DNA of 60,438 nucleotides, filler included, from Nemertoderma westbladi (Eukaryota; Animalia; Xenacoelomorpha): assembly GCA_032718475.1 (NCBI GenBank). It is 3 parts of 3 records of this genome, joined end to end, with 100 filler letters (N's around TTAATTAATTAA, not from the genome) between each part and the next. Parts side by side here need not be neighbours in the genome. Positions count along the whole stretch, not along the records: positions 29,038 to 51,559 come from JAUCBJ010001282.1; 2 more parts are not named here. One strand, written 5' to 3'. The number at the start of each line of letters is the position of its first letter. The first letter of the stretch is position 1. The notes beneath the pieces were generated by a model. It ran no database searches. It had not been told where the DNA came from and worked only from the letters and a program-made list of their open reading frames with translations. Position numbers and translations under genes: made by a program. Of the stretch, positions 1 through 60,438 are shown piece by piece.

Positions 1-1676
1 GCCCAGCACGTCACAGGTTTAACTTGTAATGGTTTACTCACCTGTTTAATGGTCATAAACGCAGGTTCCTCTCTTCCTACAAGTAGACTACGACTTACTG
101 TAGGTGGACTAGTTATGTTACCTGCTAAAATTGGCGATGAAGTCGCCCTAGGTTGCGGTAATTCCGTCACAACAAACCTGTTCCCTTGCGTCGAACGCAC
201 AGGCGTTATTTCCTTAGGTTTCGTAACGAAGACCGGTTTTATCGGAGTCGTGGGTTTGAGCATAGGAATAACTTGGGGAAAACGTTTACAGTAATCCTCG
301 ACGAACTCCTCTCCTCGATCTATCGCTCCCACACTTCCTTCCTCGATCCGCTTCTGGATTCCGCGATATCGAGTCTCCATGCGATCCAGGGCAGACAAGT
401 CGTGTCCAGTTCGCGATCTCATAGATCTATCTCTCGCGTCGAGTTCGAGGTCCGCTTGCGCGTTCGCTGTCTCGCGCGATCTACGATTCAATTCGAACTG
501 TAGTTGCATCTCCCTTTCGCGTCGATCTGCGTCCTGTTGTTGTGCCGCTAATTCCGCTTCCTGTATAGCTAATCGAGCGTTTATTTGCCGCGCCTCCAAC
601 TTGGCACGAACGTCGGATGCTGCTTTCTGCCGTGCTAACTCGTCGGCTGCCGCTTCTCGCGCTAAGTCCTCCTCCAGTCTGCGCATTTCTGATGCTTCGA
701 ATTCAGCTTGCGCCTTGAGTTGTGCAATTCTTGCCTCGTCTTCTCTACGTTGTTTCTCTCCTTCGATGGCGATCTGTGCCATCTGGTGTCGCGCTTCTTC
801 CTCGGCGACTTGTTGTCGGCGTGCAACCTCCTGTTGTTGTCGAGTAATTCCAGACGCTGTTCTACTAACGTCGCCAACGTTGCCAACGTCGCTCCGTACG
901 CTAACGAACGATCTATCCAGTGGTGGATGTTGGTAGGCTCGCGAGCCTTCCGTAGTGAGAACTTCCGTCGTCCCTCGCGGTTCGACTTCCGGTTCGTCGA
1001 TCGGTACGCCGCATCTACGAAGAAAATTGGTCAGCGTTTCCAACCTTCCGTCCAGGCAGTAGAGTTCTTCTTCCTCTTCGGGTTGTAACAACGCGTCCGA
1101 AACTGACTCACCTAGCAGTTGGTCGAACTGCTCCTGTTGAGCCAATCTTATCACCGACTTAAACTGGATAAGGCTTTCTCTCGCACTTACCAATTTATCT
1201 ACTATCTTTACCTGAGTAAAGTTGTCGCCACGCAACTCTGCAAGTTCGTGCAAACCTTTAAGTTTATCTACGGAGGCATGTACCCTACTTTCTATCCTTA
1301 CCTGTAAGGTGTAGAACTCGTATCTCGACATCGGGGCGGTTAACTCGCGTAAAACGCGAAAACCTTCTCCGAGGTTCCGAGTAATCTGGGCCATGTGTCC
1401 TCCTATACTTCTAATAACGTTCTCCTGGCTTCCAGTCGAACTTACCATGTCCGGTTCCCGCGATCTAGTCTGCGGGACGGTAAGGAAATCTTCGATTCTG
1501 CCGTCGCCACGCGTTGCGGCTTCCGGTATTTCCGTTCGGGGTACCGGCGACGCAAGCGGTGTGACATCGGTGGAATCTCGGGTTCTCCTTCTCGGTTCGT
1601 CTACTGTCGATCTGTCCGGGTCGCACGAGTCATAGTCGGTAGGTGGGTATCTCGTCGAATGGGGTGTGTCACTCAT
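1..1676 (-). pseudogene. gag: gag N-terminal coiled-coil region of the family A minus copy, disrupted
   Basis: ATG at 1676 is homologous to ATG 9963 (MSDTPHSTRYPP). E/R/A/Q-rich segment matches 10800-11200. Confidence 0.7.
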
Positions 1677-4204
1677 GTCTTATTATATACGTCAAGTACG
1701 GGTAATAAAATGTCAAAGTGTCTGAATGTTGAAGTGTCAAACTTACCTTGGTATATATAGTATATATATACCCTAACCGGTACAAATAAATCAACAAGTC
1801 AGAATGTCGAAATGTCAAAATGTCGAAATGTACAAATGTCAAACTTACCTTGATATATATATATATCATATATATACCCTAACCGGTACAAATAAACTAA
1901 CAAGGTATATAATAAAATAAGTAGTAATCTAGCCTACCGGCTAAATTTGTACGAATAAGTGAGATAACGGTATACGTTAACAAAATGTAGATCAACAAGT
2001 ATAAACAATAGGCCAAACAGCAACGTCTAACGGGAAAATAAGTACCAACAACACTACTAATAGACAGTGAAACCCACAAATTTTGAGTACTACTGTGCTT
2101 TCTTAAGTTTGAACGACGCGAGTCGTAAAACTTACGTTCCTTTGATCTTCCAGTCGTACAAATTCCCAAATACAAACCGGACGTGGGTCTTTCCGTTTTT
2201 CGGCGGCGCGGACGAATTTATTGTCTCCCAAACTTTGCGAAAAGCGGTCTAATCCTCGAAGCGGTCCAGAAATGAGTCCTTGAGTCCTGAAAAGGTCGAA
2301 GGTGAGAGTTTTACTTCTACGCTTACGAAAAATCTTCCTAGGTACCGATACAAATTGGTCTTTAAACCCTATGTACCTTTTCAAGTACCGAAAAGTAACA
2401 CCGCACACACACGGCGTAAAACAAAGTGCTACAAACTAACTGTTAGCTAGTCAAATATTAAATACGAAAGTACTAGCTACCCTAAAAGCCTACTGAAGCA
2501 GGGGACGTTCTAAATTACTAAATTTACTAACCTTAATTTTTAAATATCTCCTACTTTCAATAGCTAACAATTCTAAACTATACTATACGCTACGGCGGAA
2601 ATACTATATACTAATTTATATAAATACTTCCTACTGTAAGGGTCCAGTAGTATACCGCTTACCAGATCCTAGTAACGATGTATCTTACTATGAGACTCTA
2701 GTAATGTATACGGGCTCGTACAGTATCTGACAACAAATCCCAGTCCAGGATATCTAAACAAACAGATACAGTACACAAACGACTACTGGCGAGGAACAGA
2801 GCCTTGTATCTATTCTATGTACGTGAGCGGGTCTAATGCCTACGTACTAGACAGAAGGATACCTGTCCTCTAACCGGTGAGGCAGATGTACAGTTACGGT
2901 AACAGACCAAACTCACGGGAAAACAATCCCCGCGCAGCGAATCCTAACTATCACTGACAGTCCTAAATACAGTAACTTGCCGCGGTGTGATTTATATGGT
3001 TTATATACGAGCTAGTGGGTTAACAGACCTAGCGTAACAACACTGACAGTCCTAAATCAGTCGAAAAGGGGTCGTACCTAAATGTAACAATAACTGATCC
3101 CCCTGTACGAAATCAGTCTAAAGGGTCAAGCCTAAATGTAACAATACCGTTGTCCAGACAAACAACAGTTTAATAACGAAAGTGAAATACTCCTTATTTT
3201 GCCGCAACTAAATCAGATCCTAATTTTACAAATACAGACAATTTCCACCTAAAGTAATGTATAGTACGCTATAGCTAGTAGAACTTTAAGGGCGATATGT
3301 TTTAGGGCGTGTGTGTGTGGGTGTGTTACAAATAAAACAATTTCGTGTAATTCCTTTTACTAGGTTTTAGTGATTTTCTGACTAAATGATACCGTGCGCT
3401 AGCTACTAAAATAAACTAGTCGCGTTTGTAGAACTTTATACTCACGAATGACGTCAAAGCTCTCTCCTTCCTATCCACAACCCAATGGGCAACCACAGTG
3501 TTAGTAACTACACCCGTGATCGGCACTAATACCAGATTCTGGTTGTAAGATAAGAATAGGGGTTAATCGCTACCGTACGTTAGCTGATCTGGTATACTAA
3601 TTTAATTCTAGAACTTTGTTGCTGCGGTAGTTAGCAGCAATACCTATCAGTACGTGGCAAGGCGCGGTAGGATATTAATAAACCTCCCTAGGCCAAGCAG
3701 TGTGCCGGTAGCAGAAATACTCCTTGCCTGATCAAATAGCTAACTCCAGACAGGGGGGGGGGGGGTACTAATGTACGTTCTACAAAGCGAACCGGTACCA
3801 AACAGTCAGTGCTACGAATCACTAAATTATGGAACATATGCTGTCCGTACCTAATATGTACTCGCGTACTGACGAATGGCAATAGTTCGCACCTGTAGGA
3901 AGTACAGGTTAACCCAGGGGTTCGTAGGACTGACAAAGGGGGGGGGGGGTGTCTGGATATAATTATTTGATCCTAAATTTGCGGCGTCCAGTACGGTGTC
4001 ACGCTTACCCTGATCTATAGGTCTTACGGCGGGCAAGGGCGTCGAACAAAGTCTTACCTTCTCACAAAGCGGGCGCTGCATAGCAAGTGGAGTATTTCGA
4101 AGGGGCAAAGGGGGTGCGCGGTCAATCCAATGTGGGCGCTAGCGTGTTGTGGACATCCCTTCCCTGCGTTGCTTACGGCCTAACGATCTAGGCTGCCATC
4201 TCCC

Positions 4205-4904
4205 TGGTGTTCGGCTGTCCCGAAGTCGGACCAAAAGAAAACATGTCAGGAAATTGCAGTATATTTACAGTTTTACAAAAGGATTTATCAAATAAAGTTT
4301 CAACAAGAAACCGAATTAACTAATTTTACAAGAATAAACTATAATAATATCAGGTATTGACGTGATAAGGTGGAGGTGATAACCGAAGGCAAACCGGCCT
4401 TTTATACTAGAAATTGCACATGGAAACTAAACAGAATTTTCCACAGCTTCACCATTGAGCAATGAAGTGCTTCGTGCTCTATGATTGGCCCAGCTCATCG
4501 TTCAACGCAGTCCGGCCCTTACACTAATCTGGGACATGGAATCCTAACAGAATTTTCCACTGCCTCACATTTGAGCAACAAGATAATTTATGCCCTATGA
4601 TTGGTCTGGCTCATCATTCGCTACGCTGTACGCTTCTCATTGGCCTACCAATTAGCACCACACGAAAATAAATGGCCCCAAAATACAAATTTCCCGACTG
4701 GGATTCGAACTCGTAACCTACGTAATGTAACCAACGCCTTAACCATCTGACCACTACGCCACGAGAGTACCTAAGGGTTTTATGTGTACAAATATGAATA
4801 GGCATATTACATTACTGTAACTTAATCAAAATACGTCGGATTTTCAAAAGTTTTTACGTTAAAGTTAAACTACAAATGCTACCTTATAGTGAAATAATTC
4901 ATCA
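4205..4904 (-). repeat. Family A 5' LTR (3' boundary uncertain, 4205-4245)
   Basis: TG start shared with 22991. TATAAAAGG near 4400, CCAAT boxes in a ~117-bp internal duplication (about 4420-4630), AATATA-type signal near 4265, possible CACCA end at 4205. Confidence 0.75.
4690..4768 (-). ncRNA. tRNA-derived Pol III A/B-box cassette inside the family A LTR (degenerate, not a functional tRNA)
   Basis: TGGCGTAGTGG / TGGTCAGATGGTTAAGGCG (A box, Ser/Leu-like D arm) and GAGTTCGAATCCC (B box). Anticodon stem does not pair. Confidence 0.7.
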
Positions 4905-5083
4905 CTAAGCCTTTGGGACGGACGGTGGAGTGGCTCGTGCTGGTTGTTGTAGTCGTTGTGCAGCTACGACGTTGGCGATAGGCACATCGGCGAAAGTACA
5001 CCAGCGCTGAGGATCTCGCACTGTCCGGGGGCAGAGAGGGGTAGGCCGCGACGCCCGCTCGCCTAAATATAAACTCATTATAA

Positions 5084-6631
5084 TATGGATAAACTTATAT
5101 AGCAGATATGATGAGTTGATAGAAGATGAGCTTGGTATCAGGGAGCGATATACTCTACCTTTACAAGCGTTTGTTGATAGCTTGATACGCGGCGACGTTG
5201 GTCCAACTACTACGGAGGGCGATGGTCGTTATATCTAACTGCCAATGTCCCGGGAGCAACTTGAGCGTGGGTTGGACTGTAGAAAATTCACCGCTCGCTA
5301 TACGCATCGTAATGGTACGTATATGGACTTCTTAACTACTGGTCATCCTATCGACCTACACGATACGAACGATATAGACCCCAAAAGGGAAATGGTTTTA
5401 TTTAAATATCATACCCAGCGGAAGCGGAACGATAAAATGAGACTCGAACACGAAAATTCTATTCGAAACCGACTCGAAAGTGAAGATGTTGAAGAGCCGG
5501 ATAAACGCAGCGACTTCACCAAAATATCTGGAATTCTTGAGAGAAGCCTATCTTGATATTACCAGTCAACAGAATCTAGAAACTCGATATCCTCAAGGTA
5601 TACATCATGACCGCATGGTAGAACTCAAACAGATCTATTCCACTATGATGTATCTTACCGTCGATCGACCGCTACCTGTTGTACCGGATAGCTTCGAATG
5701 GATGGAGGAATATTGTAAGCTGGAGAAAGATCACTCGCGTTTCCCCTATAAGACGTGCATCTTTGGTATTATTGAGATGAATGCCCTAGACCCAACCAAC
5801 AAACGGAAAGATATAAACATCCGCGGAGACGTTGCGCTAAACACAGTTTTACTCGCTATACTTACGGGAGTTTCGAGCGAAACTTGTTCGATGTATCACC
5901 TACGCTCGCTCGGTTCAAACGATCCTTAAATAAACCTATGATCAGAGTTCCGGAATACTCGATCAGACCTCCTCATTCCCTAGTGAGACCTCAAGCTCTT
6001 GATCTTAATAGTATGACGGATCCTCCTGAACTGTATTCATTGTTTAAAGATCTAGTGTTACCCGAGCAATTAGTCGGTGGCACTCCGGTTGTGGGCTCCC
6101 TAATTATCCGCCCATCTTACCTGGCCGGATTGGGGCACGGACACCTGATATCGCCATTCAACCGTATAATCGTAATCGTCCCCGTTTAACACGATACAAC
6201 CGTCATCAAGGTGGAGGAGAGCGTTGACGAAACGAGTTAAACGCTATTCTACAAAGATCAGAAAAGAAACCTACGTTTGTTCAGATAAACTTAAATTATA
6301 ACGGCAAGTCCAAGCGGTAAACGGATTGGCTTTATCCCAGTTCGATTGGGAAATCCCGAATCTCTAAGATGATATTGAGCTTGGATGACCCTATTCTCGG
6401 CGAGAGTTTGGACGAACGTATCCAACGATGAGCGGAGGAAAATCAGCTCGAGGAGAAGCATATCGAAACGGCGGATACCCCGACCATAATCCTACACCTT
6501 ATGATGCAATCACATTGCACCCTTCACCCAGGAGTTATGGCCCTCCTAGTAAAGTGGCTCCCCCCAAAGAGAAAAGGACTCTTGCTAGCTTTAAAAAACT
6601 GCGTAAACGCCGTCCACGCAAGACAGACTAA
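5084..6631 (+). pseudogene. Disrupted ~500-aa ORF of unknown function directly upstream of the PPT and 3' LTR of LTR family C
   Basis: Chain of overlapping or near-contiguous + ORFs (5245-5556, 5480-5929, 5884-6189, 6428-6631) ending in basic KKLRKRRPRK, 79 bp before the LTR. Confidence 0.55.
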
Positions 6632-6709
6632 CTGTTTAGAGTATTTTTATATTTTAGAAACTGTGATTTTTTATATTTTATAGAATTAAATCCCATTTTC
6701 TGGGAGCGG

Positions 6710-7431
6710 TGTAAAAGCTTTTGCGGGATATAACTGGCCCTTTTGCTTCGCAATCCAGTTTCCCTTAATGCGCTCAAATACTCTAAAGAAAAACTCCCTA
6801 ACTCAAAGGATGAAAGCTACCGGCTGATTGGCTGATTTGCCTAGCGACGGCCTCTTTGTTGGGTTCGATCAACCAACCAGAGCAAGGTCAACCAAGCAGA
6901 GCGATTCAGCCTTATGTTGGCTAAATCAATGTAATTGGCTGCAAAGGCTAGGGTGGTTTGGCATTTTAGACGATTTGGAACCTGTGGAATATGGAACTCT
7001 GCCAATGAGAGCTTTTCCTTTCTGTGTTGAAATCTACCTGCAGCAGCTCACAGGGTTCAGTGTGTTGGTTTTCCTGATGCCATGAACATCGGCCATGGAA
7101 TTATTCTGAATTATTCCAACATTAGAACGTCTTTAATTATAAGATCACATAACTGTTACCGGTACTACGGTACATGACCAGCACTGGACAGCGTGAGGAC
7201 CGGTACGGTACCTGCTGCTGTATTGCACATTATTTACTGCTATTTGCTGTTTGTTATTAAATGTATCATTCGTTTGCATATTGTTATTTGGAGAATAACT
7301 ATAAACGATCAGAAACCCCGATCTTCTTGATACACTAAGGTTAGAGAGACCGGCTACATATAGCAATTGCGGCTTATATTATCGTGGTTTGTAGTGTGTA
7401 GTGAATTGAATGCTATTTTATAGGCCCTACA
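6710..7431 (+). repeat. Family C 3' LTR
   Basis: PPT GGGAGCGG, then TGTAAAAGCTTT...CCCTACA (TGTA/TACA termini). Colinear homology with the reverse complement of 29060-29792. Confidence 0.8.
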
Positions 7432-9962
7432 AATGCCGGTTGCTATTCTCTTTATATATGATTAAAATCAGTGACTATCGGCAATTCAGTGTGCAGCGGT
7501 GTGCAATAGTCTGTATGTGCTTGTCCGCGTAACAAAGCATCTCCTAAAGAATGCGTCTTATGTGTAACTTATAATCCATTCGTTGTGTTTAGTGTAAGCC
7601 ATAGCTCTGTTTATATAGATAGAGCGCCACATCCTAAAGGAACTGCTAATATTTCCCGAAAGTGAATAATATTTGTCAGAGATTATATATTAACGATCAA
7701 TCGAATAGTACGGTAGGCCTGCACCGCAATCAAATTAAAGCATCCGAATCCAGTCTCCCGGGTATATCCAGCGGGTGAATGGTCGCGCATAGACTGGCTT
7801 CGGCTAATGTTGGATTTATTTGTGTCAAATACTTGTCATAGGCTAAAGTCGATTTATAACCTAGAAGACATATAGATTTGGCGGGTTAAACTGCCAAAGG
7901 TCTTAAAAGCGCGAACAGCTAGGTATTGCTGCTAACCACCGTGGCAACAAAATTCTAGAATCAAATTTGTATACCAGATCAGCTAACGTACGGTAGCAAT
8001 TAACCCCTATTTCTTATCTTACAACCAGAATCTGGTATTTGTGCCGATTACGGGTGTAGTTACTAACACCGTAATTGCCCGGTTGAGTTGTGGATAGGAA
8101 GGAGAGAGCTTTGACGTCATTTTGTAAGTATAAAGTTCTACAGAGCGCGACTAGCTTATTTTCGTAGCTAGCGCACGGTATTGTTTCAGTTAGTAAATCA
8201 CTAAAACCTAGTACAATGGAGTACACCAAAATTGTTTTATTTGTAACACACCCACACACACACGCCCTAAAACATATGTACCCTTAGAGTTCTACTAGTT
8301 ATAGCTTACTTTAGATTACTTTCAGGCAGAATCTATTTTGTAATTTACTATTCGTAGTTTGTAAATTTAGGATCTGATATTTAGTTACGGCAAGAAGGAG
8401 TATTTACTTATTAGACTGTGTTTTCTAGCTCACAGTATTGTTACATTAGGCACGACCCCCTTTAGACTGATTAAGTACTGGTCAGTATTGTTATGCTAGT
8501 CTGTTAATCCACTAGCTCGTATATAAACCATATAAATCACACCGCGGCAAGTTACGGTATTTAGGTCCGTTAGCGATAGTTAGGATTTACTGCGCGGGGA
8601 TTGTTTTCCCGTGAGTTTGGTCTGTCACCGTAACTGTACATCTGCCTCACCGGTTAGAGGACAGGCATCCTTTTGTCTAGTTCGTAGGCATTAGACTCGC
8701 TCACGTACATAGAATAGACACTAGGCTCTGTTCCTCGCCAGTAGTTGTTCGCGTATTTGTATCTGTTTGTTTAGATATCCTGGACTGGGATTTGTTGTCA
8801 GATACTGTACGAGCCCGTATACATTACTGGATCTTACAGTAAGATACATCGTTACTAGGATCTGGTAAGCGGTATACTACTGGACTTTAGAGTAGGGAAT
8901 ATTCTAAAGCTTAATATTGGTAGATTTGTAGGCTTTAGGATAGTTCTTACCATAAAGGATCTCAAAGTAGGGAATATTTTATTAAATATTCTAAATATAG
9001 TTTAAATAGTATTTGTACTCTCTGAAAAGTGCATGCAATTTTCAGTAGGGAATATATATAACTATATATATATTATTAGCTATTGTAAAAGTAGGAGATA
9101 TTTACAATTTAAAATTAGTAAAGTTAGTAATTTGTAGAACGTCCCCTGCCAGTAGTCTTTTAGGGTAGCTAGTAGTTTCGTATTTAATATTTGACTAGCT
9201 AATAGTTAGTTTATAGCAATTTGTTTTACGCCGTGTGTGTGCGGTGTTACTTTTCGGTACTTGAAAAGGTACATAGGGTTTAAAGACCAAGTTGTATCGG
9301 TACCTAGGAAGATTTTCGTAGAGTAGAACTAAAACTCTCACCTTCGAATTTTCAGGACTCAAGGACTCATTTCTGGACCGCTTCGAGGGATTAGACCGCT
9401 TTTCGCAAAGTTTGGGAGACACAAAATTCGAAAAACGGAATGACCCACGTCCGGTTTTTTATTTGGGAATTTGCACGACTGGAAGATCAAAGGAGCGTAA
9501 GTTTTACGACTCGTGTCGTTCAAACTTAAGAGCACAGTAGTACTCAAAATTTGTGGGTTTCACTGTCTAATTAGTAGTGTTGTTGGTACTTATTTTCCCA
9601 TTATACGTTGCTGTTTTGCCTATTATTTGTACTTGTTGATCTACATTTTGGTAACGTATACCGTTATCTCACTTATTCGTACAAATTTAGCCGGTAGGCT
9701 AGATTATTACATATTTTATTATATACTTTAATTTTATTTGTACCGGTTAGGGTATATATATATGGTATATATATATACCAAGGTAAGTTTGACATTTCGA
9801 CATTTTGACATTTTGACATTTCGACATTCTGACTTTGTTAATTTTATTTGTACTGGTTAGGGTATATATATATAGTATATATATATACCAAGGTAAGTTT
9901 GACATTTCGACATTCTGATATTTTGACATTTTATTACCCGTACTTGACGTATATAATAAGAC

Positions 9963-12900
9963 ATGAGTGACACACCACATTCGACTCGATACCCACCTAC
10001 TGACTTGACTCGTGCAACCCGGACAGATCGACAGTAGATGAACCGAGAAGGAGAACCCGAGATTCCACCGATGTCACACCGCGTGCTTCGCCGGTACCCC
10101 AAATGGAAATACCGGAAGCCACAACGCGTGGCGATGGCAGAATCGAAGATTTCCTTACCGTCCCGCAGACCAGGTCATAGGAACCAGACATGGTAAGCTT
10201 GGCGGGAAGCCAAGAAAATGTTACTAGGAGTATAGGAGGACACATGGCCCAGATAACTCGAAACTTCGGAGAAGGTTTTTGCATTTTACGCGAGTTAACT
10301 GCCCCGATGTCGAGATACGAGTTCTACACCTTACAGGTAAGGATAGAAAGTAGGGTACATGCTTCTGTAGATAAACTTAAAGGTTTACACAAACTTGCAG
10401 AGTTGCGTGGCAACAACTTTACTCAGGTAAAGATAATCGATAAGTTGGTAAGTGCGAGGGAAAGCCTCATCCAGTTTAAATCAGTAGTAGGATTGGCTCA
10501 ACAAGAGCAACTCGACCAACTGATGGGTGAGTCTGTTTCCGACGCTTTGTTACAACCCGAAGAGGAATAAGAACTATATTGCCTGGACGGAAGGTTAGAA
10601 ACGCTCACCGATTTTCTTTGTAGATGCGGCGTACCGATCGAGGAACCGGAAGTCGAACCGCAAGGGACGACGGTAGTTCTAGTTACGGAAGGCTTGTGAG
10701 CCTACCCTGTTCCACCATTGGACCGATCATTCGTCAGCATACGGCGACGTTAGTAGGACGACGTTGGTGATAACTCGATAACAACAAGAGGTTGCACGCC
10801 GACAACAGGTCGCCGAGGAAGAAGCGCAACAACAGATGGCACAAGTTGCTATCGAGGGAGAGAGACAACGCCGAGAAGACGAGGTAAAGATCGCGAAACT
10901 TCAGGCCCAAGCAGAATTCGAGGCCTCGGAGATGCGAAGATTAAGAGAAGACTTAGCGCGAGAAGCCGCGGCAGCTGCAGCAGTGGACGAATTAGTGCGG
11001 AAGAAGGCAGCATCTGACGCTCGCGCTCAGTTGGAGGCGCGACAAATAAAAACTAGACTTGCCATTCATGAAGCGGAATTAGCAGCATAACAACAAGCGG
11101 CAGACCGACGCGAGAGAGAAATGCAACTCCAGTTCGAACTAGTGAACGCGCGAGAGGATCTCGAACTCGACACTAAGATCTCGAGCTGGACACGACTTGT
11201 CTGCATTGGATCGTATGGAAACTCGGTATCGCGGAATTCAGAAGCGAATCGAGGCAGGGAGTGTAGGAGCGATTGATAGAAGAGAGGAGTTTGTTGAGGA
11301 TTACTGCAAGCGTTTCTCTCAAGTTATCCCCATGATCAGACCTACAGTTCCAGCGAAACTGATCATAGTCATAAAACCGAAGGAGATATCACCTGTGCGT
11401 TCAACACAAGGTAACAGGTTTGTTGTGACAGTAATACCGCAACCTAGAGCGACATCATCACCGATTTTAGCAGGTAAGGTAAGTAGTCCACCTACAGTAA
11501 GCCGTAGTTTACTCGTAGGGAGAGAAACCTGTACTTATGACAGTTAAGCAGGTAAGTAAGCCATTAGCAATTAAACCTATAACGTGCTGCGCGAACCCAG
11601 TCATTTACAGACCGACTACGAAACCTGACTGTTTTACTCAACCATTGACACAGTGTGTAACGAGACCTACGACTTCGTGGAAGGCTTGCGAGCCTACCGG
11701 ATGACAAAGAACCGAGGACACTGAACAACAGACTAACTTCGTGGAGAAGATCCACAGGAACTTATCGAGACCTACTACTTCGTGGAAGGCTTGCGAGCCT
11801 ACCGGACGACGAAGAACCGAGGACGCTGAATAAAGACGGATGCAACCGACGAGAATGATACACTGGATGCGAACTCATCAGCCACCTTATCCGGACGACA
11901 GCGATACGTCTAGTGACTCAGAGTCGATGGAGAGGGAAATATTTCGTACTGGAGTGGCAGAGAACTACAAACGAGAGGAGAGATTGACGAATCCATATAT
12001 CGACAATCCTCCACGAGAAACACCTTGCAAAAACCCATGTTGCAACCAGCGGAAGCGATTAGCGCCAAACAGTATACTGAGATGGCGGACCGACTAGCTC
12101 AACTTGAAGAGCGACTCGAAGCGCAACCGTCGGATCGATCACGAACCAGCGTGTAGTTGGAACGATCGTCGACCACCACGGAGAGAATAGGAGACTAGAC
12201 AGAATCTGAACCATTTCCTACCGACGAACAACGCGCGGAAGGGAACGACAGGACGACGTAACTGAACAGGGACGTGGACAGTTAGATTTAGTTAGCGAGA
12301 TTGCTAAGTTTGCGGCCAGACACGGATTACCGGCACAACAACCACCGAAGTTCTCTGGCAACATGAAGCACTGGCGTACGCTGGTAGACTACATAGAGTC
12401 CCAGATCGCTAAGTGTGCCTTCACCTCGACGGAGAAGTTTAATTACTTGCTCCAAGATCTGTCTGGTGAGGCGAAACGATTAGCGGAGACCTTTATTGGT
12501 GTTCGGAATGCCTTTGAGTTGGTGTACGACCGCTTGTTTTCCATTTACGGCGGCAACGTAGCCATGGCTAAATCTATCATCAAAGACCTCTGTAGAGGAG
12601 GAAGCATTTCGAAACCGATCGATCTTCTACGACTCGCAGACAAAATCAAAAACTCTATAGGGACTTTACGGTCCATCGGACAACTCGAGTACACTAACGC
12701 ACCGATAGTTCTAATTAGAATAATCGGTAGACTCCATCATCAATTACGATGAGAGTGGCGACGTATTGAGTATCAGCGTGAAGAGGCCGGCGTGCTATTA
12801 AAACTCACCGACATCTATCAATTGATTTCACAAGAGGCCATGGTTGAGACGCGATCAAACTACACTGACCACCATATAGCGGCAGAAGGAATAGCGAATG

Positions 12901-13260
12901 CTGCGCCGTATCGGACCAAACCATTTCCAACCAACGCGAAAGCCGTGACTTATGCCACCCCAACAGACACTTCTAAGGTTCTGACGCCTATCGGCACCAA
13001 ACAGCCACGGCAACAGTTGCCGGCAGATTTTGAGGGATGCCCATATTGTGAGCGGAACGGCAGAAACCACAGCGGACATAAATTACGTGGATGTCGCGCC
13101 TTTAGAGAGTTGGGAGTTGAAGAGAGAAGACTCCAAATTCGACCATTGGATTCTTGTTAGAGATGTACCATGCCTGGACACATCCGGAAGGATTGCCCAA
13201 GCGACGATACATGTCCTCTATGTGGACGTAACCATGACATGTTACTCCACACGAATAGTC
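9963..13260 (+). pseudogene. gag: BEL/Pao gag (coiled coil, DUF1759-like capsid region, CCHC knuckles) with stops and frameshifts
   Basis: PKFSGN..., EKFNYLLQDLSGEAKRL, RLFSIYG; Cys/His motifs CPYC..H..C and TCPLCGRNH near 13040-13250. Confidence 0.85.
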
Positions 13261-13490
13261 ATACTCCGACTAAACGTTTTCGATGAGAGCATCCAGATAA
13301 AGCGGCTAGATGCGACGCACTTTATAAGGAGCGCGCACCATGCGAAATCCGTACTTTCTATACCTGACTGTATGGATCAATCCGGATCATCGGACAAGGA
13401 CGAGGAGGAAGACGACACCTTTTACGTGCATGCGGGGGAGGAACAACCATCCATAACACTCCTCACACAGAACCAATTGAAAGGGTTTGC

Positions 13491-16400
13491 GTGATTCCTA
13501 TAAAGATTACCGGAACACGAGGGAGCAAGCGTATATACGCTATCCTAGACTCTGCGTCATCGCATAGTTACGTCGACGAACAAGTAGCCAACGTAGTGAC
13601 TGACATGAGTAAAGGTAAGACTGCTCTGTATACTGTAAGCAGCATGTATGGTAAGAGAGCGATTCCTGTGACGAGAGTTAAATTAACTTTAGATACCCTT
13701 CTTTCCAAAGTGGAACACAGCAAGGAGGAGCACTCATTACTTCCGATAAGAAATTTGACCTTTGCAGCTATGATGGACTTTAGTAACTTGCTCGGCCCTG
13801 TGCCAGAGCAATCACCGGAAGATTGTAAGTATTTCCGACACATTGGAATACCGGAATGTCCTGTTAATTATCGCTCAATCGCGATGTTGATTGGGACAGA
13901 CCAGTTTAACTTACATCAGGTATGGGAGACACGCCCATCTGTTATTACAGCGGGCAACCCCTACACATGTAGAACTCCCATAGGTTGGTATACTAGAGCA
14001 CCAGTGCGTTCCCTAGAAGTAAGTGACCAGGAGGACGACATTTTGAGTATGTGTAGTTTACTGACTACTACAATAGATAATTCTCCTTCACATTCCTGTG
14101 GTCCAATTGTACAGACTGTACTACGACAGACTTGCGTCTCTACCACTGATGTAACTGATCTGGACACGACCACACGGACCTCTGACTTAGAGCTACTTGC
14201 AGCGACACAGGTTGTATTGACTACTGAAGACCAAAGGGTTGTTGCTGTGGATGACTCGATGAACGAGGGTTTTGGAAGGCTTGCGAGCCTACCAATAAAT
14301 CCAAAGGTCATTGACCCCACCCACCAGGCTTCGACACTGGTCGTTGATCTTGGAAGGCTTGCGAGCCTACCAACAGATCAAAAGAACTACGTTTCCATGC
14401 CGACTAGTGACACCGGGAGGCTTGCGAGCCTACCAGACACATTGACACTAGCCACCGCAGCGGACAAAGACATAAACGAGGACTATGGCGCAGTGCAAGC
14501 AGCGCTTGTCCAACTGCTAAATGAACGGACCATTAAATGGTTAGAACAGGACTCAGCAGAACCCGGTAGTTATGAGACCGCTATGTCAGAACCGGAAAAA
14601 CGGTCATTAAATATTATGAGAGATACCATTCGCCAGACCGCGAATGGCCACTACGAAGTTGGCATGTTGTGGCGCCATGGACAACTTAAGCTCATTAACA
14701 ACTACCCGCTTGCTTTGAGGCGACTCAAATCAATAAGGCAGTGATTGTTGCGTGATGAGACGGCCCATATGCAATACAATGCGCAACTTCAGACGTATCT
14801 CCAAAAGGGATATGCCATTAGGATGTTAAATCCCGAGGTAACCACAGATCAAACATATTACCTGCCACACCATTTTGTTCGACACCCGGACAAACCTGGC
14901 AAGGTGTGTGTAGTCAACGACTGCGCCGCGCTTTACCAAGGGATGTCTATGAACAGCGAACTGATGAACGGGCCGAATATGAATAATTACCTCATAGGAG
15001 TCCTAATGCATTTTAGACAACGCAAAGTGGCTTTCACCTGTGATGTAGAGGCCATGTTTCACCAGGTTAAGGCTTTGGAGCGGGACAGGGACAGTTTGAG
15101 GTTTCTTTGGTACCCAGACGGAAACTTAGAACTTCCGCCAGAAACTTACCAAATGCAGGTAAGAGTCTTCGGGGCCAGGGATAGCCCTAACTGCACCATG
15201 TACGCATTAAAGCAAACAGCATTGGACAGACGAGACCAATTTGACCCCGAAGTAGCTCGGACAGTAGAACGAGACTTCTATGTGGATGATGGCCTCAAGT
15301 GTTGTGACACTCTGGAGCGTGCTACGACCGTAGCGCATCAACTCCAAGATTGTCTCGCCGAGGGCGGATTTCGCCTCAAGAAGTTCGCTTCCAACGAACC
15401 CGAACTAGTAAACTCATTTGACCCGACGGATCACAGTGGAGGTGACTTGGACTTAGACCTAGAACCTCTACCTACGACCAAGGTATTAGGACTTAGTTGG
15501 GACCCGAACACCGATAACTTTAGGGTGCGTTTAAGGTCCAACGGACAGATTAGACCTCTCACTAAGAGGACTTGCTTATCGATCATGAGTCGATTGTATG
15601 ACCCACTGTGTTGCATTAGTCCAGTGATCCTACACGCCAGGATCATACTCCGCAGCATTTGGCAAGCCAGACTGGAATGGGATGATCCCGTCCCAGAAAA
15701 GTTAGCTGATCAACGGAGGGACTGGGAAGCCCAACTGACGTTCTTACAAGACTATACCATACCGAGGGTATACTTTCCTTTGCAGACCACCTTTCCTGCC
15801 GACTTGGAGCTTCACAGCTTCAGATACGCTAGTAAGGATGGACTGGGGGTTAGTTACCTTATACCTTAGACGACAAGTGACATCTGACAGCTACAATGTG
15901 TCTCTCGTTACTTCTAGGGCTAGAACAATGCCATTGAAGAATATGACTGTACCTCGTGGAGAGCTGCAAGCCGGGACGATATCCACCGATATTGTCAGTT
16001 TAGTTCAATGCGAGCTGGAGGCTAACTTGAAGGTCACGTATTGGACTGATGCGATGTTGGTACTTTGGTACATAAACAACAAAACATTTAAGTTCAAGAC
16101 TTTCGTAGCCAACAGATGGGCTGAAATATTGGACCGGTCGCTCAAACAAGATTGGCGTCACTGTCCAGGGAAACTGAACCCAGCTGACATCGCGTCATGA
16201 GGGATGCTATCTATTGACTTTTGTAAACCGGACAATAAATCCTTTTGGTTTAGAAGACCTGATTTCCTACAACGACCATCGGACAAATGGCCACCGTTAT
16301 TTGACGCGACAACTAACACCATACCGGAGGGTGCCGAGATAAAAATCGACACTGTTATTATACTCCAAAGCGAAAGCCAATGCCAAGGCAAGGTCAAGAG

Positions 16401-18800
16401 GAAACAAGGACGGATGAAATCTGATGACCTGGACGTTAGACCTGACATTACGCCAGACGTCTCACCAGACACTTGACCAGACGTTACTACGAATCTTTCA
16501 CTGGAAGTACCGTGGGAGATTTCACCAGACGTTTCGCCGGATTGTTCACCAGATGTCTCACCAGATTATTCGCCAGAAGCGACACCAGATTGTTTTCCGG
16601 AATATTCGCTAGATTGTTTTATGGAACTCTCGACAGATTGTCTACCGGACGTCTTGCCAGACTTTCCACCAGACATCTCAACAAACTGTCCACTTGACTT
16701 TGGACCAGACATTCTGACAGAAGCTACGCCAGACTTTCTTTGGGACAGATGACAGGACATTTCGCTGGAAGTTCCGCACTATGTCTCACCAGATGTCTCA
16801 CCAGACTGTTTGCCGGACGCCACACCAGACTGTCTACTAGACTTTCCACTAGACCCATTGGAAAGTAACGACGTGTGCTATAAGGACGCAATGAATCCAT
16901 TGGAGCGGACTAGTACACACCCACTAGGTATTAACAACTTACCGAATTTGACTTCCTTGGACAACGAAGGTGTGGGCACAGCGATCACACTCCACTCAAG
17001 GAAAATACTTGACTTACCGTCTACAGGTAAATGTGGGACTAAGGTTAGAAAGCTTACGAGCTCACAGGAACACACTAGTACTGTAGAGTTGAAACCATTA
17101 CTGCCAGTCAATTCACTGAGTGCGGACGGTAAAGGTAAGACCGTGGAGATTAAATTACTTCACGACTCAGACAAACCTATTGTACAAAGGGAGACACTCA
17201 CTGGAAGGCCCATGGGCCTACCAAGTCCGAACAAGTACCCACACTTTGACTATACCTTACCTGATGACGTCACTAACACTTACGTTGACAGGATAGTTAA
17301 CCTAACTAGATCATGGACTGACGCGTGCCGCAAGTTAGCATGGCTCAAACTTTTGGGACAATATGCCAAAGGCAAACGCAACTTTCCTAGAAGACTTACC
17401 TTGGAGGAAGTTGGTCTTTGTGAAGTTGATATTATTAAACATTATCAATTGCGATATTTCGCACGAGAGTTCACAGCGATCAATCAGGGTAAACAGATCA
17501 AGTCTTCACCAATCTTGAGTTGGAGTCCGATATTCTATAGGGGCTTACTTTGTCACAAGTCCAGACTCCAAAACATTGACTTCGCACTAGACTTTAGGTA
17601 TCCTATCATCATACCACAACACCATGAGTTACAGCGCGCTATGATACTGGTCACACATGTACGACTCAAACACGTAGGTAGCCATCACTGTCTATCACAC
17701 TTACGCTCGAGGTTTGTACTGATTAGGCCTAGCAAGGCATTGAGTTTGGTAACACGGAACTGTATGATTTGTAAGAAGGTGCACGTGAGGCTGAGGATAG
17801 GATACCAAGAAATTAGTGAACTACCACTAGCAAGATTACAGGCTTTTAGACCCCCTTTCACTGAGACAGGGATAGACTGTTTTGGACCCATAATCGCGAA
17901 ATGCGGGAGGGTACAGGTAAAACGCTGGGGATTGATCTTCTCTTGCATGGCCAGCAGAGCTGTCCATATTGAGCGTGAGACAGATTTAACCACCAACGTC
18001 TTTATCCTAGCCTTACGGCGATTTATCGCTAGATGTGGATTGGTCAAATCCATTTATTGCGACCAAGGAACTAACTTTGTGGGTGCACGGAATGAAATCA
18101 CCATAGCCTTAAAGAAGTTGGACCAAAACCAGATTTCCGATGAACTACGTCCTCACCTTATTGTCTGGAGCCTTAACACTTCTGACAGTCCGTGGAGAGG
18201 CGGCGTTTGGGTAAGACTGATTGGGTCAATTAAGACGGCTATGGCGAAAGTAATACCGATGCAACGCATCTTGACAGATGACCAACTGACGATGTTGTTA
18301 ATAGAAATTGAAGCGGTTTTGAATACTAGACCAATCGCTTTGATCCCAGACAACAAAGACTCATAGTTTGCCTTGACACCAGCGCACCTACTTATGCAGG
18401 CGCCGACGACATTGTTGCCCACTTCGGTACCTGTCGATGGCGACGGATACAGCAACTAAAGCTTGGAAAATCACTCAGCTGTTAGCCAACAAATTCTGGG
18501 AAATATGGCAGAAGCACTATTTGCCCTCTATTTCGGCCGGACCTCTTGGTATCCTGTGTTAATACCCGATGTTTGAGACGCGGTGACCACGTTTTATTGG
18601 CTGGAACGAATCTGAAAAGACGGTTTTGGCTGACTGGAGTCATTTTGACCACGCACCCTACATCTGGTGTAGTAAGGACAGTTACTATACGGACTATTGA
18701 CGGACGTACCGTAGATAGGCCTGTACAACATCTCGTGCTCCTTGAGGAGACTAGAAACGAGACAGGAGACTACAAATCTCCACCCAATCTTAGTAAATAG
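13491..18800 (+). pseudogene. pol: BEL/Pao pol: aspartic protease, RT, RNase H region, integrase, C-terminal DUF5641-like; disrupted
   Basis: AILDSASSHSY (protease); YYLPHHFV, DVEAMFHQV, FYVDDG (RT); LYDPL, TVPRGEL, YWTDA, WRHCPGKLNPAD; H..H..CMIC, GIDCFGP, YCDQGTNF (integrase); RTVDRPVQHL. Confidence 0.93.
16420..16860 (+). repeat. Degenerate 12-bp tandem repeat (CCAGAC-based, encodes PDxx) between RNase H and integrase
   Basis: Recurrent CCAGAC/CCGGAC at about 12-nt period; translation PDITPDVSPDT...PDATPDC. Confidence 0.7.
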
Positions 18801-19543
18801 AGATGTGGGACCCTTGATGGTCGCCACATAGCCTTACTGTATTTTAGTGATTTAGTATTTTGTATTACTGTATGTACATTTGTATTCCTTTTCACTGTAG
18901 ATAAAGGCAGTAGTGGAATTCCATTGTCTTTATATGTGAACATGGAGGGTAGTACCCTTATGTATCACATAGGAGCGGGGTTGTGTGTACAGTAGGAATG
19001 GAATTCCATTTGGAACCCACAAGTGAGACAATTTTTCAAAAAATTATTAGACAAATCCATTTGGTTGGATTTAAATTTAAGAAAAACGATTCTCCAGTGG
19101 ATGCGAATTCTAGGATACAGCTAGATAAAAATTAAAATTGGGGAGGACAAGAGCGGATGAAAGGCTTGCGAGCCTACCAATAAATTTTTTTGGAAAAGAA
19201 AATCAGCCTCGTTCTACATAGTCATGAGTCTACTATTATTTTAGACCAAATTAATTCTCGACTGCACTATTTTTCTTTGGGAAAGTAGTTTGGGAAATTA
19301 AAAGGTGAGTATTTTAGACTCGCGGCTTGTTTACCCGGAATTCGTTTTTTATCGGCACATTTTTTTGGATTAAGAGCCAGTGCGAAATCACGCGAAACCC
19401 GAAGTCTTAGGCAAATGGGTAGGGGTTTTAGAGCAAAGTTGAGCAAAAGCCAACAAAACTCTAAGTCTCCTCACATCTAACCTCTATTTGTGCTTCATCT
19501 AGTAGAATGTAACGATACATAACCATATATATACGCATATATG

Positions 19544-22500
19544 ATGGCGGAGAAGATTTACAAGGAGTGACGTCAGGGATTTACGCAGCAGCAGGAGCAC
19601 CAGGAACCATTTAATCGTTATGGAGCCAACCAAACTTTAACGTGTTTGGAGTGGAGAGTATGGCTAGGAGTACAGCCAAGCTTGCTAAATCCAAGGCGGA
19701 CCCGAATGTTACGCGACAGCGGTTGGACGCTTATAACAAAAGAGCGGAGGAGCTACGCACGGAGTTCAATGCGTTGTACTCCTATGATGTGTTATGCGAC
19801 GCTAGTGACATTTGTGAGGATCCAGACATGGAGATACGCCGATTATATCACACGCTGCAATATTTGACGGCGAGTGAACCCTTGCCTGCAGCTAGGGACG
19901 AATTCGATGGAATGCATCTTTATAGATGCGCTCGAGGAGTGGATCCAGAGACCAAGGATGCGTTCTCCATTTATAAACTGTTCTATAAATGTGGAGGATG
20001 TATGCGTGAGCAAGACAATGCGATTCCTATGCGCTTGAACTCGGAGAACCCCGAGTTGATATTAGCACGATGTTCATACCACCAAAGTCTGCGTTACCAA
20101 GAAGGCGGATACCCTTTGACGAATCCATACCATTCGTTTAAGATGAGTGGACCAAATACAGGCGAAATTGTTATTTATGAACCCAAATTAGTCGAATCAG
20201 ACGTCTATAGTATGATAGTGGACGAGTCTAATAAGTCGACACAAGAGAAATGGGAAGCTTTGAGCCTCTATAGGGCGTACAAAGCGTACGAGAAAGGCGA
20301 GATCGAGGAGTTCGGCGGAAGGCTCGCAAGCCTACCATTTTATTGGATATCCTACGATCAAACTGAACCTAAGGAGATGACACCCGAACTCTTCGATAGT
20401 ATCACCTTTGCTCAGCGTTTGTCGCAGAGACTAAAGATACCTCATGTCGAGATGATGCGAGAACCTCAGCCCCATCCTAAAGCGGTAGTACCAGTCGCGA
20501 GACCAACCAGCTTTCCTATTAGTATACCAACCCGAGAGGAGACAACTTACGAGATTCCCATAGTTGAACACCCAGAGATCATTTCGAACCTGGATTTCCT
20601 CCCATCGGTTACGTTTGGTGATGTGTTAGAGGCAGCGGAGTTGCGTAGAACAATAGTTCAGAAAATCGTACGCAACGTGCCTCCACATATTACAGACTTT
20701 AAGGAAGTGGATCGCGCGGGGACGGATATCGCTCCTTATATCTTGCGAGGATATCTAGCGAAAACGATTCGATTATGGATCGGAGTCGGCACATTCGAAA
20801 CCGACACCGACATTGCGATCAATTGGAAGGGGAAACCTATTAGTTTCGATGACGAAAAGTCCATAGGGAGAATTTTGAACCCTACTGACGATTTACTCGA
20901 CGATTGGGACGCGACGAGTCGATCTCTGCAGGAGAACGGTTATATGTTTTATGATAATGAAGGAGGAAGCCATCAGCAGAGCCTCACTTCAAAGACCATA
21001 CAGATTCGAGCACCTGACGGAGTGCTACACGTCTTCAGCCGACAGAGGAGCGATAGAAAGATGCCTATGCCGGAAGGAACGACGCAAAGACATGCGATGA
21101 TAAAACAGATAATTAAATCCATGGACCTGGCTTGTAGCATAGAAGCTAGGATGTTGCCAAAGGCCGTGCGTGACGTTATACTTGATAAGAGTATCGTCAA
21201 GATCGGATCCGGTGTACGGGAGGACCTTATTAGCGATTTTGCGGGAATGCCCGAGGAGGATCGATTGCCTACGCCTTACATGGATACTAGACCATTGTTG
21301 CTTTGGGCTATCGAGCAAGGATATTTCAGGGAGTATAACACGCTAAAAACTGGAACGGGTTATATCTCATATCTTATGTTCAGTTGGGACTATAAAGAGA
21401 GTAAGAGGAGCAAATACACGGATGTATATGGTGAGGGAGATACCCCTGGCGTAAACGAGTTTGAGTCACAGTTGAAGTGGGAGGTTGCGTGTATTGGGCG
21501 ATTACCTCACCTCCACGAATAATCTTGCAATACTATTTGGCGATTGAATCTTCGGTGAACGTATGCTTCATCGCCGATGTAGTGTCTAGGACTCTAAAGC
21601 GACATCCATTATGTCTCGGTGAAGGATATACCATTTACGACGGAGGAAGGATGCATACTGATGTATTCCGCCGATTTCTCCAACCCTTTTATAACACTGA
21701 TGCGCACTGCGAAGTTTTCACCCGAGCAGGACTTAGCATTTTTAGGGACGTTTATCTCACTCACGCAGGAAGCCTAGTCGACAGACCGTCGATGTTGACG
21801 TTAATACCCTACGACAGGGAACGCCACGCGGAGTTCAAAGGCCCGGAAGGATCCTGGAAGGCTCGCTTGCCTACCGCCCATCATGACGATGAGGATCCGA
21901 CCGAGTCCGCGTTAATAGACGAGCCGTTGCGGCAACTTATAGAAATAGAGGAGAACCTTCCGAGGAAGATGCGAACCAAGATACGTGAATTAGAGAAAAC
22001 GACGCCATGGTTTGTGTACAACCTACGGAGACGAACGTACCGACTGACCCGGATGATGAGAATTATCACATGGACGGTAGCGCTCGCCCCATCGGAGATC
22101 TCATCTATGAGCGAGTTTGGTATCCTGCCAACACCATTTGTGGTAGATGCGGGGCTACTGGCCATCACGCAAAGAAATGTGGAGCGAAACACATATTTCT
22201 ACCAGATTTAGTATGCAACTGGTATGGGGATCAACGTTCACACACTTTCTACACCTGTTGGAGTTTCGTGGCTCAGTGCACATATTGCAAATTAAAGGTC
22301 ATAGGGCATCCGAGTGCCAACTTAGGGACGTTCCCTATGAGCATAAGTCAGTTAAGATTATTCGACAGCTATTCGACCATTGGGAGAATCTAGCAGACAA
22401 ACATGTGTCGATGCAGCGACGCTGTTTCCCCATGAGAGCGCATTTGGGATTTTGGGCCGTAAACCCTCTCATTATGTCGAAGGAAGGATACGTGTCAGCT

Positions 22501-22818
22501 ATGCCTCAATACGATGAACTTTTAGAGGTGCTAGATATATTGCCGTTGGATAGCGGTTTCAAGGTTGTTAGGGACTACTTCCTACAGGTACACCCTGACA
22601 ATAAGAACACATGGAGTTTTCAGACTGTGGTGAACAAGATTACCGCCGGAGAGTTCGATAAATTGCGAGTCGAACAGCGGAATCGAGGAGTCTGGCATTC
22701 GATAGCTTGGGCATACCGGAGCGCATTTTATCACAAACGCGTAACCTCATGTATCTTAGATGAGGTGGACGTTTTGCGTGAGACTGGCTTCAAAGCCACG
22801 CCGTTAGCCAAAAGGTAA
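19544..22818 (+). pseudogene. Family A accessory ORF3: N-terminal unknown region, DEDDy 3'-5' exonuclease-like domain, 3 CCHC zinc knuckles, conserved C-terminal tail; frameshifted
   Basis: GYMFYDNEG (ExoI), LPKAVRDVILDKSIVKIGSGVREDL (ExoII), YMDTR, QYYLAIE (ExoIII-like); CGRCGATGHHAKKC, CNWY..H...C, CTYCKLKGHRASEC. Confidence 0.75.
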
Positions 22819-22990
22819 ATTTGTATTTTGTATATATGTATGATAGATCGTACCTGCAATATTAAGTATGCAATAGATAGACAGTGATTATTTTGTATTT
22901 TAGGCCCACTATTAGACCTAAGAGATATTTAGTCAATTGTTTGTATTTCGATTGGTGAAAACAATCTTACTTACTGTTTTCAAGGAGCGG

Positions 22991-23554
22991 TGATGGATTA
23001 TTTCACTGTCAAGTAGCATTTGTAGTGTAACGTAAAAACTTTCTAAAACCCGACGTATTTTGATTTAATTACAGTAATGTAATATGCCTACTCATATTGG
23101 TACACATTAATTCATAGATGACTCTATTGGCGCAGTGGTCAGATGGTTAAGGCGTTGGTTACATTACAGGTAGGTTACGAGTTCGAATCCCAGTCGGGAA
23201 ATTTGCATTTTTGGGCTATTTATTTTCGATCTGATTGATTAGATAAGCCAATGAGGTGCGTACAACATGTGGAATGATGAGTTGGGCCAATCATAGGGCA
23301 TATAACATCTTATTGCTCCAATGTGAGGCCATGAATGCTCTGGAAGGTTCTAGTGAATTCTATGTCATTGATTTGCTATATAAGGGCCGGTTTGCCTTCA
23401 GTTATCACCTCACTTATCACCATTATGTTATCTTAGATTATCACCCTTTAATCTGTTAACTTTGTTTCGAATTCTTTTGTAAATTACATAAATATACTGT
23501 AAACTTTGAACATGTATATTTTGTCTTGTCCACCATTGGGACAGCCAAACATTT
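22991..23554 (+). repeat. Family A LTR (3' boundary approximate)
   Basis: PPT at 22982-22990, TGATGG start, homologous to 4205-4904 but with one rather than two copies of the CCAAT-box unit. Confidence 0.75.
23122..23200 (+). ncRNA. tRNA-derived Pol III A/B-box cassette in the second family A LTR
   Basis: TGGCGCAGTGGTCAGATGGTTAAGGCG...GAGTTCGAATCCCAGTCGGGAA at the same LTR position as 4690-4768. Confidence 0.7.
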
Positions 23555-24754
23555 GGGAGATGGCTGCTTAAACCATTAGGCCGTCAGCAACGCAGGGAGA
23601 AGATGTCCAAAACACGCTAAGCGCCCGCATTAGATTAGCCCGCGCGCCCCCTTCGCCCCCCTTCGAAATACTCCACCTTGCCATGCAGCACCCGTTTCAG
23701 AGGAAGGTAAGACTTTGTTTGACGCCCTTGCCTGCCGTAAGACCTATAGATCAGGGTAAGCGTGACGCCATCCTGGGACGCCGCAAAATTTAGGATCAAA
23801 TAGCTCAGATTCAGGCAGAACCCGTACTAAAAATCCCCGGATTAACCTGTATTCCCTACAGGTGTGAACTATTGCTGTTCTTCAGTACGCAAGTACACTT
23901 TAGGTACAGACAGCATATGTTCCATAATTTAGTGATTTGTAGTACTGACAGTTTGGTACCGGTTCACTTTGTAGCTTATACATTAGTACCCACCCCCCTG
24001 CTTGAGCCCGCGTTACTTGATCAGGCAAGGAGTATTTCTGCTACTGGCACATCCTTGGCCTAGGGAGGTTTTATTAATATCCTACCTCGCCTTGCCACGT
24101 ACTGATAGGTATTGCTGCTAACCACCGCAGCAACAAAATTCTAGAATCAAATTTGTATACCAGATCAGCTAACGTACGGTAGCAATTACCAACTATTTCT
24201 TATCTTACAACCAGAATCTGGTATTTGTGCCGATCACGGGTGTAGTTACTAACACCGTAATTGCCCGGTTGAGTTGTGGATAGGAAGGAGAGAGCTTTGA
24301 TGTCATTTTGTAAGTATTAAGCCCTACAGAGCGCGACTAGCTTATTTTCGTAGCTAGCGCCGGTATTGTTTTGGTCAAAATTCACTAAAACCTAGTACAA
24401 TTGAGTACACCAAAATTGTTTTATTTGTAACACACCCACACACACACGCCCTAAAACATATATGCCCTTAGAGCTCTACTAGTTATTACCTACTTTAGAT
24501 TACTTCAGTAAGGATCTACGGCAGTTTTACTATTTGTAGTTTGTAAATTTAGGAGATATGATATTTAGTTTATGGCAAGAGGAGTATTTACTTATTAGAC
24601 TGTTTTTTCTGCCGACAGTATTGTTACTTTAGGCACGACCCCCTTTTGACTGATTTAGTACAGTCAGTATTGTTACGCTAGTCTGTTAATCCACTAGCTC
24701 GTATATAAACCATATAAATCACACTGCGGCAAGTTTACAGTATTTGGGTCCGTT

Positions 24755-24787
<33 letters not shown>

Positions 24788-25894
24788 GGTCCGTTAGTGA
24801 TAATTAGGATTCGCTGCGCGGGGATTGTTTCCTCGTGAGTTTGGTCTGTCACCGTAGACTGTACATCTGCCTCACCGGTTAGAGGACAGGTACCGGTATC
24901 CTGTTTTGTCTAGTTCGCCGGGCATTTGACTCGCCCACGTATTAGAATCTGTTCCTCGCCAGTAGTAGTTCGCGTATTTAGTATCTGTTTATTTAGACAT
25001 CCTGGACTGGGATTTATTGTCAGATACTGTACGAGCCCGTATACACTACTAGATTTTACAGTAAGATACATCATTACTAGGATCCAGTAAGCGGTATACT
25101 ACTGGACTTTTCAGTACTATTTTGTATTTTTTTGTACTTTTTTGTACAGATTCGTCGGACCCATTTTATATTATAAGTTTTAACGAAGTTGTTATTTCTG
25201 CTGCAAATTGCGCAGAGCAGCTAAGAAAACTTTATATATTTGTTTTAGATTTTTACTTTAGACTTCATTTTTACTTCACCAACCCACTCGTATTCGATAA
25301 AGGTAGGCCTACCAGGACTGGTTGATAGAATCCCAAAAGCAGTACTGCAGTTGGTGCTTGTACAGGTAGTTTCCTTGAAACAAAACCTCGGTTTATTCGA
25401 GGATTAAACGCGGAATTCCGCAACAACTCGAGCAAGGTGCTCGTTATTATAATGCTTGTAAACAGTGCAGTGTACTGATACAATGGGACTTCCATCATTA
25501 CCAGTACAGTCAGACTCTCCGATCTCGATTCTCTGCCACTTATTTCTATCTTGTCCATTATAGTAAATAATCCCTGTATCAGAATAATTGAGGTAATGTG
25601 TTTTATTTTAGTTTCCTTATCCAAAATGGCCAGATAATCATGTTTGTTTGAGCTAACCGCATCCAGCACCACTTGTCCAGTTCGGCGTGGTCTGATATTC
25701 TGTATAAAACGCACTCCAGATTCTCAATTGCAGAATTGGGTAATCGATTCGTTCTTTGCCTGTAGTAAGCGATTTATTAGGTCTGCTGTCTGTCTACTTG
25801 CGTTACTCATTGTATCAAACCACAATCATCAAGCGATGCACCGATCAGCCGAGGCGGTACTCTGTGGTGCAGAGCAGTATATAGGCCCTTACTG

Positions 25895-26780
25895 CCGTCA
25901 AATTTTGAAAAATACTAAATTCTGAAAATGCCCCAAGTTTTGAGTTCAACGCATTTTTATAGGTTTTCTGGACCGCTGAATCGATTGAAAGTAATATAGG
26001 GAATCCTGAACACTTCGTGGTTCGTCATTTTTGGTGCACCAAAATTAGGGTGTGGCACTTATTCTAATTTTGAACAAGTACCACGCCCAAATTTAGGTGT
26101 ACCAATAATGACGTAAAGACTTAAGGCTTCAATAATACTTTCAATCTATTCAGCGGGCCAGATAACCTATAAAAATGGACTGAAAGGAAAACCTTGTGGT
26201 ATTTTCTGAATATCGTAATTTTGAAACGTTGAAGTAAGCCTACTTGCCATGCCATAATTTTGGTGCACCAAAAATGATATACCACTAAGAATTGAGGGTT
26301 CTGTATTACTCTCAGACGATTCAGCGGGTCAGAAAACCCATAAAAATGCGTTGAAATCTAAACTCTAGAGAAATTAACGAATATTGCAATTTTGAAAATT
26401 TAAAGTGCGGCGCTCGGATTTTGGTGCACCAAAACTGACGTACCACTACACCTACATACATATATTGAGTTGTAGAGGGCTCCATACGAATCAGAATCTA
26501 TAAAAAAAGCCCCAACATAAAGAATTACGAACTCAGAATTGAAATTGTAAAATTCGAAAATTTAAAAAAATTTCTTGTGTGGACCAAATTTTGAGGTGGC
26601 ACGCACATCGACAAGTTGAAATCTAATTGCAACGCCGTTTTTTGCAAATTACATTTTAAATACCATTTTAACGCTCCATTAAATTTGACTAAATCTCGTA
26701 AAAAAATTGGGCTGGTACATAATGTGGTTACAAAGAAACAGCAATAGATCCCCCCCCCCCCCCCGTGGTAATAGGGTTAA
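25895..26780. repeat. Foldback/subrepeat-rich DNA-transposon-like remnant
   Basis: ~160-bp unit containing TTTGGTGCACCAAAA, in inverted (centre about 26068) and then direct copies. Right end TAATAGGGTTAA resembles a piggyBac-type terminus; no matching left end found. Confidence 0.45.
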
Positions 26781-27352
26781 CCATTATTCTTTGTTATTTT
26801 CAAACAGGGTTACTGAAAACGGACACAAAATGGACACAAAAGAAAAGTATCATGGGCAGGGCATACACCAAAATTCCTCATTAACAAATTAGATTATATA
26901 AAGCGACATAGCAAATGTGAGATACAACTTTGAAGCAAATGTGAGAGACACATCTTTTTACTCCAATCGATTAAAACAGAAACCAAATTGGATGAAACTT
27001 GAAAATAATTGAAGTTATTTGGTTGATTTAAATAAAATTGAATTAAATTGAAAAGTTACATTTTTACTTCAACTAATATACGATTCATTAAATAGTTCTG
27101 ATATTTGGTTGCTCAAAAAATACAGTTAGGCCTATATACTTTATGTTGAAAAGAATACAAATACATGGGCTCATGGGAAGGATTCTGGATAAAGGGTAAA
27201 ATTGTGATTAAATATTCCTTTCAGTCTATAGAACAATCCCTACACCTATAATAATGTTATAACGTTTTTGAATATGATATAACCTAATAATATTATATTG
27301 AATAATATTATACTTTAATGTCATGTTAATGAATTTATTTCATATTCGAAAT

Positions 27353-28045
27353 CTAGAACAATCCGCAAATTTTGCATATAACCACGGCTAGTTGAACCAT
27401 TGACGGTACGATGTTTTCGGAAACACTGGTAGCTGTGGTTACGGTACTTGTTTCATCATCAGTAGCTGCAGCTTCGGATGTTGTACGAACGGTAAAGGTG
27501 TCGGCCTCGTCCCAGACGAAAGCTGGGCAGTCCCAAGTGCTGTTACAACAAGCAAGCTGACAAATCTCCTTTGTTGTTGTTAATTCTAAATTGAGATAAT
27601 TTCTGACTTTGGTGAAAGTATCTCCTTTTCCTTCCATCACTCTATTTGCCAGCTCAGGATTGCTAAATATTGCCTCGCATGGAGCACCTGAGGGCAACTT
27701 AACACAGGAGGAATGCTCAGTGTTGTTCATCTTGCAACCGTATCCAATCCATTCAAACATGCCGTTGTATTTGACATCGTCCACCAAGGAGTATCCGAAG
27801 AATCTCATCGCGAGAACCCCGCATTCATTGCAACCATCTACGATGATGGGTGTTGTGTCTCCCCAGTTGACCGATATTAAGCGATCCATATTGGATTGGT
27901 ACTTTTGTTGGAACTCTTTCTTTTCACTTGCAAAATTGTATATGTGACCAATTTTACACGAGGTGCTAAATACAATTGCGCAGCGTATTGCTATACAAAC
28001 ACCTTGTATGAGTCTGAACTCATAAAACCAAACTGATCTTCGCAT
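27353..28045 (-). CDS. Putative host single-exon Cys-rich secreted/GPI-anchored protein (Ly6/uPAR- or quiver-like), about 230 aa
   Basis: Intact ORF from MRRSVW with hydrophobic N-terminus, multiple Cys ending CQLACCNSTWDC, T/S-rich stalk and hydrophobic C-terminus. AATAAA at 27339-27334 just after the stop. Confidence 0.6.
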   Translation of the reverse strand: MRRSVWFYEFRLIQGVCIAIRCAIVFSTSCKIGHIYNFASEKKEFQQKYQSNMDRLISVNWGDTTPIIVDGCNECGVLAMRFFGYSLVDDVKYNGMFEWIGYGCKMNNTEHSSCVKLPSGAPCEAIFSNPELANRVMEGKGDTFTKVRNYLNLELTTTKEICQLACCNSTWDCPAFVWDEADTFTVRTTSEAAATDDETSTVTTATSVSENIVPSMVQLAVVICKICGLF

Positions 28046-28937
28046 GATAATTGCGCTGCGCTCATCAAAGTTGCAATATGAGTGCTTTCTTTGATTTAAA
28101 TCGTATTGCAATGTATGCGAATAGGTTACTAACAAAAACAGTTATACAGTTAATATTCTTAAATGGAATGAGGAATGAGGATAAGGATGATGAATGAGGT
28201 AGAACATCATTAACTACATCATAAAATCTTTGACTCTTTTGCGGAATTAATTTTCAATTGAAATAGTATTTTCGACGACAAATCCTGTCAAAATCTACTA
28301 CCGCCAAATACAATACTACAGTATTTGTAAATATTCTAAGTATTATGTATTACTGTAAGTATTTATTTGTAAAAATATCTAAACGAAACGAAACGTTTCA
28401 TTAGAGGGCTTAATAATTCATAAATTGTTCAATTTCTGAATTTTAAGTTTGAATATATATTATCTATATTTTAGTCAGCTAGTCGCAATGAGGGGGGGGG
28501 GGGGGGGGTTATATTCACATAAGTACCGTATGTGTGTTTATATTATCGCCTAAATAGAAAGAGATTAAAATCTCTAATAAATAAACCGCGCAATTTGGGA
28601 GAAATATATGTTTTCACTTTAAACCAAATACATGCCATATTTATAATACAGTAGAAGGAAGCATTGTCTCAATTGAAAATCATTAATATCAATGACTAAA
28701 TAATTCATTTGTGAAAACATTAACATGAATCTAACATGGATACAGTAGACATAATTAAAGCATACACACACAGTTCTGTGAACTGCAGTTACGACAAGTC
28801 TATGATGAGTTGATGGTGTTGTAAAGTATATAATAAGTTTGGTAGCTACATTGTCATCAGTACAACTTCCACCAACTTGAGAAGAATATCTTAGCGGCAA
28901 AAATCAATAGTACCATAATACTATCCAACTTCCCTAC

Positions 28938-29037
28938 NNNNNNNNNNNNNNNNNNNNNNNNNNNNNNNNNNNNNNNNNNNNTTAATTAATTAANNNNNNN
29001 NNNNNNNNNNNNNNNNNNNNNNNNNNNNNNNNNNNNN
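28938..29037. other. Assembly gap (N-run with TTAATTAATTAA linker)
   Basis: 100-bp N block with a six-frame-stop linker. Confidence 0.98.
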
Positions 29038-29059
29038 AAAAGGAACACGGACTGACTCA

Positions 29060-29792
29060 TGTAGGGTCTATCAAATAACATTAGATTCACTCCAAACCAC
29101 TTTAACATAAGTCACAATCGTTATTGGTAACCTTTCTCTCTTACCTTCGGTATATCAAGAATATTGGGTGTTGGGGTTATTTCTCGTTATTCCAATATAA
29201 TAATTCATCAACAAATATAATGAATAACCGACAACAAATAGCAGTATGCAGTATTCACAGATCAATCGTGCCAGTTTGTTTTGATATTTACAGAGTTTAA
29301 AGCCAGGTTGTTTGATGCGTAATTGCAGCCAGGTCAGTCCGCTAAAGGATATATGTCCTTGTAATTAAACCTACTAGTGTTGAGCTAAAAAGCATAAAAC
29401 ATAAAACACTACAAAGCCGTTCTTTCGTGGCTTTGAAAAACTCGTGACTACTGCTCTATACGAGGATACCAACTCCCTTATTCCACGAAGCTCCCGTTCA
29501 ACACAGAGAAAGAGCAGTGAGATAGGAAATTTTCAGTTCAGTACTCTGTGATAGGTCAACATCAAGGATAACTCAAATTCTATTGGGAGATACAAAACAA
29601 GGCTATGACGCAACCTCCCTAGGCTTGTTGGCCGATTAAACAGAGCCCAGATGCCTGCGTACAGCAAATCAGCCAATAAGCTGGTAACTTGCACTATTTT
29701 TAGCTGTAGATCACTTTGAGAGTATTCTTAGCGACTGGGGGGGAACTGGCCAACAAGGCAAACGAATCAGTTATCCCACAAAAGCTTTTACA
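29060..29792 (-). repeat. Family C 3' LTR (diverged relative of 6710-7431)
   Basis: Minus strand reads AAGAAGGGAAG(G)n PPT, TGTAAAAGCTTTTG...ATAGACCCTACA. No TSD (flanks ACTCA / CCCCC). Confidence 0.78.
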
Positions 29793-29863
29793 CCCCCCCC
29801 CCCCCCCCCCCCCCCTTCCCTTCTTTTATAGCCTGACTTTTATAATAATGTATAGTTAAGTGA

Positions 29864-31322
29864 TTATGTTACTGCTTTTCTTTCATATTGTGTTATGTAG
29901 TAATTTTCCAATAGTGATAAAAAATTATTATTGAGTGCAAATTTACGAATGTTATTAGGTAAATTGTTCCATGATTTTATGCATGTGACAATAAAAGAGT
30001 TGTGACCAAATCTGTTTGTTGTTTTTGGAACTTTTATTTTTTTAGTTCGTGGATTTATTTGCCTATTAGATAGTGATATTTGATTGATGAACGGGAGTTT
30101 TAATGATTTAAATGCTGGGATAATGTTGAACATGTATTTATAGAAATATTGTATTGCGTGGTATTCTTTCAGTGCGTTAAGGTGCGGGATCCTAGCTAAT
30201 TGTCTTAGTTCTGTTCCTGAAGTTTCTCGTATTTTTTTGTTATAGATTAGCCTAAGTGCGTAATTTTGAATCTTATCCATTTTGTACAGTAGTTCCTTAT
30301 ATCCGTGAGTATTATTATATGTCGCTGTTAGATACTACAGTAGTTATGGTACGGCATGACTAGAGCTTTGTATAACATTAATTTTGTAGAGATTGGCAAT
30401 TGTCCTTTTATTTGGCGTATTGTGGATGTGGCCGCTGCCATTTTAGATGTAGTAGTTTTTATTTGGCCCTTCCATGATAATCTGTTATCTATGATGATGC
30501 CTAAATATTTAATTGTGGTTGATTGTTTAATTATGTCATTATTAAGCACAAGATGTAGATTATTTAATTCGTCTGTTCTCTTTAATGGGGATATAACAAG
30601 AAGTTCTGTTTTATTTGAGTTTAATTTCATACCTAGTGTTGCGAATAGCTGGCTAATATATGTGATTTGATTGTTTAGTTGTTTTACTGCAGTATGTGCA
30701 TTTGGGTGCGAGCAATATATAAGAGTGTCATCGGCATATTGGATTGTTTCCAAATTTATTTGATTTGCAAAGTCATTGACATATATTAAAAACAATAATG
30801 GTCCAAGTTTGGTGCCCTGTGGTATACCCCTATTGCAAATTTTCCAGTCTGAGAACATTTTGCTTAATTTTACAGCTTGCGGGCGGTCGAGAAGATAACT
30901 TTTAATAAGTGCAACAGCATTCGATTGGAATCCAATTTCTGTTAATTTATCTAGGAGAATGTCGTGCTGGAGGGAGTTGAAAGCTTTAGAGAGATCTAGT
31001 ACTCCAATAGCAATATATTTTTTTTCGTTAAGTTCGCGTTTCCAAGACTCGGTTGCAAATAAAACGGCGTCTGCTGTAGAATACCCTTTTCTGAAACCAA
31101 ATTGCTTACTTTGTAGTATTTTATTGTTGTGTAGATATTTTGTAATTTGGTGATATATGACTGAATCAATTATTTTTTCGAATGTTGATGTGACAGAAAT
31201 AGGTCTATAATTAGATGGTTCATCTCGAGACCCTTTTTTGAATACAGGAGTAATAAAGGTTGATTTTAGCCGAGAAGGAAAAGTGCTTGACGTTAGGCAT
31301 AAGTTTGTGATGTAGTTAGCAG
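29864..31322 (-). mobile_element. 5'-truncated CR1/L2-group LINE ORF2 (RT and C-terminal domain), frameshifted
   Basis: KKGSRDEPSNYRPIS, QFGFRKG, LDLSKAF, PQGTKLGPLLFLIYVND, QYADD, KYLG, WNNLP. Confidence 0.88.
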
Positions 31323-32962
31323 TTAGACAGTTAGAGCCCAGCATGGACTCCCGTAGAGGAGTACTGGAACTACTGCTGCTCTAAATAATCGGACCTTAAG
31401 TTTCCGATTAATTCTAGGTGACTTCCAAATCCTGGAAAGCCTATTCAAGGCTGCCCATGCCTTTCCCTTACGTATTCGAAGGTCCTCGCCTGACTTCCGG
31501 ATCCATGATCCCAGGTAACAGAAGTCGCCCACATGCTCAAGCATACCATCCTTTGAGCTTATGCTCATCCGATCAGAGACTTGCTGAGGACTTTCAAAGT
31601 TAACTGTCAGAATTTTGGTCTTTCTGGTGTTAATAAAAAGACCAACACTAGAAGCAGCATGTTCTAATGAGCTGAGGAGCCGTTGGGCTCCCTCTAATGA
31701 TTCTGAGAGTACTCCTAAGTCATCAGCAAAGTCTAGATTAGTTAGGTACTTGGCAGGATTTCCTCGACTTCTGGAGCCAGTAGGTGGAGTTATCATCACC
31801 CCATCATCATTATGATGATCTAAGGACATGCGTAGAACATAGTCAACCACAATAATGAACAAGAATGGTACAAGTGTGTCTCCTTGGAGGACGCCCCATA
31901 ACACTTCAAATGGTTCTGTGTCACCGTCAACAGTAGACACAACTGTTGTCGAACCATCGTATACTGATCTGATTGCTGCAATAATTTCATCAGGAATCCC
32001 ATATAATGAAAGTATGCTGAACATACGTGAGCGAGAGACTGAATCAAAGGCCTTGAAGAAGTCAACAAAGATAACAGCCAGATGCCTGTCTTTCTTTTTT
32101 GATAACTCTTCAATTATCCTTCTAAGTGCCAAAATGGGCTCCATGGTCCCACGACCTTTACGGAACCCATTCTGATTTCCACGTAGCAGTCTCTCAATGG
32201 GATCCCTGATGCGATTTAATAGAATTCTATTGTATAGTTTTGCAGCAATCGAGATCAATGAGATTCCCCGAAAAGAACCATAGAGTGTTAGGTTGCCCTT
32301 CTTGGGAACTGGCACCAACTTATTTGTTTTCATTTCTTGTGGGACTCTTGTTGTACGGTACATGTCTACTATGATGGGATAGATGAGCTTTAAACACTCA
32401 GGTATTTTAAAGACCTCAGGGGGAACACCATCTACTCCACTGGCACGATTGGTCTTAATGCTCTTTGCAGCAGCCTTCACTTCTGCAAAGGAGATATTGC
32501 CAATGGGAATATCTGGGAGTACAGACTCAGACACCTTTACTTCTATAAAGTTATCAGGCAATACCCTGTCATTATTGAGGAGCTTTTCAAAGTGGGCTTT
32601 CCAACCATTGAGGCGATCGGCTGGTGATTCAGCCTTAACCTTGGTGGTTGGTTGGCTTTTTCGCCCAGTAAGCAGATTGATCGATTTCCATGCCTGGGAT
32701 GATTGCCTGCTGTCGTCAGCATCATTTATGGCATCAACCTGTTGGTTTATTAGCTCCTGTAGATTAACAGAGTACTGCCTGTTCAGGGACCTAGATGCAG
32801 CCTTAACTGCATTCTTGGCCGCTGTAGTCTGTTGGAGTCGGGACTCTTTCTGCGCCTTATGAAGGTCATTTCGGCACTTCTGAATTTTGTTGTCAGTCCA
32901 GGGGGCCCTTTTCCTGTTTCGAAGGTATACAGGAACTGTTTCTGCAGCTGCTAAATTAACTG
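31323..32962 (-). mobile_element. RTE-clade LINE RT fragment, truncated at both ends
   Basis: PKKGNL...FRGISL, NQNGFRKGR, FVDFFKAFDSV, GVLQGDTLVPFLF, DFADD, DFCYLGS, VLLYGS. Confidence 0.9.
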
Positions 32963-33629
32963 CGGTATGGAGATGGAGAGGAGCGGACGGTGAGATGTCC
33001 GGAGGACAAACCGGAGGAGTGTCCAGTGGAGTGTCAGGAGGACAATAGTCCGGAGGAGTGTCCGGAGGAGTGTTCAGAGGAGTGTCCGGAAGAGATGCCG
33101 GTCCGGTTGAGAGGCATACCGACAAAGGGGAGGTCGAGTAAGAAGACAAGATGGAAAGGGAGAGGATGTGAGAGGATTAGACCAGGGGCAGAGAAGCCCA
33201 TGAGTAAACATAATAAAGCAGTCAGGAAAGTAGGAGGCGTGTTGCATACGCACGTGGGACTGACAGAGTGCGAGGGGGCATTATACCGCCAAACGACAAG
33301 TTGAAGGGTGGCACTTTGCCGCCAAGGGACGACCACGAGGAGATCAGAGACATAGGGAGTAGGCAGCACTTTCCAAATTTAAGGACAGGAGAAAAGGGAA
33401 GGTCAATTCCAAGAGAGTTGGAATTGACAAGGAGAGTGGAGCGGAGAATCAGAGGTCCTATTAGAGGGAGCACCATAGACGAGTAGAGTTTAGTCATCCA
33501 AGTTTTGACTGAGGGGGGTGGGATTGAGGGCGAGACGCCCTTCTCACACATAAAATAAAATATAAAAAAAATAATAAATAAAGAAAGAGTAAGTAGGCAG
33601 ATGGAAGTTAGTAAGTGTTAGGCAGATAG

Positions 33630-34205
33630 TAGGAGTTAGTAGTTAGAAGGTACGTAGTACCGCTAGTTAGTTAGTAAGAGTTAGTAGTTAGAAGTTATGT
33701 AGTACCGCTAGTTAGTTAGTAAGAGTTAGTAGTTAGAAGGTACTTAGTACCGCTAGTTAGTTAGTAAGAGTTAGTAGTTAGAAGGTACGTAGTACCGCTA
33801 GTTAGTTAGTAAGAGTTAGTAGTTAGAAGGTACGTAGTACTGCTAGTTAGTTAGTAAGAGTTAGTAGTTAGAAGGTACATAGTACCGCTAGTTAGTTAGT
33901 TGGAGAGAGTTAGAGTTAGTACGAGGGTACGTAGTACCGGTTAGTTAGCTGGAGAGAGTTAGAGTTAGTAAGAGGGTACGTAGTACAGGTTAGTTAGTTA
34001 GAGAAAGTTAGAGTTAGTAAGAGGGTACGTAGTACCGGTTAGTTAGTTGGAGAGAGTTAGAGTTAGTAAGAGGGTACGTAAGTACCGGTTAGTTAGTTAG
34101 TGGAGTTAGAGTTAGTAAGAGGGTACGTAGTACCGGTTGGTAGAAGTTAGTTAGAAGTTAGTAAGAGGGTACGTAGTACCGGATAGTAAGAGTTAGTGGT
34201 AGAAG
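33630..34205 (+). repeat. 45-47-bp GTTAG-rich minisatellite inside the family B element
   Basis: Unit GTTAGTTAGTAAGAGTTAGTAGTTAGAAGGTACGTAGTACCGCTA with period 45, followed by slightly longer variants. Confidence 0.9.
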
Positions 34206-34675
34206 GGTATGTATAATATAAATATTAGTTAGTAGTGAGTAGCGAGAGGGGGGCATATGAGTACAGCTGGATAAATCGTGTAGGCCACGCGACGCATACT
34301 GCTGTACTGCACAAGCCCACAGAGTAGGCCAGAATGTGGATTATGAAGTAGAGTAATCCATTGGCAATAGTAAGTAATAGCACAGTAGTAGGATTGAATT
34401 AAATTAAAATAAATGAGAAATTAGAAAATCAACAAATTATGGTAACAGTAGAAAGTAAATTCTGGAACATAATTAAAGTAACGGACAGAATTGTAATTTA
34501 GGGCACAATTTGACAGTTTCAGAAACAAAGTAGTAAAATTTAGGCTATAACTCAAGAGTAAGTAGGAAATAGGCCATTGTCGAACTGTACAGACCATCTT
34601 AACCTTATCACTCATCTGTACTGCTGCGCCTTGGCAAGGCACCACCTTACAGGTGAGCGAGTGAGAGAGTTCAGA

Positions 34676-37237
34676 ATGGCGGGGAAACTGATCAGGAAGA
34701 GAAAGGCGGAGTCAGGAGGAAAGGAGATACTACTCATCAAGAGGCATCCGGAAGAGAAGACGAGGGGATACTATGAGCGGTTAGAGAGAGGTCACGCAGC
34801 GCAAGCGCTACAGGACCATTTCAGGGAGGTGCACGAACAGCGGCTGGTTGGGACCTACGGGACGCCGTCGCTGGACAACGCGATCTTCGAGCATTTCCAC
34901 TACGTCGTGAAAGGAGATGAGGCGAAGTTCGGGATTCCGAAGTACGCGAGAGAGCCACCGAGGAAAGATTGGAAGAGGTTCGTAGAGTCCGTCAGCAGAG
35001 AAGGGTACATGGTCCTAGACGATGAGGCGACCGTGGAAGACGATGAGGGTTCGAGGAGAGGATCGGCGGGGTCGGCCAGAACCATACTCCTACATTTGGC
35101 CGTGCCAAATGGAGATATATTCCTATTCGATCTAGGAACGTATGGAAAGAAGGACGGGCCGAAGTTGAACCGGTTGCCGAAGGCGGTGCAAACCTTAGTG
35201 AGAGAGAAGTCAACGACGAAAGTGGGATTGGCGATTAGCGACGACGCGGAGAGAATCATCGGTCCGGACACCCCCAACCTTCTGGATATGCAGACGGTCT
35301 ATATGGCTATGACAGCACCAGACAGGTTGAGACTAGTGGAGAACACAGGACATTGCGGGGCGGTGGCAATGGGCCAGCTAATGGGGCTCGTGTGTCTCAA
35401 ACCGATGGACTGGAGTAAGTTCAGAGGGGAGTACGGAGCGGACTTGGCGAACTCGCTGAAGTGGGGAGCGAGGCCAGGGAGACAAGAGGTGTATCAATTC
35501 CGGAGAGGAGCGATAAATGTATATCAGAAGCGATATATCCTACAGGAGGACTGAATAATGATGGGTTTGCTTAACCTATTCATGACCGTGGTTATCGAGA
35601 GGGAACCAACGGCATTCCTATTATCGGGATCACCCCTAAGCTACAGAAGAGCCTTTAAGACGGCTTTCGAGGGTCTGGTAGACCACCCGGGGCTGAAGGG
35701 CGAGTCGGTATACTATAACATCCGACATCTGGTAGACAGGGAGGTGGATACGCCGTATCAGAGGTGGGAGCAGTTAGAGACGGATAGACGAGAGAAGAAG
35801 CGATTGGAAGAAATCGCTAGACAGGAGAGGAGAGAAGCAGAGGAAAGGGAGGAGGAAGCTAGGGCACAGAGCTACGGCTTCAAGGAACAGGCGGCCTTAG
35901 ACGAACTTCGTTGGACCTCATCAGGGAGTTCGGGGGAGTCTCTAGGATGAGAATTAGGATGGACGGTGGGATCACCGAAACAGTCGACGTCGGGATTGCA
36001 GACGACGCCCATACCAGCAGGCGCCGAGGGCGATCGGCCGCTAAGGAGGCTAGGGGAGCTAGAAGGATGGAAAGTTATGGGCGAGAGCCAAGGCGGGAAG
36101 GGACACAGTGGGTCCACCGGGATACCGGGGTTGGAGCCGCTGCCAGAGGAGGACGAGGATGACGGCGAGTTCGGAGAGATGCCGCCCATCGGGAGGATCG
36201 GCCACTCGGACACGGACTGGGTTGGCGGGAGAGTGGTGACGGCCAGCGGGGTGAGGGCCTTCTGGGATAGACCCGGCAAGCGGGCCTGGGTGCATGAGGA
36301 GCCGGTGATGGATTTCGCGGGGAGCACTATCAGGTTGGGCGAGCAACCGGGGACGGCACCACGGATAGTATTCGGGGAGACGATGCCTGGGAGGGGCGAG
36401 GAGATCGACGTAGACAGGGACGCTAACGTCCGGAAGTTCGCTTACCAGCGACTCCACAGACCGCAGAGATCGCTTGGGATGAAAGACGACGTGGGGCGGG
36501 AGACATTGGTGCTCGGCTGTGACTACTGTGGGAGACAGACCCACCAGGAAAGGAGCTGTTTGTACCGGTTCCAGAATGGGACTAGTTGTCTCTACTGCCG
36601 CAAGTCGAGCCACAGGATGGGGGCGTGTCCACGGTTGCACAACCAATGTTCGAAGTGTAACTTTCGGGGACAATACGGACGCCAGTGCGACTGGAGGGAC
36701 GACGAAGAGAAGTTTAGGGTCTTCGAGGAGTGGGCTGACGTCGGAGCCATGACTCGGCAACGCATGAAGGCCCAGGAGTTCCGGTGGGGCTTCTTTAACA
36801 TCAATCAGGAGGCCCACATGGAGATTATCAAACGGAGGCTTCCGTTTACCTACCAGGAAGTGGCGACGGCGGCGTCGTATGCCGGAGTGATAAATACGCA
36901 GAGGTATTTGGACAGGTGGATGCCACAGAACAGAGGAGAGTTCAGGGATTTCTTGGCGGAGCATGTGCCGCGGGCGATGAAAATGATCCTATGGGACGCC
37001 ACCAGGGGGAGACATCAGGGCCATTCGGAGGGGCCACCCGCGAAGCGATACCGGGAGCTAATAACACCAGCACCCAAGGAGACGACGACTGGGATTAGTA
37101 AAGAGGTGACGGCGAGGGTCAGGAGCCTGAAAGCAGACAAGACCAAAGGAGCGGCAGTGACCAGGAAACGACCAAGGGAGGAGGATGATAGAGGGAAAGA
37201 GTTGAGGTGGTTCCCAAAGGCAGGTGGAACGGACTAA
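34676..37237 (+). pseudogene. Family B accessory ORF: DEDDy exonuclease-like domain, 3 CCHC zinc knuckles and WGF tail; interrupted by stops
   Basis: GYMVLDDEA, LHLAVPNGDIFLFD, LPKAVQTLVREKSTTKVGLAISDD, LLDMQ, QKRYILQED; CDYCGRQTHQERSC, CLYCRKSSHRMGAC, CSKCNFRGQYGRQC; FEEWADVG...WGFF. Confidence 0.8.
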
Positions 37238-37934
37238 GACACCCATGTGATATGCCTGGAAGGCACCACGCGAGACGTGCGAACTCCTAAGTACGAATTC
37301 AAGTTATTTAAATAATTGAAAAGTGCAATTAGTATGTACGTGCGTAGTAATCATTATTAGTTTAGCAAGTAAATACAATCAAAGTAAGTACTATAGTCGT
37401 ATAACCTTTTCTCAATTAGCTACTGGGACTGGGGACCAATAGACTATAATACTACCACGGACGAGACACTCGACGACATCACACTTCTTGAGTGCGACGG
37501 TACGGGAGGGGGTGAAACTCGTCGGGAGTGAGTGGGAGAGATAGGGGTTGAGTTGTAGTGTGGATAGACTGCGGGTGCAATTCAAGTGTGGGGGGGGGGG
37601 GGGAGGAATAAGAGGCTGAGTGAGGGACAGGGAAGTCCGGGAGTTAGAGCGGGAGTGAGGAGAAGTAGAGGAGAGTCAGGGTGAGAACAGAGTGGAGTTG
37701 GAGTGGCGAAAGTGCTGGGGAAACAAAAGTCGTGTGAGAGGAGCGCACGATCGGCCCGACACGGGACGCCAGGTAAACAGGGTAGCGATATCATACCCAT
37801 AGGGGGCGGTCTGGAAAGCCGGCTCCGAGGAAAATAGTTCCACCCCACACTCGATACTAGGTCGAGATCCAGCGGAATTGTCGCGCACTAGAGGTGGATG
37901 CTATCTTCTCACCGGGAAGATAGCATGGGGGGAG

Positions 37935-38506
37935 TGTTAGCGTATTCAATTCCGCTAGCCAGGCCCACACAGAGTTGGTTTTAAGCAATATTGGGAGCAC
38001 GAGGTTGGTTACCAATCAACCTCGTGTCACCCCAATAGGCGGGGACAATAGGCCCCAAGGGAACACACACAGCGGGGGTCAGAGGTTACACCTCCGGGAG
38101 GGAGAGAGAGACAGCAGCGGGGGGAAGTACTCCCAGGGAGATGGGAGTGTGACAAGTGAGTTATTAGCCAATGGGGGGGAGGCATCGGCTGAGTAGTGTA
38201 ATGCGGCCAACCGGTGCAATATATTACCAGTAACCGTGTTATTCATTCACTCATTAGCTAGCCAGTTCAGTTAGGGTAGGACGGCAACTTTTATTACCAT
38301 TCAGCCGTTTATTCATTCATGTTGTCTGTATACTGCAATTACTAACTGCATTCGCTATAACTGTGCTTATACTTTATACCATTTTATATTATATACATAC
38401 CGAGCGATTAACAACAGGAAATCTAATAAACTCTTTTCACACGGCGGGACGCGTAAATAAATCTAACCACCGGATAAACCGGGATCCTCTATCTGATCCC
38501 GTCACA
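37935..38506 (+). repeat. Family B 3' LTR
   Basis: TGTTAGCG...GATCCCGTCACA with AATAAA near 38425; homologous to 41291-41861 and 48074-48680. Confidence 0.88.
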
Positions 38507-39481
38507 CGGTATTATATAATACAGTATTAATTGGCAGTAGGCTACACTTGCATATTAAAAAATGACGCCGATAAACCCAACTTAATGAAGTAAAGCTGGA
38601 ATACTCAGATATGGCAATAGACTGATAGGGCCGAGTCAAATGCTGACCGGTACTCAAGGCAGGGCTGCCTACCCGTCAGGAAATCTGTCGAGTTTGCAAT
38701 TGGGATCAGCATTTTAACAATATTCCTCATCATGAATTTAAGTATTGTAGTATCAAAAGACGCGCAAAACTCGCTTTCAATTAATATAAGCCACGGGTGA
38801 AATTAATGTGTATTTGAATCGATCGAAAATCTCTCTCCATAGAAATCAAGATAAAAAATTATCACAGCACTGCGTAATGACGTCAAATATGTAGCAGCCA
38901 ATCACAGCCGATTTTCAAAATTGGCTTCCCGGGCTTACTTAGACCGTTTCCATGTGTTTTTACAAAAACACACCCCGCCACTCGCTTCAGGGCACCTTCT
39001 TACCCCTTATTCATTTGTATCTAACAAAACAATTTTTTCGCGCTCCAACCCTATTGTACAAAAATAGAGAGTGAGCGTAGCTATAATTTGGGCGCCGGCC
39101 TGTTATAGATTTTCTGGTCCCTTTGCAAAATAAAATGGGGACATAAATGGTTTCCATAACAGCCGATCCTGTGAGCCACTATCACTGAGAAGTTCAAATA
39201 CTAGAAGGGGTGGTTTAGGCTGTCTGTATGGACTAGGACATCATATTTCGGTTTAACACAAGATTTGTGTATAGATATATATCTTGCAGGTAAAATTTAT
39301 ATGAATATTAATAATGAGTATAAGAGGGAAATAATGTAGGGTATGCCAACTAACTCCACCATAGTATTAATTGTTTTCTGAAGACTCATGATTGGTCGGA
39401 TGTTTCTAGTGGCTGATCTATCAATTACCACCAATCAAGTTTACTGCTAATCGACTTTGTAAGGAGTAACTAAATTAGAAC

Positions 39482-40713
39482 GGCGCAGAGGCGGTACGGC
39501 TGATGTCGCGTTACGGAAAGTCGCGTTACGGCAAATTTTCAGAGCTGCCGTAACGCGACTTTAAAAGTCGTGGTACTGCTACTCAAAAAGTCGCGGTACG
39601 GCTAATTGTCGCGTTACGGCTAATCTATTGTCTTGGTTTTACATAGGGAATCATTATCAATATTATTCTATGGTGTTTACGTACAGATGAGAAAGGTTCG
39701 AAAAATTTAATGTAATAATGTTTTACAGCATGGGATTTTCCAGGGGAGGGGGGGGGGGACTTTAACTAAAAAAAATTAATTTATTAATTATTATATTATT
39801 ATTGTTGTATTGAGTACCCCAGTACACAGTACCATATATTGCCGAAATATTGCACTTTGAATTTATCATTATTTTAATAAAATCAAAAGTATCTCAAACT
39901 AAAGCTCTTGAATTAGCCAGTCATCGCCCGCGTATGGCATGGCGTAGTGTGGTATGGCATGGTGGTGTGGGTTGGAATGGTTCGGCCGCGAAGGGGTGGT
40001 TTGGTGGTGGGGTGGTTGGAATGGTTCGGCCGCGAAGGGGTGGTTCGGTGGTGGGTTGGAATAGTTCGGCCGCGAAGGGGTGGTTCGGTGGTGGGTTGGA
40101 ATAGTTCGGCCGCGAAGGGGTGGTTTGGGGGTGGGTTGCGAAGAAATGGTTCGGGCCGCGAAGGGGTGGTTCAATACACCAAGATGCCAGTCGGGATCAC
40201 CACCCCCTCCCAATGCAGCTTGACTTTCAACTGGGTGATCGGCGGTTGGAAGGACGGCCATTGAATCCCCAAACAGAATGCAATATGGTCTCGGTAGTGA
40301 GCCAGGCGTTGGAACAACATCGATATGAAGTAGTGGAATATGTTCCACAAAACCATTCATTGCTTCTTTGGCTGCTATTATTGACTGTAATCGGTATCTG
40401 TGCTTGAGGCTGTGACTAAGAATACCATAGAATACAATATAATATTAAATGTGAGGTTGTCGAAGAACATCAGTATGAAAGATGGTAAAACATTATTACA
40501 TTACATTTTTCGGACCTCATCTGTACGTAAACACCATAGAATAATAGTGATAATGATTCCTATGTAAAACCAAGACAATAGATTAGCCGTAACGCGACAA
40601 TTAGCCATAACGCGACTTTTAGAGTAGCCGTACCGCGACTTTGAAAGTCGCGTTACGGCTAATCTCCCAAAAAATTTGCAGTAACGCGACAGTCGCCGTA
40701 ACGCGACGACACC
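39482..40713. mobile_element. Non-autonomous TIR DNA transposon (Merlin- or MULE-like) with ~240-bp TIRs and an internal 40-bp minisatellite
   Basis: Inverted arms 39482-39728 and 40484-40713 rich in GTCGCGTTACGG, GG...CC ends, 8-bp TSD ATTAGAAC at 39474-39481 and 40714-40721. Confidence 0.8.
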
Positions 40714-41290
40714 ATTAGAACTGGGCGTCCATAGGTTTCATTGCCATATACGGTCATATGGGGAATGTAGGATGCGAGGGTAGTAGTTACACCTAAGTGG
40801 GTGAATGTCAATAGTTTTCATTCTCATAAATAATTTTAAAATAATAAATTTACATTAATTTTTAATTACTGCATTATATTATAATTACAGGTCTACACAG
40901 TACCACCAGAATCCAAGGGAACTTTCACATTTGATTTACCCAATTCGGTGTTCGCTCGAATTATTGGCATTGAACTAGTGAAGGACAAGGGCGTAGAGAC
41001 GGGGGGGAAGGTGGGGAAACGTTCGAAGAACCATCAGTACGAACAGCAGTTTTTTATAATCGTGAAAGGATGTGCAGAAGGTATTACTGTTAATTATATA
41101 TCCAATTATTATTCTCACAAAAATATAAAATGTAAGATTACAGCGTTACAGTTGCATTACAGCTGGGCCTCCTACACATATGATCATATTCTGTAATCAC
41201 TGGCAAATGGCTTACAAGTTAACATTTTTTTTTCATATTTTTCTACTTACTGGGATATATAAATATTTGCCTAAATAATATATATCGCAC

Positions 41291-41861
41291 TGTGACGGGA
41301 TCAGGGGATCCTGACTGGTTTGTTTTCGTTACGCGTCGCCACTCGTTGTGAGAATATAGTTAGTTGTTGCTGTTGTTCTGATATTGTTAATGAATAAGAT
41401 ATAATATAGTAGCAAGAAATATATATGTAAGTACGATAAATAACGTTGTACCGGTAGTGGTGGTGACGGCGGTGACGGTACGAAAATGTCACCTAACTGC
41501 ACTAATTAATGACTGAGTAAACTGAACAACCGACCGGTAGCAGGACAATATATATGTATGATTAGTACACTACTACGGCCTTCGTCCAGTGGATACTCTC
41601 CCCCCTGCTCTCATTGGCTGTTATCCCACTTCTCGCCTCCACCTCTGTGGGAGTGCTCCCCCCCCTCGCTGCTGTTACTTTCCCTCTCCCAAGAGGTTTG
41701 ACCTATAACCTCTTTTGTGTGGCTCTTTTGGGCCGTATGTTGTGCCCGTTATTGGGGGTGATACGAGGTTGATTGTAATCAACCTTGTACTCCCCAATAT
41801 TGCTTAAAACAACACTTCCCAACTTTATGGGGTCGGTGGGGCGGAATTGAATCCGCTCACA
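41291..41861 (-). repeat. Family B 3' LTR (minus copy)
   Basis: TGTGAGCGGATTCAATTCCGC...GATCCCGTCACA on the minus strand, with a poly-G PPT at 41862-41877. Confidence 0.88.
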
Positions 41862-42784
41862 CTCCCCCCCCCCCCCATGCTATCTTCCCGGTGAGAAGAT
41901 AGCATCAACCTCTAAGTGCACTTCAATTCCGCTGGAAACCCGACCTACTATCGGGTGTGGGGCGGAGTTCTCTTACTTTGGAGTCGGCTTTCCAGGCCGC
42001 TCCCTATGGGTATGATGTTACTACCCTCTCTTGGTGCAACCGCAACCTATGTTGCACCAAGTCACCTGGCGTCTCGGTTTGAGACAATTGTGGATTTCTC
42101 TCACACAATTTTAAAAAGCTCTCTCACTCAAACTCTAACCTCTCACTCTAACTCTCCTCTAACTCCACTCTAACTCCACTCTTACTCTCTCCCCACACCT
42201 GAATCACACTCGCTGTACTCTCCACCACTCCCAAAGGCGCTAATCTTATGCTACTACACTGTGCTATCATTCTATCTACTTACTACTTACTTGCTACTTA
42301 CTCCCTAATTCTACTAACTCTCTAACTCTAACTAGCTCTCTTAACTCTACTAACTCCTAACTTTACTAACTCTTCTAAGTCTACTAACTCTAACTAGTTC
42401 TCTAACTAGCTACGTGGCGCTTTCGGTGCCCACAACCACTCTGCTACTACCTCTATCTACGTGGCGCTTTTGGTGCCCACAACCACTCTGCTTACTACTC
42501 TCTACGTGGCGCTTGTGGTGCCCTTACCCGCCGACTTCTAATACTCCTATTGACTCCTAACTTTCTTACTATCTTACTTCTACTAACTTTCTGACTTTCT
42601 ACTTACTATCTAGCTTCTACTAACTATCTGACTACTAACTTCTTGCTATCTTCTACTAACTTTCATACTTCTAACTTTCTACTTACTATCTTCTACTTAT
42701 TTATTATTTTAATTATTTTATTTTATTTTATTTAAATAATTATTTGTGTGTGGGAAGGGCGTCTCGCCCTCATTCCCACCCCCC

Positions 42785-45002
42785 TCAGTCCAAAATATTG
42801 GACGAATAAACTTCGTCTAAACTTCGAGGGCGATTCTTCCAACAGGCACTCTCCCACTGCTCCCCTTGTAGGTCCTGTAGGATTCGCCACACTCTCCTCG
42901 CCAATTCCAACTCACCAGGAATTGGTTCTCCCTCTTCTGCCACCCTAAAATCGGGTCTCTCCACCGCCTTCTTAACTTCCTGATCTCCTGGCAGCAAAAT
43001 GCCACCCTTCATCTGGTCTCCCGGCGGCAGAATGGAAAGAAACTGAAAGAACAGACAAAACAGAACAAACAATAGTAATCCTATCCCTTTCCATCTTGTC
43101 TTCTTACTCGACTTCCCCATTGTCGGTATGCCTCTCAACCAGACCGGCGTTTCTTCTGGACACTCCTCTGGACACTCCTTCCGACACTCCTCCGGACACT
43201 CCTCCGGACACTCCTCCGGACACTCCTCCGGACACTCCTCCGGACACTCCTCCGGACACTCCTCCGGACTGTTGTCCTCCAGACATCTCGCCGTCCGCTC
43301 CTCCGGGTTGTCCTCCGGACATCTCGCCGTCCTCTCCTCTCCATCCCCATACCGATACTTGCTGGGACCCTTGTTCCATCCCATTGCCTCTAAGTCTTCC
43401 GCGTCAAATCCATTCTCCTCCACCCACTCTCCTACTGTTACCTCCCCGTCTGGCTCATCTACCATCTCCGGTATCTTCTCTTCGTCCTCTGCGTCTACGG
43501 TGCCTGGTAACATGCACCCTGATGTCTCCGTCACCCTGGATGGAATCTTGGTTTTAACAGGGCCGCTAAGCGTCCATCCGAACGGTGTGAGGATCGCCAT
43601 CAGATCCCGCTGTCTGTCTTCACCAAAGACTGTCTGCATTCTCTCGTGGGCCGTCGGGCAGTCCATTCCTACTATAATGGATACCTTCCTCATCTCCAGG
43701 ACCTCGTCCTTACTTGAGACGGTTGTTACCGCCATCCTATTCGGCCTCGTCTTTAGCCCTATCTCTTTGGCCACCCAATTCTCCACCAGCGTGAAGGCTG
43801 CTCCACTGTTGACCACCATTAATATCGTTACTGATCGACCGCCCTTTCCTGATATCTTCACTGGTACTACCCCGAGTAGTACTTTCCTCTTTTGTCTTGC
43901 TACTGTCGTGCTTGTAGCCATGGTTTGGCCTCCAGTCTCATCCTCTCCTATTGCTGTTTCTCTACACTCTCCGGATCTGTGTCCTTCTACCACACAACGA
44001 TGACATAGTCCGTTTGCGTCTGTGTAGGCTATACGATCTTGTTTGGGCAACGCTTGCCAGTGCTTACAACTCATGGTCTTATGGGTTCCATCCCGATGTA
44101 ATTGACATTCGAATCCTGCATTATAGCGTTCCCTGTATAGTCCTTCACGTATCACAGATTCACTTCACTGATTTAGTGTTTTGGTTATCTAGACTCGGCC
44201 TACTGGGTATGTTGGGATTATGTTTATTTGTGTTGTTATTTTCTTTCTGTCCCTACCATGGTGTGGCCCTACTCCCAGCTAACTGTGGGCTTGTAGCCCC
44301 CTGTGTGGCCGCGTGTGGTAGCGACTGTCTTACTCTCGGGAATGGATCTGCAGGATTGTGTTCGGGTTTAGGCCTGTTGTATTCGGTCTTTGGCGCCTTC
44401 CCCAAACTATCCTCACTATAGACTGGGTCTGTAATCAACTCGGCTTCGTAGTTGAGGAAGTTTGACATTTCCTCTAGCCCTGGCTCCGCACCTTTCTTCT
44501 CCCGAGTGGAGAAGGCGATCTTCCTCCACTTGCTCCGTAACCAGATCGGCAGTGCCTGCGCTATCGTGGTGATGTTATTAGATGCGTTGAGTTCGTATGG
44601 CGCATCTAGCGTCTTCAACAGGATTAGCGCATTCCCGACTTTGTTCGCAAACATCTTTATGCTAACGGGGTTATCCTGTAGGCAACCCGATGTTATACCC
44701 CTCAGGGTTTGCCGGATGATCTTGGCTGGGTGTCCATATTCCCTGTCTAGCGCCCGCCATGCTTTCGTGAAGCCACCCTCGATGCCCTGGTACTGCCTCA
44801 CGATGTCGTATGCTGGGCCTCCTGTATACACCTGTAGATATTATAGGCACTCCGTCTGCGTCAAGTTCTTACTTAATATCTCGTTGCTGTACATGCGCCG
44901 AAATTGCAGGTATTCTTCCGGCCTACTTCCGTCGAATTTAAATGGCTCGACTGGTGGTAACTCGATCCTGGTCTTTAGTGCATCGATTAGTGTCGCCATT
45001 CC
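42785..45002 (-). pseudogene. gag: Family B gag plus degenerate aspartic protease and acidic PEEC-repeat tail
   Basis: ORFs 44841-45000, 44253-44831 and 42785-44155 carry BEL gag/protease motifs. The catalytic D is replaced by N (NSG). Confidence 0.8.
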
Positions 45003-46560
45003 CACAGTCTTACCCTGTTCACTCCCATCATTGGCTGTCCCATCCTGGTGTTGTCTAACGCGTTCAAACAAGTGTTGGATTGTGTGTCCAACATATTCCC
45101 CCTTACAAGAGGTAAAAGAGAAAGAGTAAACGACATTAGACGCAAGGATTTCCGGGATGGAGTTTCTGAGAGATGGGAGTGAATCGCACAGTTTAGATGT
45201 TGTGAAAACAAACTGAACTGGCCGTGTGCAAGACCTGGGTATAAGACCACGTATCTTTCAAACAAACAGATCATTTGCCCGACCTCGATACTCGAACTTA
45301 CAGATAATAGGCTTGGAATCATCAGCAGCTGCCTGGTCGACCGGATCAATGACCTTGGTGGGGACAGCTGTTGGTGCCTCGCCCCCAGAACTATGGGGTC
45401 TCCATTGGGCCCCATACTCGCCAACATCTTTCTGTCACAGTTCGTCAAGAGGATCGCTGCGGGCACCAAGCTCAGTGATAGGTACGTCGATGACGTATTT
45501 AGTGTTGGCAGTAACAACCCCACTGTGAATTTGAGAGAGGTCAATGCCCTCCATCCCAATCTTAGGTTTACCCTTGAGATGGAGGAAGGGGGGGGGGGGG
45601 CTTTGTCCTTTCTTGATTTGGTTGTCACTCGGGTTGACTATGCTCTTTCAACAGCGTGGTACCGCAAGCCTATAGATACTGGGCTCGTTCTCAATGCCAC
45701 TGCGTGTGCCCCTGAGTCTCACAAACGCAGTGTAGTTCATGGTATGTTTCATCGCATCTATAATGCCAGTAAGGGTGGGGATGGTTCCCAACTCTATACC
45801 GGTATTGGGGATGCTAAGAATATTCTTAGCAATAACCAATATACTGATACGATGGTCGAGCATGAGCTAGCCGTAGTTCAAGCCACTAGGGGGCGTGCAG
45901 GCAGTGGTTCTGGGGGAGAGGCACCAACAGCTGTCCCCACCGAGGTCATTGACCCGGTCGACCAGGCAGCTACTGATGATTCCAAGCCTATTATCTGTAA
46001 GTTCGGGTACCGAGGTCGGGCAACTGATCTGTTTGTTCGAAACTTACGTGGTCTTATACAAAGGTCTTGCACACGGCCAGTTCGGTTTGTTTTTACAGCA
46101 TCTAAACTGCGCCAGTCACTGCCATCTCTCAAACACCCCATCCCGGAAATCCTTGCGACTAACGTCGTTTACTCTTTCTCTTTTCCCTCTTGTAAGGGGG
46201 AATATGTTGTACACACCATCCAAAACTTGTTTGAACGCGTTAGGCAGCACCAGGATGAGACAGACAATGATGGGAGCGAACAGGGTAAGACTGTGCACAA
46301 CCACATCATGACGCAGGTATATCTTCATTTCGTTACCTGTTCCGTCCCCCTTTGGGAATCTCTCTCTACATTTCATGGCTTGGCCTCCTGAGAATGCCTT
46401 CAGTTGCGGGGCGAAACCTACCGATCAGCTGGCTGCCGTCAGCTGATTACTGATTGCATGCAACGTCTAGGTCTTGTTGCTTTTTAGTTTTTTACATACT
46501 TTGGCACTGACATACCTACCGGTAAGGTTTTTACTTAACGTGCTTGCTTAATAAATAAAA
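45003..46560 (+). mobile_element. Penelope-like element fragment (RT C-half plus GIY-YIG) with an inverted 5' duplication
   Basis: MGSPLGPILANIFL, RYVDD, LSFLDL, WYRKP, VVYSFSFPSCKGEYV..T...L.ER...H. 45003-45393 is an inverted copy of about 45905-46296. Confidence 0.85.
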
Positions 46561-46944
46561 TACAGTTAACTCTTTATTATTGGATTTTCAAGCTTCTACT
46601 TCAATTAAATAAAAATATATCCTGTAAATATTAAACCAGATATTATTGAGATGAGAATGTTAATTTCGTACTCCATAGAAACTCCACCTCCACCAGGCAC
46701 ACCATGTCCACCACGAACACAATCTCCGCACCAAGAATACCATCCCCACCAGGGACACCATCATGACCTACTATATTATATTATATATATTATTATTATA
46801 TATTATAGTAGGTCATGACACCATCCCTGCAAAGGAACACCATCTCGACCGGTTTCTCCATCACTTTTTAAATTAGCTTTAAATTTTAAATAGGCTGCTT
46901 CCAGTAATGGTCATTTTGCAAACTACAAGACATGAATTTTGCCT

Positions 46945-47230
46945 GTAAGATGGCTTGCTTGAGCATTTGGATGACTACTTCGGATCATGGATCTGGAAGT
47001 CAAAAGACATCGGATAAGTAAGGGGAAGGCATGGGCAGCATTGAATAGTCTGTCCAGGAATTAGAACTCCAACAGAATATAACGGAATCTCGAGGTTTAA
47101 TTATTTGGGGGTGCCGTAGAACCAGTACCCTTATAAGTGAGTCGATGCTGGCGCTGGATTCTGACTGCAGAGGAGACAAGAATGCTACGCCGGGTTAATT
47201 GTGTCAAGTACAATGAACACATCATAAGAT
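46945..47230 (+). mobile_element. Short degraded RTE LINE fragment
   Basis: Homologous to the reverse complement of 31330-31560 (GGGAAGGCATGGGCAGC..TGAATAG). Confidence 0.7.
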
Positions 47231-47689
47231 CATACTATCTATTGATCAATTTGCCTATTTTCAAAATTTGATGCTTGTACAAAAAATTTTACCCACCGTC
47301 GAGAAATACAAGTCTGAGAACTTTTAAGCAATTTTTACTTATTCCATTGAATTCGGAATCCTTACAAACCCGTATAACTCAAGTAACAAGGTGACAAAGT
47401 AACAAAGTACAAGTAACAAATAATTTGATTGGTTTCAAAAGTTGGTGTCTAGCTCCAAATTTGACACCCACTTCCGAACACTACACGTTTGATATATCTA
47501 GTTAGATAATTATTTATTCCATTGAATTCAGAACATCCATAAATCTCTAAAATGCGAGAATCAAGTTGTTACAATCATTTGAACTATTGAATGGATTTAC
47601 AACCCCAATGGATTTAGAACCCCAAAAAATATTGCGCAAAAACAGGTTCAAACAATCAATTACAAAGTTGAAATATTTCAAAATTTAGT

Positions 47690-48815
47690 AAACGCCGAAA
47701 AAACAAGTTTGAAATTTCTAACTAATTTTATGTGAATCCCATCTAATTATGAACACCAAAAAACCGTTCTAAATAAAAAATATAGATGTTACAAATCATA
47801 TTTCATGAAATTAAATTTTCACAAAACGTCTCAAAAAAGTGCAAAAAGTAGGGTTAAATAAAGGTACTATAACTCAAAAACTTCCCGATATTTTTAAAAA
47901 CCGTTTTCACTATTAGGCAGACAACATATTTTTTCACATATTTTTCATATTCTTTCATACGCCGAAAAAAACAAGTTTGAAATTTCTAGCTAATTTTATG
48001 TGAATCCCATCTAATTATGAACACCGAAAAACCGTTCTAAATAAAAAATATAGATGTTACAAATCATATGTCATGTGACGGGATCAAGGGATCCCGACCG
48101 GATAGATTCACTACGCGTCACCGTTGTTTTAGTGGTGGTGATGGAAGTTTGGCCGAGGCCGATATGGAAAAATAGTGGGAGTTTGGTGTTATCTTCTGAC
48201 GTCGTCTGATAGTAAATAATATGTATGTGTAATAGCACAGTAACAGAATAACCGGTATGAGTAATTAGTCTGAATGTTGATGATGTTTTGGTGACGGTGA
48301 GAAAATGTCACCAGTCTGTACTAGAAACCAATAACTGAACTGGACCGCTAACAACATAATAATATATATGTGATTACTTCTACACTGCTGTGGCCTCTAA
48401 CCTAGTGGATGCTTCCCTCGCCCCTATTGGCTAATAACCCACTTCGCGCCTCTCCACTCTCTGGGAGTATTTCCCCCCTGCTGTTGGCCCCTGCTGGTCG
48501 TTTCCCCTCCCGAGGTGATTTGACCTCTAACCTCGCTTTGTGTGGCTTTGGGGTTTGTGTTCTCCCGGTGTTGGTTGCGATACGAGATTGGTTATTGCCA
48601 ATCTCGTATCTCCAACATTGCTGAAAAGGTGCCACTTCCCATTTTATGAGGGTAATGCGGCGGAATTGAATCCGCTCACATTTCATGAAATTAAATTTTC
48701 AAAAAACGTCTCAAAAAGTGCAAAAAGTAGGGTTAAATAATGGTACTATAACTCAAAAACTTCCCGATATTTTTAAAAACCGTTTTCACTATTAGGCAGA
48801 CAACATATTTTTACG
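47690..48815. repeat. ~270-bp tandem duplication of an AT-rich repeat, with the second copy split by a solo LTR
   Basis: 47693-47935 repeats at 47960-48073 plus 48681-48812. Confidence 0.8.
48074..48680 (-). mobile_element. Family B solo LTR with 5-bp TSD
   Basis: TGTGACGGGATC...ATCCGCTCACA flanked by TGTCA / TTTCA. The uninterrupted site AAATCATATTTCATGAAA is present in the neighbouring repeat copy. Confidence 0.9.
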
Positions 48816-51559
48816 AAAAGTCATACAATTTCAGATTCCCAACTGCGATTATTTCAGAGTTATAACAAAAAAAACAACGAGTGGTTATATTGACTCGGTA
48901 GGGGGGGGGGGGGGGGGGGGGGGTTAAATATTTGTTATTTACTGTAATATATTTTTGACCATCCAGTCAACAATATACACCACATCCATGTACCGTATTC
49001 TTAGTTCTCACTAGCCACAGGTCGACTAGTTAGAACAAACTTTGCACTAAATTTGGAGAGTTCGATCTATGCATATTCTTAAATCGTTACTAGGTGCTAG
49101 TCACACTACATATGAAGTACGAACTAGCTAGAGCGATCTTGACTGCTCCAGCTACCGGTAGTGCGACCTTTTATGGTGCATTTTCTATGGTGCATATCTA
49201 TAGTTTTTCACTTTTTAGCCTTCATCATTGTGTAGATATTTGGCTCAATAACATTATCTGTCTGTGCTGTCCGCTTCACCTGTCTGTCGACCTCTTCATT
49301 ATACAACACGTTTATACTTCACTGCAAATAAGCTTTGTAGTGGCAAATGGAAAGGAGCTCATCCATATTATTATTTGTATTATTAATTATTCGCACGAGG
49401 TGACAATATATGAATAAAATGAATAAAACTTATACAGCAATAAGATTAAAAAGGAACTCGTCCAATGCATATACACGTTAATTAAAATTAGTGTCAATAC
49501 GCATATAATTATAACTAAAATACAAATAAAATAGCAATTAATGACACACAAGGGGAAATGGTACGCCACAGGTAAAATTATATCCGATTGATGTTGAAGT
49601 AGTTCAGTATGAGGTCTCGCTTAGATTTAAATGTTAAGGAAGAACTATAACAGTCATACTGCGCAGTGCTTCCCCGTAGCTATCCAATCTCCCTGCTCTG
49701 ATCCGCAGATAATAAGCCAATTAAGTATCTGGTAGAATGTATGATAGTAATGTATGATGTAATAACACAAGGTGCCACAGATGTCCAATAGTATTGCAGT
49801 CAAAGTGATGTGTTGCCCATCCCAGCTGCCTGAATGTTTCAGAGTTCCTGCAGATGCGCATCCTTTGCAGCGGATGACGGGCTTATGCAGGGCAGCTTGG
49901 AACCCAAGAAAGTAACAAATGGATCTTTAAAATTAGAGAGCCATTCACATTAAGGAATGTTTGATTGCATCCTTTTGGTTGGTTCAGACCTGGGCAGTAT
50001 GACCATTTAGTTTTGGATTCTTCGAACTTTAGTTCCACCCATGCCATGCTAGACCCGCATTCAGTGTACCTATTCCAAATCAGCCAACATCCTGCCAAAT
50101 ACAAGGAAGTCATCCGCGTATACCAGCATCGCTATCCACATACTAATTAATTTGTTGTTTCCTGGGGAGTCGAATGGGAAATGGTTTTGGCTATAATATG
50201 TGGATTTAAACAACCCTGTTGAAAATCCCTGTTACACATACTAAGTACTTGTAAAGTCTACTTGCTATCTTCTTAACAAGTACTTGCCAAGATATGTAAA
50301 GTATATCACTTAATAAGCCAAATCTTTCTATGAATGTAAAGTTTTAATTAGGCACTTGGTAATTTTAAACAGTATGTCATGTAAATAGAAAGTAATTATA
50401 AATTTATCAATGCAAATTATAATATAAAACTCAAACGTGAGACTGACCAATCACTGCACTGTGCATGTGTGTGCATGTTCTGTGTAGATGGGAGGGGGGT
50501 GGGGGGGGGGGGGGGGGTACCTTATCCAATCCCTACACCCTACAATCTACAGGCCTACACCTACAATACCCTATACATTTAGAACAAGAAACAGCAGAGT
50601 ATATATGAAAATATTTAATCCATAGTGATATGAGAGTATCCTTGATATATTTTGGTGATGACCCATATATTCGTATTCGATTAGTTAGATTAATATAATT
50701 TATCTTATTTTCAGACAAAATAGAATATTCATATTGATAAATCTACGACAATTTATTAACTTTAAGACCTTGTAATAGGTCATTTGTCATTTTATATCTA
50801 TTCAAAAATGTAAATAATACACAAAAGCAATTGAAGCATAAGAAAACTGTACAATTAAAAAATAATGTTTTGCGATTAAAAAAATTTATCTTGCGATATT
50901 AATAGCTTGAACATTCCAACGCCCATATATCTGCTTTATCTCAACAAAATTTAATGGTATTTGGTATAAACAAAACAACATTTTTCGGCTTTCTTTCTTC
51001 ATTATTTTCTTTTCTTATTTCTTTCTAACATAGCAGCTTTGGTAATCAGAGGAATCACTCATTAAATCACCAAAAATGAACGCAAAACTGAATAATGTAA
51101 TAGGAATGCTAAATATTAGTTTGTTTTGGTTCATATTCAATTTCGATCCATTAGGACGTTAAATTACCTAATGTCAATGTCCCAATTTGATATATTACTA
51201 ACAACGTCAGCATTTTTTACCTATATTAAACAATATTTCATAGATGTTCAGATTCGCAGGAAAAAAGTACCAAATATGAACGTTTAATTTCTTTCGTGGA
51301 CGTCATGTGCTACCTGGGATAGCTGCATTCAGACCTGACAACTGGCAGGCCCCACTGAAACTACTGAACTGTTGTATGTAATACAGTGACATTGTTATGC
51401 CTATACTCAGGCAAGTACAAGCTCGCCCAACAACTAACAGTACTGCAGTAAGCCTATATCTGCATATATGCAATACTTTGCAGGGACATGGCAAGTACCT
51501 GCAAAATATAAGTGAGCAAAGTAACACTTGCAATATTTATTAAAACTAAAGAAATAACT

Positions 51560-51659
51560 NNNNNNNNNNNNNNNNNNNNNNNNNNNNNNNNNNNNNNNNN
51601 NNNTTAATTAATTAANNNNNNNNNNNNNNNNNNNNNNNNNNNNNNNNNNNNNNNNNNNN
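51560..51659. other. Assembly gap (N-run with linker)
   Basis: 100-bp N block. Confidence 0.98.
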
Positions 51660-51845
51660 TGATGAGAATTTCCCTTTGGAGAGTAAGGAAGGAATATTGG
51701 TGTCAATTAATGATAATGATGACATGCCATTGAAAACAACTGCCCCAGGTTCTTTGGATGGTGAGGTTACAACACGTCGTAATCCAGGACGGGATCGCAA
51801 GCCTCCTGACCGTTACCAATCACTTGAATGGCGCCATCATTAACT
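51660..51845 (+). mobile_element. Possible 3' tail of an LTR-retrotransposon (Gypsy-type) integrase
   Basis: Encodes RRNPGRDRKPPDRY, resembling the typical RRS.R.RK.P.RY integrase tail. Confidence 0.45.
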
Positions 51846-52824
51846 CATTGGTTTTTGTAAAGAAAAAAAGAAGAAAAACTGATTGCGCCATACTGTACCT
51901 TTTATTATAGATAGATATATGATATGGTGATGGGTTGTGATTAATATGAAGAACTGTACTGGGTTACTGACGGTTAATACCGGTCCGGGTTTTGTCTTTA
52001 TGTTGGAATAGGTGATTATGTAATTACTGAAGGTTATAATATAGTCTGTTGTTGGTTGACCTAAGGATCGCCTTCCTTCATAGTCTGGCGATAGGTACAC
52101 CCCCCTCAATTTTTTTTTTACTTTTTCTAGAATTTTGTATTATTAGGAGTGTTAATATAGTTACATTGGGCAGTTGGGTATTTTGGCTTTAGCTGGGTGA
52201 TATACAGTTATATCACCCTATTGTTTAGCCAATCAGATTTGAGAATAAGCGAGAATACATGATAAACTGATTTAGAATTGTATTCAAGATTCAATTGTTT
52301 ATTACTCTTTAAATGTTAAATCACTAACCAAATATTAAAACAACTAGGCCTAACCAACAATGTCAAAATTTATATCTGTTATATAATCTGCCAGTCTGCT
52401 TTATATTATTTAGGCTTAGGCCTACATCGTTATTTTTGAATAACCATCTGACCATAAAAGCTGTTATAGATGTAACAACCATGAACGTACCTGTCGACGA
52501 TTTGTCATTTTCTCTTTCGCTATGTTTTTATCAATCATCTTGCTTTTGCGACGTTGTTCTGCTTCAGCAGTATTAGAAAACATACAAGGAATGAACTTCC
52601 CTAAAGCTTTCGCCATATCTCCAATCAATGCAGGTCGAGGAACGCGCAGTAAAGGTTGGTAACAAGTAGCTGGTAGACCTATAAAATAAGCCTATGTCGG
52701 TATGTCTATATCTATTTACAATATAGGCCTACTGATATACCAGTATACAGATATATCAGATCAGTATACCAGTGAGTAGGGAACATACCAAGCGTTTTAA
52801 AATTGCATCAAAAATACGAACAGC

Positions 52825-53995
52825 TGAACAATGAGTAACAAAACAACGAGCAACAACGAGTAACAATGAGCAACAACGAGTAACATTGAGCAACAATGAG
52901 CAATAATAAAGTACCGGTACAACAACGAGCAATAATGAGGAACAACGACTGAATGAGCAACAATGAGCACCAACGAGTAACATTGAGCAACAATCAGACA
53001 ATGAGAAACAATGAGCAACAACGAGCAAAAATGATCAATAATAAAGTACAACAACGAGCAACAGCGACAAACAACGAGCAAAAATGAGGAACAACGACTG
53101 GACGAGCAACAACAAGTAACATTGAGAAACAACGAGCAACAATGAGCAATAAGGAACAACGACTGAACGAGCAATAATAAACTACAGCAACGAGCAACAA
53201 CGAGTAATAATGAGCAACAACGAGCAATAATAAAGTACAACAACGAGCAATAATGAGGACATGAGAAACAACGAGTAACAATGAGCAACAATGACAATGA
53301 GTAACATTGAGCAACAATGAGCAATAATAAAGTATAATAACGAGTAACATTGAGCAACAACGAGCAACAATGAGAAACACTGAGCAATAATAAAGAACAA
53401 CAACGAGCAACTATGAGCAACAAGGAGAAACAACAAGCAATAATGAGAAACAACAAGCAATAATGAGCAACAACGAGAAACAACAAGCAATAATGAGCAA
53501 CAACGACTGAACGAGCAACAACGAGTTATATTGAGCAATATCGAGCAATAATAAAGTACAACAACGAGCAACAATGAGCAACAACGACTGAACGAGCAAC
53601 AACGAGTAATAATGAGCAACAACGAGCAACAATGAGAAACAACGAGCAACAATGAGAAACAACGAGCAACAATGAGAAACAACGAGCAACAATGAGGAAC
53701 AATGATTGAACGAGCAATAATAAAGTACAAGAACGACCAACAATGAGCAATAATGAGCAACAACGAGTAATAATAGAGTACAACAACGAGCAAAAACGAG
53801 CACAATCTGACAATGAGCAACAGCGAGCAATAATGAAGTACAACTAACGAGCAACAATGAGCACCAACAAGCAACAATATGAGCAACAACGAGAAACAAT
53901 GAGCAACAATGACCAACTAGGCTACTAGCAACAATGACCAACAACGAGAAATAATAAAGCACAACGAGCAGCAATGAGCAACAACGAGCAACAAA
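52825..53995. repeat. Degenerate ~10-bp AA(C/T)GAGCAAC microsatellite-like array
   Basis: About 1.2 kb of AACGAGCAAC/AATGAGCAAC variants. Confidence 0.95.
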
Positions 53996-54004
53996 CTGCG
54001 TCGA

Positions 54005-54400
54005 ACCGGATTGAATGTGGGGGAGAGCCACATTCAAGTGGGCGAAGCCTTAACATACAGACATATGGGTGCTATTAATGAGTTGTCGTCTGTCTGTCTG
54101 TCGTCATCGTAAATTTTTTATCGCTAATAACTCAGTCATTCCTTGATGAAATTAAACGAAACTTGGTATGTATGTAGTCTGTCAAAAGATTAGAAATAAT
54201 CTGAAGTTTGGTAAAAAACAAACGAACGCAATGAGACAAATTAAGGCAGTAAGGAGATATAAGATAAGTCTGTATCTGTCTGTCTGTAAGTATTGTGTTG
54301 AACGACCTCTGACTGTCTGACTAACGAAACAACACGTTAATGGGGCCCCTATCCTGCTATCAGCCAAGGCTAGCTAAGGCTTTGCTCACTTCATGCTGCG
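54005..54400 (+). mobile_element. Possible DINE-1/Helentron-like non-autonomous element
   Basis: (GTCT)n tract followed by ...ATAACTC...GAAACTTGGTATG, an architecture common in such elements. Confidence 0.35.
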
Positions 54401-55734
54401 CAAAGGTCCCACGAACATGTCCCACTGCTGCCTGAGGCAGATGAACCAAAACGTCATCCAGTCATCATCTTTAACCTTCTATACGTCTATCAGCTGCCCG
54501 ACAGAACCATCTTTGTGCCTATTAACATGACATTGACATTGGTTTTTTCACGCCTTTCAAGTACAACATTGTGGACAATCCATCCAAGTGGGGCGTAGAG
54601 GGAGAAGAGGAAATGCAGGACACAAGTTAGTTTTTCGAAACTGTGTGCTGTGCGGCGATGCCCAGTTACTTGAGTCATGTCTCATATCGAAATGTCTGTG
54701 TGCTCAGATGTGCGATGGGCTATTCTTTTGAATATCAATGGGCTATTCTATGCTACCATATGAGGTAAGAATGACAGTGCTAGCAATAGCAACTTCATTA
54801 TGACTGTATGATACGATATTCTATAGAGGATTTATAGAGTGCAGTCCTTATCCTTAACCCGGTCCTACTAATTAATTACCCCAACCTACCACAATCTACC
54901 GCAATCTACCCCAACAATTCGATAGAGGCATCTAATTGCCACAATATTATTTTACAATGGCATCTAATTACTAGGGTTCGACCGGAGATCCTGCTCCGGC
55001 TCCGGCCGGACTTGGCAGCTTGGCATGTCCGGCTCCGGCCAAATTACAGAATTAGGCATTAGGTGCAGGAGCTCCGGCAAAAAGTATTTGTGCTGCACGA
55101 TGCATCTGTGCATAGCTACATCTGTACATGGTATCAGACATGGATAGGCAAGGCAGACATACAGGATACAGCCAGACTGCCAGACAGCAGACATCCGTCT
55201 GTGAACTTATTGCTGATCAACGTCTAAACCTGTAAACTGCTATACCTGTATACTGGCAGATTGTGTACGGGCAGATCATGTACGCAGGTACGGTACTAGT
55301 GCCAGGTACCGGCAGACCGGTAACAATTCCTGTGTAGGCTTAGGCCTACTGCAGTAGTAGGCCTACTGTCAGACTGTACTGCAGTACTGGACTGGTACAT
55401 GGTACGGCCAGACGCCAGTACGGTACGGTAGGCCTACTACATACTACTGTAGGGTAGGGCGCGCGTACTGCCACTAGTATGTCTCTATTTGAGACAAAAT
55501 AAGATAAGTAGTGCGATTTGAAAGAACATAATTATTGTTTAAATCCGGAACGTTTCGTATATTACGTTATACATCATCAGCCATAATACTGTAGGTACAA
55601 AATAACTATAATTATATGAAAAAACCTAAAATTAATGTAAAAGATAAGAGTAAACAAAATTCAAAATGTGATAGGATGGGTAATTACGATAAATGTAAAT
55701 TAGAATATATAGAAATAGATATTACTATAAATAG

Positions 55735-56710
55735 AAATTGTCCCCCTAACACAAAACCTATATTCTACAGACGCTATGTAGATGATTGTTTTATTATTTT
55801 TCGTGACCGCACTCACGCAACACAATTTCTACAGTACCTCAATGGTCAACATAGGAACATAGAATTCACTGCAGAATTTGAGAGCATTAATTCCTTATCC
55901 TTCCTTGACATTGAGATAACTAAGGAAATTAACCACAAGTTTAGTACGTCCGTCTACCGTAAGCCTACGTTCACTGGGTTATACACTAGCTACGACAGTT
56001 TTATACCAGAAAAATTTAAGGCCTCATTGATAGCTACTCTAGTTTTCAGAATATTCACAATTTGCTCTAGTTGGCGGCAATTTCAAACTGAAATTATGAA
56101 TCTACATAATATACTCTCCCTTAATGGTTTCCCTAGCAACCTTTTCTGGTCCATAGCCCACCGTATAACTATCAAACTAACCAACCCCCCACTCCCTAGG
56201 GTCCCTACAGTAGGAAAGAAACCTGTATATTTAATCATACCGTATCTTGGAACGATGTCAACACAAATTCAACAGCGTCTTAAAATACTTTCTAGAACAT
56301 TTCCACAAGTAGAACTCAAACTAATATTTAGACCCACATCTCGACTGGCTAATTACTTTCCCTTCAAGGACAGATTTCCCAAAGCGATGAGATCTCTTAC
56401 TTTATATCACTTTAAGTGCACCAGCTGTAATGCTGACTACATCGGTAAATCCGAGCGCCACTTTAAAGTAAGAATCTCTGAGCACCTTGCGAAGTCTCCC
56501 CGAACAGGAAAGCCAACAGCCACTCCTAGACACTCCTCCATACATGAACATGCACTTGAGTACGACCACCGATTCGAATACCAAGACTTTAATATTATAG
56601 GTACAGCCACTAACAACTACGATCTACTAATTAAAGAAAGTCTAATTATACAGAAACGAAGACCATCACTTAACATACAAGACACTTCATTCCCGCTATA
56701 TCTATTTTAA
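55735..56710 (+). CDS. Penelope RT C-terminal part plus GIY-YIG endonuclease (5'-truncated, open frame)
   Basis: Uninterrupted frame with RT and GIY-YIG motifs. The first ~35 aa of ORF 55616 derive from the inverted pLTR. Confidence 0.85.
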
Positions 56711-56995
56711 TTATGATAACTATTACATACAGTACAATTCTAATGTATCTACTGTAATGAACACACTACCTAGTTAGTTTACTGCCTTTAGTCTTTGATT
56801 GCTACCGGTACTGTAATTTTTTCTATAATTTCTCTGTAATCCTGCATTTACTTCATTATACTTAGTAAAAATATTCTAATTTACATTTATCGTAATTACC
56901 CATCCTATCACATTTTGAATTTTGTTTACTCTTATCTTTTACATTAATTTTAGGTTTTTTCATATAATTATAGTTATTTTGTACCTACAGTATTA

Positions 56996-57033
56996 TGGCT
57001 GATGATGTATAACGTAATATACGAAACGTTCCG
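56996..57033 (+). ncRNA. Minimal hammerhead ribozyme in the Penelope pLTR (inverted copy at 55546-55583)
   Basis: TGG-CTGATGA-T-GTATA/TATAC stem II-GAAAC-GTT-CCG; palindromic ACGT helix III. Confidence 0.7.
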
Positions 57034-57219
57034 GATTTAAACAATAATTATGTTCTTTCAAATCGCACTACTTATCTTATTTTGTCTCAAATTAAGATAT
57101 CCTCCTGGGATCACCATAACTTCGATTTTAGTATGTCTCTGTTAGTTGAAACAAAATTGGAACATAATTGAAACATATTAGGAGCCACGTAATGGTGTCC
57201 TACCTGCAATGCTATGTAA

Positions 57220-57415
57220 GCCAGTGAAACAAATTTGAAACAAATTAGGAGGGCCGTAATGATAGTCTACCGGAGAATTGGAACAATGATGGGCTACGGA
57301 GCTCAAAAAATTGGAACAATGTTAAGAATGCCAGTGAAACAAATTTGAAACAAATTAGGAGAGCCGTAATGATAGTCTACCAGAAGAATTGGAACAATGA
57401 TGGGCTACGGAGCTG
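57220..57415. repeat. ~110-bp tandem duplication
   Basis: GCCAGTGAAACAAATTTGAAACAAATTAGGA...GGGCTACGGAGCT occurs twice. Confidence 0.8.
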
Positions 57416-57929
57416 CCTGGGTTGTTTGGCTGAACCAGTGGTGGCACGGATGAGGGGGTAAGAAAAGGGGGAAGGATCTAAAAATAGCACCCAATAGGAA
57501 GCTTCTAGCTTCTTGCATTGCTACGGCTACCGGTACCTTGCTTGGCCTCTAGGCTGGCTCTGGCATAACCCTTATTTTCGCATGCGAATAAAGGTAATGT
57601 TTTAAAGATCTGGTGTGTAAAACGCGTTTTTGTGCAGTGATGTTTACGATATTATAATTAAACTAACTGCACTAAATATCTCACATTTATTTAATAATAT
57701 ATGGTAAAAAAAGCAACCTACCTATTAATTACAATAATTTACAATAGTTATCGAATGTTCTAGGATGTAAATACTTAGCATTATTTGATAGGAAACGATT
57801 ATCAAAAAAACGGTTCTTGTAAAAAACGTTTTGCGAAAACTGTCCCTGCTTTCCGTTTTTGTAAATTTCTGGTACGGCATGATTGCTCCGAGAATGTTTG
57901 CCGTGGAGTCTGAATAAGGTAGAAAAAGT

Positions 57930-60240
57930 AGGGGTGGGTGTGTTTGTTAGGTTCGGGCGGTCGGTGCGGGTAAATAGGGTGTGGGAGGGAGGGAGGGTGG
58001 GTAGGGGTAGGTGAGTGCGGGTAGTTAGGTGTGTAGGGGTAGGGGAGGTTGGGTGCGGTTAAGTAGACGTGCTTGCTTAGTTTGGTGTGTGGGTGCGGTT
58101 AAGTAGACGTGCTTAGGTGGGTGGGTGGGTGCGGGTAAGTAGACGTGCTTAGGTGGGTGGGTGGATGCGGTTAAGTCGATGTGCTTAGGTGGGTGCGGTT
58201 AACTAGGTGTGCTTAGGTAGGTGGGTGGGTGTGGGTAAGTATACGTGCTTAGGTGGGTGGGTGGGTGCGGTTAAGTACACGTGCTTAGGTGGGTGGGTGG
58301 GTGCGGTTAAGTAGATGTGTTTAGGTGGGTGGGTGGGTGCGGGTAAGTAGATGTGTTTAGGTGGGTGGGTGGGTGCGGGTAAGTAGACGTGCTTAGGTGG
58401 GTGGGTGGATGCGGTTAAGTCGATGTGCTTAGGTGGGTGCGGTTAACTAGGAGTGCTTAGGTGGCTGGGTGGGTGCGGTTAAGTAGACGTGTTTAGGTGG
58501 GTGGGTGGGTGCGGGTAAGTAGACGTGCTTAGGTGTGTGGGTGGGTGTGGTTAACTAGGTGTGCTTAGGTAGGTGGGTGGGTGTGGGTAAGTATACGTGC
58601 ATAGGTGGGTGGGTGGGTGTGGGTAAGTATACGTGCATAGGTGGGTGGTGGGTGTGGTTAAGTATACGTGCTTAGGTGGTGGGTGGGTGGGTGCGGTTAA
58701 GTCGATGTGCTTAGGTGGGTGCGGTTAACTAGGTGTGCTTAGGTAGGTGAGTGGGTGCGGGTAAGTATACGTGCTTAGGTGGGTGGGTGGGTGTGGTTAA
58801 GTCGATGTGCTTAGGTGTGTGGGTGGGTGCGGGTAAGTAGACGTGCTTAGGTGGGTGGGTGGGTGCGGTTAAGTCGATGTGCTTAGGTGGGTGCGGTTAA
58901 CTATGTGTGCTTAGGTAGGTGAGTGGGTGTGGGTAAGTATACGTGCATAGGTGGGTGGGTGGGTGTGGTTAAGTATACGTGCTTAGGTGGGTGGGTGGGT
59001 GCGGTTAAGTCGATGTGCTTAGGTGGTTGCGGTTAACTAGGTGTGCTTAGGTAGGTGAGTGGGTGCGGGTAAGAATACGTGCTTAGGTGGGTGGGTGGGT
59101 GCGGTTAAGTCGATGTGCTTAGGTGTGTGGGTGGGTGTGGGTAAGTAGACGTGCTTAGGTGGGTGGGTGCGGTTAAGTCGATGTGCTTAGGTGGGTGCGG
59201 TTAACTAGGTGTGCTTAGGTAGGTGGGTGGGTGTGGGTAAGTATACGTGCTTAGGTGGGTGGGTGGGTGGGTGCGGTTAAGTACACGTGCTTAGGTGGGT
59301 GGGTGGGTGCGGTTAAGTAGACGTGTTTAGGTGGGTGGGTGGGTACGGTAAGTAGACGTGCTTAGATGTGTGGGTGGGTGTGGTTAAGTAGACGTGCTTA
59401 GGAGGGTGGGTGGGTGCGTTTAAGTAAGTGTGCTTAGGTGGGTGGGTGGGTGCGGTTAAGTCGATGTGCTTAGGTGGGTGGGTGGGTGCGGTTAAGTAGA
59501 CGTGCTTAGGTGGGTGGGTGGGTGCGGGTAAGTAGACGTGCTTAGGTGTGTGGGTGGGTGTGGTTAACTAGGTGTGCTTAGGTAGGTGGGTGGGTGCGGG
59601 TAAGTATACGTGCTTAGGTGGGTGGGTGGGTGCGGTTAAGTGATCGTGCTTAGGTGGGTGGGTGGGTGTGGTTAAGTAGACGTGCTTAGGTGGGTGGGTG
59701 GGTGCGGTTAAGTCGATGTGCTTAGGTGGGTGCGGTTAACTAGGTGTGCTTAGGTAGGTGGGTGGGTGTGGGTAAGTATACGTGCTTAGGTGGGTGGGTG
59801 GGTGGGTGCGGTTAAGTACACGTGCTTAGGTGGGTGGGTGGGTGCGGTTAAGTAGACGTGTTTAGGTGGGTGGGTGGGTGCGGGTAAGTAGACGTGCTTA
59901 GGTGTGTGGGTGGGTGTGGTTAAGTAGACGTGCTTAGGAGGGTGGGTGGGTGCGTTTAAGTAAGTGTGCTTAGGTGGGTGGGTGGGTGCGGTTAAGTCGA
60001 TGTGCTTAGGTGGGTAGGTGGGTGGGTGTGGTTAACTAGACGTGCTTAGGTTGGTGGGTGGGTGCGGTTAAGTAGACGTGCTTAGGAGGGTGGGTGGGTG
60101 CAGTTAAGTAGTTGTGCTTAGGTGGGTGGGTGGGTGCAGTTAAGTCGACGTGCTTAGGTGGGTGGGAGGGTACGTGTAAGTAGGTATGTAGGAATGGGTA
60201 TGTATGGTTAAGTACAGTAGGTGTGTAATGATAGGTGGAG
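57930..60240 (+). repeat. G-rich ~36-bp minisatellite with higher-order variants
   Basis: Unit GTGCTTAGGTGGGTGGGTGGGTGCGGTTAAGTAGAC plus shorter variants over about 2.2 kb. Confidence 0.95.
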
Positions 60241-60438
60241 GGGGGGGGGGGGGGGGTAAGTTTAGCAACTATTAAGTAGTATTACCACTTCTCAATAAGG
60301 TAGACAGCTGTATGTTTACAGTATAGAACGGTCGTAAAATAGAGGCGTCCCATTGGATGCTATTTATAGATCCATACCCCTTTTCTTTCCCCCTCTTACC
60401 CCTTTTCTTACGCGCTCTTACCCCCAGCACAGAGAAGA

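Follow-up and report, generated by a model that had tools for sequence, protein, structure and literature searches.

Env is present in few BEL/Pao retrotransposons and is the only extra gene named in the available part of PMC3118150, in which the word 'exonuclease' does not occur; the word is also absent from PMC13524379. The closest described accessory genes are those of bdelloid rotifers, in which the Juno and Vesta LTR elements and the Athena/Terminon elements carry a DEDDy ORF3 with the signature DEED, and the available text of Rodriguez et al. 2017 (PMC5408684) gives it no known function. These reports are repeated in PMC6431247, likewise available in part, and in PMC6338049. A second precedent is Trypanosoma brucei RNase D (TbRND, PDB 7c42), a cellular mitochondrial enzyme in which a DEDD 3'-5' exonuclease domain is followed, after a 28-aa linker, by a C-terminal array of four CCHC fingers. 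The array provides RNA binding and strongly raises the trimming of U-tailed guide RNAs, and overexpression of TbRND causes guide RNA levels to fall, according to the accessible portion of PMC7797062.

The window, the whole stretch of DNA analyzed here (60,438 nt in three joined parts), is repeat-rich and, judging from its BEL/Pao elements, of animal type. It contains element A1, which is a BEL/Pao LTR retrotransposon with a DUF1759 gag and a PR-RT-RH-IN pol containing Peptidase_A17 and DUF5641. The earlier note had assigned the host to this group and the Pfam matches agree: besides DUF1759 (Table 1), pol matches PF05380 (Peptidase_A17, E = 1.4e-19 and 3.8e-9) and RVT_1 (E = 0.004), and the integrase matches Integrase_H2C2 (E = 0.009) and PF18701 (DUF5641, E = 1.3e-7). 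The element has TG...CA ends and a polypurine tract (PPT), and its 5' LTR is truncated. The start of the 3' LTR was placed where it is because similarity to A2, a second copy of this family on the minus strand that consists only of a 5' LTR and gag, begins at the same TG. The A1 copy is old and dead, because its LTR pair is 85.8% identical and both gag and pol are broken.

Table 1 Features of the accessory ORFs and their host elements in the window.
Feature	Positions	Strand	Basis or remark
A1 5' LTR, surviving 3' half	7912..8903	+	85.8% identity to 24098-25116 over 1040 columns
Two tandem perfect splice-donor motifs (AAG/GTAAGT), leader upstream of gag	9780..9898	+	Candidate donor, putative use
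A1 gag (broken), with DUF1759 and knuckles of BEL type	9961..13300	+	PF03564 E 1.4e-10; open pieces of up to 180 aa
A1 pol, broken; protease, RT, Peptidase_A17 (Pao RNase H region), integrase with DUF5641	13368..18800	+	Pfam
Candidate splice acceptor (CTAAC branch motif, pyrimidine tract, TAG)	19475..19502	+	~40 nt before ORF3 ATG; putative use
A1 accessory ORF (ORF3), ~1090 codons	19544..22818	+	ATG 19544, TAA 22818, 3275 nt
A1 ORF3 N-terminal region, no assigned family	19615..20900	+	No Pfam match
A1 likely DEDDy (WRN/EXD2-like) 3'-5' exonuclease domain	20900..21560	+	Motifs, ESM Atlas, small profiles
A1 three zinc knuckles	22139..22317	+	First canonical, second one Cys short, third frame-split
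A1 purine tract (PPT), abuts 3' LTR	22982..22990	+	Similarity to A2 begins at next TG
A1 3' LTR, ~2.1 kb, TG...CA	22991..25113	+	76-83% identity to A2 5' LTR (4905-2623, minus strand)
C accessory ORF, homologue of A1 ORF3, 854 codons, one frame	34676..37237	+	Internal stops 35552, 35948
C exonuclease-like domain	~34970-35560	+	D 35018, E 35024, D 35243, Y 35534, E 35546
C purine tract (37927-37934) and 3' LTR (37935-38506; 572 bp, TGT...ACA)	37927..38506	+	LTR family shared with D and solo LTR 48074-48680
Element D, kin of C: BEL/Pao-type gag and protease; no RT, integrase or accessory ORF	41291..44990	-	Pfam, DNA identity

The accessory ORF (ORF3) of A1 lies between the integrase stop at 18800 and the purine tract plus TG at 22982-22992. 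The ~3.2-kb frameshifted ORF that had been reported after the integrase is indeed there, damaged by one stop (19568) and by changes of frame at four places (near 19570-19640, 21480-21520, 21990-22030, and 22290). Its longest open piece is 635 aa, whereas the pieces in 500 Markov-resampled controls have a median of 121 aa and reach at most 250 aa. The N terminus is hydrophilic and contains, at ~19810-19923, a 38-aa motif with 39% identity to an ORF at 5441-5929 (score 86; the highest of 200 shuffles is 49). Weak matches to Pfam DUF7386 and Peptidase_Mx and to NCBIfam entries were below their own cut-offs and were set aside. There is no hydrophobic segment in A1 ORF3 (top 19-residue Kyte-Doolittle mean 1.48; 1.37 in the accessory ORF of element C) and no furin-type RX[KR]R site. 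An env (fusion glycoprotein) identity is rejected for this hydrophilic protein, which has no TM segment in A1 or C and no furin site in A1, and the same conclusion had been drawn in the earlier note. A1 has the same core domains as the env-bearing BEL/Pao elements in the available part of PMC3118150 and, like them, a third ORF ahead of the PPT, but it differs from them in these properties of the third ORF.

The expression signals around A1 gag-pol have the layout of an env-type spliced message. The pair of donor motifs in the leader is also found in A2, at 1741 and 1843, and the leaders of this family supply four of the seven matches in the window, with 1.7 expected, a count that is inflated by duplication. 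The candidate acceptor is the only one in the 745 nt between the integrase stop and the ORF3 ATG (background 0.45 per kb); the same filter detects no acceptor upstream of the accessory ORF of element C. A donor and an acceptor flanking gag-pol suggest that ORF3 may be expressed from a subgenomic RNA.

A scan of long window frames for motif order unexpectedly returned frame 34562-35551 at rank 1. This frame belongs to element C, whose accessory ORF is homologous to A1 ORF3. It has no frame changes, and a single frame encodes the exonuclease-like domain, a linker, three knuckles, a C-terminal region, and a basic, NLS-like tail, which confirms the domain reading of A1 without frame repair. The exonuclease regions of A1 and C are 25% identical (score 75 versus a maximum of 62 in 1000 shuffles), and the knuckle and C-terminal regions are also related (66 versus 57, 1000 shuffles). 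Element C is cut upstream by a LINE, and no RT or IN was seen in the window for the family of C and D. Element D shares an LTR with C and is 67-87% identical to it in DNA on both flanks of the accessory ORF. The C family is probably BEL/Pao-like, judged from this kin copy, whose matches to DUF1759 (E = 2e-4) and Asp_protease_2 (E = 4e-4) are both below cut-off. This second family with the same gene had been missed by the earlier note. D and A1 are 19% identical in gag (15/78) and 31% identical in protease (22/70), and the accessory ORFs of A1 and C have diverged to about the same extent, so the accessory gene either dates from about the time at which the two families separated or passed between them in the distant past. 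The absence of the accessory gene from D indicates that it is not needed in cis.

The DxE, LP..V..V..DK...K.G....D, D, and Y..xE motifs reported earlier in the middle domain sit where they had been placed, within 20947-21548. FYDNE occupies 20947-20961, LPKAV..DK...K.G..RED occupies 21154-21225, and YLAIE occupies 21534-21548 in the next frame, giving D 20953, E 20959, D 21223, Y 21534, and E 21546 as candidate catalytic residues. The DxE of ExoI and the Asp of ExoII have the order and spacing expected for DEDDy enzymes in both A1 and C, and they are kept among copies. The putative ExoIII, placed by eye, is YxxxE instead of YxxxD in A1 (21534) and in C (35534). The active site therefore appears to read D-E-D-E rather than D-E-D-D in both families, with the fourth ligand assigned by eye. 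The domain has the order of DxE, LP..L..KVG....D, and QxxYxxx[D/E] found in WRN, EXD2, and mut-7 (PF01612, DNA_pol_A_exo1) but differs from these proteins in falling below Pfam detection, in its insertions (~35 aa between strand 3 and ExoII in A1), in its apparent last ligand, in a longer spacing before ExoIII, and in its fusion to knuckles and unassigned domains.

Remote homology methods point to the same family. PF01612/WRN-like clusters were the top result in the ESM Atlas for the A1 domain (0.93, 173/256 features, 24/30 matches) and, in a separate query, for the C domain (0.95, 195 features, 25/30 matches); the chance rates given by the tool are 4-10% at 0.9 and 1% at 0.95 and do not refer to protein parts. 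The C and A1 frames ranked first and second by ordered-motif score among the 28 window frames of at least 170 aa (14.2 and 11.3; next 1.7), and none of 400 shuffles reached the A1 score. The motif blocks were picked after the motifs had been seen, the script failed to put ExoIII on YLAIE, and the A1 and C scores of 10-14 are under the 21-54 of true members. A two-sequence A1 and C profile searched against 177,635 PDB sequences had EXD2 as its sole match (E = 1.5, with E up to 10). The same profile scored above 5 bits with 29/135 bacterial WRN-like proteins (a redundant set), 0/22 NrnC-like proteins (an inferred label), 0/16 RNase D proteins, and 1/257 decoys. A WRN-like profile gave 9.1 bits for C and 3.8 bits for A1 (shuffle maxima 3.7), confined to the ExoII stretch, and in a six-frame search of the window the A1 frame was outside its top 8. 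NrnC-like, RNase D, and mixed bacterial profiles did not single out ORF3 (best rank 4, E = 3.3).

Standard searches returned little. Pfam and NCBIfam left the exonuclease domain of A1 and C unmatched, and the DNA_pol_A_exo1 hit proposed as a check is absent from both at E up to 10. PDB phmmer returned nothing for the domain, and hhalign gave probabilities of only 2.9% and 7.6%. No homologue of the A1 ORF was found by word-based sequence searches of 349-1112 aa proteins, by phmmer against 1.84 billion representatives (0 matches), or in IMG/VR and metagenomes. There was one phage match (E = 3), and the best E among 101 bacterial genomes was 0.03 per genome. AlphaFold models of the A1 and C domains had pLDDT values of 38.5 and 36.8 and were unusable; fold searches with the second of these poor models returned only weak, unrelated structures (best E 0.054; best Z 3.7) and were uninformative. 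The DEDDy identity that the earlier note had called established stands as likely on the ESM Atlas results, the motif order, and the small profiles, but Pfam, NCBIfam, phmmer against the PDB, and the homologue searches gave no match. The middle domain very probably has a DEDDy fold and is likely a remote relative on the WRN/EXD2 side that falls outside Pfam membership. If the fold is right, an active enzyme with Glu replacing the fourth Asp is fairly probable.

The zinc knuckles follow the exonuclease-like domain in both elements. The first A1 knuckle, 22139-22180, is a canonical CX2CX4HX4C and gives a Pfam zf-CCHC match at an E of 0.014 that is below cut-off. The third has all four ligands, but they lie across a frame change. 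The C knuckles begin at 36518, 36587, and 36647; the first and second are canonical, the third lacks its His, and the spacing is the same as in A1. The array of three that the earlier note had described in A1 holds up because the C homologue carries one at 36518-36688, whereas in A1 itself only the first knuckle is canonical. Taken together, A1 and C have a predicted array of three tandem CCHC knuckles. An origin of the knuckles in the gag of the same element is unsupported, the similarity scores being weak and generic.

Other copies of the gene were examined in public sequence data. The stretch is represented in four DNA runs that come from three studies, and 4003, 6023, 3250, and 174 contigs were aligned to 16900-23700. 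Contig depth is present in 30/30 bins of this interval at similar levels over integrase and ORF3, and contigs of the four runs cover the whole of ORF3. A one-off insertion had been raised as a possibility; ORF3 is present in all four runs, and its homologue in a second family shows that A1 ORF3 is not such an insertion. No contig listed extends across all of 16900-23700 or the whole integrase-ATG spacer, and one bridges 18720-19059; we infer that ORF3 is linked to pol in other copies.

Differences between the contigs and the window distinguish two patterns. In the 635-aa frame, the 12 best-supported differences (nearly all contigs versus the window, drawn from the best 40 of 805 rows) are distributed 4, 5, and 3 over codon positions 1, 2, and 3, which matches neutral decay of the window copy. 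For the exonuclease core (20925-21245), every row with a share of 40% or more was counted, 24 rows at 23 places, and the places are distributed 7, 1, and 15. The excess at position 3 has a binomial P of 0.002 and the deficit at position 2 a binomial P of 0.001, and the distribution differs from that of the 12-difference set (Fisher P = 0.03). The FYDNE and GVRED codons are free of these differences, and the rows include no indel. Contigs that are 11-17% diverged over ORF3 show few gaps. This test is a position count rather than dN/dS and covers 321 of 3275 nt, and it points to past purifying selection on active lineages. The accessory-ORF copies within the window are dead.

Like the bdelloid ORF3s described in the available text of PMC5408684, the gene is an additional ORF that follows pol where env would lie and is without TM or coiled-coil env features, and it has a likely DEDDy-type domain with an apparently altered catalytic signature in more than one family. 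The rotifer LTR precedent cited in the earlier note (the DEDDy ORF3 of Juno and Vesta) is borne out by the same source. That text names the Juno, Vesta, TelKA, and Mag clades as hosts and leaves BEL/Pao unnamed, whereas the host here is BEL/Pao; the signature is DEED there and apparently D-E-D-E here. It does not describe a knuckle array in the bdelloid ORF3s, placing knuckles in gag and pol and a Cys-His-Cys motif in Vesta2/5. The ORFs reported here have 850-1090 codons with further unassigned regions and were compared with the bdelloid ORF3s by description only. The order of a DEDD 3'-5' exonuclease domain and a C-terminal CCHC array is that of TbRND (PMC7797062, in part), but ORF3 belongs to a mobile element and has three knuckles after a linker of 190-320 aa. 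This likeness is one of layout, not sequence, and may be convergent. A literature search largely confined to the main text of open-access papers found no exonuclease ORF in BEL/Pao and no DEDDy-knuckle ORF in a retrotransposon. The kind of gene is already known as a DEDD accessory ORF3, and the apparently new features are the BEL/Pao host, the WRN/EXD2-like subtype, the apparent D-E-D-E site, the knuckles, and the occurrence in two diverged families.

We tentatively propose, at a probability of roughly 0.45, that ORF3 is a conserved BEL/Pao accessory gene for a likely RNA-binding 3'-5' exoribonuclease that blunts host restriction at the RNA level. The observations behind this proposal are the location of the gene after integrase and before the PPT in two families that have diverged deeply, the shared domain order, the lack of env features, the third-position bias among copies, and the retention of the acidic motif residues. 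The protein would be made from a spliced subgenomic RNA, like env. Its three knuckles would grip single-stranded RNA while the WRN/EXD2-like two-metal domain trims the RNA 3' end, and trimming would counter RNA-level restriction of the element by the host. The enzyme might act on small guide RNAs, on the precursors of these, or on short tails that have been added to the RNA of the element. RNA is the presumed substrate by analogy with the trypanosome RNase D. EXD2 relatives act on DNA too. WRN relatives do so as well, according to the available text of PMC5408684. It is somewhat doubtful that the two families represent a BEL/Pao clade with a counter-defence RNase, a D-E-D-E exonuclease with knuckles built like TbRND that would predate the split of families with ~20-30% protein identity and would destroy small guide RNAs or strip host-added tails.

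A role in replication is rather unlikely. ORF3 would then be an active 3'-5' exonuclease inside the particle, with nucleic acids of the element itself as its substrates. It would trim the primer, cDNA 3' ends that are frayed or non-templated, or the end of the genomic RNA and so ease strand transfer and integration, with the knuckles tethering the nuclease to genomic RNA like a nucleocapsid. The profiles place the domain nearest to the WRN/EXD2-like subfamily and not to RNase D, the knuckles weakly resemble gag knuckles, and the C tail is basic and NLS-like, all of which would suit this role. Rodriguez et al. 2017 also suggest 3'-end processing of element RNA by the bdelloid ORF3s (PMC5408684, available text). 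However, gag and pol alone suffice for most BEL/Pao elements (PMC3118150, available part), and an ORF3 that stands apart from pol, behind an env-like acceptor, is more suggestive of independent expression than of a part of the polyprotein.

Less probable still is a catalytically weak or dead adaptor, in which the DEDD fold would be a scaffold, as in EXD1 or Maelstrom, and would serve together with the knuckles to bind RNA of the element or to sequester a silencing factor of the host. The apparent Glu as fourth ligand in both families, the A1 insertion before ExoII, and a domain that has drifted past HMM detection are consistent with lost activity. Dead DEDD derivatives usually lose the acidic ligands and the Tyr, but here the four acidic positions and the Tyr are apparently kept despite only 25% identity between A1 and C, and the ExoI and ExoII codons are free of majority variants. 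Inactive DEDD derivatives are employed by piRNA pathways (PMC5408684, available text). Chance motif likeness in another fold, or captured host DNA without function, would fit the absence of a significant database match and the unrelated hits of the poor-model fold searches but is very unlikely given the second-family homologue with the same domain order, the codon-position bias, the scarcity of gaps in the diverged contigs, and the convergence of two separate ESM Atlas queries on one family.

Accessory genes reveal the pressures on retrotransposons. That a different DEDDy subtype with knuckles has been retained under past purifying selection in two BEL/Pao families of deep divergence speaks for the usefulness and the repeated acquisition of such nucleases. 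ORFs of this type go undetected by Pfam and could be missed or wrongly annotated as env. Together with its structural analogue TbRND, ORF3 offers a concrete case in which to ask whether transposons encode enzymes against small-RNA silencing. If the counter-defence reading is true, ORF3 would be a transposon-encoded enzymatic suppressor of RNA silencing.

The tRNA-like segment in the U3 of the LTR of family A, a BEL/Pao family, was present in both copies and contains look-alikes of the consensus Pol III A- and B-boxes. ARAGORN and Rfam returned no match to this segment. Summed contig depth rises there, which suggests a SINE-like repeat. A 30-nt poly-T run at 24757-24786 in the 3' LTR of copy A1 is missing from the other LTR copies, has a short duplication on its flanks and looks like a truncated non-LTR insertion.

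Features located in the window
Feature	Position (strand)	Remarks
tRNA-like segment, family A U3	23129-23200 (+); 4690-4770 (-)	
Family B 3' end	4914-6710 and 6710-7440 (+)	broken ORF, then purine tract and LTR
In-frame 12/24-nt tandem repeats	16440-16860 (+); 32996-33094 (+); 43158-43269 (-)	pol; P-D/E-x-x-P tracts
Solo LTR, family C/D	48074-48680 (-)	TGT...ACA ends
RT fragments and GIY-YIG ORF	30328-33176 (-); 45003-46391; 55595-56710 (+)	
262-aa Cys-containing frame	27353-28141 (-)	Thr-rich stretch inside
Tandem arrays, 10-bp and 36-bp units	52842-53994 and 58043-60183	

The solo LTR is flanked by a 5-bp duplication with one mismatch and adjoined by a duplicated empty site. The coding repeats occur in pol of both families and lie in the RNase H/integrase interval in A. 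Among the RT stretches are non-LTR fragments, which match RVT_1 at E = 4e-38 and 5e-28, and one fragment that carries inverted repeats; the GIY-YIG ORF (E = 0.007) is Penelope-like. A Pfam search of the 262-aa frame gave nothing over the cut-off, and the frame is possibly a host exon.

Family B, a third LTR family, is truncated upstream by A2, the minus-strand copy of A; its purine tract (6702-6709) is followed by an LTR beginning with TG. The broken ORF of B shares a 38-aa N-terminal motif with the accessory ORF of A and matched neither exonuclease nor knuckles, and the motif is absent from the accessory ORF of C, the second family with a homologue. A basic tail ends the accessory genes of all three families. 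B has the N-domain only, A combines N-domain, exonuclease and knuckles, and C has exonuclease and knuckles, so that these accessory genes look modular in build.

Follow-up and report, generated by a model that had tools for sequence, protein, structure and literature searches.

A predicted DEDDy exonuclease-fold gene with zinc knuckles in the env position of BEL/Pao retrotransposons

A conserved and stably inherited second gene (hereinafter ORF2), found in natural active-site and dead-site versions, was identified in the env position of BEL/Pao elements. In its product, a predicted DEDDy 3'-5' exonuclease-fold domain is combined with CCHC-type zinc knuckles and, C-terminal to these, a small domain predicted to be helical. 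Two divergent members, belonging to element families A and B, were found in a 60,438-nucleotide stretch of DNA from Nemertoderma westbladi (GCA_032718475.1), composed of three parts joined end to end (hereinafter referred to as the window). We tentatively favour the possibility that ORF2 proteins are RNA-binding helpers, which grip the element's own transcript and, in versions with an intact active site, trim the 3' ends of RNA. To our knowledge, BEL/Pao elements are among the least studied LTR groups.

The family B ORF2 (34676..37237, plus strand; 853 codons from the ATG at 34676 to the stop at 37237) is interrupted by in-frame stops at codons 293 (35552-35554) and 425 (35948-35950), and this copy is dead. 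The exonuclease-fold domain (34898..35605) is followed by a predicted long charged helix (35708..35917) and a disordered linker extending to about 36505, neither of which is conserved in the family. Three CCHC-type zinc knuckles (36518..36688), the third substituted at its His position in the window copy, precede the post-knuckle helical domain (36701..37006), which has the family pattern FE-x2-A-x2-G-x2-T-x2-R...WGF...Y. Downstream on the same strand are a polypurine tract (PPT; 37927..37934), also present in a minus-strand copy of the family, and a 572-base 3' LTR (TGT...ACA; 37935..38506). Upstream, the spacer contains 45- and 49-base tandem repeats (33574..34200, plus) and is preceded by the decayed 3' end of a gag-protease frame (PEEC repeats and tail; 32963..33512, plus), which is homologous to the corresponding end in the minus-strand copy and contains no RT, RNase H or integrase.

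The minus-strand copy (41291..44985) comprises gag (DUF1759), protease, the same tail, the PPT and an LTR (41861-41291), and lacks both the pol core and ORF2. Its Pfam matches to DUF1759 (E 2e-4) and Asp_protease_2 (E 4e-4) fell short of the Pfam cut-off, and a profile built from ten full BEL polyproteins matched its gag, knuckle and protease parts (E 2e-4 to 6e-4). Its LTR was identical to the 3' LTR of the plus-strand copy at 397 of 512 aligned bases, and the ends (TG...CA) are common to all three B LTRs, including a solo LTR (48074..48680, minus). Since neither B copy matched the RT, RNase H or integrase parts of the polyprotein profile, which were matched by family A only, family B is a pol-less, non-autonomous BEL derivative within the window; its lineage would depend on an autonomous partner. 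The window contains no 5' end of this family. In host DNA runs, the depth over the B ORF2 far exceeded that of the right flank, and the gene is therefore part of a high-copy family. Contigs aligning to the B stretch numbered 15,921 and 7,808 in two runs and 103 in a third, with none covering the entire stretch.

A full but decayed BEL/Pao element represents family A (7912-25116); it consists of a 5' LTR remnant (7912-8894), a decayed gag-pol (12210..18800, plus; DUF1759, RT, Peptidase_A17 and integrase), a frameshifted second gene (19615..22818, plus) and a 3' LTR of about 2.1 kb (22988..25116, plus). Its gag matched DUF1759 at E 1e-10, and RT, RNase H and integrase occur in the BEL/Pao order. 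The second gene includes an exonuclease region (about 20900-21560), knuckles (22136-22310) and a tail (22354-22614). All four acidic residues and the same motif set as in B were present in the exonuclease region, the last motif lying in the next frame. An earlier reading made from the sequence only had assigned three knuckles to both genes; these are present and are altered in B (third) and in A, where the second has lost one Cys and the third is split by a frameshift. The same architecture at the same position, as claimed there, was confirmed relative to the PPT and LTR, but family B has no pol core in the window.

The A gene also encodes a 400-residue N-terminal extension (19660-20850) with several Cys and His, for which no match was found among other ORF2 proteins (best E 0.79). 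The A LTR is longer than the ICTV range of 0.2-1.2 kb and contains a tRNA-like stretch near 23130-23195, not called by ARAGORN. The 5' LTR and gag start of a second A copy (1-4905, minus) face the first copy.

The motif pairs quoted for A and B in the sequence-only reading, which made no mention of the two in-frame stops in B, were all found in the window. The differing LTR and base composition of family B, and the retention of protein motifs without obvious DNA similarity, were likewise borne out: blastn detected no similarity between the second genes or between the LTRs (best E 1.0 and 1.8, respectively), and the B gene contains 36% G and 16% T against 26% G and 24% T in the A gene. Pairwise BLASTP aligned the exonuclease regions marginally (E 0.004, 27/117 identities), but the tails did not align. 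Two profiles were built from outside sequences with neither window protein included, one of the N-terminal domain (23 sequences) and one of the knuckles plus tail (46 sequences). The N-terminal profile matched B at E 1.3e-19 and A at 6.5e-14, the next best place in six frames being at E 10, and larger exonuclease profiles repeated the match (8.7e-24 for B and 7.2e-14 for A). The knuckle-plus-tail profile matched B at 2.4e-31 and A at 1.3e-4 and 0.039, with the A Gag knuckles at 0.51. Homology of A and B beyond chance is supported because profiles without either window protein match both exonuclease regions. The profile comparison was strong for the exonuclease but weak for the A tail, which alone gave E 0.098, and for the A knuckles, which alone gave 0.45; outside family B, each of these was still the top-scoring location in the window. 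An A-B pairing in exonuclease trees (support 80/27) was set aside as long branches meeting.

It is hardly credible that the A-B similarity is a matter of chance, due to generic CCHC motifs, or that it reflects a passively carried host fragment. The pairwise E value of only 0.004, the absence of Pfam matches for either window protein and the broken state of both window copies would fit such an origin. Against it, besides the outside-profile matches, 53 of 80 outside loci (described below) had an open frame of at least 300 codons upstream of the motif, and dN/dS was below 1; on these three grounds chance CCHC similarity was ruled out. The ORF2 knuckle profile also found no match among the Gag knuckles of 15 gag-protease parts (best E 0.59). 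An origin of the ORF2 knuckles as a duplicated BEL Gag nucleocapsid was rejected on the same result and because the third knuckle is CCHC, whereas the pattern CX2-4CX3HX4H is given for Gag in the available text of PMC554778.

According to the predicted model and a profile match, the N-terminal domain of B ORF2 has a DEDDy fold. The catalytic motif in B comprises D115 and E117 (ExoI), D190 (ExoII), and Y287 and E291 (ExoIII), with Glu replacing the last Asp of Y-x3-D. The model had a mean pLDDT of 58.7, with 80-90 in the domain cores. The leading Foldseek matches were Egalitarian, trypanosome RNase D and Nibbler (E 4e-6 to 2e-5), and a second structural aligner gave Nibbler (Z 14.0, rmsd 3.4 over 202 residues), NrnC-type proteins (Z 13-14, tied with Nibbler) and WRN (Z 13.0, rmsd 3.1 over 176), with RNase D, Rrp6 and Egalitarian near. 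At the sequence level, the best match of a 36-sequence exonuclease profile was human EXD2 (E 9.4e-10), and a language-model search with B returned a WRN-like exonuclease (0.95). A single-sequence PDB search with the B protein returned nothing. Of 51 homologs, one matched Pfam DNA_pol_A_exo1 slightly short of the cut-off (E 6e-5), and one of 36 domains matched it at 0.0018.

The tail was predicted to be a small helical bundle. When its fold was compared with 48,161 chains, the best Z was 4.7; Foldseek retrieved nothing at E 0.001, and a language-model search returned generic knuckle proteins only, with low recognition. The post-knuckle domain, described earlier as unrecognised, is conserved in the family and matches no solved fold, a result that does not prove a new fold. 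ORF2 represents a protein family missed by Pfam, together with a small domain lacking a known fold.

An exhaustive homolog search with the B protein retrieved 51 proteins with E values of at most 0.001, each matched via the knuckle region; 25 of them, of at least 470 residues, aligned over the N-terminal domain too. Neither the whole B protein nor the C-terminal alignment gave a match in word-indexed searches, and viral contigs gave no match for the ORF2 motif or the family A RT. A motif scan of metagenome contigs yielded 120 of an estimated 300 stretches, with flanks for 80 (loci numbered with the prefix L); it selects for intact knuckles, and most contigs came from a few assemblies. The C-terminal profile matched 78 of the 80 flanked loci. 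A BEL RT, RNase H or integrase lay on the same strand in 33 of 39 loci with at least 3.5 kb upstream, and same-strand BEL pol was found in 28 of 31 loci at 5 kb and 23 of 25 at 6.5 kb. Among the other six of the 39, L022 and L043 carry a BEL integrase tail, and no pol match was found in L005, L012, L052 and L074. Peptidase_A17 and DUF5641 exceeded the Pfam cut-off in L013, L037, L046 and L080. Typical elements have a single gag-pol frame of 2,000-2,400 codons followed by an ORF2 of 700-1,000 codons; pol and ORF2 are separated by a stop in all 38 loci with an integrase match, and all three frame offsets occur. The homologs are accordingly located after pol, towards the 3' end of BEL/Pao elements, and not in host genes. 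This bears out the earlier inference of an old accessory gene family shared across BEL lineages, and ORF2 as a host gene was rejected. L022 is a second LTR-bounded element, with gag, an integrase tail and ORF2 and without RT.

Two further observations were made on these loci. The ORF2 frames of L005, L015, L043 and L051 reach 1,300-1,600 codons and include sizeable additional regions without a Pfam match. L022 and window family B are two unrelated pol-deleted BEL derivatives retaining gag and ORF2 between LTRs.

Because ORF2 occupies the position of env (ICTV profile, PMC8742986), it could replace Env and aid exit of the element from the cell or entry into it, a formal possibility also raised for rotifer ORF3s in the available text of PMC5408684. 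This is highly improbable: no conserved membrane segment was detected, the 19-residue hydrophobicity peak exceeding 1.8 in 8 of 80 ORF2 proteins and reaching 1.37 in window B, and the folds are of nucleic-acid-binding types. ORF2 as Env was rejected on these grounds.

To compare inheritance, RT and ORF2 trees were analysed for 19 elements having both. Tree distances were correlated between RT and exonuclease (Spearman 0.89) and between RT and the knuckle/tail part (0.89; 0 of 2,000 permutations), and of 11 RT splits with support of at least 0.9, 8 and 9 recurred in the second-gene trees. The single supported conflict was among three close relatives. This agreement indicates that ORF2 was inherited with the element and not swapped; the module swapping considered earlier left little sign, and wholesale swapping was rejected.

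dN/dS was obtained from nine pairs (two trios, hence not independent). The values ranged from 0.10 to 0.52 in the exonuclease and from 0.11 to 0.42 in the knuckles plus tail (8 computable each), compared with 0.06-0.15 for RT (5 computable); they are probably upper limits because synonymous sites are near saturation. All computable values were thus at most 0.52, in line with the earlier suggestion of a selected gene family. ORF2 diverges faster than RT, and its synonymous divergence is below that of RT. Recent exchange, as an explanation of the latter, was rejected because biased third positions account for it. At fourfold-degenerate sites ORF2 was richer in G+C than RT in 19 of 19 elements (L002-L080), an excess that may be due to selection, either for strong expression or for a different RNA.

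Catalytic residues were compared in 65 rows, after seven near-duplicates and the partial piece of A were dropped. All four acidic residues were kept in 32 rows, three in 1, and two or fewer in 26, and 6 were gapped. On a 36-row tree, losses occurred at no fewer than three separate places, namely an 11-row clade (support 97/99), L008/L016 (100/99) and L001, with L015 as a long branch; positions in the divergent clade rest on alignment at 10-15% identity. In dead-site genes, dN/dS ranged from 0.22 to 0.52 over the nuclease and from 0.11 to 0.42 over the knuckle-tail part, which argues that something besides catalysis is kept. Half of the family retains the full active site over long distances, and catalysis therefore matters in those lineages. 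In the clade of L010, L044, L078 and L080, the ExoIII tyrosine column is histidine and the four acids are kept.

These losses bear on a role in DNA replication, in which ORF2 would trim cDNA at flaps or at mispaired 3' ends, with the knuckles serving as chaperones of strand transfer. Strict co-inheritance with RT would suit it, as would the EXD2 and WRN-like matches, but cDNA trimming is made less likely by the repeated loss of catalytic residues, two or more acids being absent in 26 of 59 scorable rows. ORF2 is moreover not fused to pol, and most described BEL elements replicate without such a gene (PMC8742986). We consider this role quite unlikely.

In the favoured RNA-binding reading, ORF2 would be expressed from an RNA that is either spliced or started internally, and its knuckles and nuclease groove would jointly bind the element RNA. 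The benefit would arise at the RNA stage, by stabilising or localising the RNA or handing it to Gag particles; nuclease activity would be optional, and proteins with an intact active site would trim the 3' ends of RNA. The predicted fold is closest to RNA-acting DEDDy proteins (Nibbler, with RNase D, Rrp6 and Egalitarian near), but WRN and polymerase proofreading domains lie within 1-2 Z, and the fold thus cannot separate RNA from DNA substrates. The minus-strand B copy lacks ORF2, which is therefore not needed in cis.

The main rival, which is compatible with RNA binding, is counter-silencing: ORF2 would degrade or sequester small RNAs or their precursors, or mimic DEDDy proteins of the piRNA pathway (Nibbler, Mut-7 and EXD1). 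Nibbler and EXD1 are among the best structural neighbours, but the Z-scores of piRNA factors tie with those of unrelated DEDDy enzymes. Inactive ORF2 versions could act as decoys, and pol-less elements (window B and L022) retain an ORF2 that would work in trans; the faster divergence of ORF2 than of RT and the very many B copies in host DNA runs also point this way. No sign of positive selection was seen in the tested pairs, and on balance we regard counter-silencing as rather unlikely. A broader scenario seems doubtful as a whole, in which a deep BEL/Pao lineage would imitate the small-RNA or RNA-transport machinery of the host by means of a DEDDy-knuckle protein whose helical domain is undescribed. 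It would counter piRNA silencing or route element RNA to the germ line, would have turned several times into a non-catalytic RNA binder, and would be kept by pol-less elements as a shared good.

Nibbler/Mut-7, EXD1, EXD2, the WRN exonuclease and Egalitarian share the fold (Z 12-14) and motif layout of ORF2, but are host genes with 10-17% identity and other accessory domains. EXD1 is catalytically inactive. The RNA-binding reading with an optional nuclease draws on three precedents. In T. brucei RNase D, as described in the available text of PMC7797062, a DEDDy exonuclease is likewise followed by CCHC knuckles, and both the binding and the cleavage of RNA are enhanced by the CCHC domain; unlike ORF2, it is a cellular protein whose four knuckles lie near the nuclease and, in that description, it has no long linker or tail domain. 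Its matches to the ORF2 exonuclease and knuckle profiles (E 0.015 and 0.005, respectively; 0.005-0.02 overall) are too weak to establish orthology. Egalitarian is described in the accessible part of a preprint (bioRxiv 10.1101/2025.08.03.668247) as an RNA-binding protein that can dispense with its catalytic residues in this role and as a carrier of I-factor RNA. CERV of C. elegans Cer1 indicates that the RNA of an element can be acted on by the product of a gene located here; Cer1 is a Gypsy-type element, and the available text mentions no exonuclease (PMC10309623).

DEDDy-type ORF3 genes occur in the bdelloid rotifer LTR retrotransposons Juno and Vesta and in Athena/Terminon elements, according to the available texts of PMC5408684 and PMC5718144. 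As described there (PMC5408684), ORF3 is, like ORF2, a separate extra gene after pol, encoding an RNase D-like DEDDy exonuclease with an intact motif and a putative function. Unlike ORF2, it belongs to other element lineages, was gained at least twice and is shared between element classes, whereas ORF2 follows the RT tree; no C-terminal triple knuckle or tail domain is described for it. The natural active-site and dead-site versions of ORF2 offer a ready test of the role of accessory nucleases in retroelements, a question also posed by the rotifer ORF3s.

In the available texts of PMC8742986 and PMC3118150, the only genes described for BEL/Pao elements (Belpaoviridae, Semotivirus) are gag, pol and, in some cases, env. 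Family A and the outside loci resemble such elements in Gag DUF1759, the protease-RT-RNase H-integrase order, Peptidase_A17, DUF5641, LTRs and the PPT, and differ in that the env position holds the nuclease-knuckle gene; family B in addition lacks the pol core. The word 'exonuclease' is absent from the available main texts, supplements excluded, of PMC3118150, PMC2774666, PMC554778 and PMC9094657, and the accessible part of PMC11662393 contained nothing relevant. A literature search, with subscription papers and Repbase outside its scope, found no report of a BEL/Pao exonuclease gene. An exonuclease domain was reportedly once noted in a nematode Cer element. The suggestion of an undescribed system needs qualifying, since an extra DEDDy gene as such has a precedent in rotifer LTR retrotransposons (PMC5408684), and ORF2 is accordingly not a system of a new kind.

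No Rfam matches or tRNA calls were obtained for the whole window. Identical N runs around TTAATTAATTAA at 28938-29037 and 51560-51659 are filler between parts. A 262-codon frame (27353-28141, minus) had a faint match to the KIAA0319 N-terminus (E 0.084) and is possibly a host exon. Two non-LTR retrotransposon RT fragments (29864-32950, minus) adjoin the 5' break of the plus-strand B copy. Penelope-like pieces with RT and long inverted repeats were found at 45003-46391, interrupting the gag of the minus-strand B copy, and at 55471-57108, the latter with GIY-YIG. The segment 39505-40707 is bounded by 228-base inverted repeats and is MITE-like, and satellite arrays with 10-base and 36-base units were located at 52800-53800 and 57937-60438.
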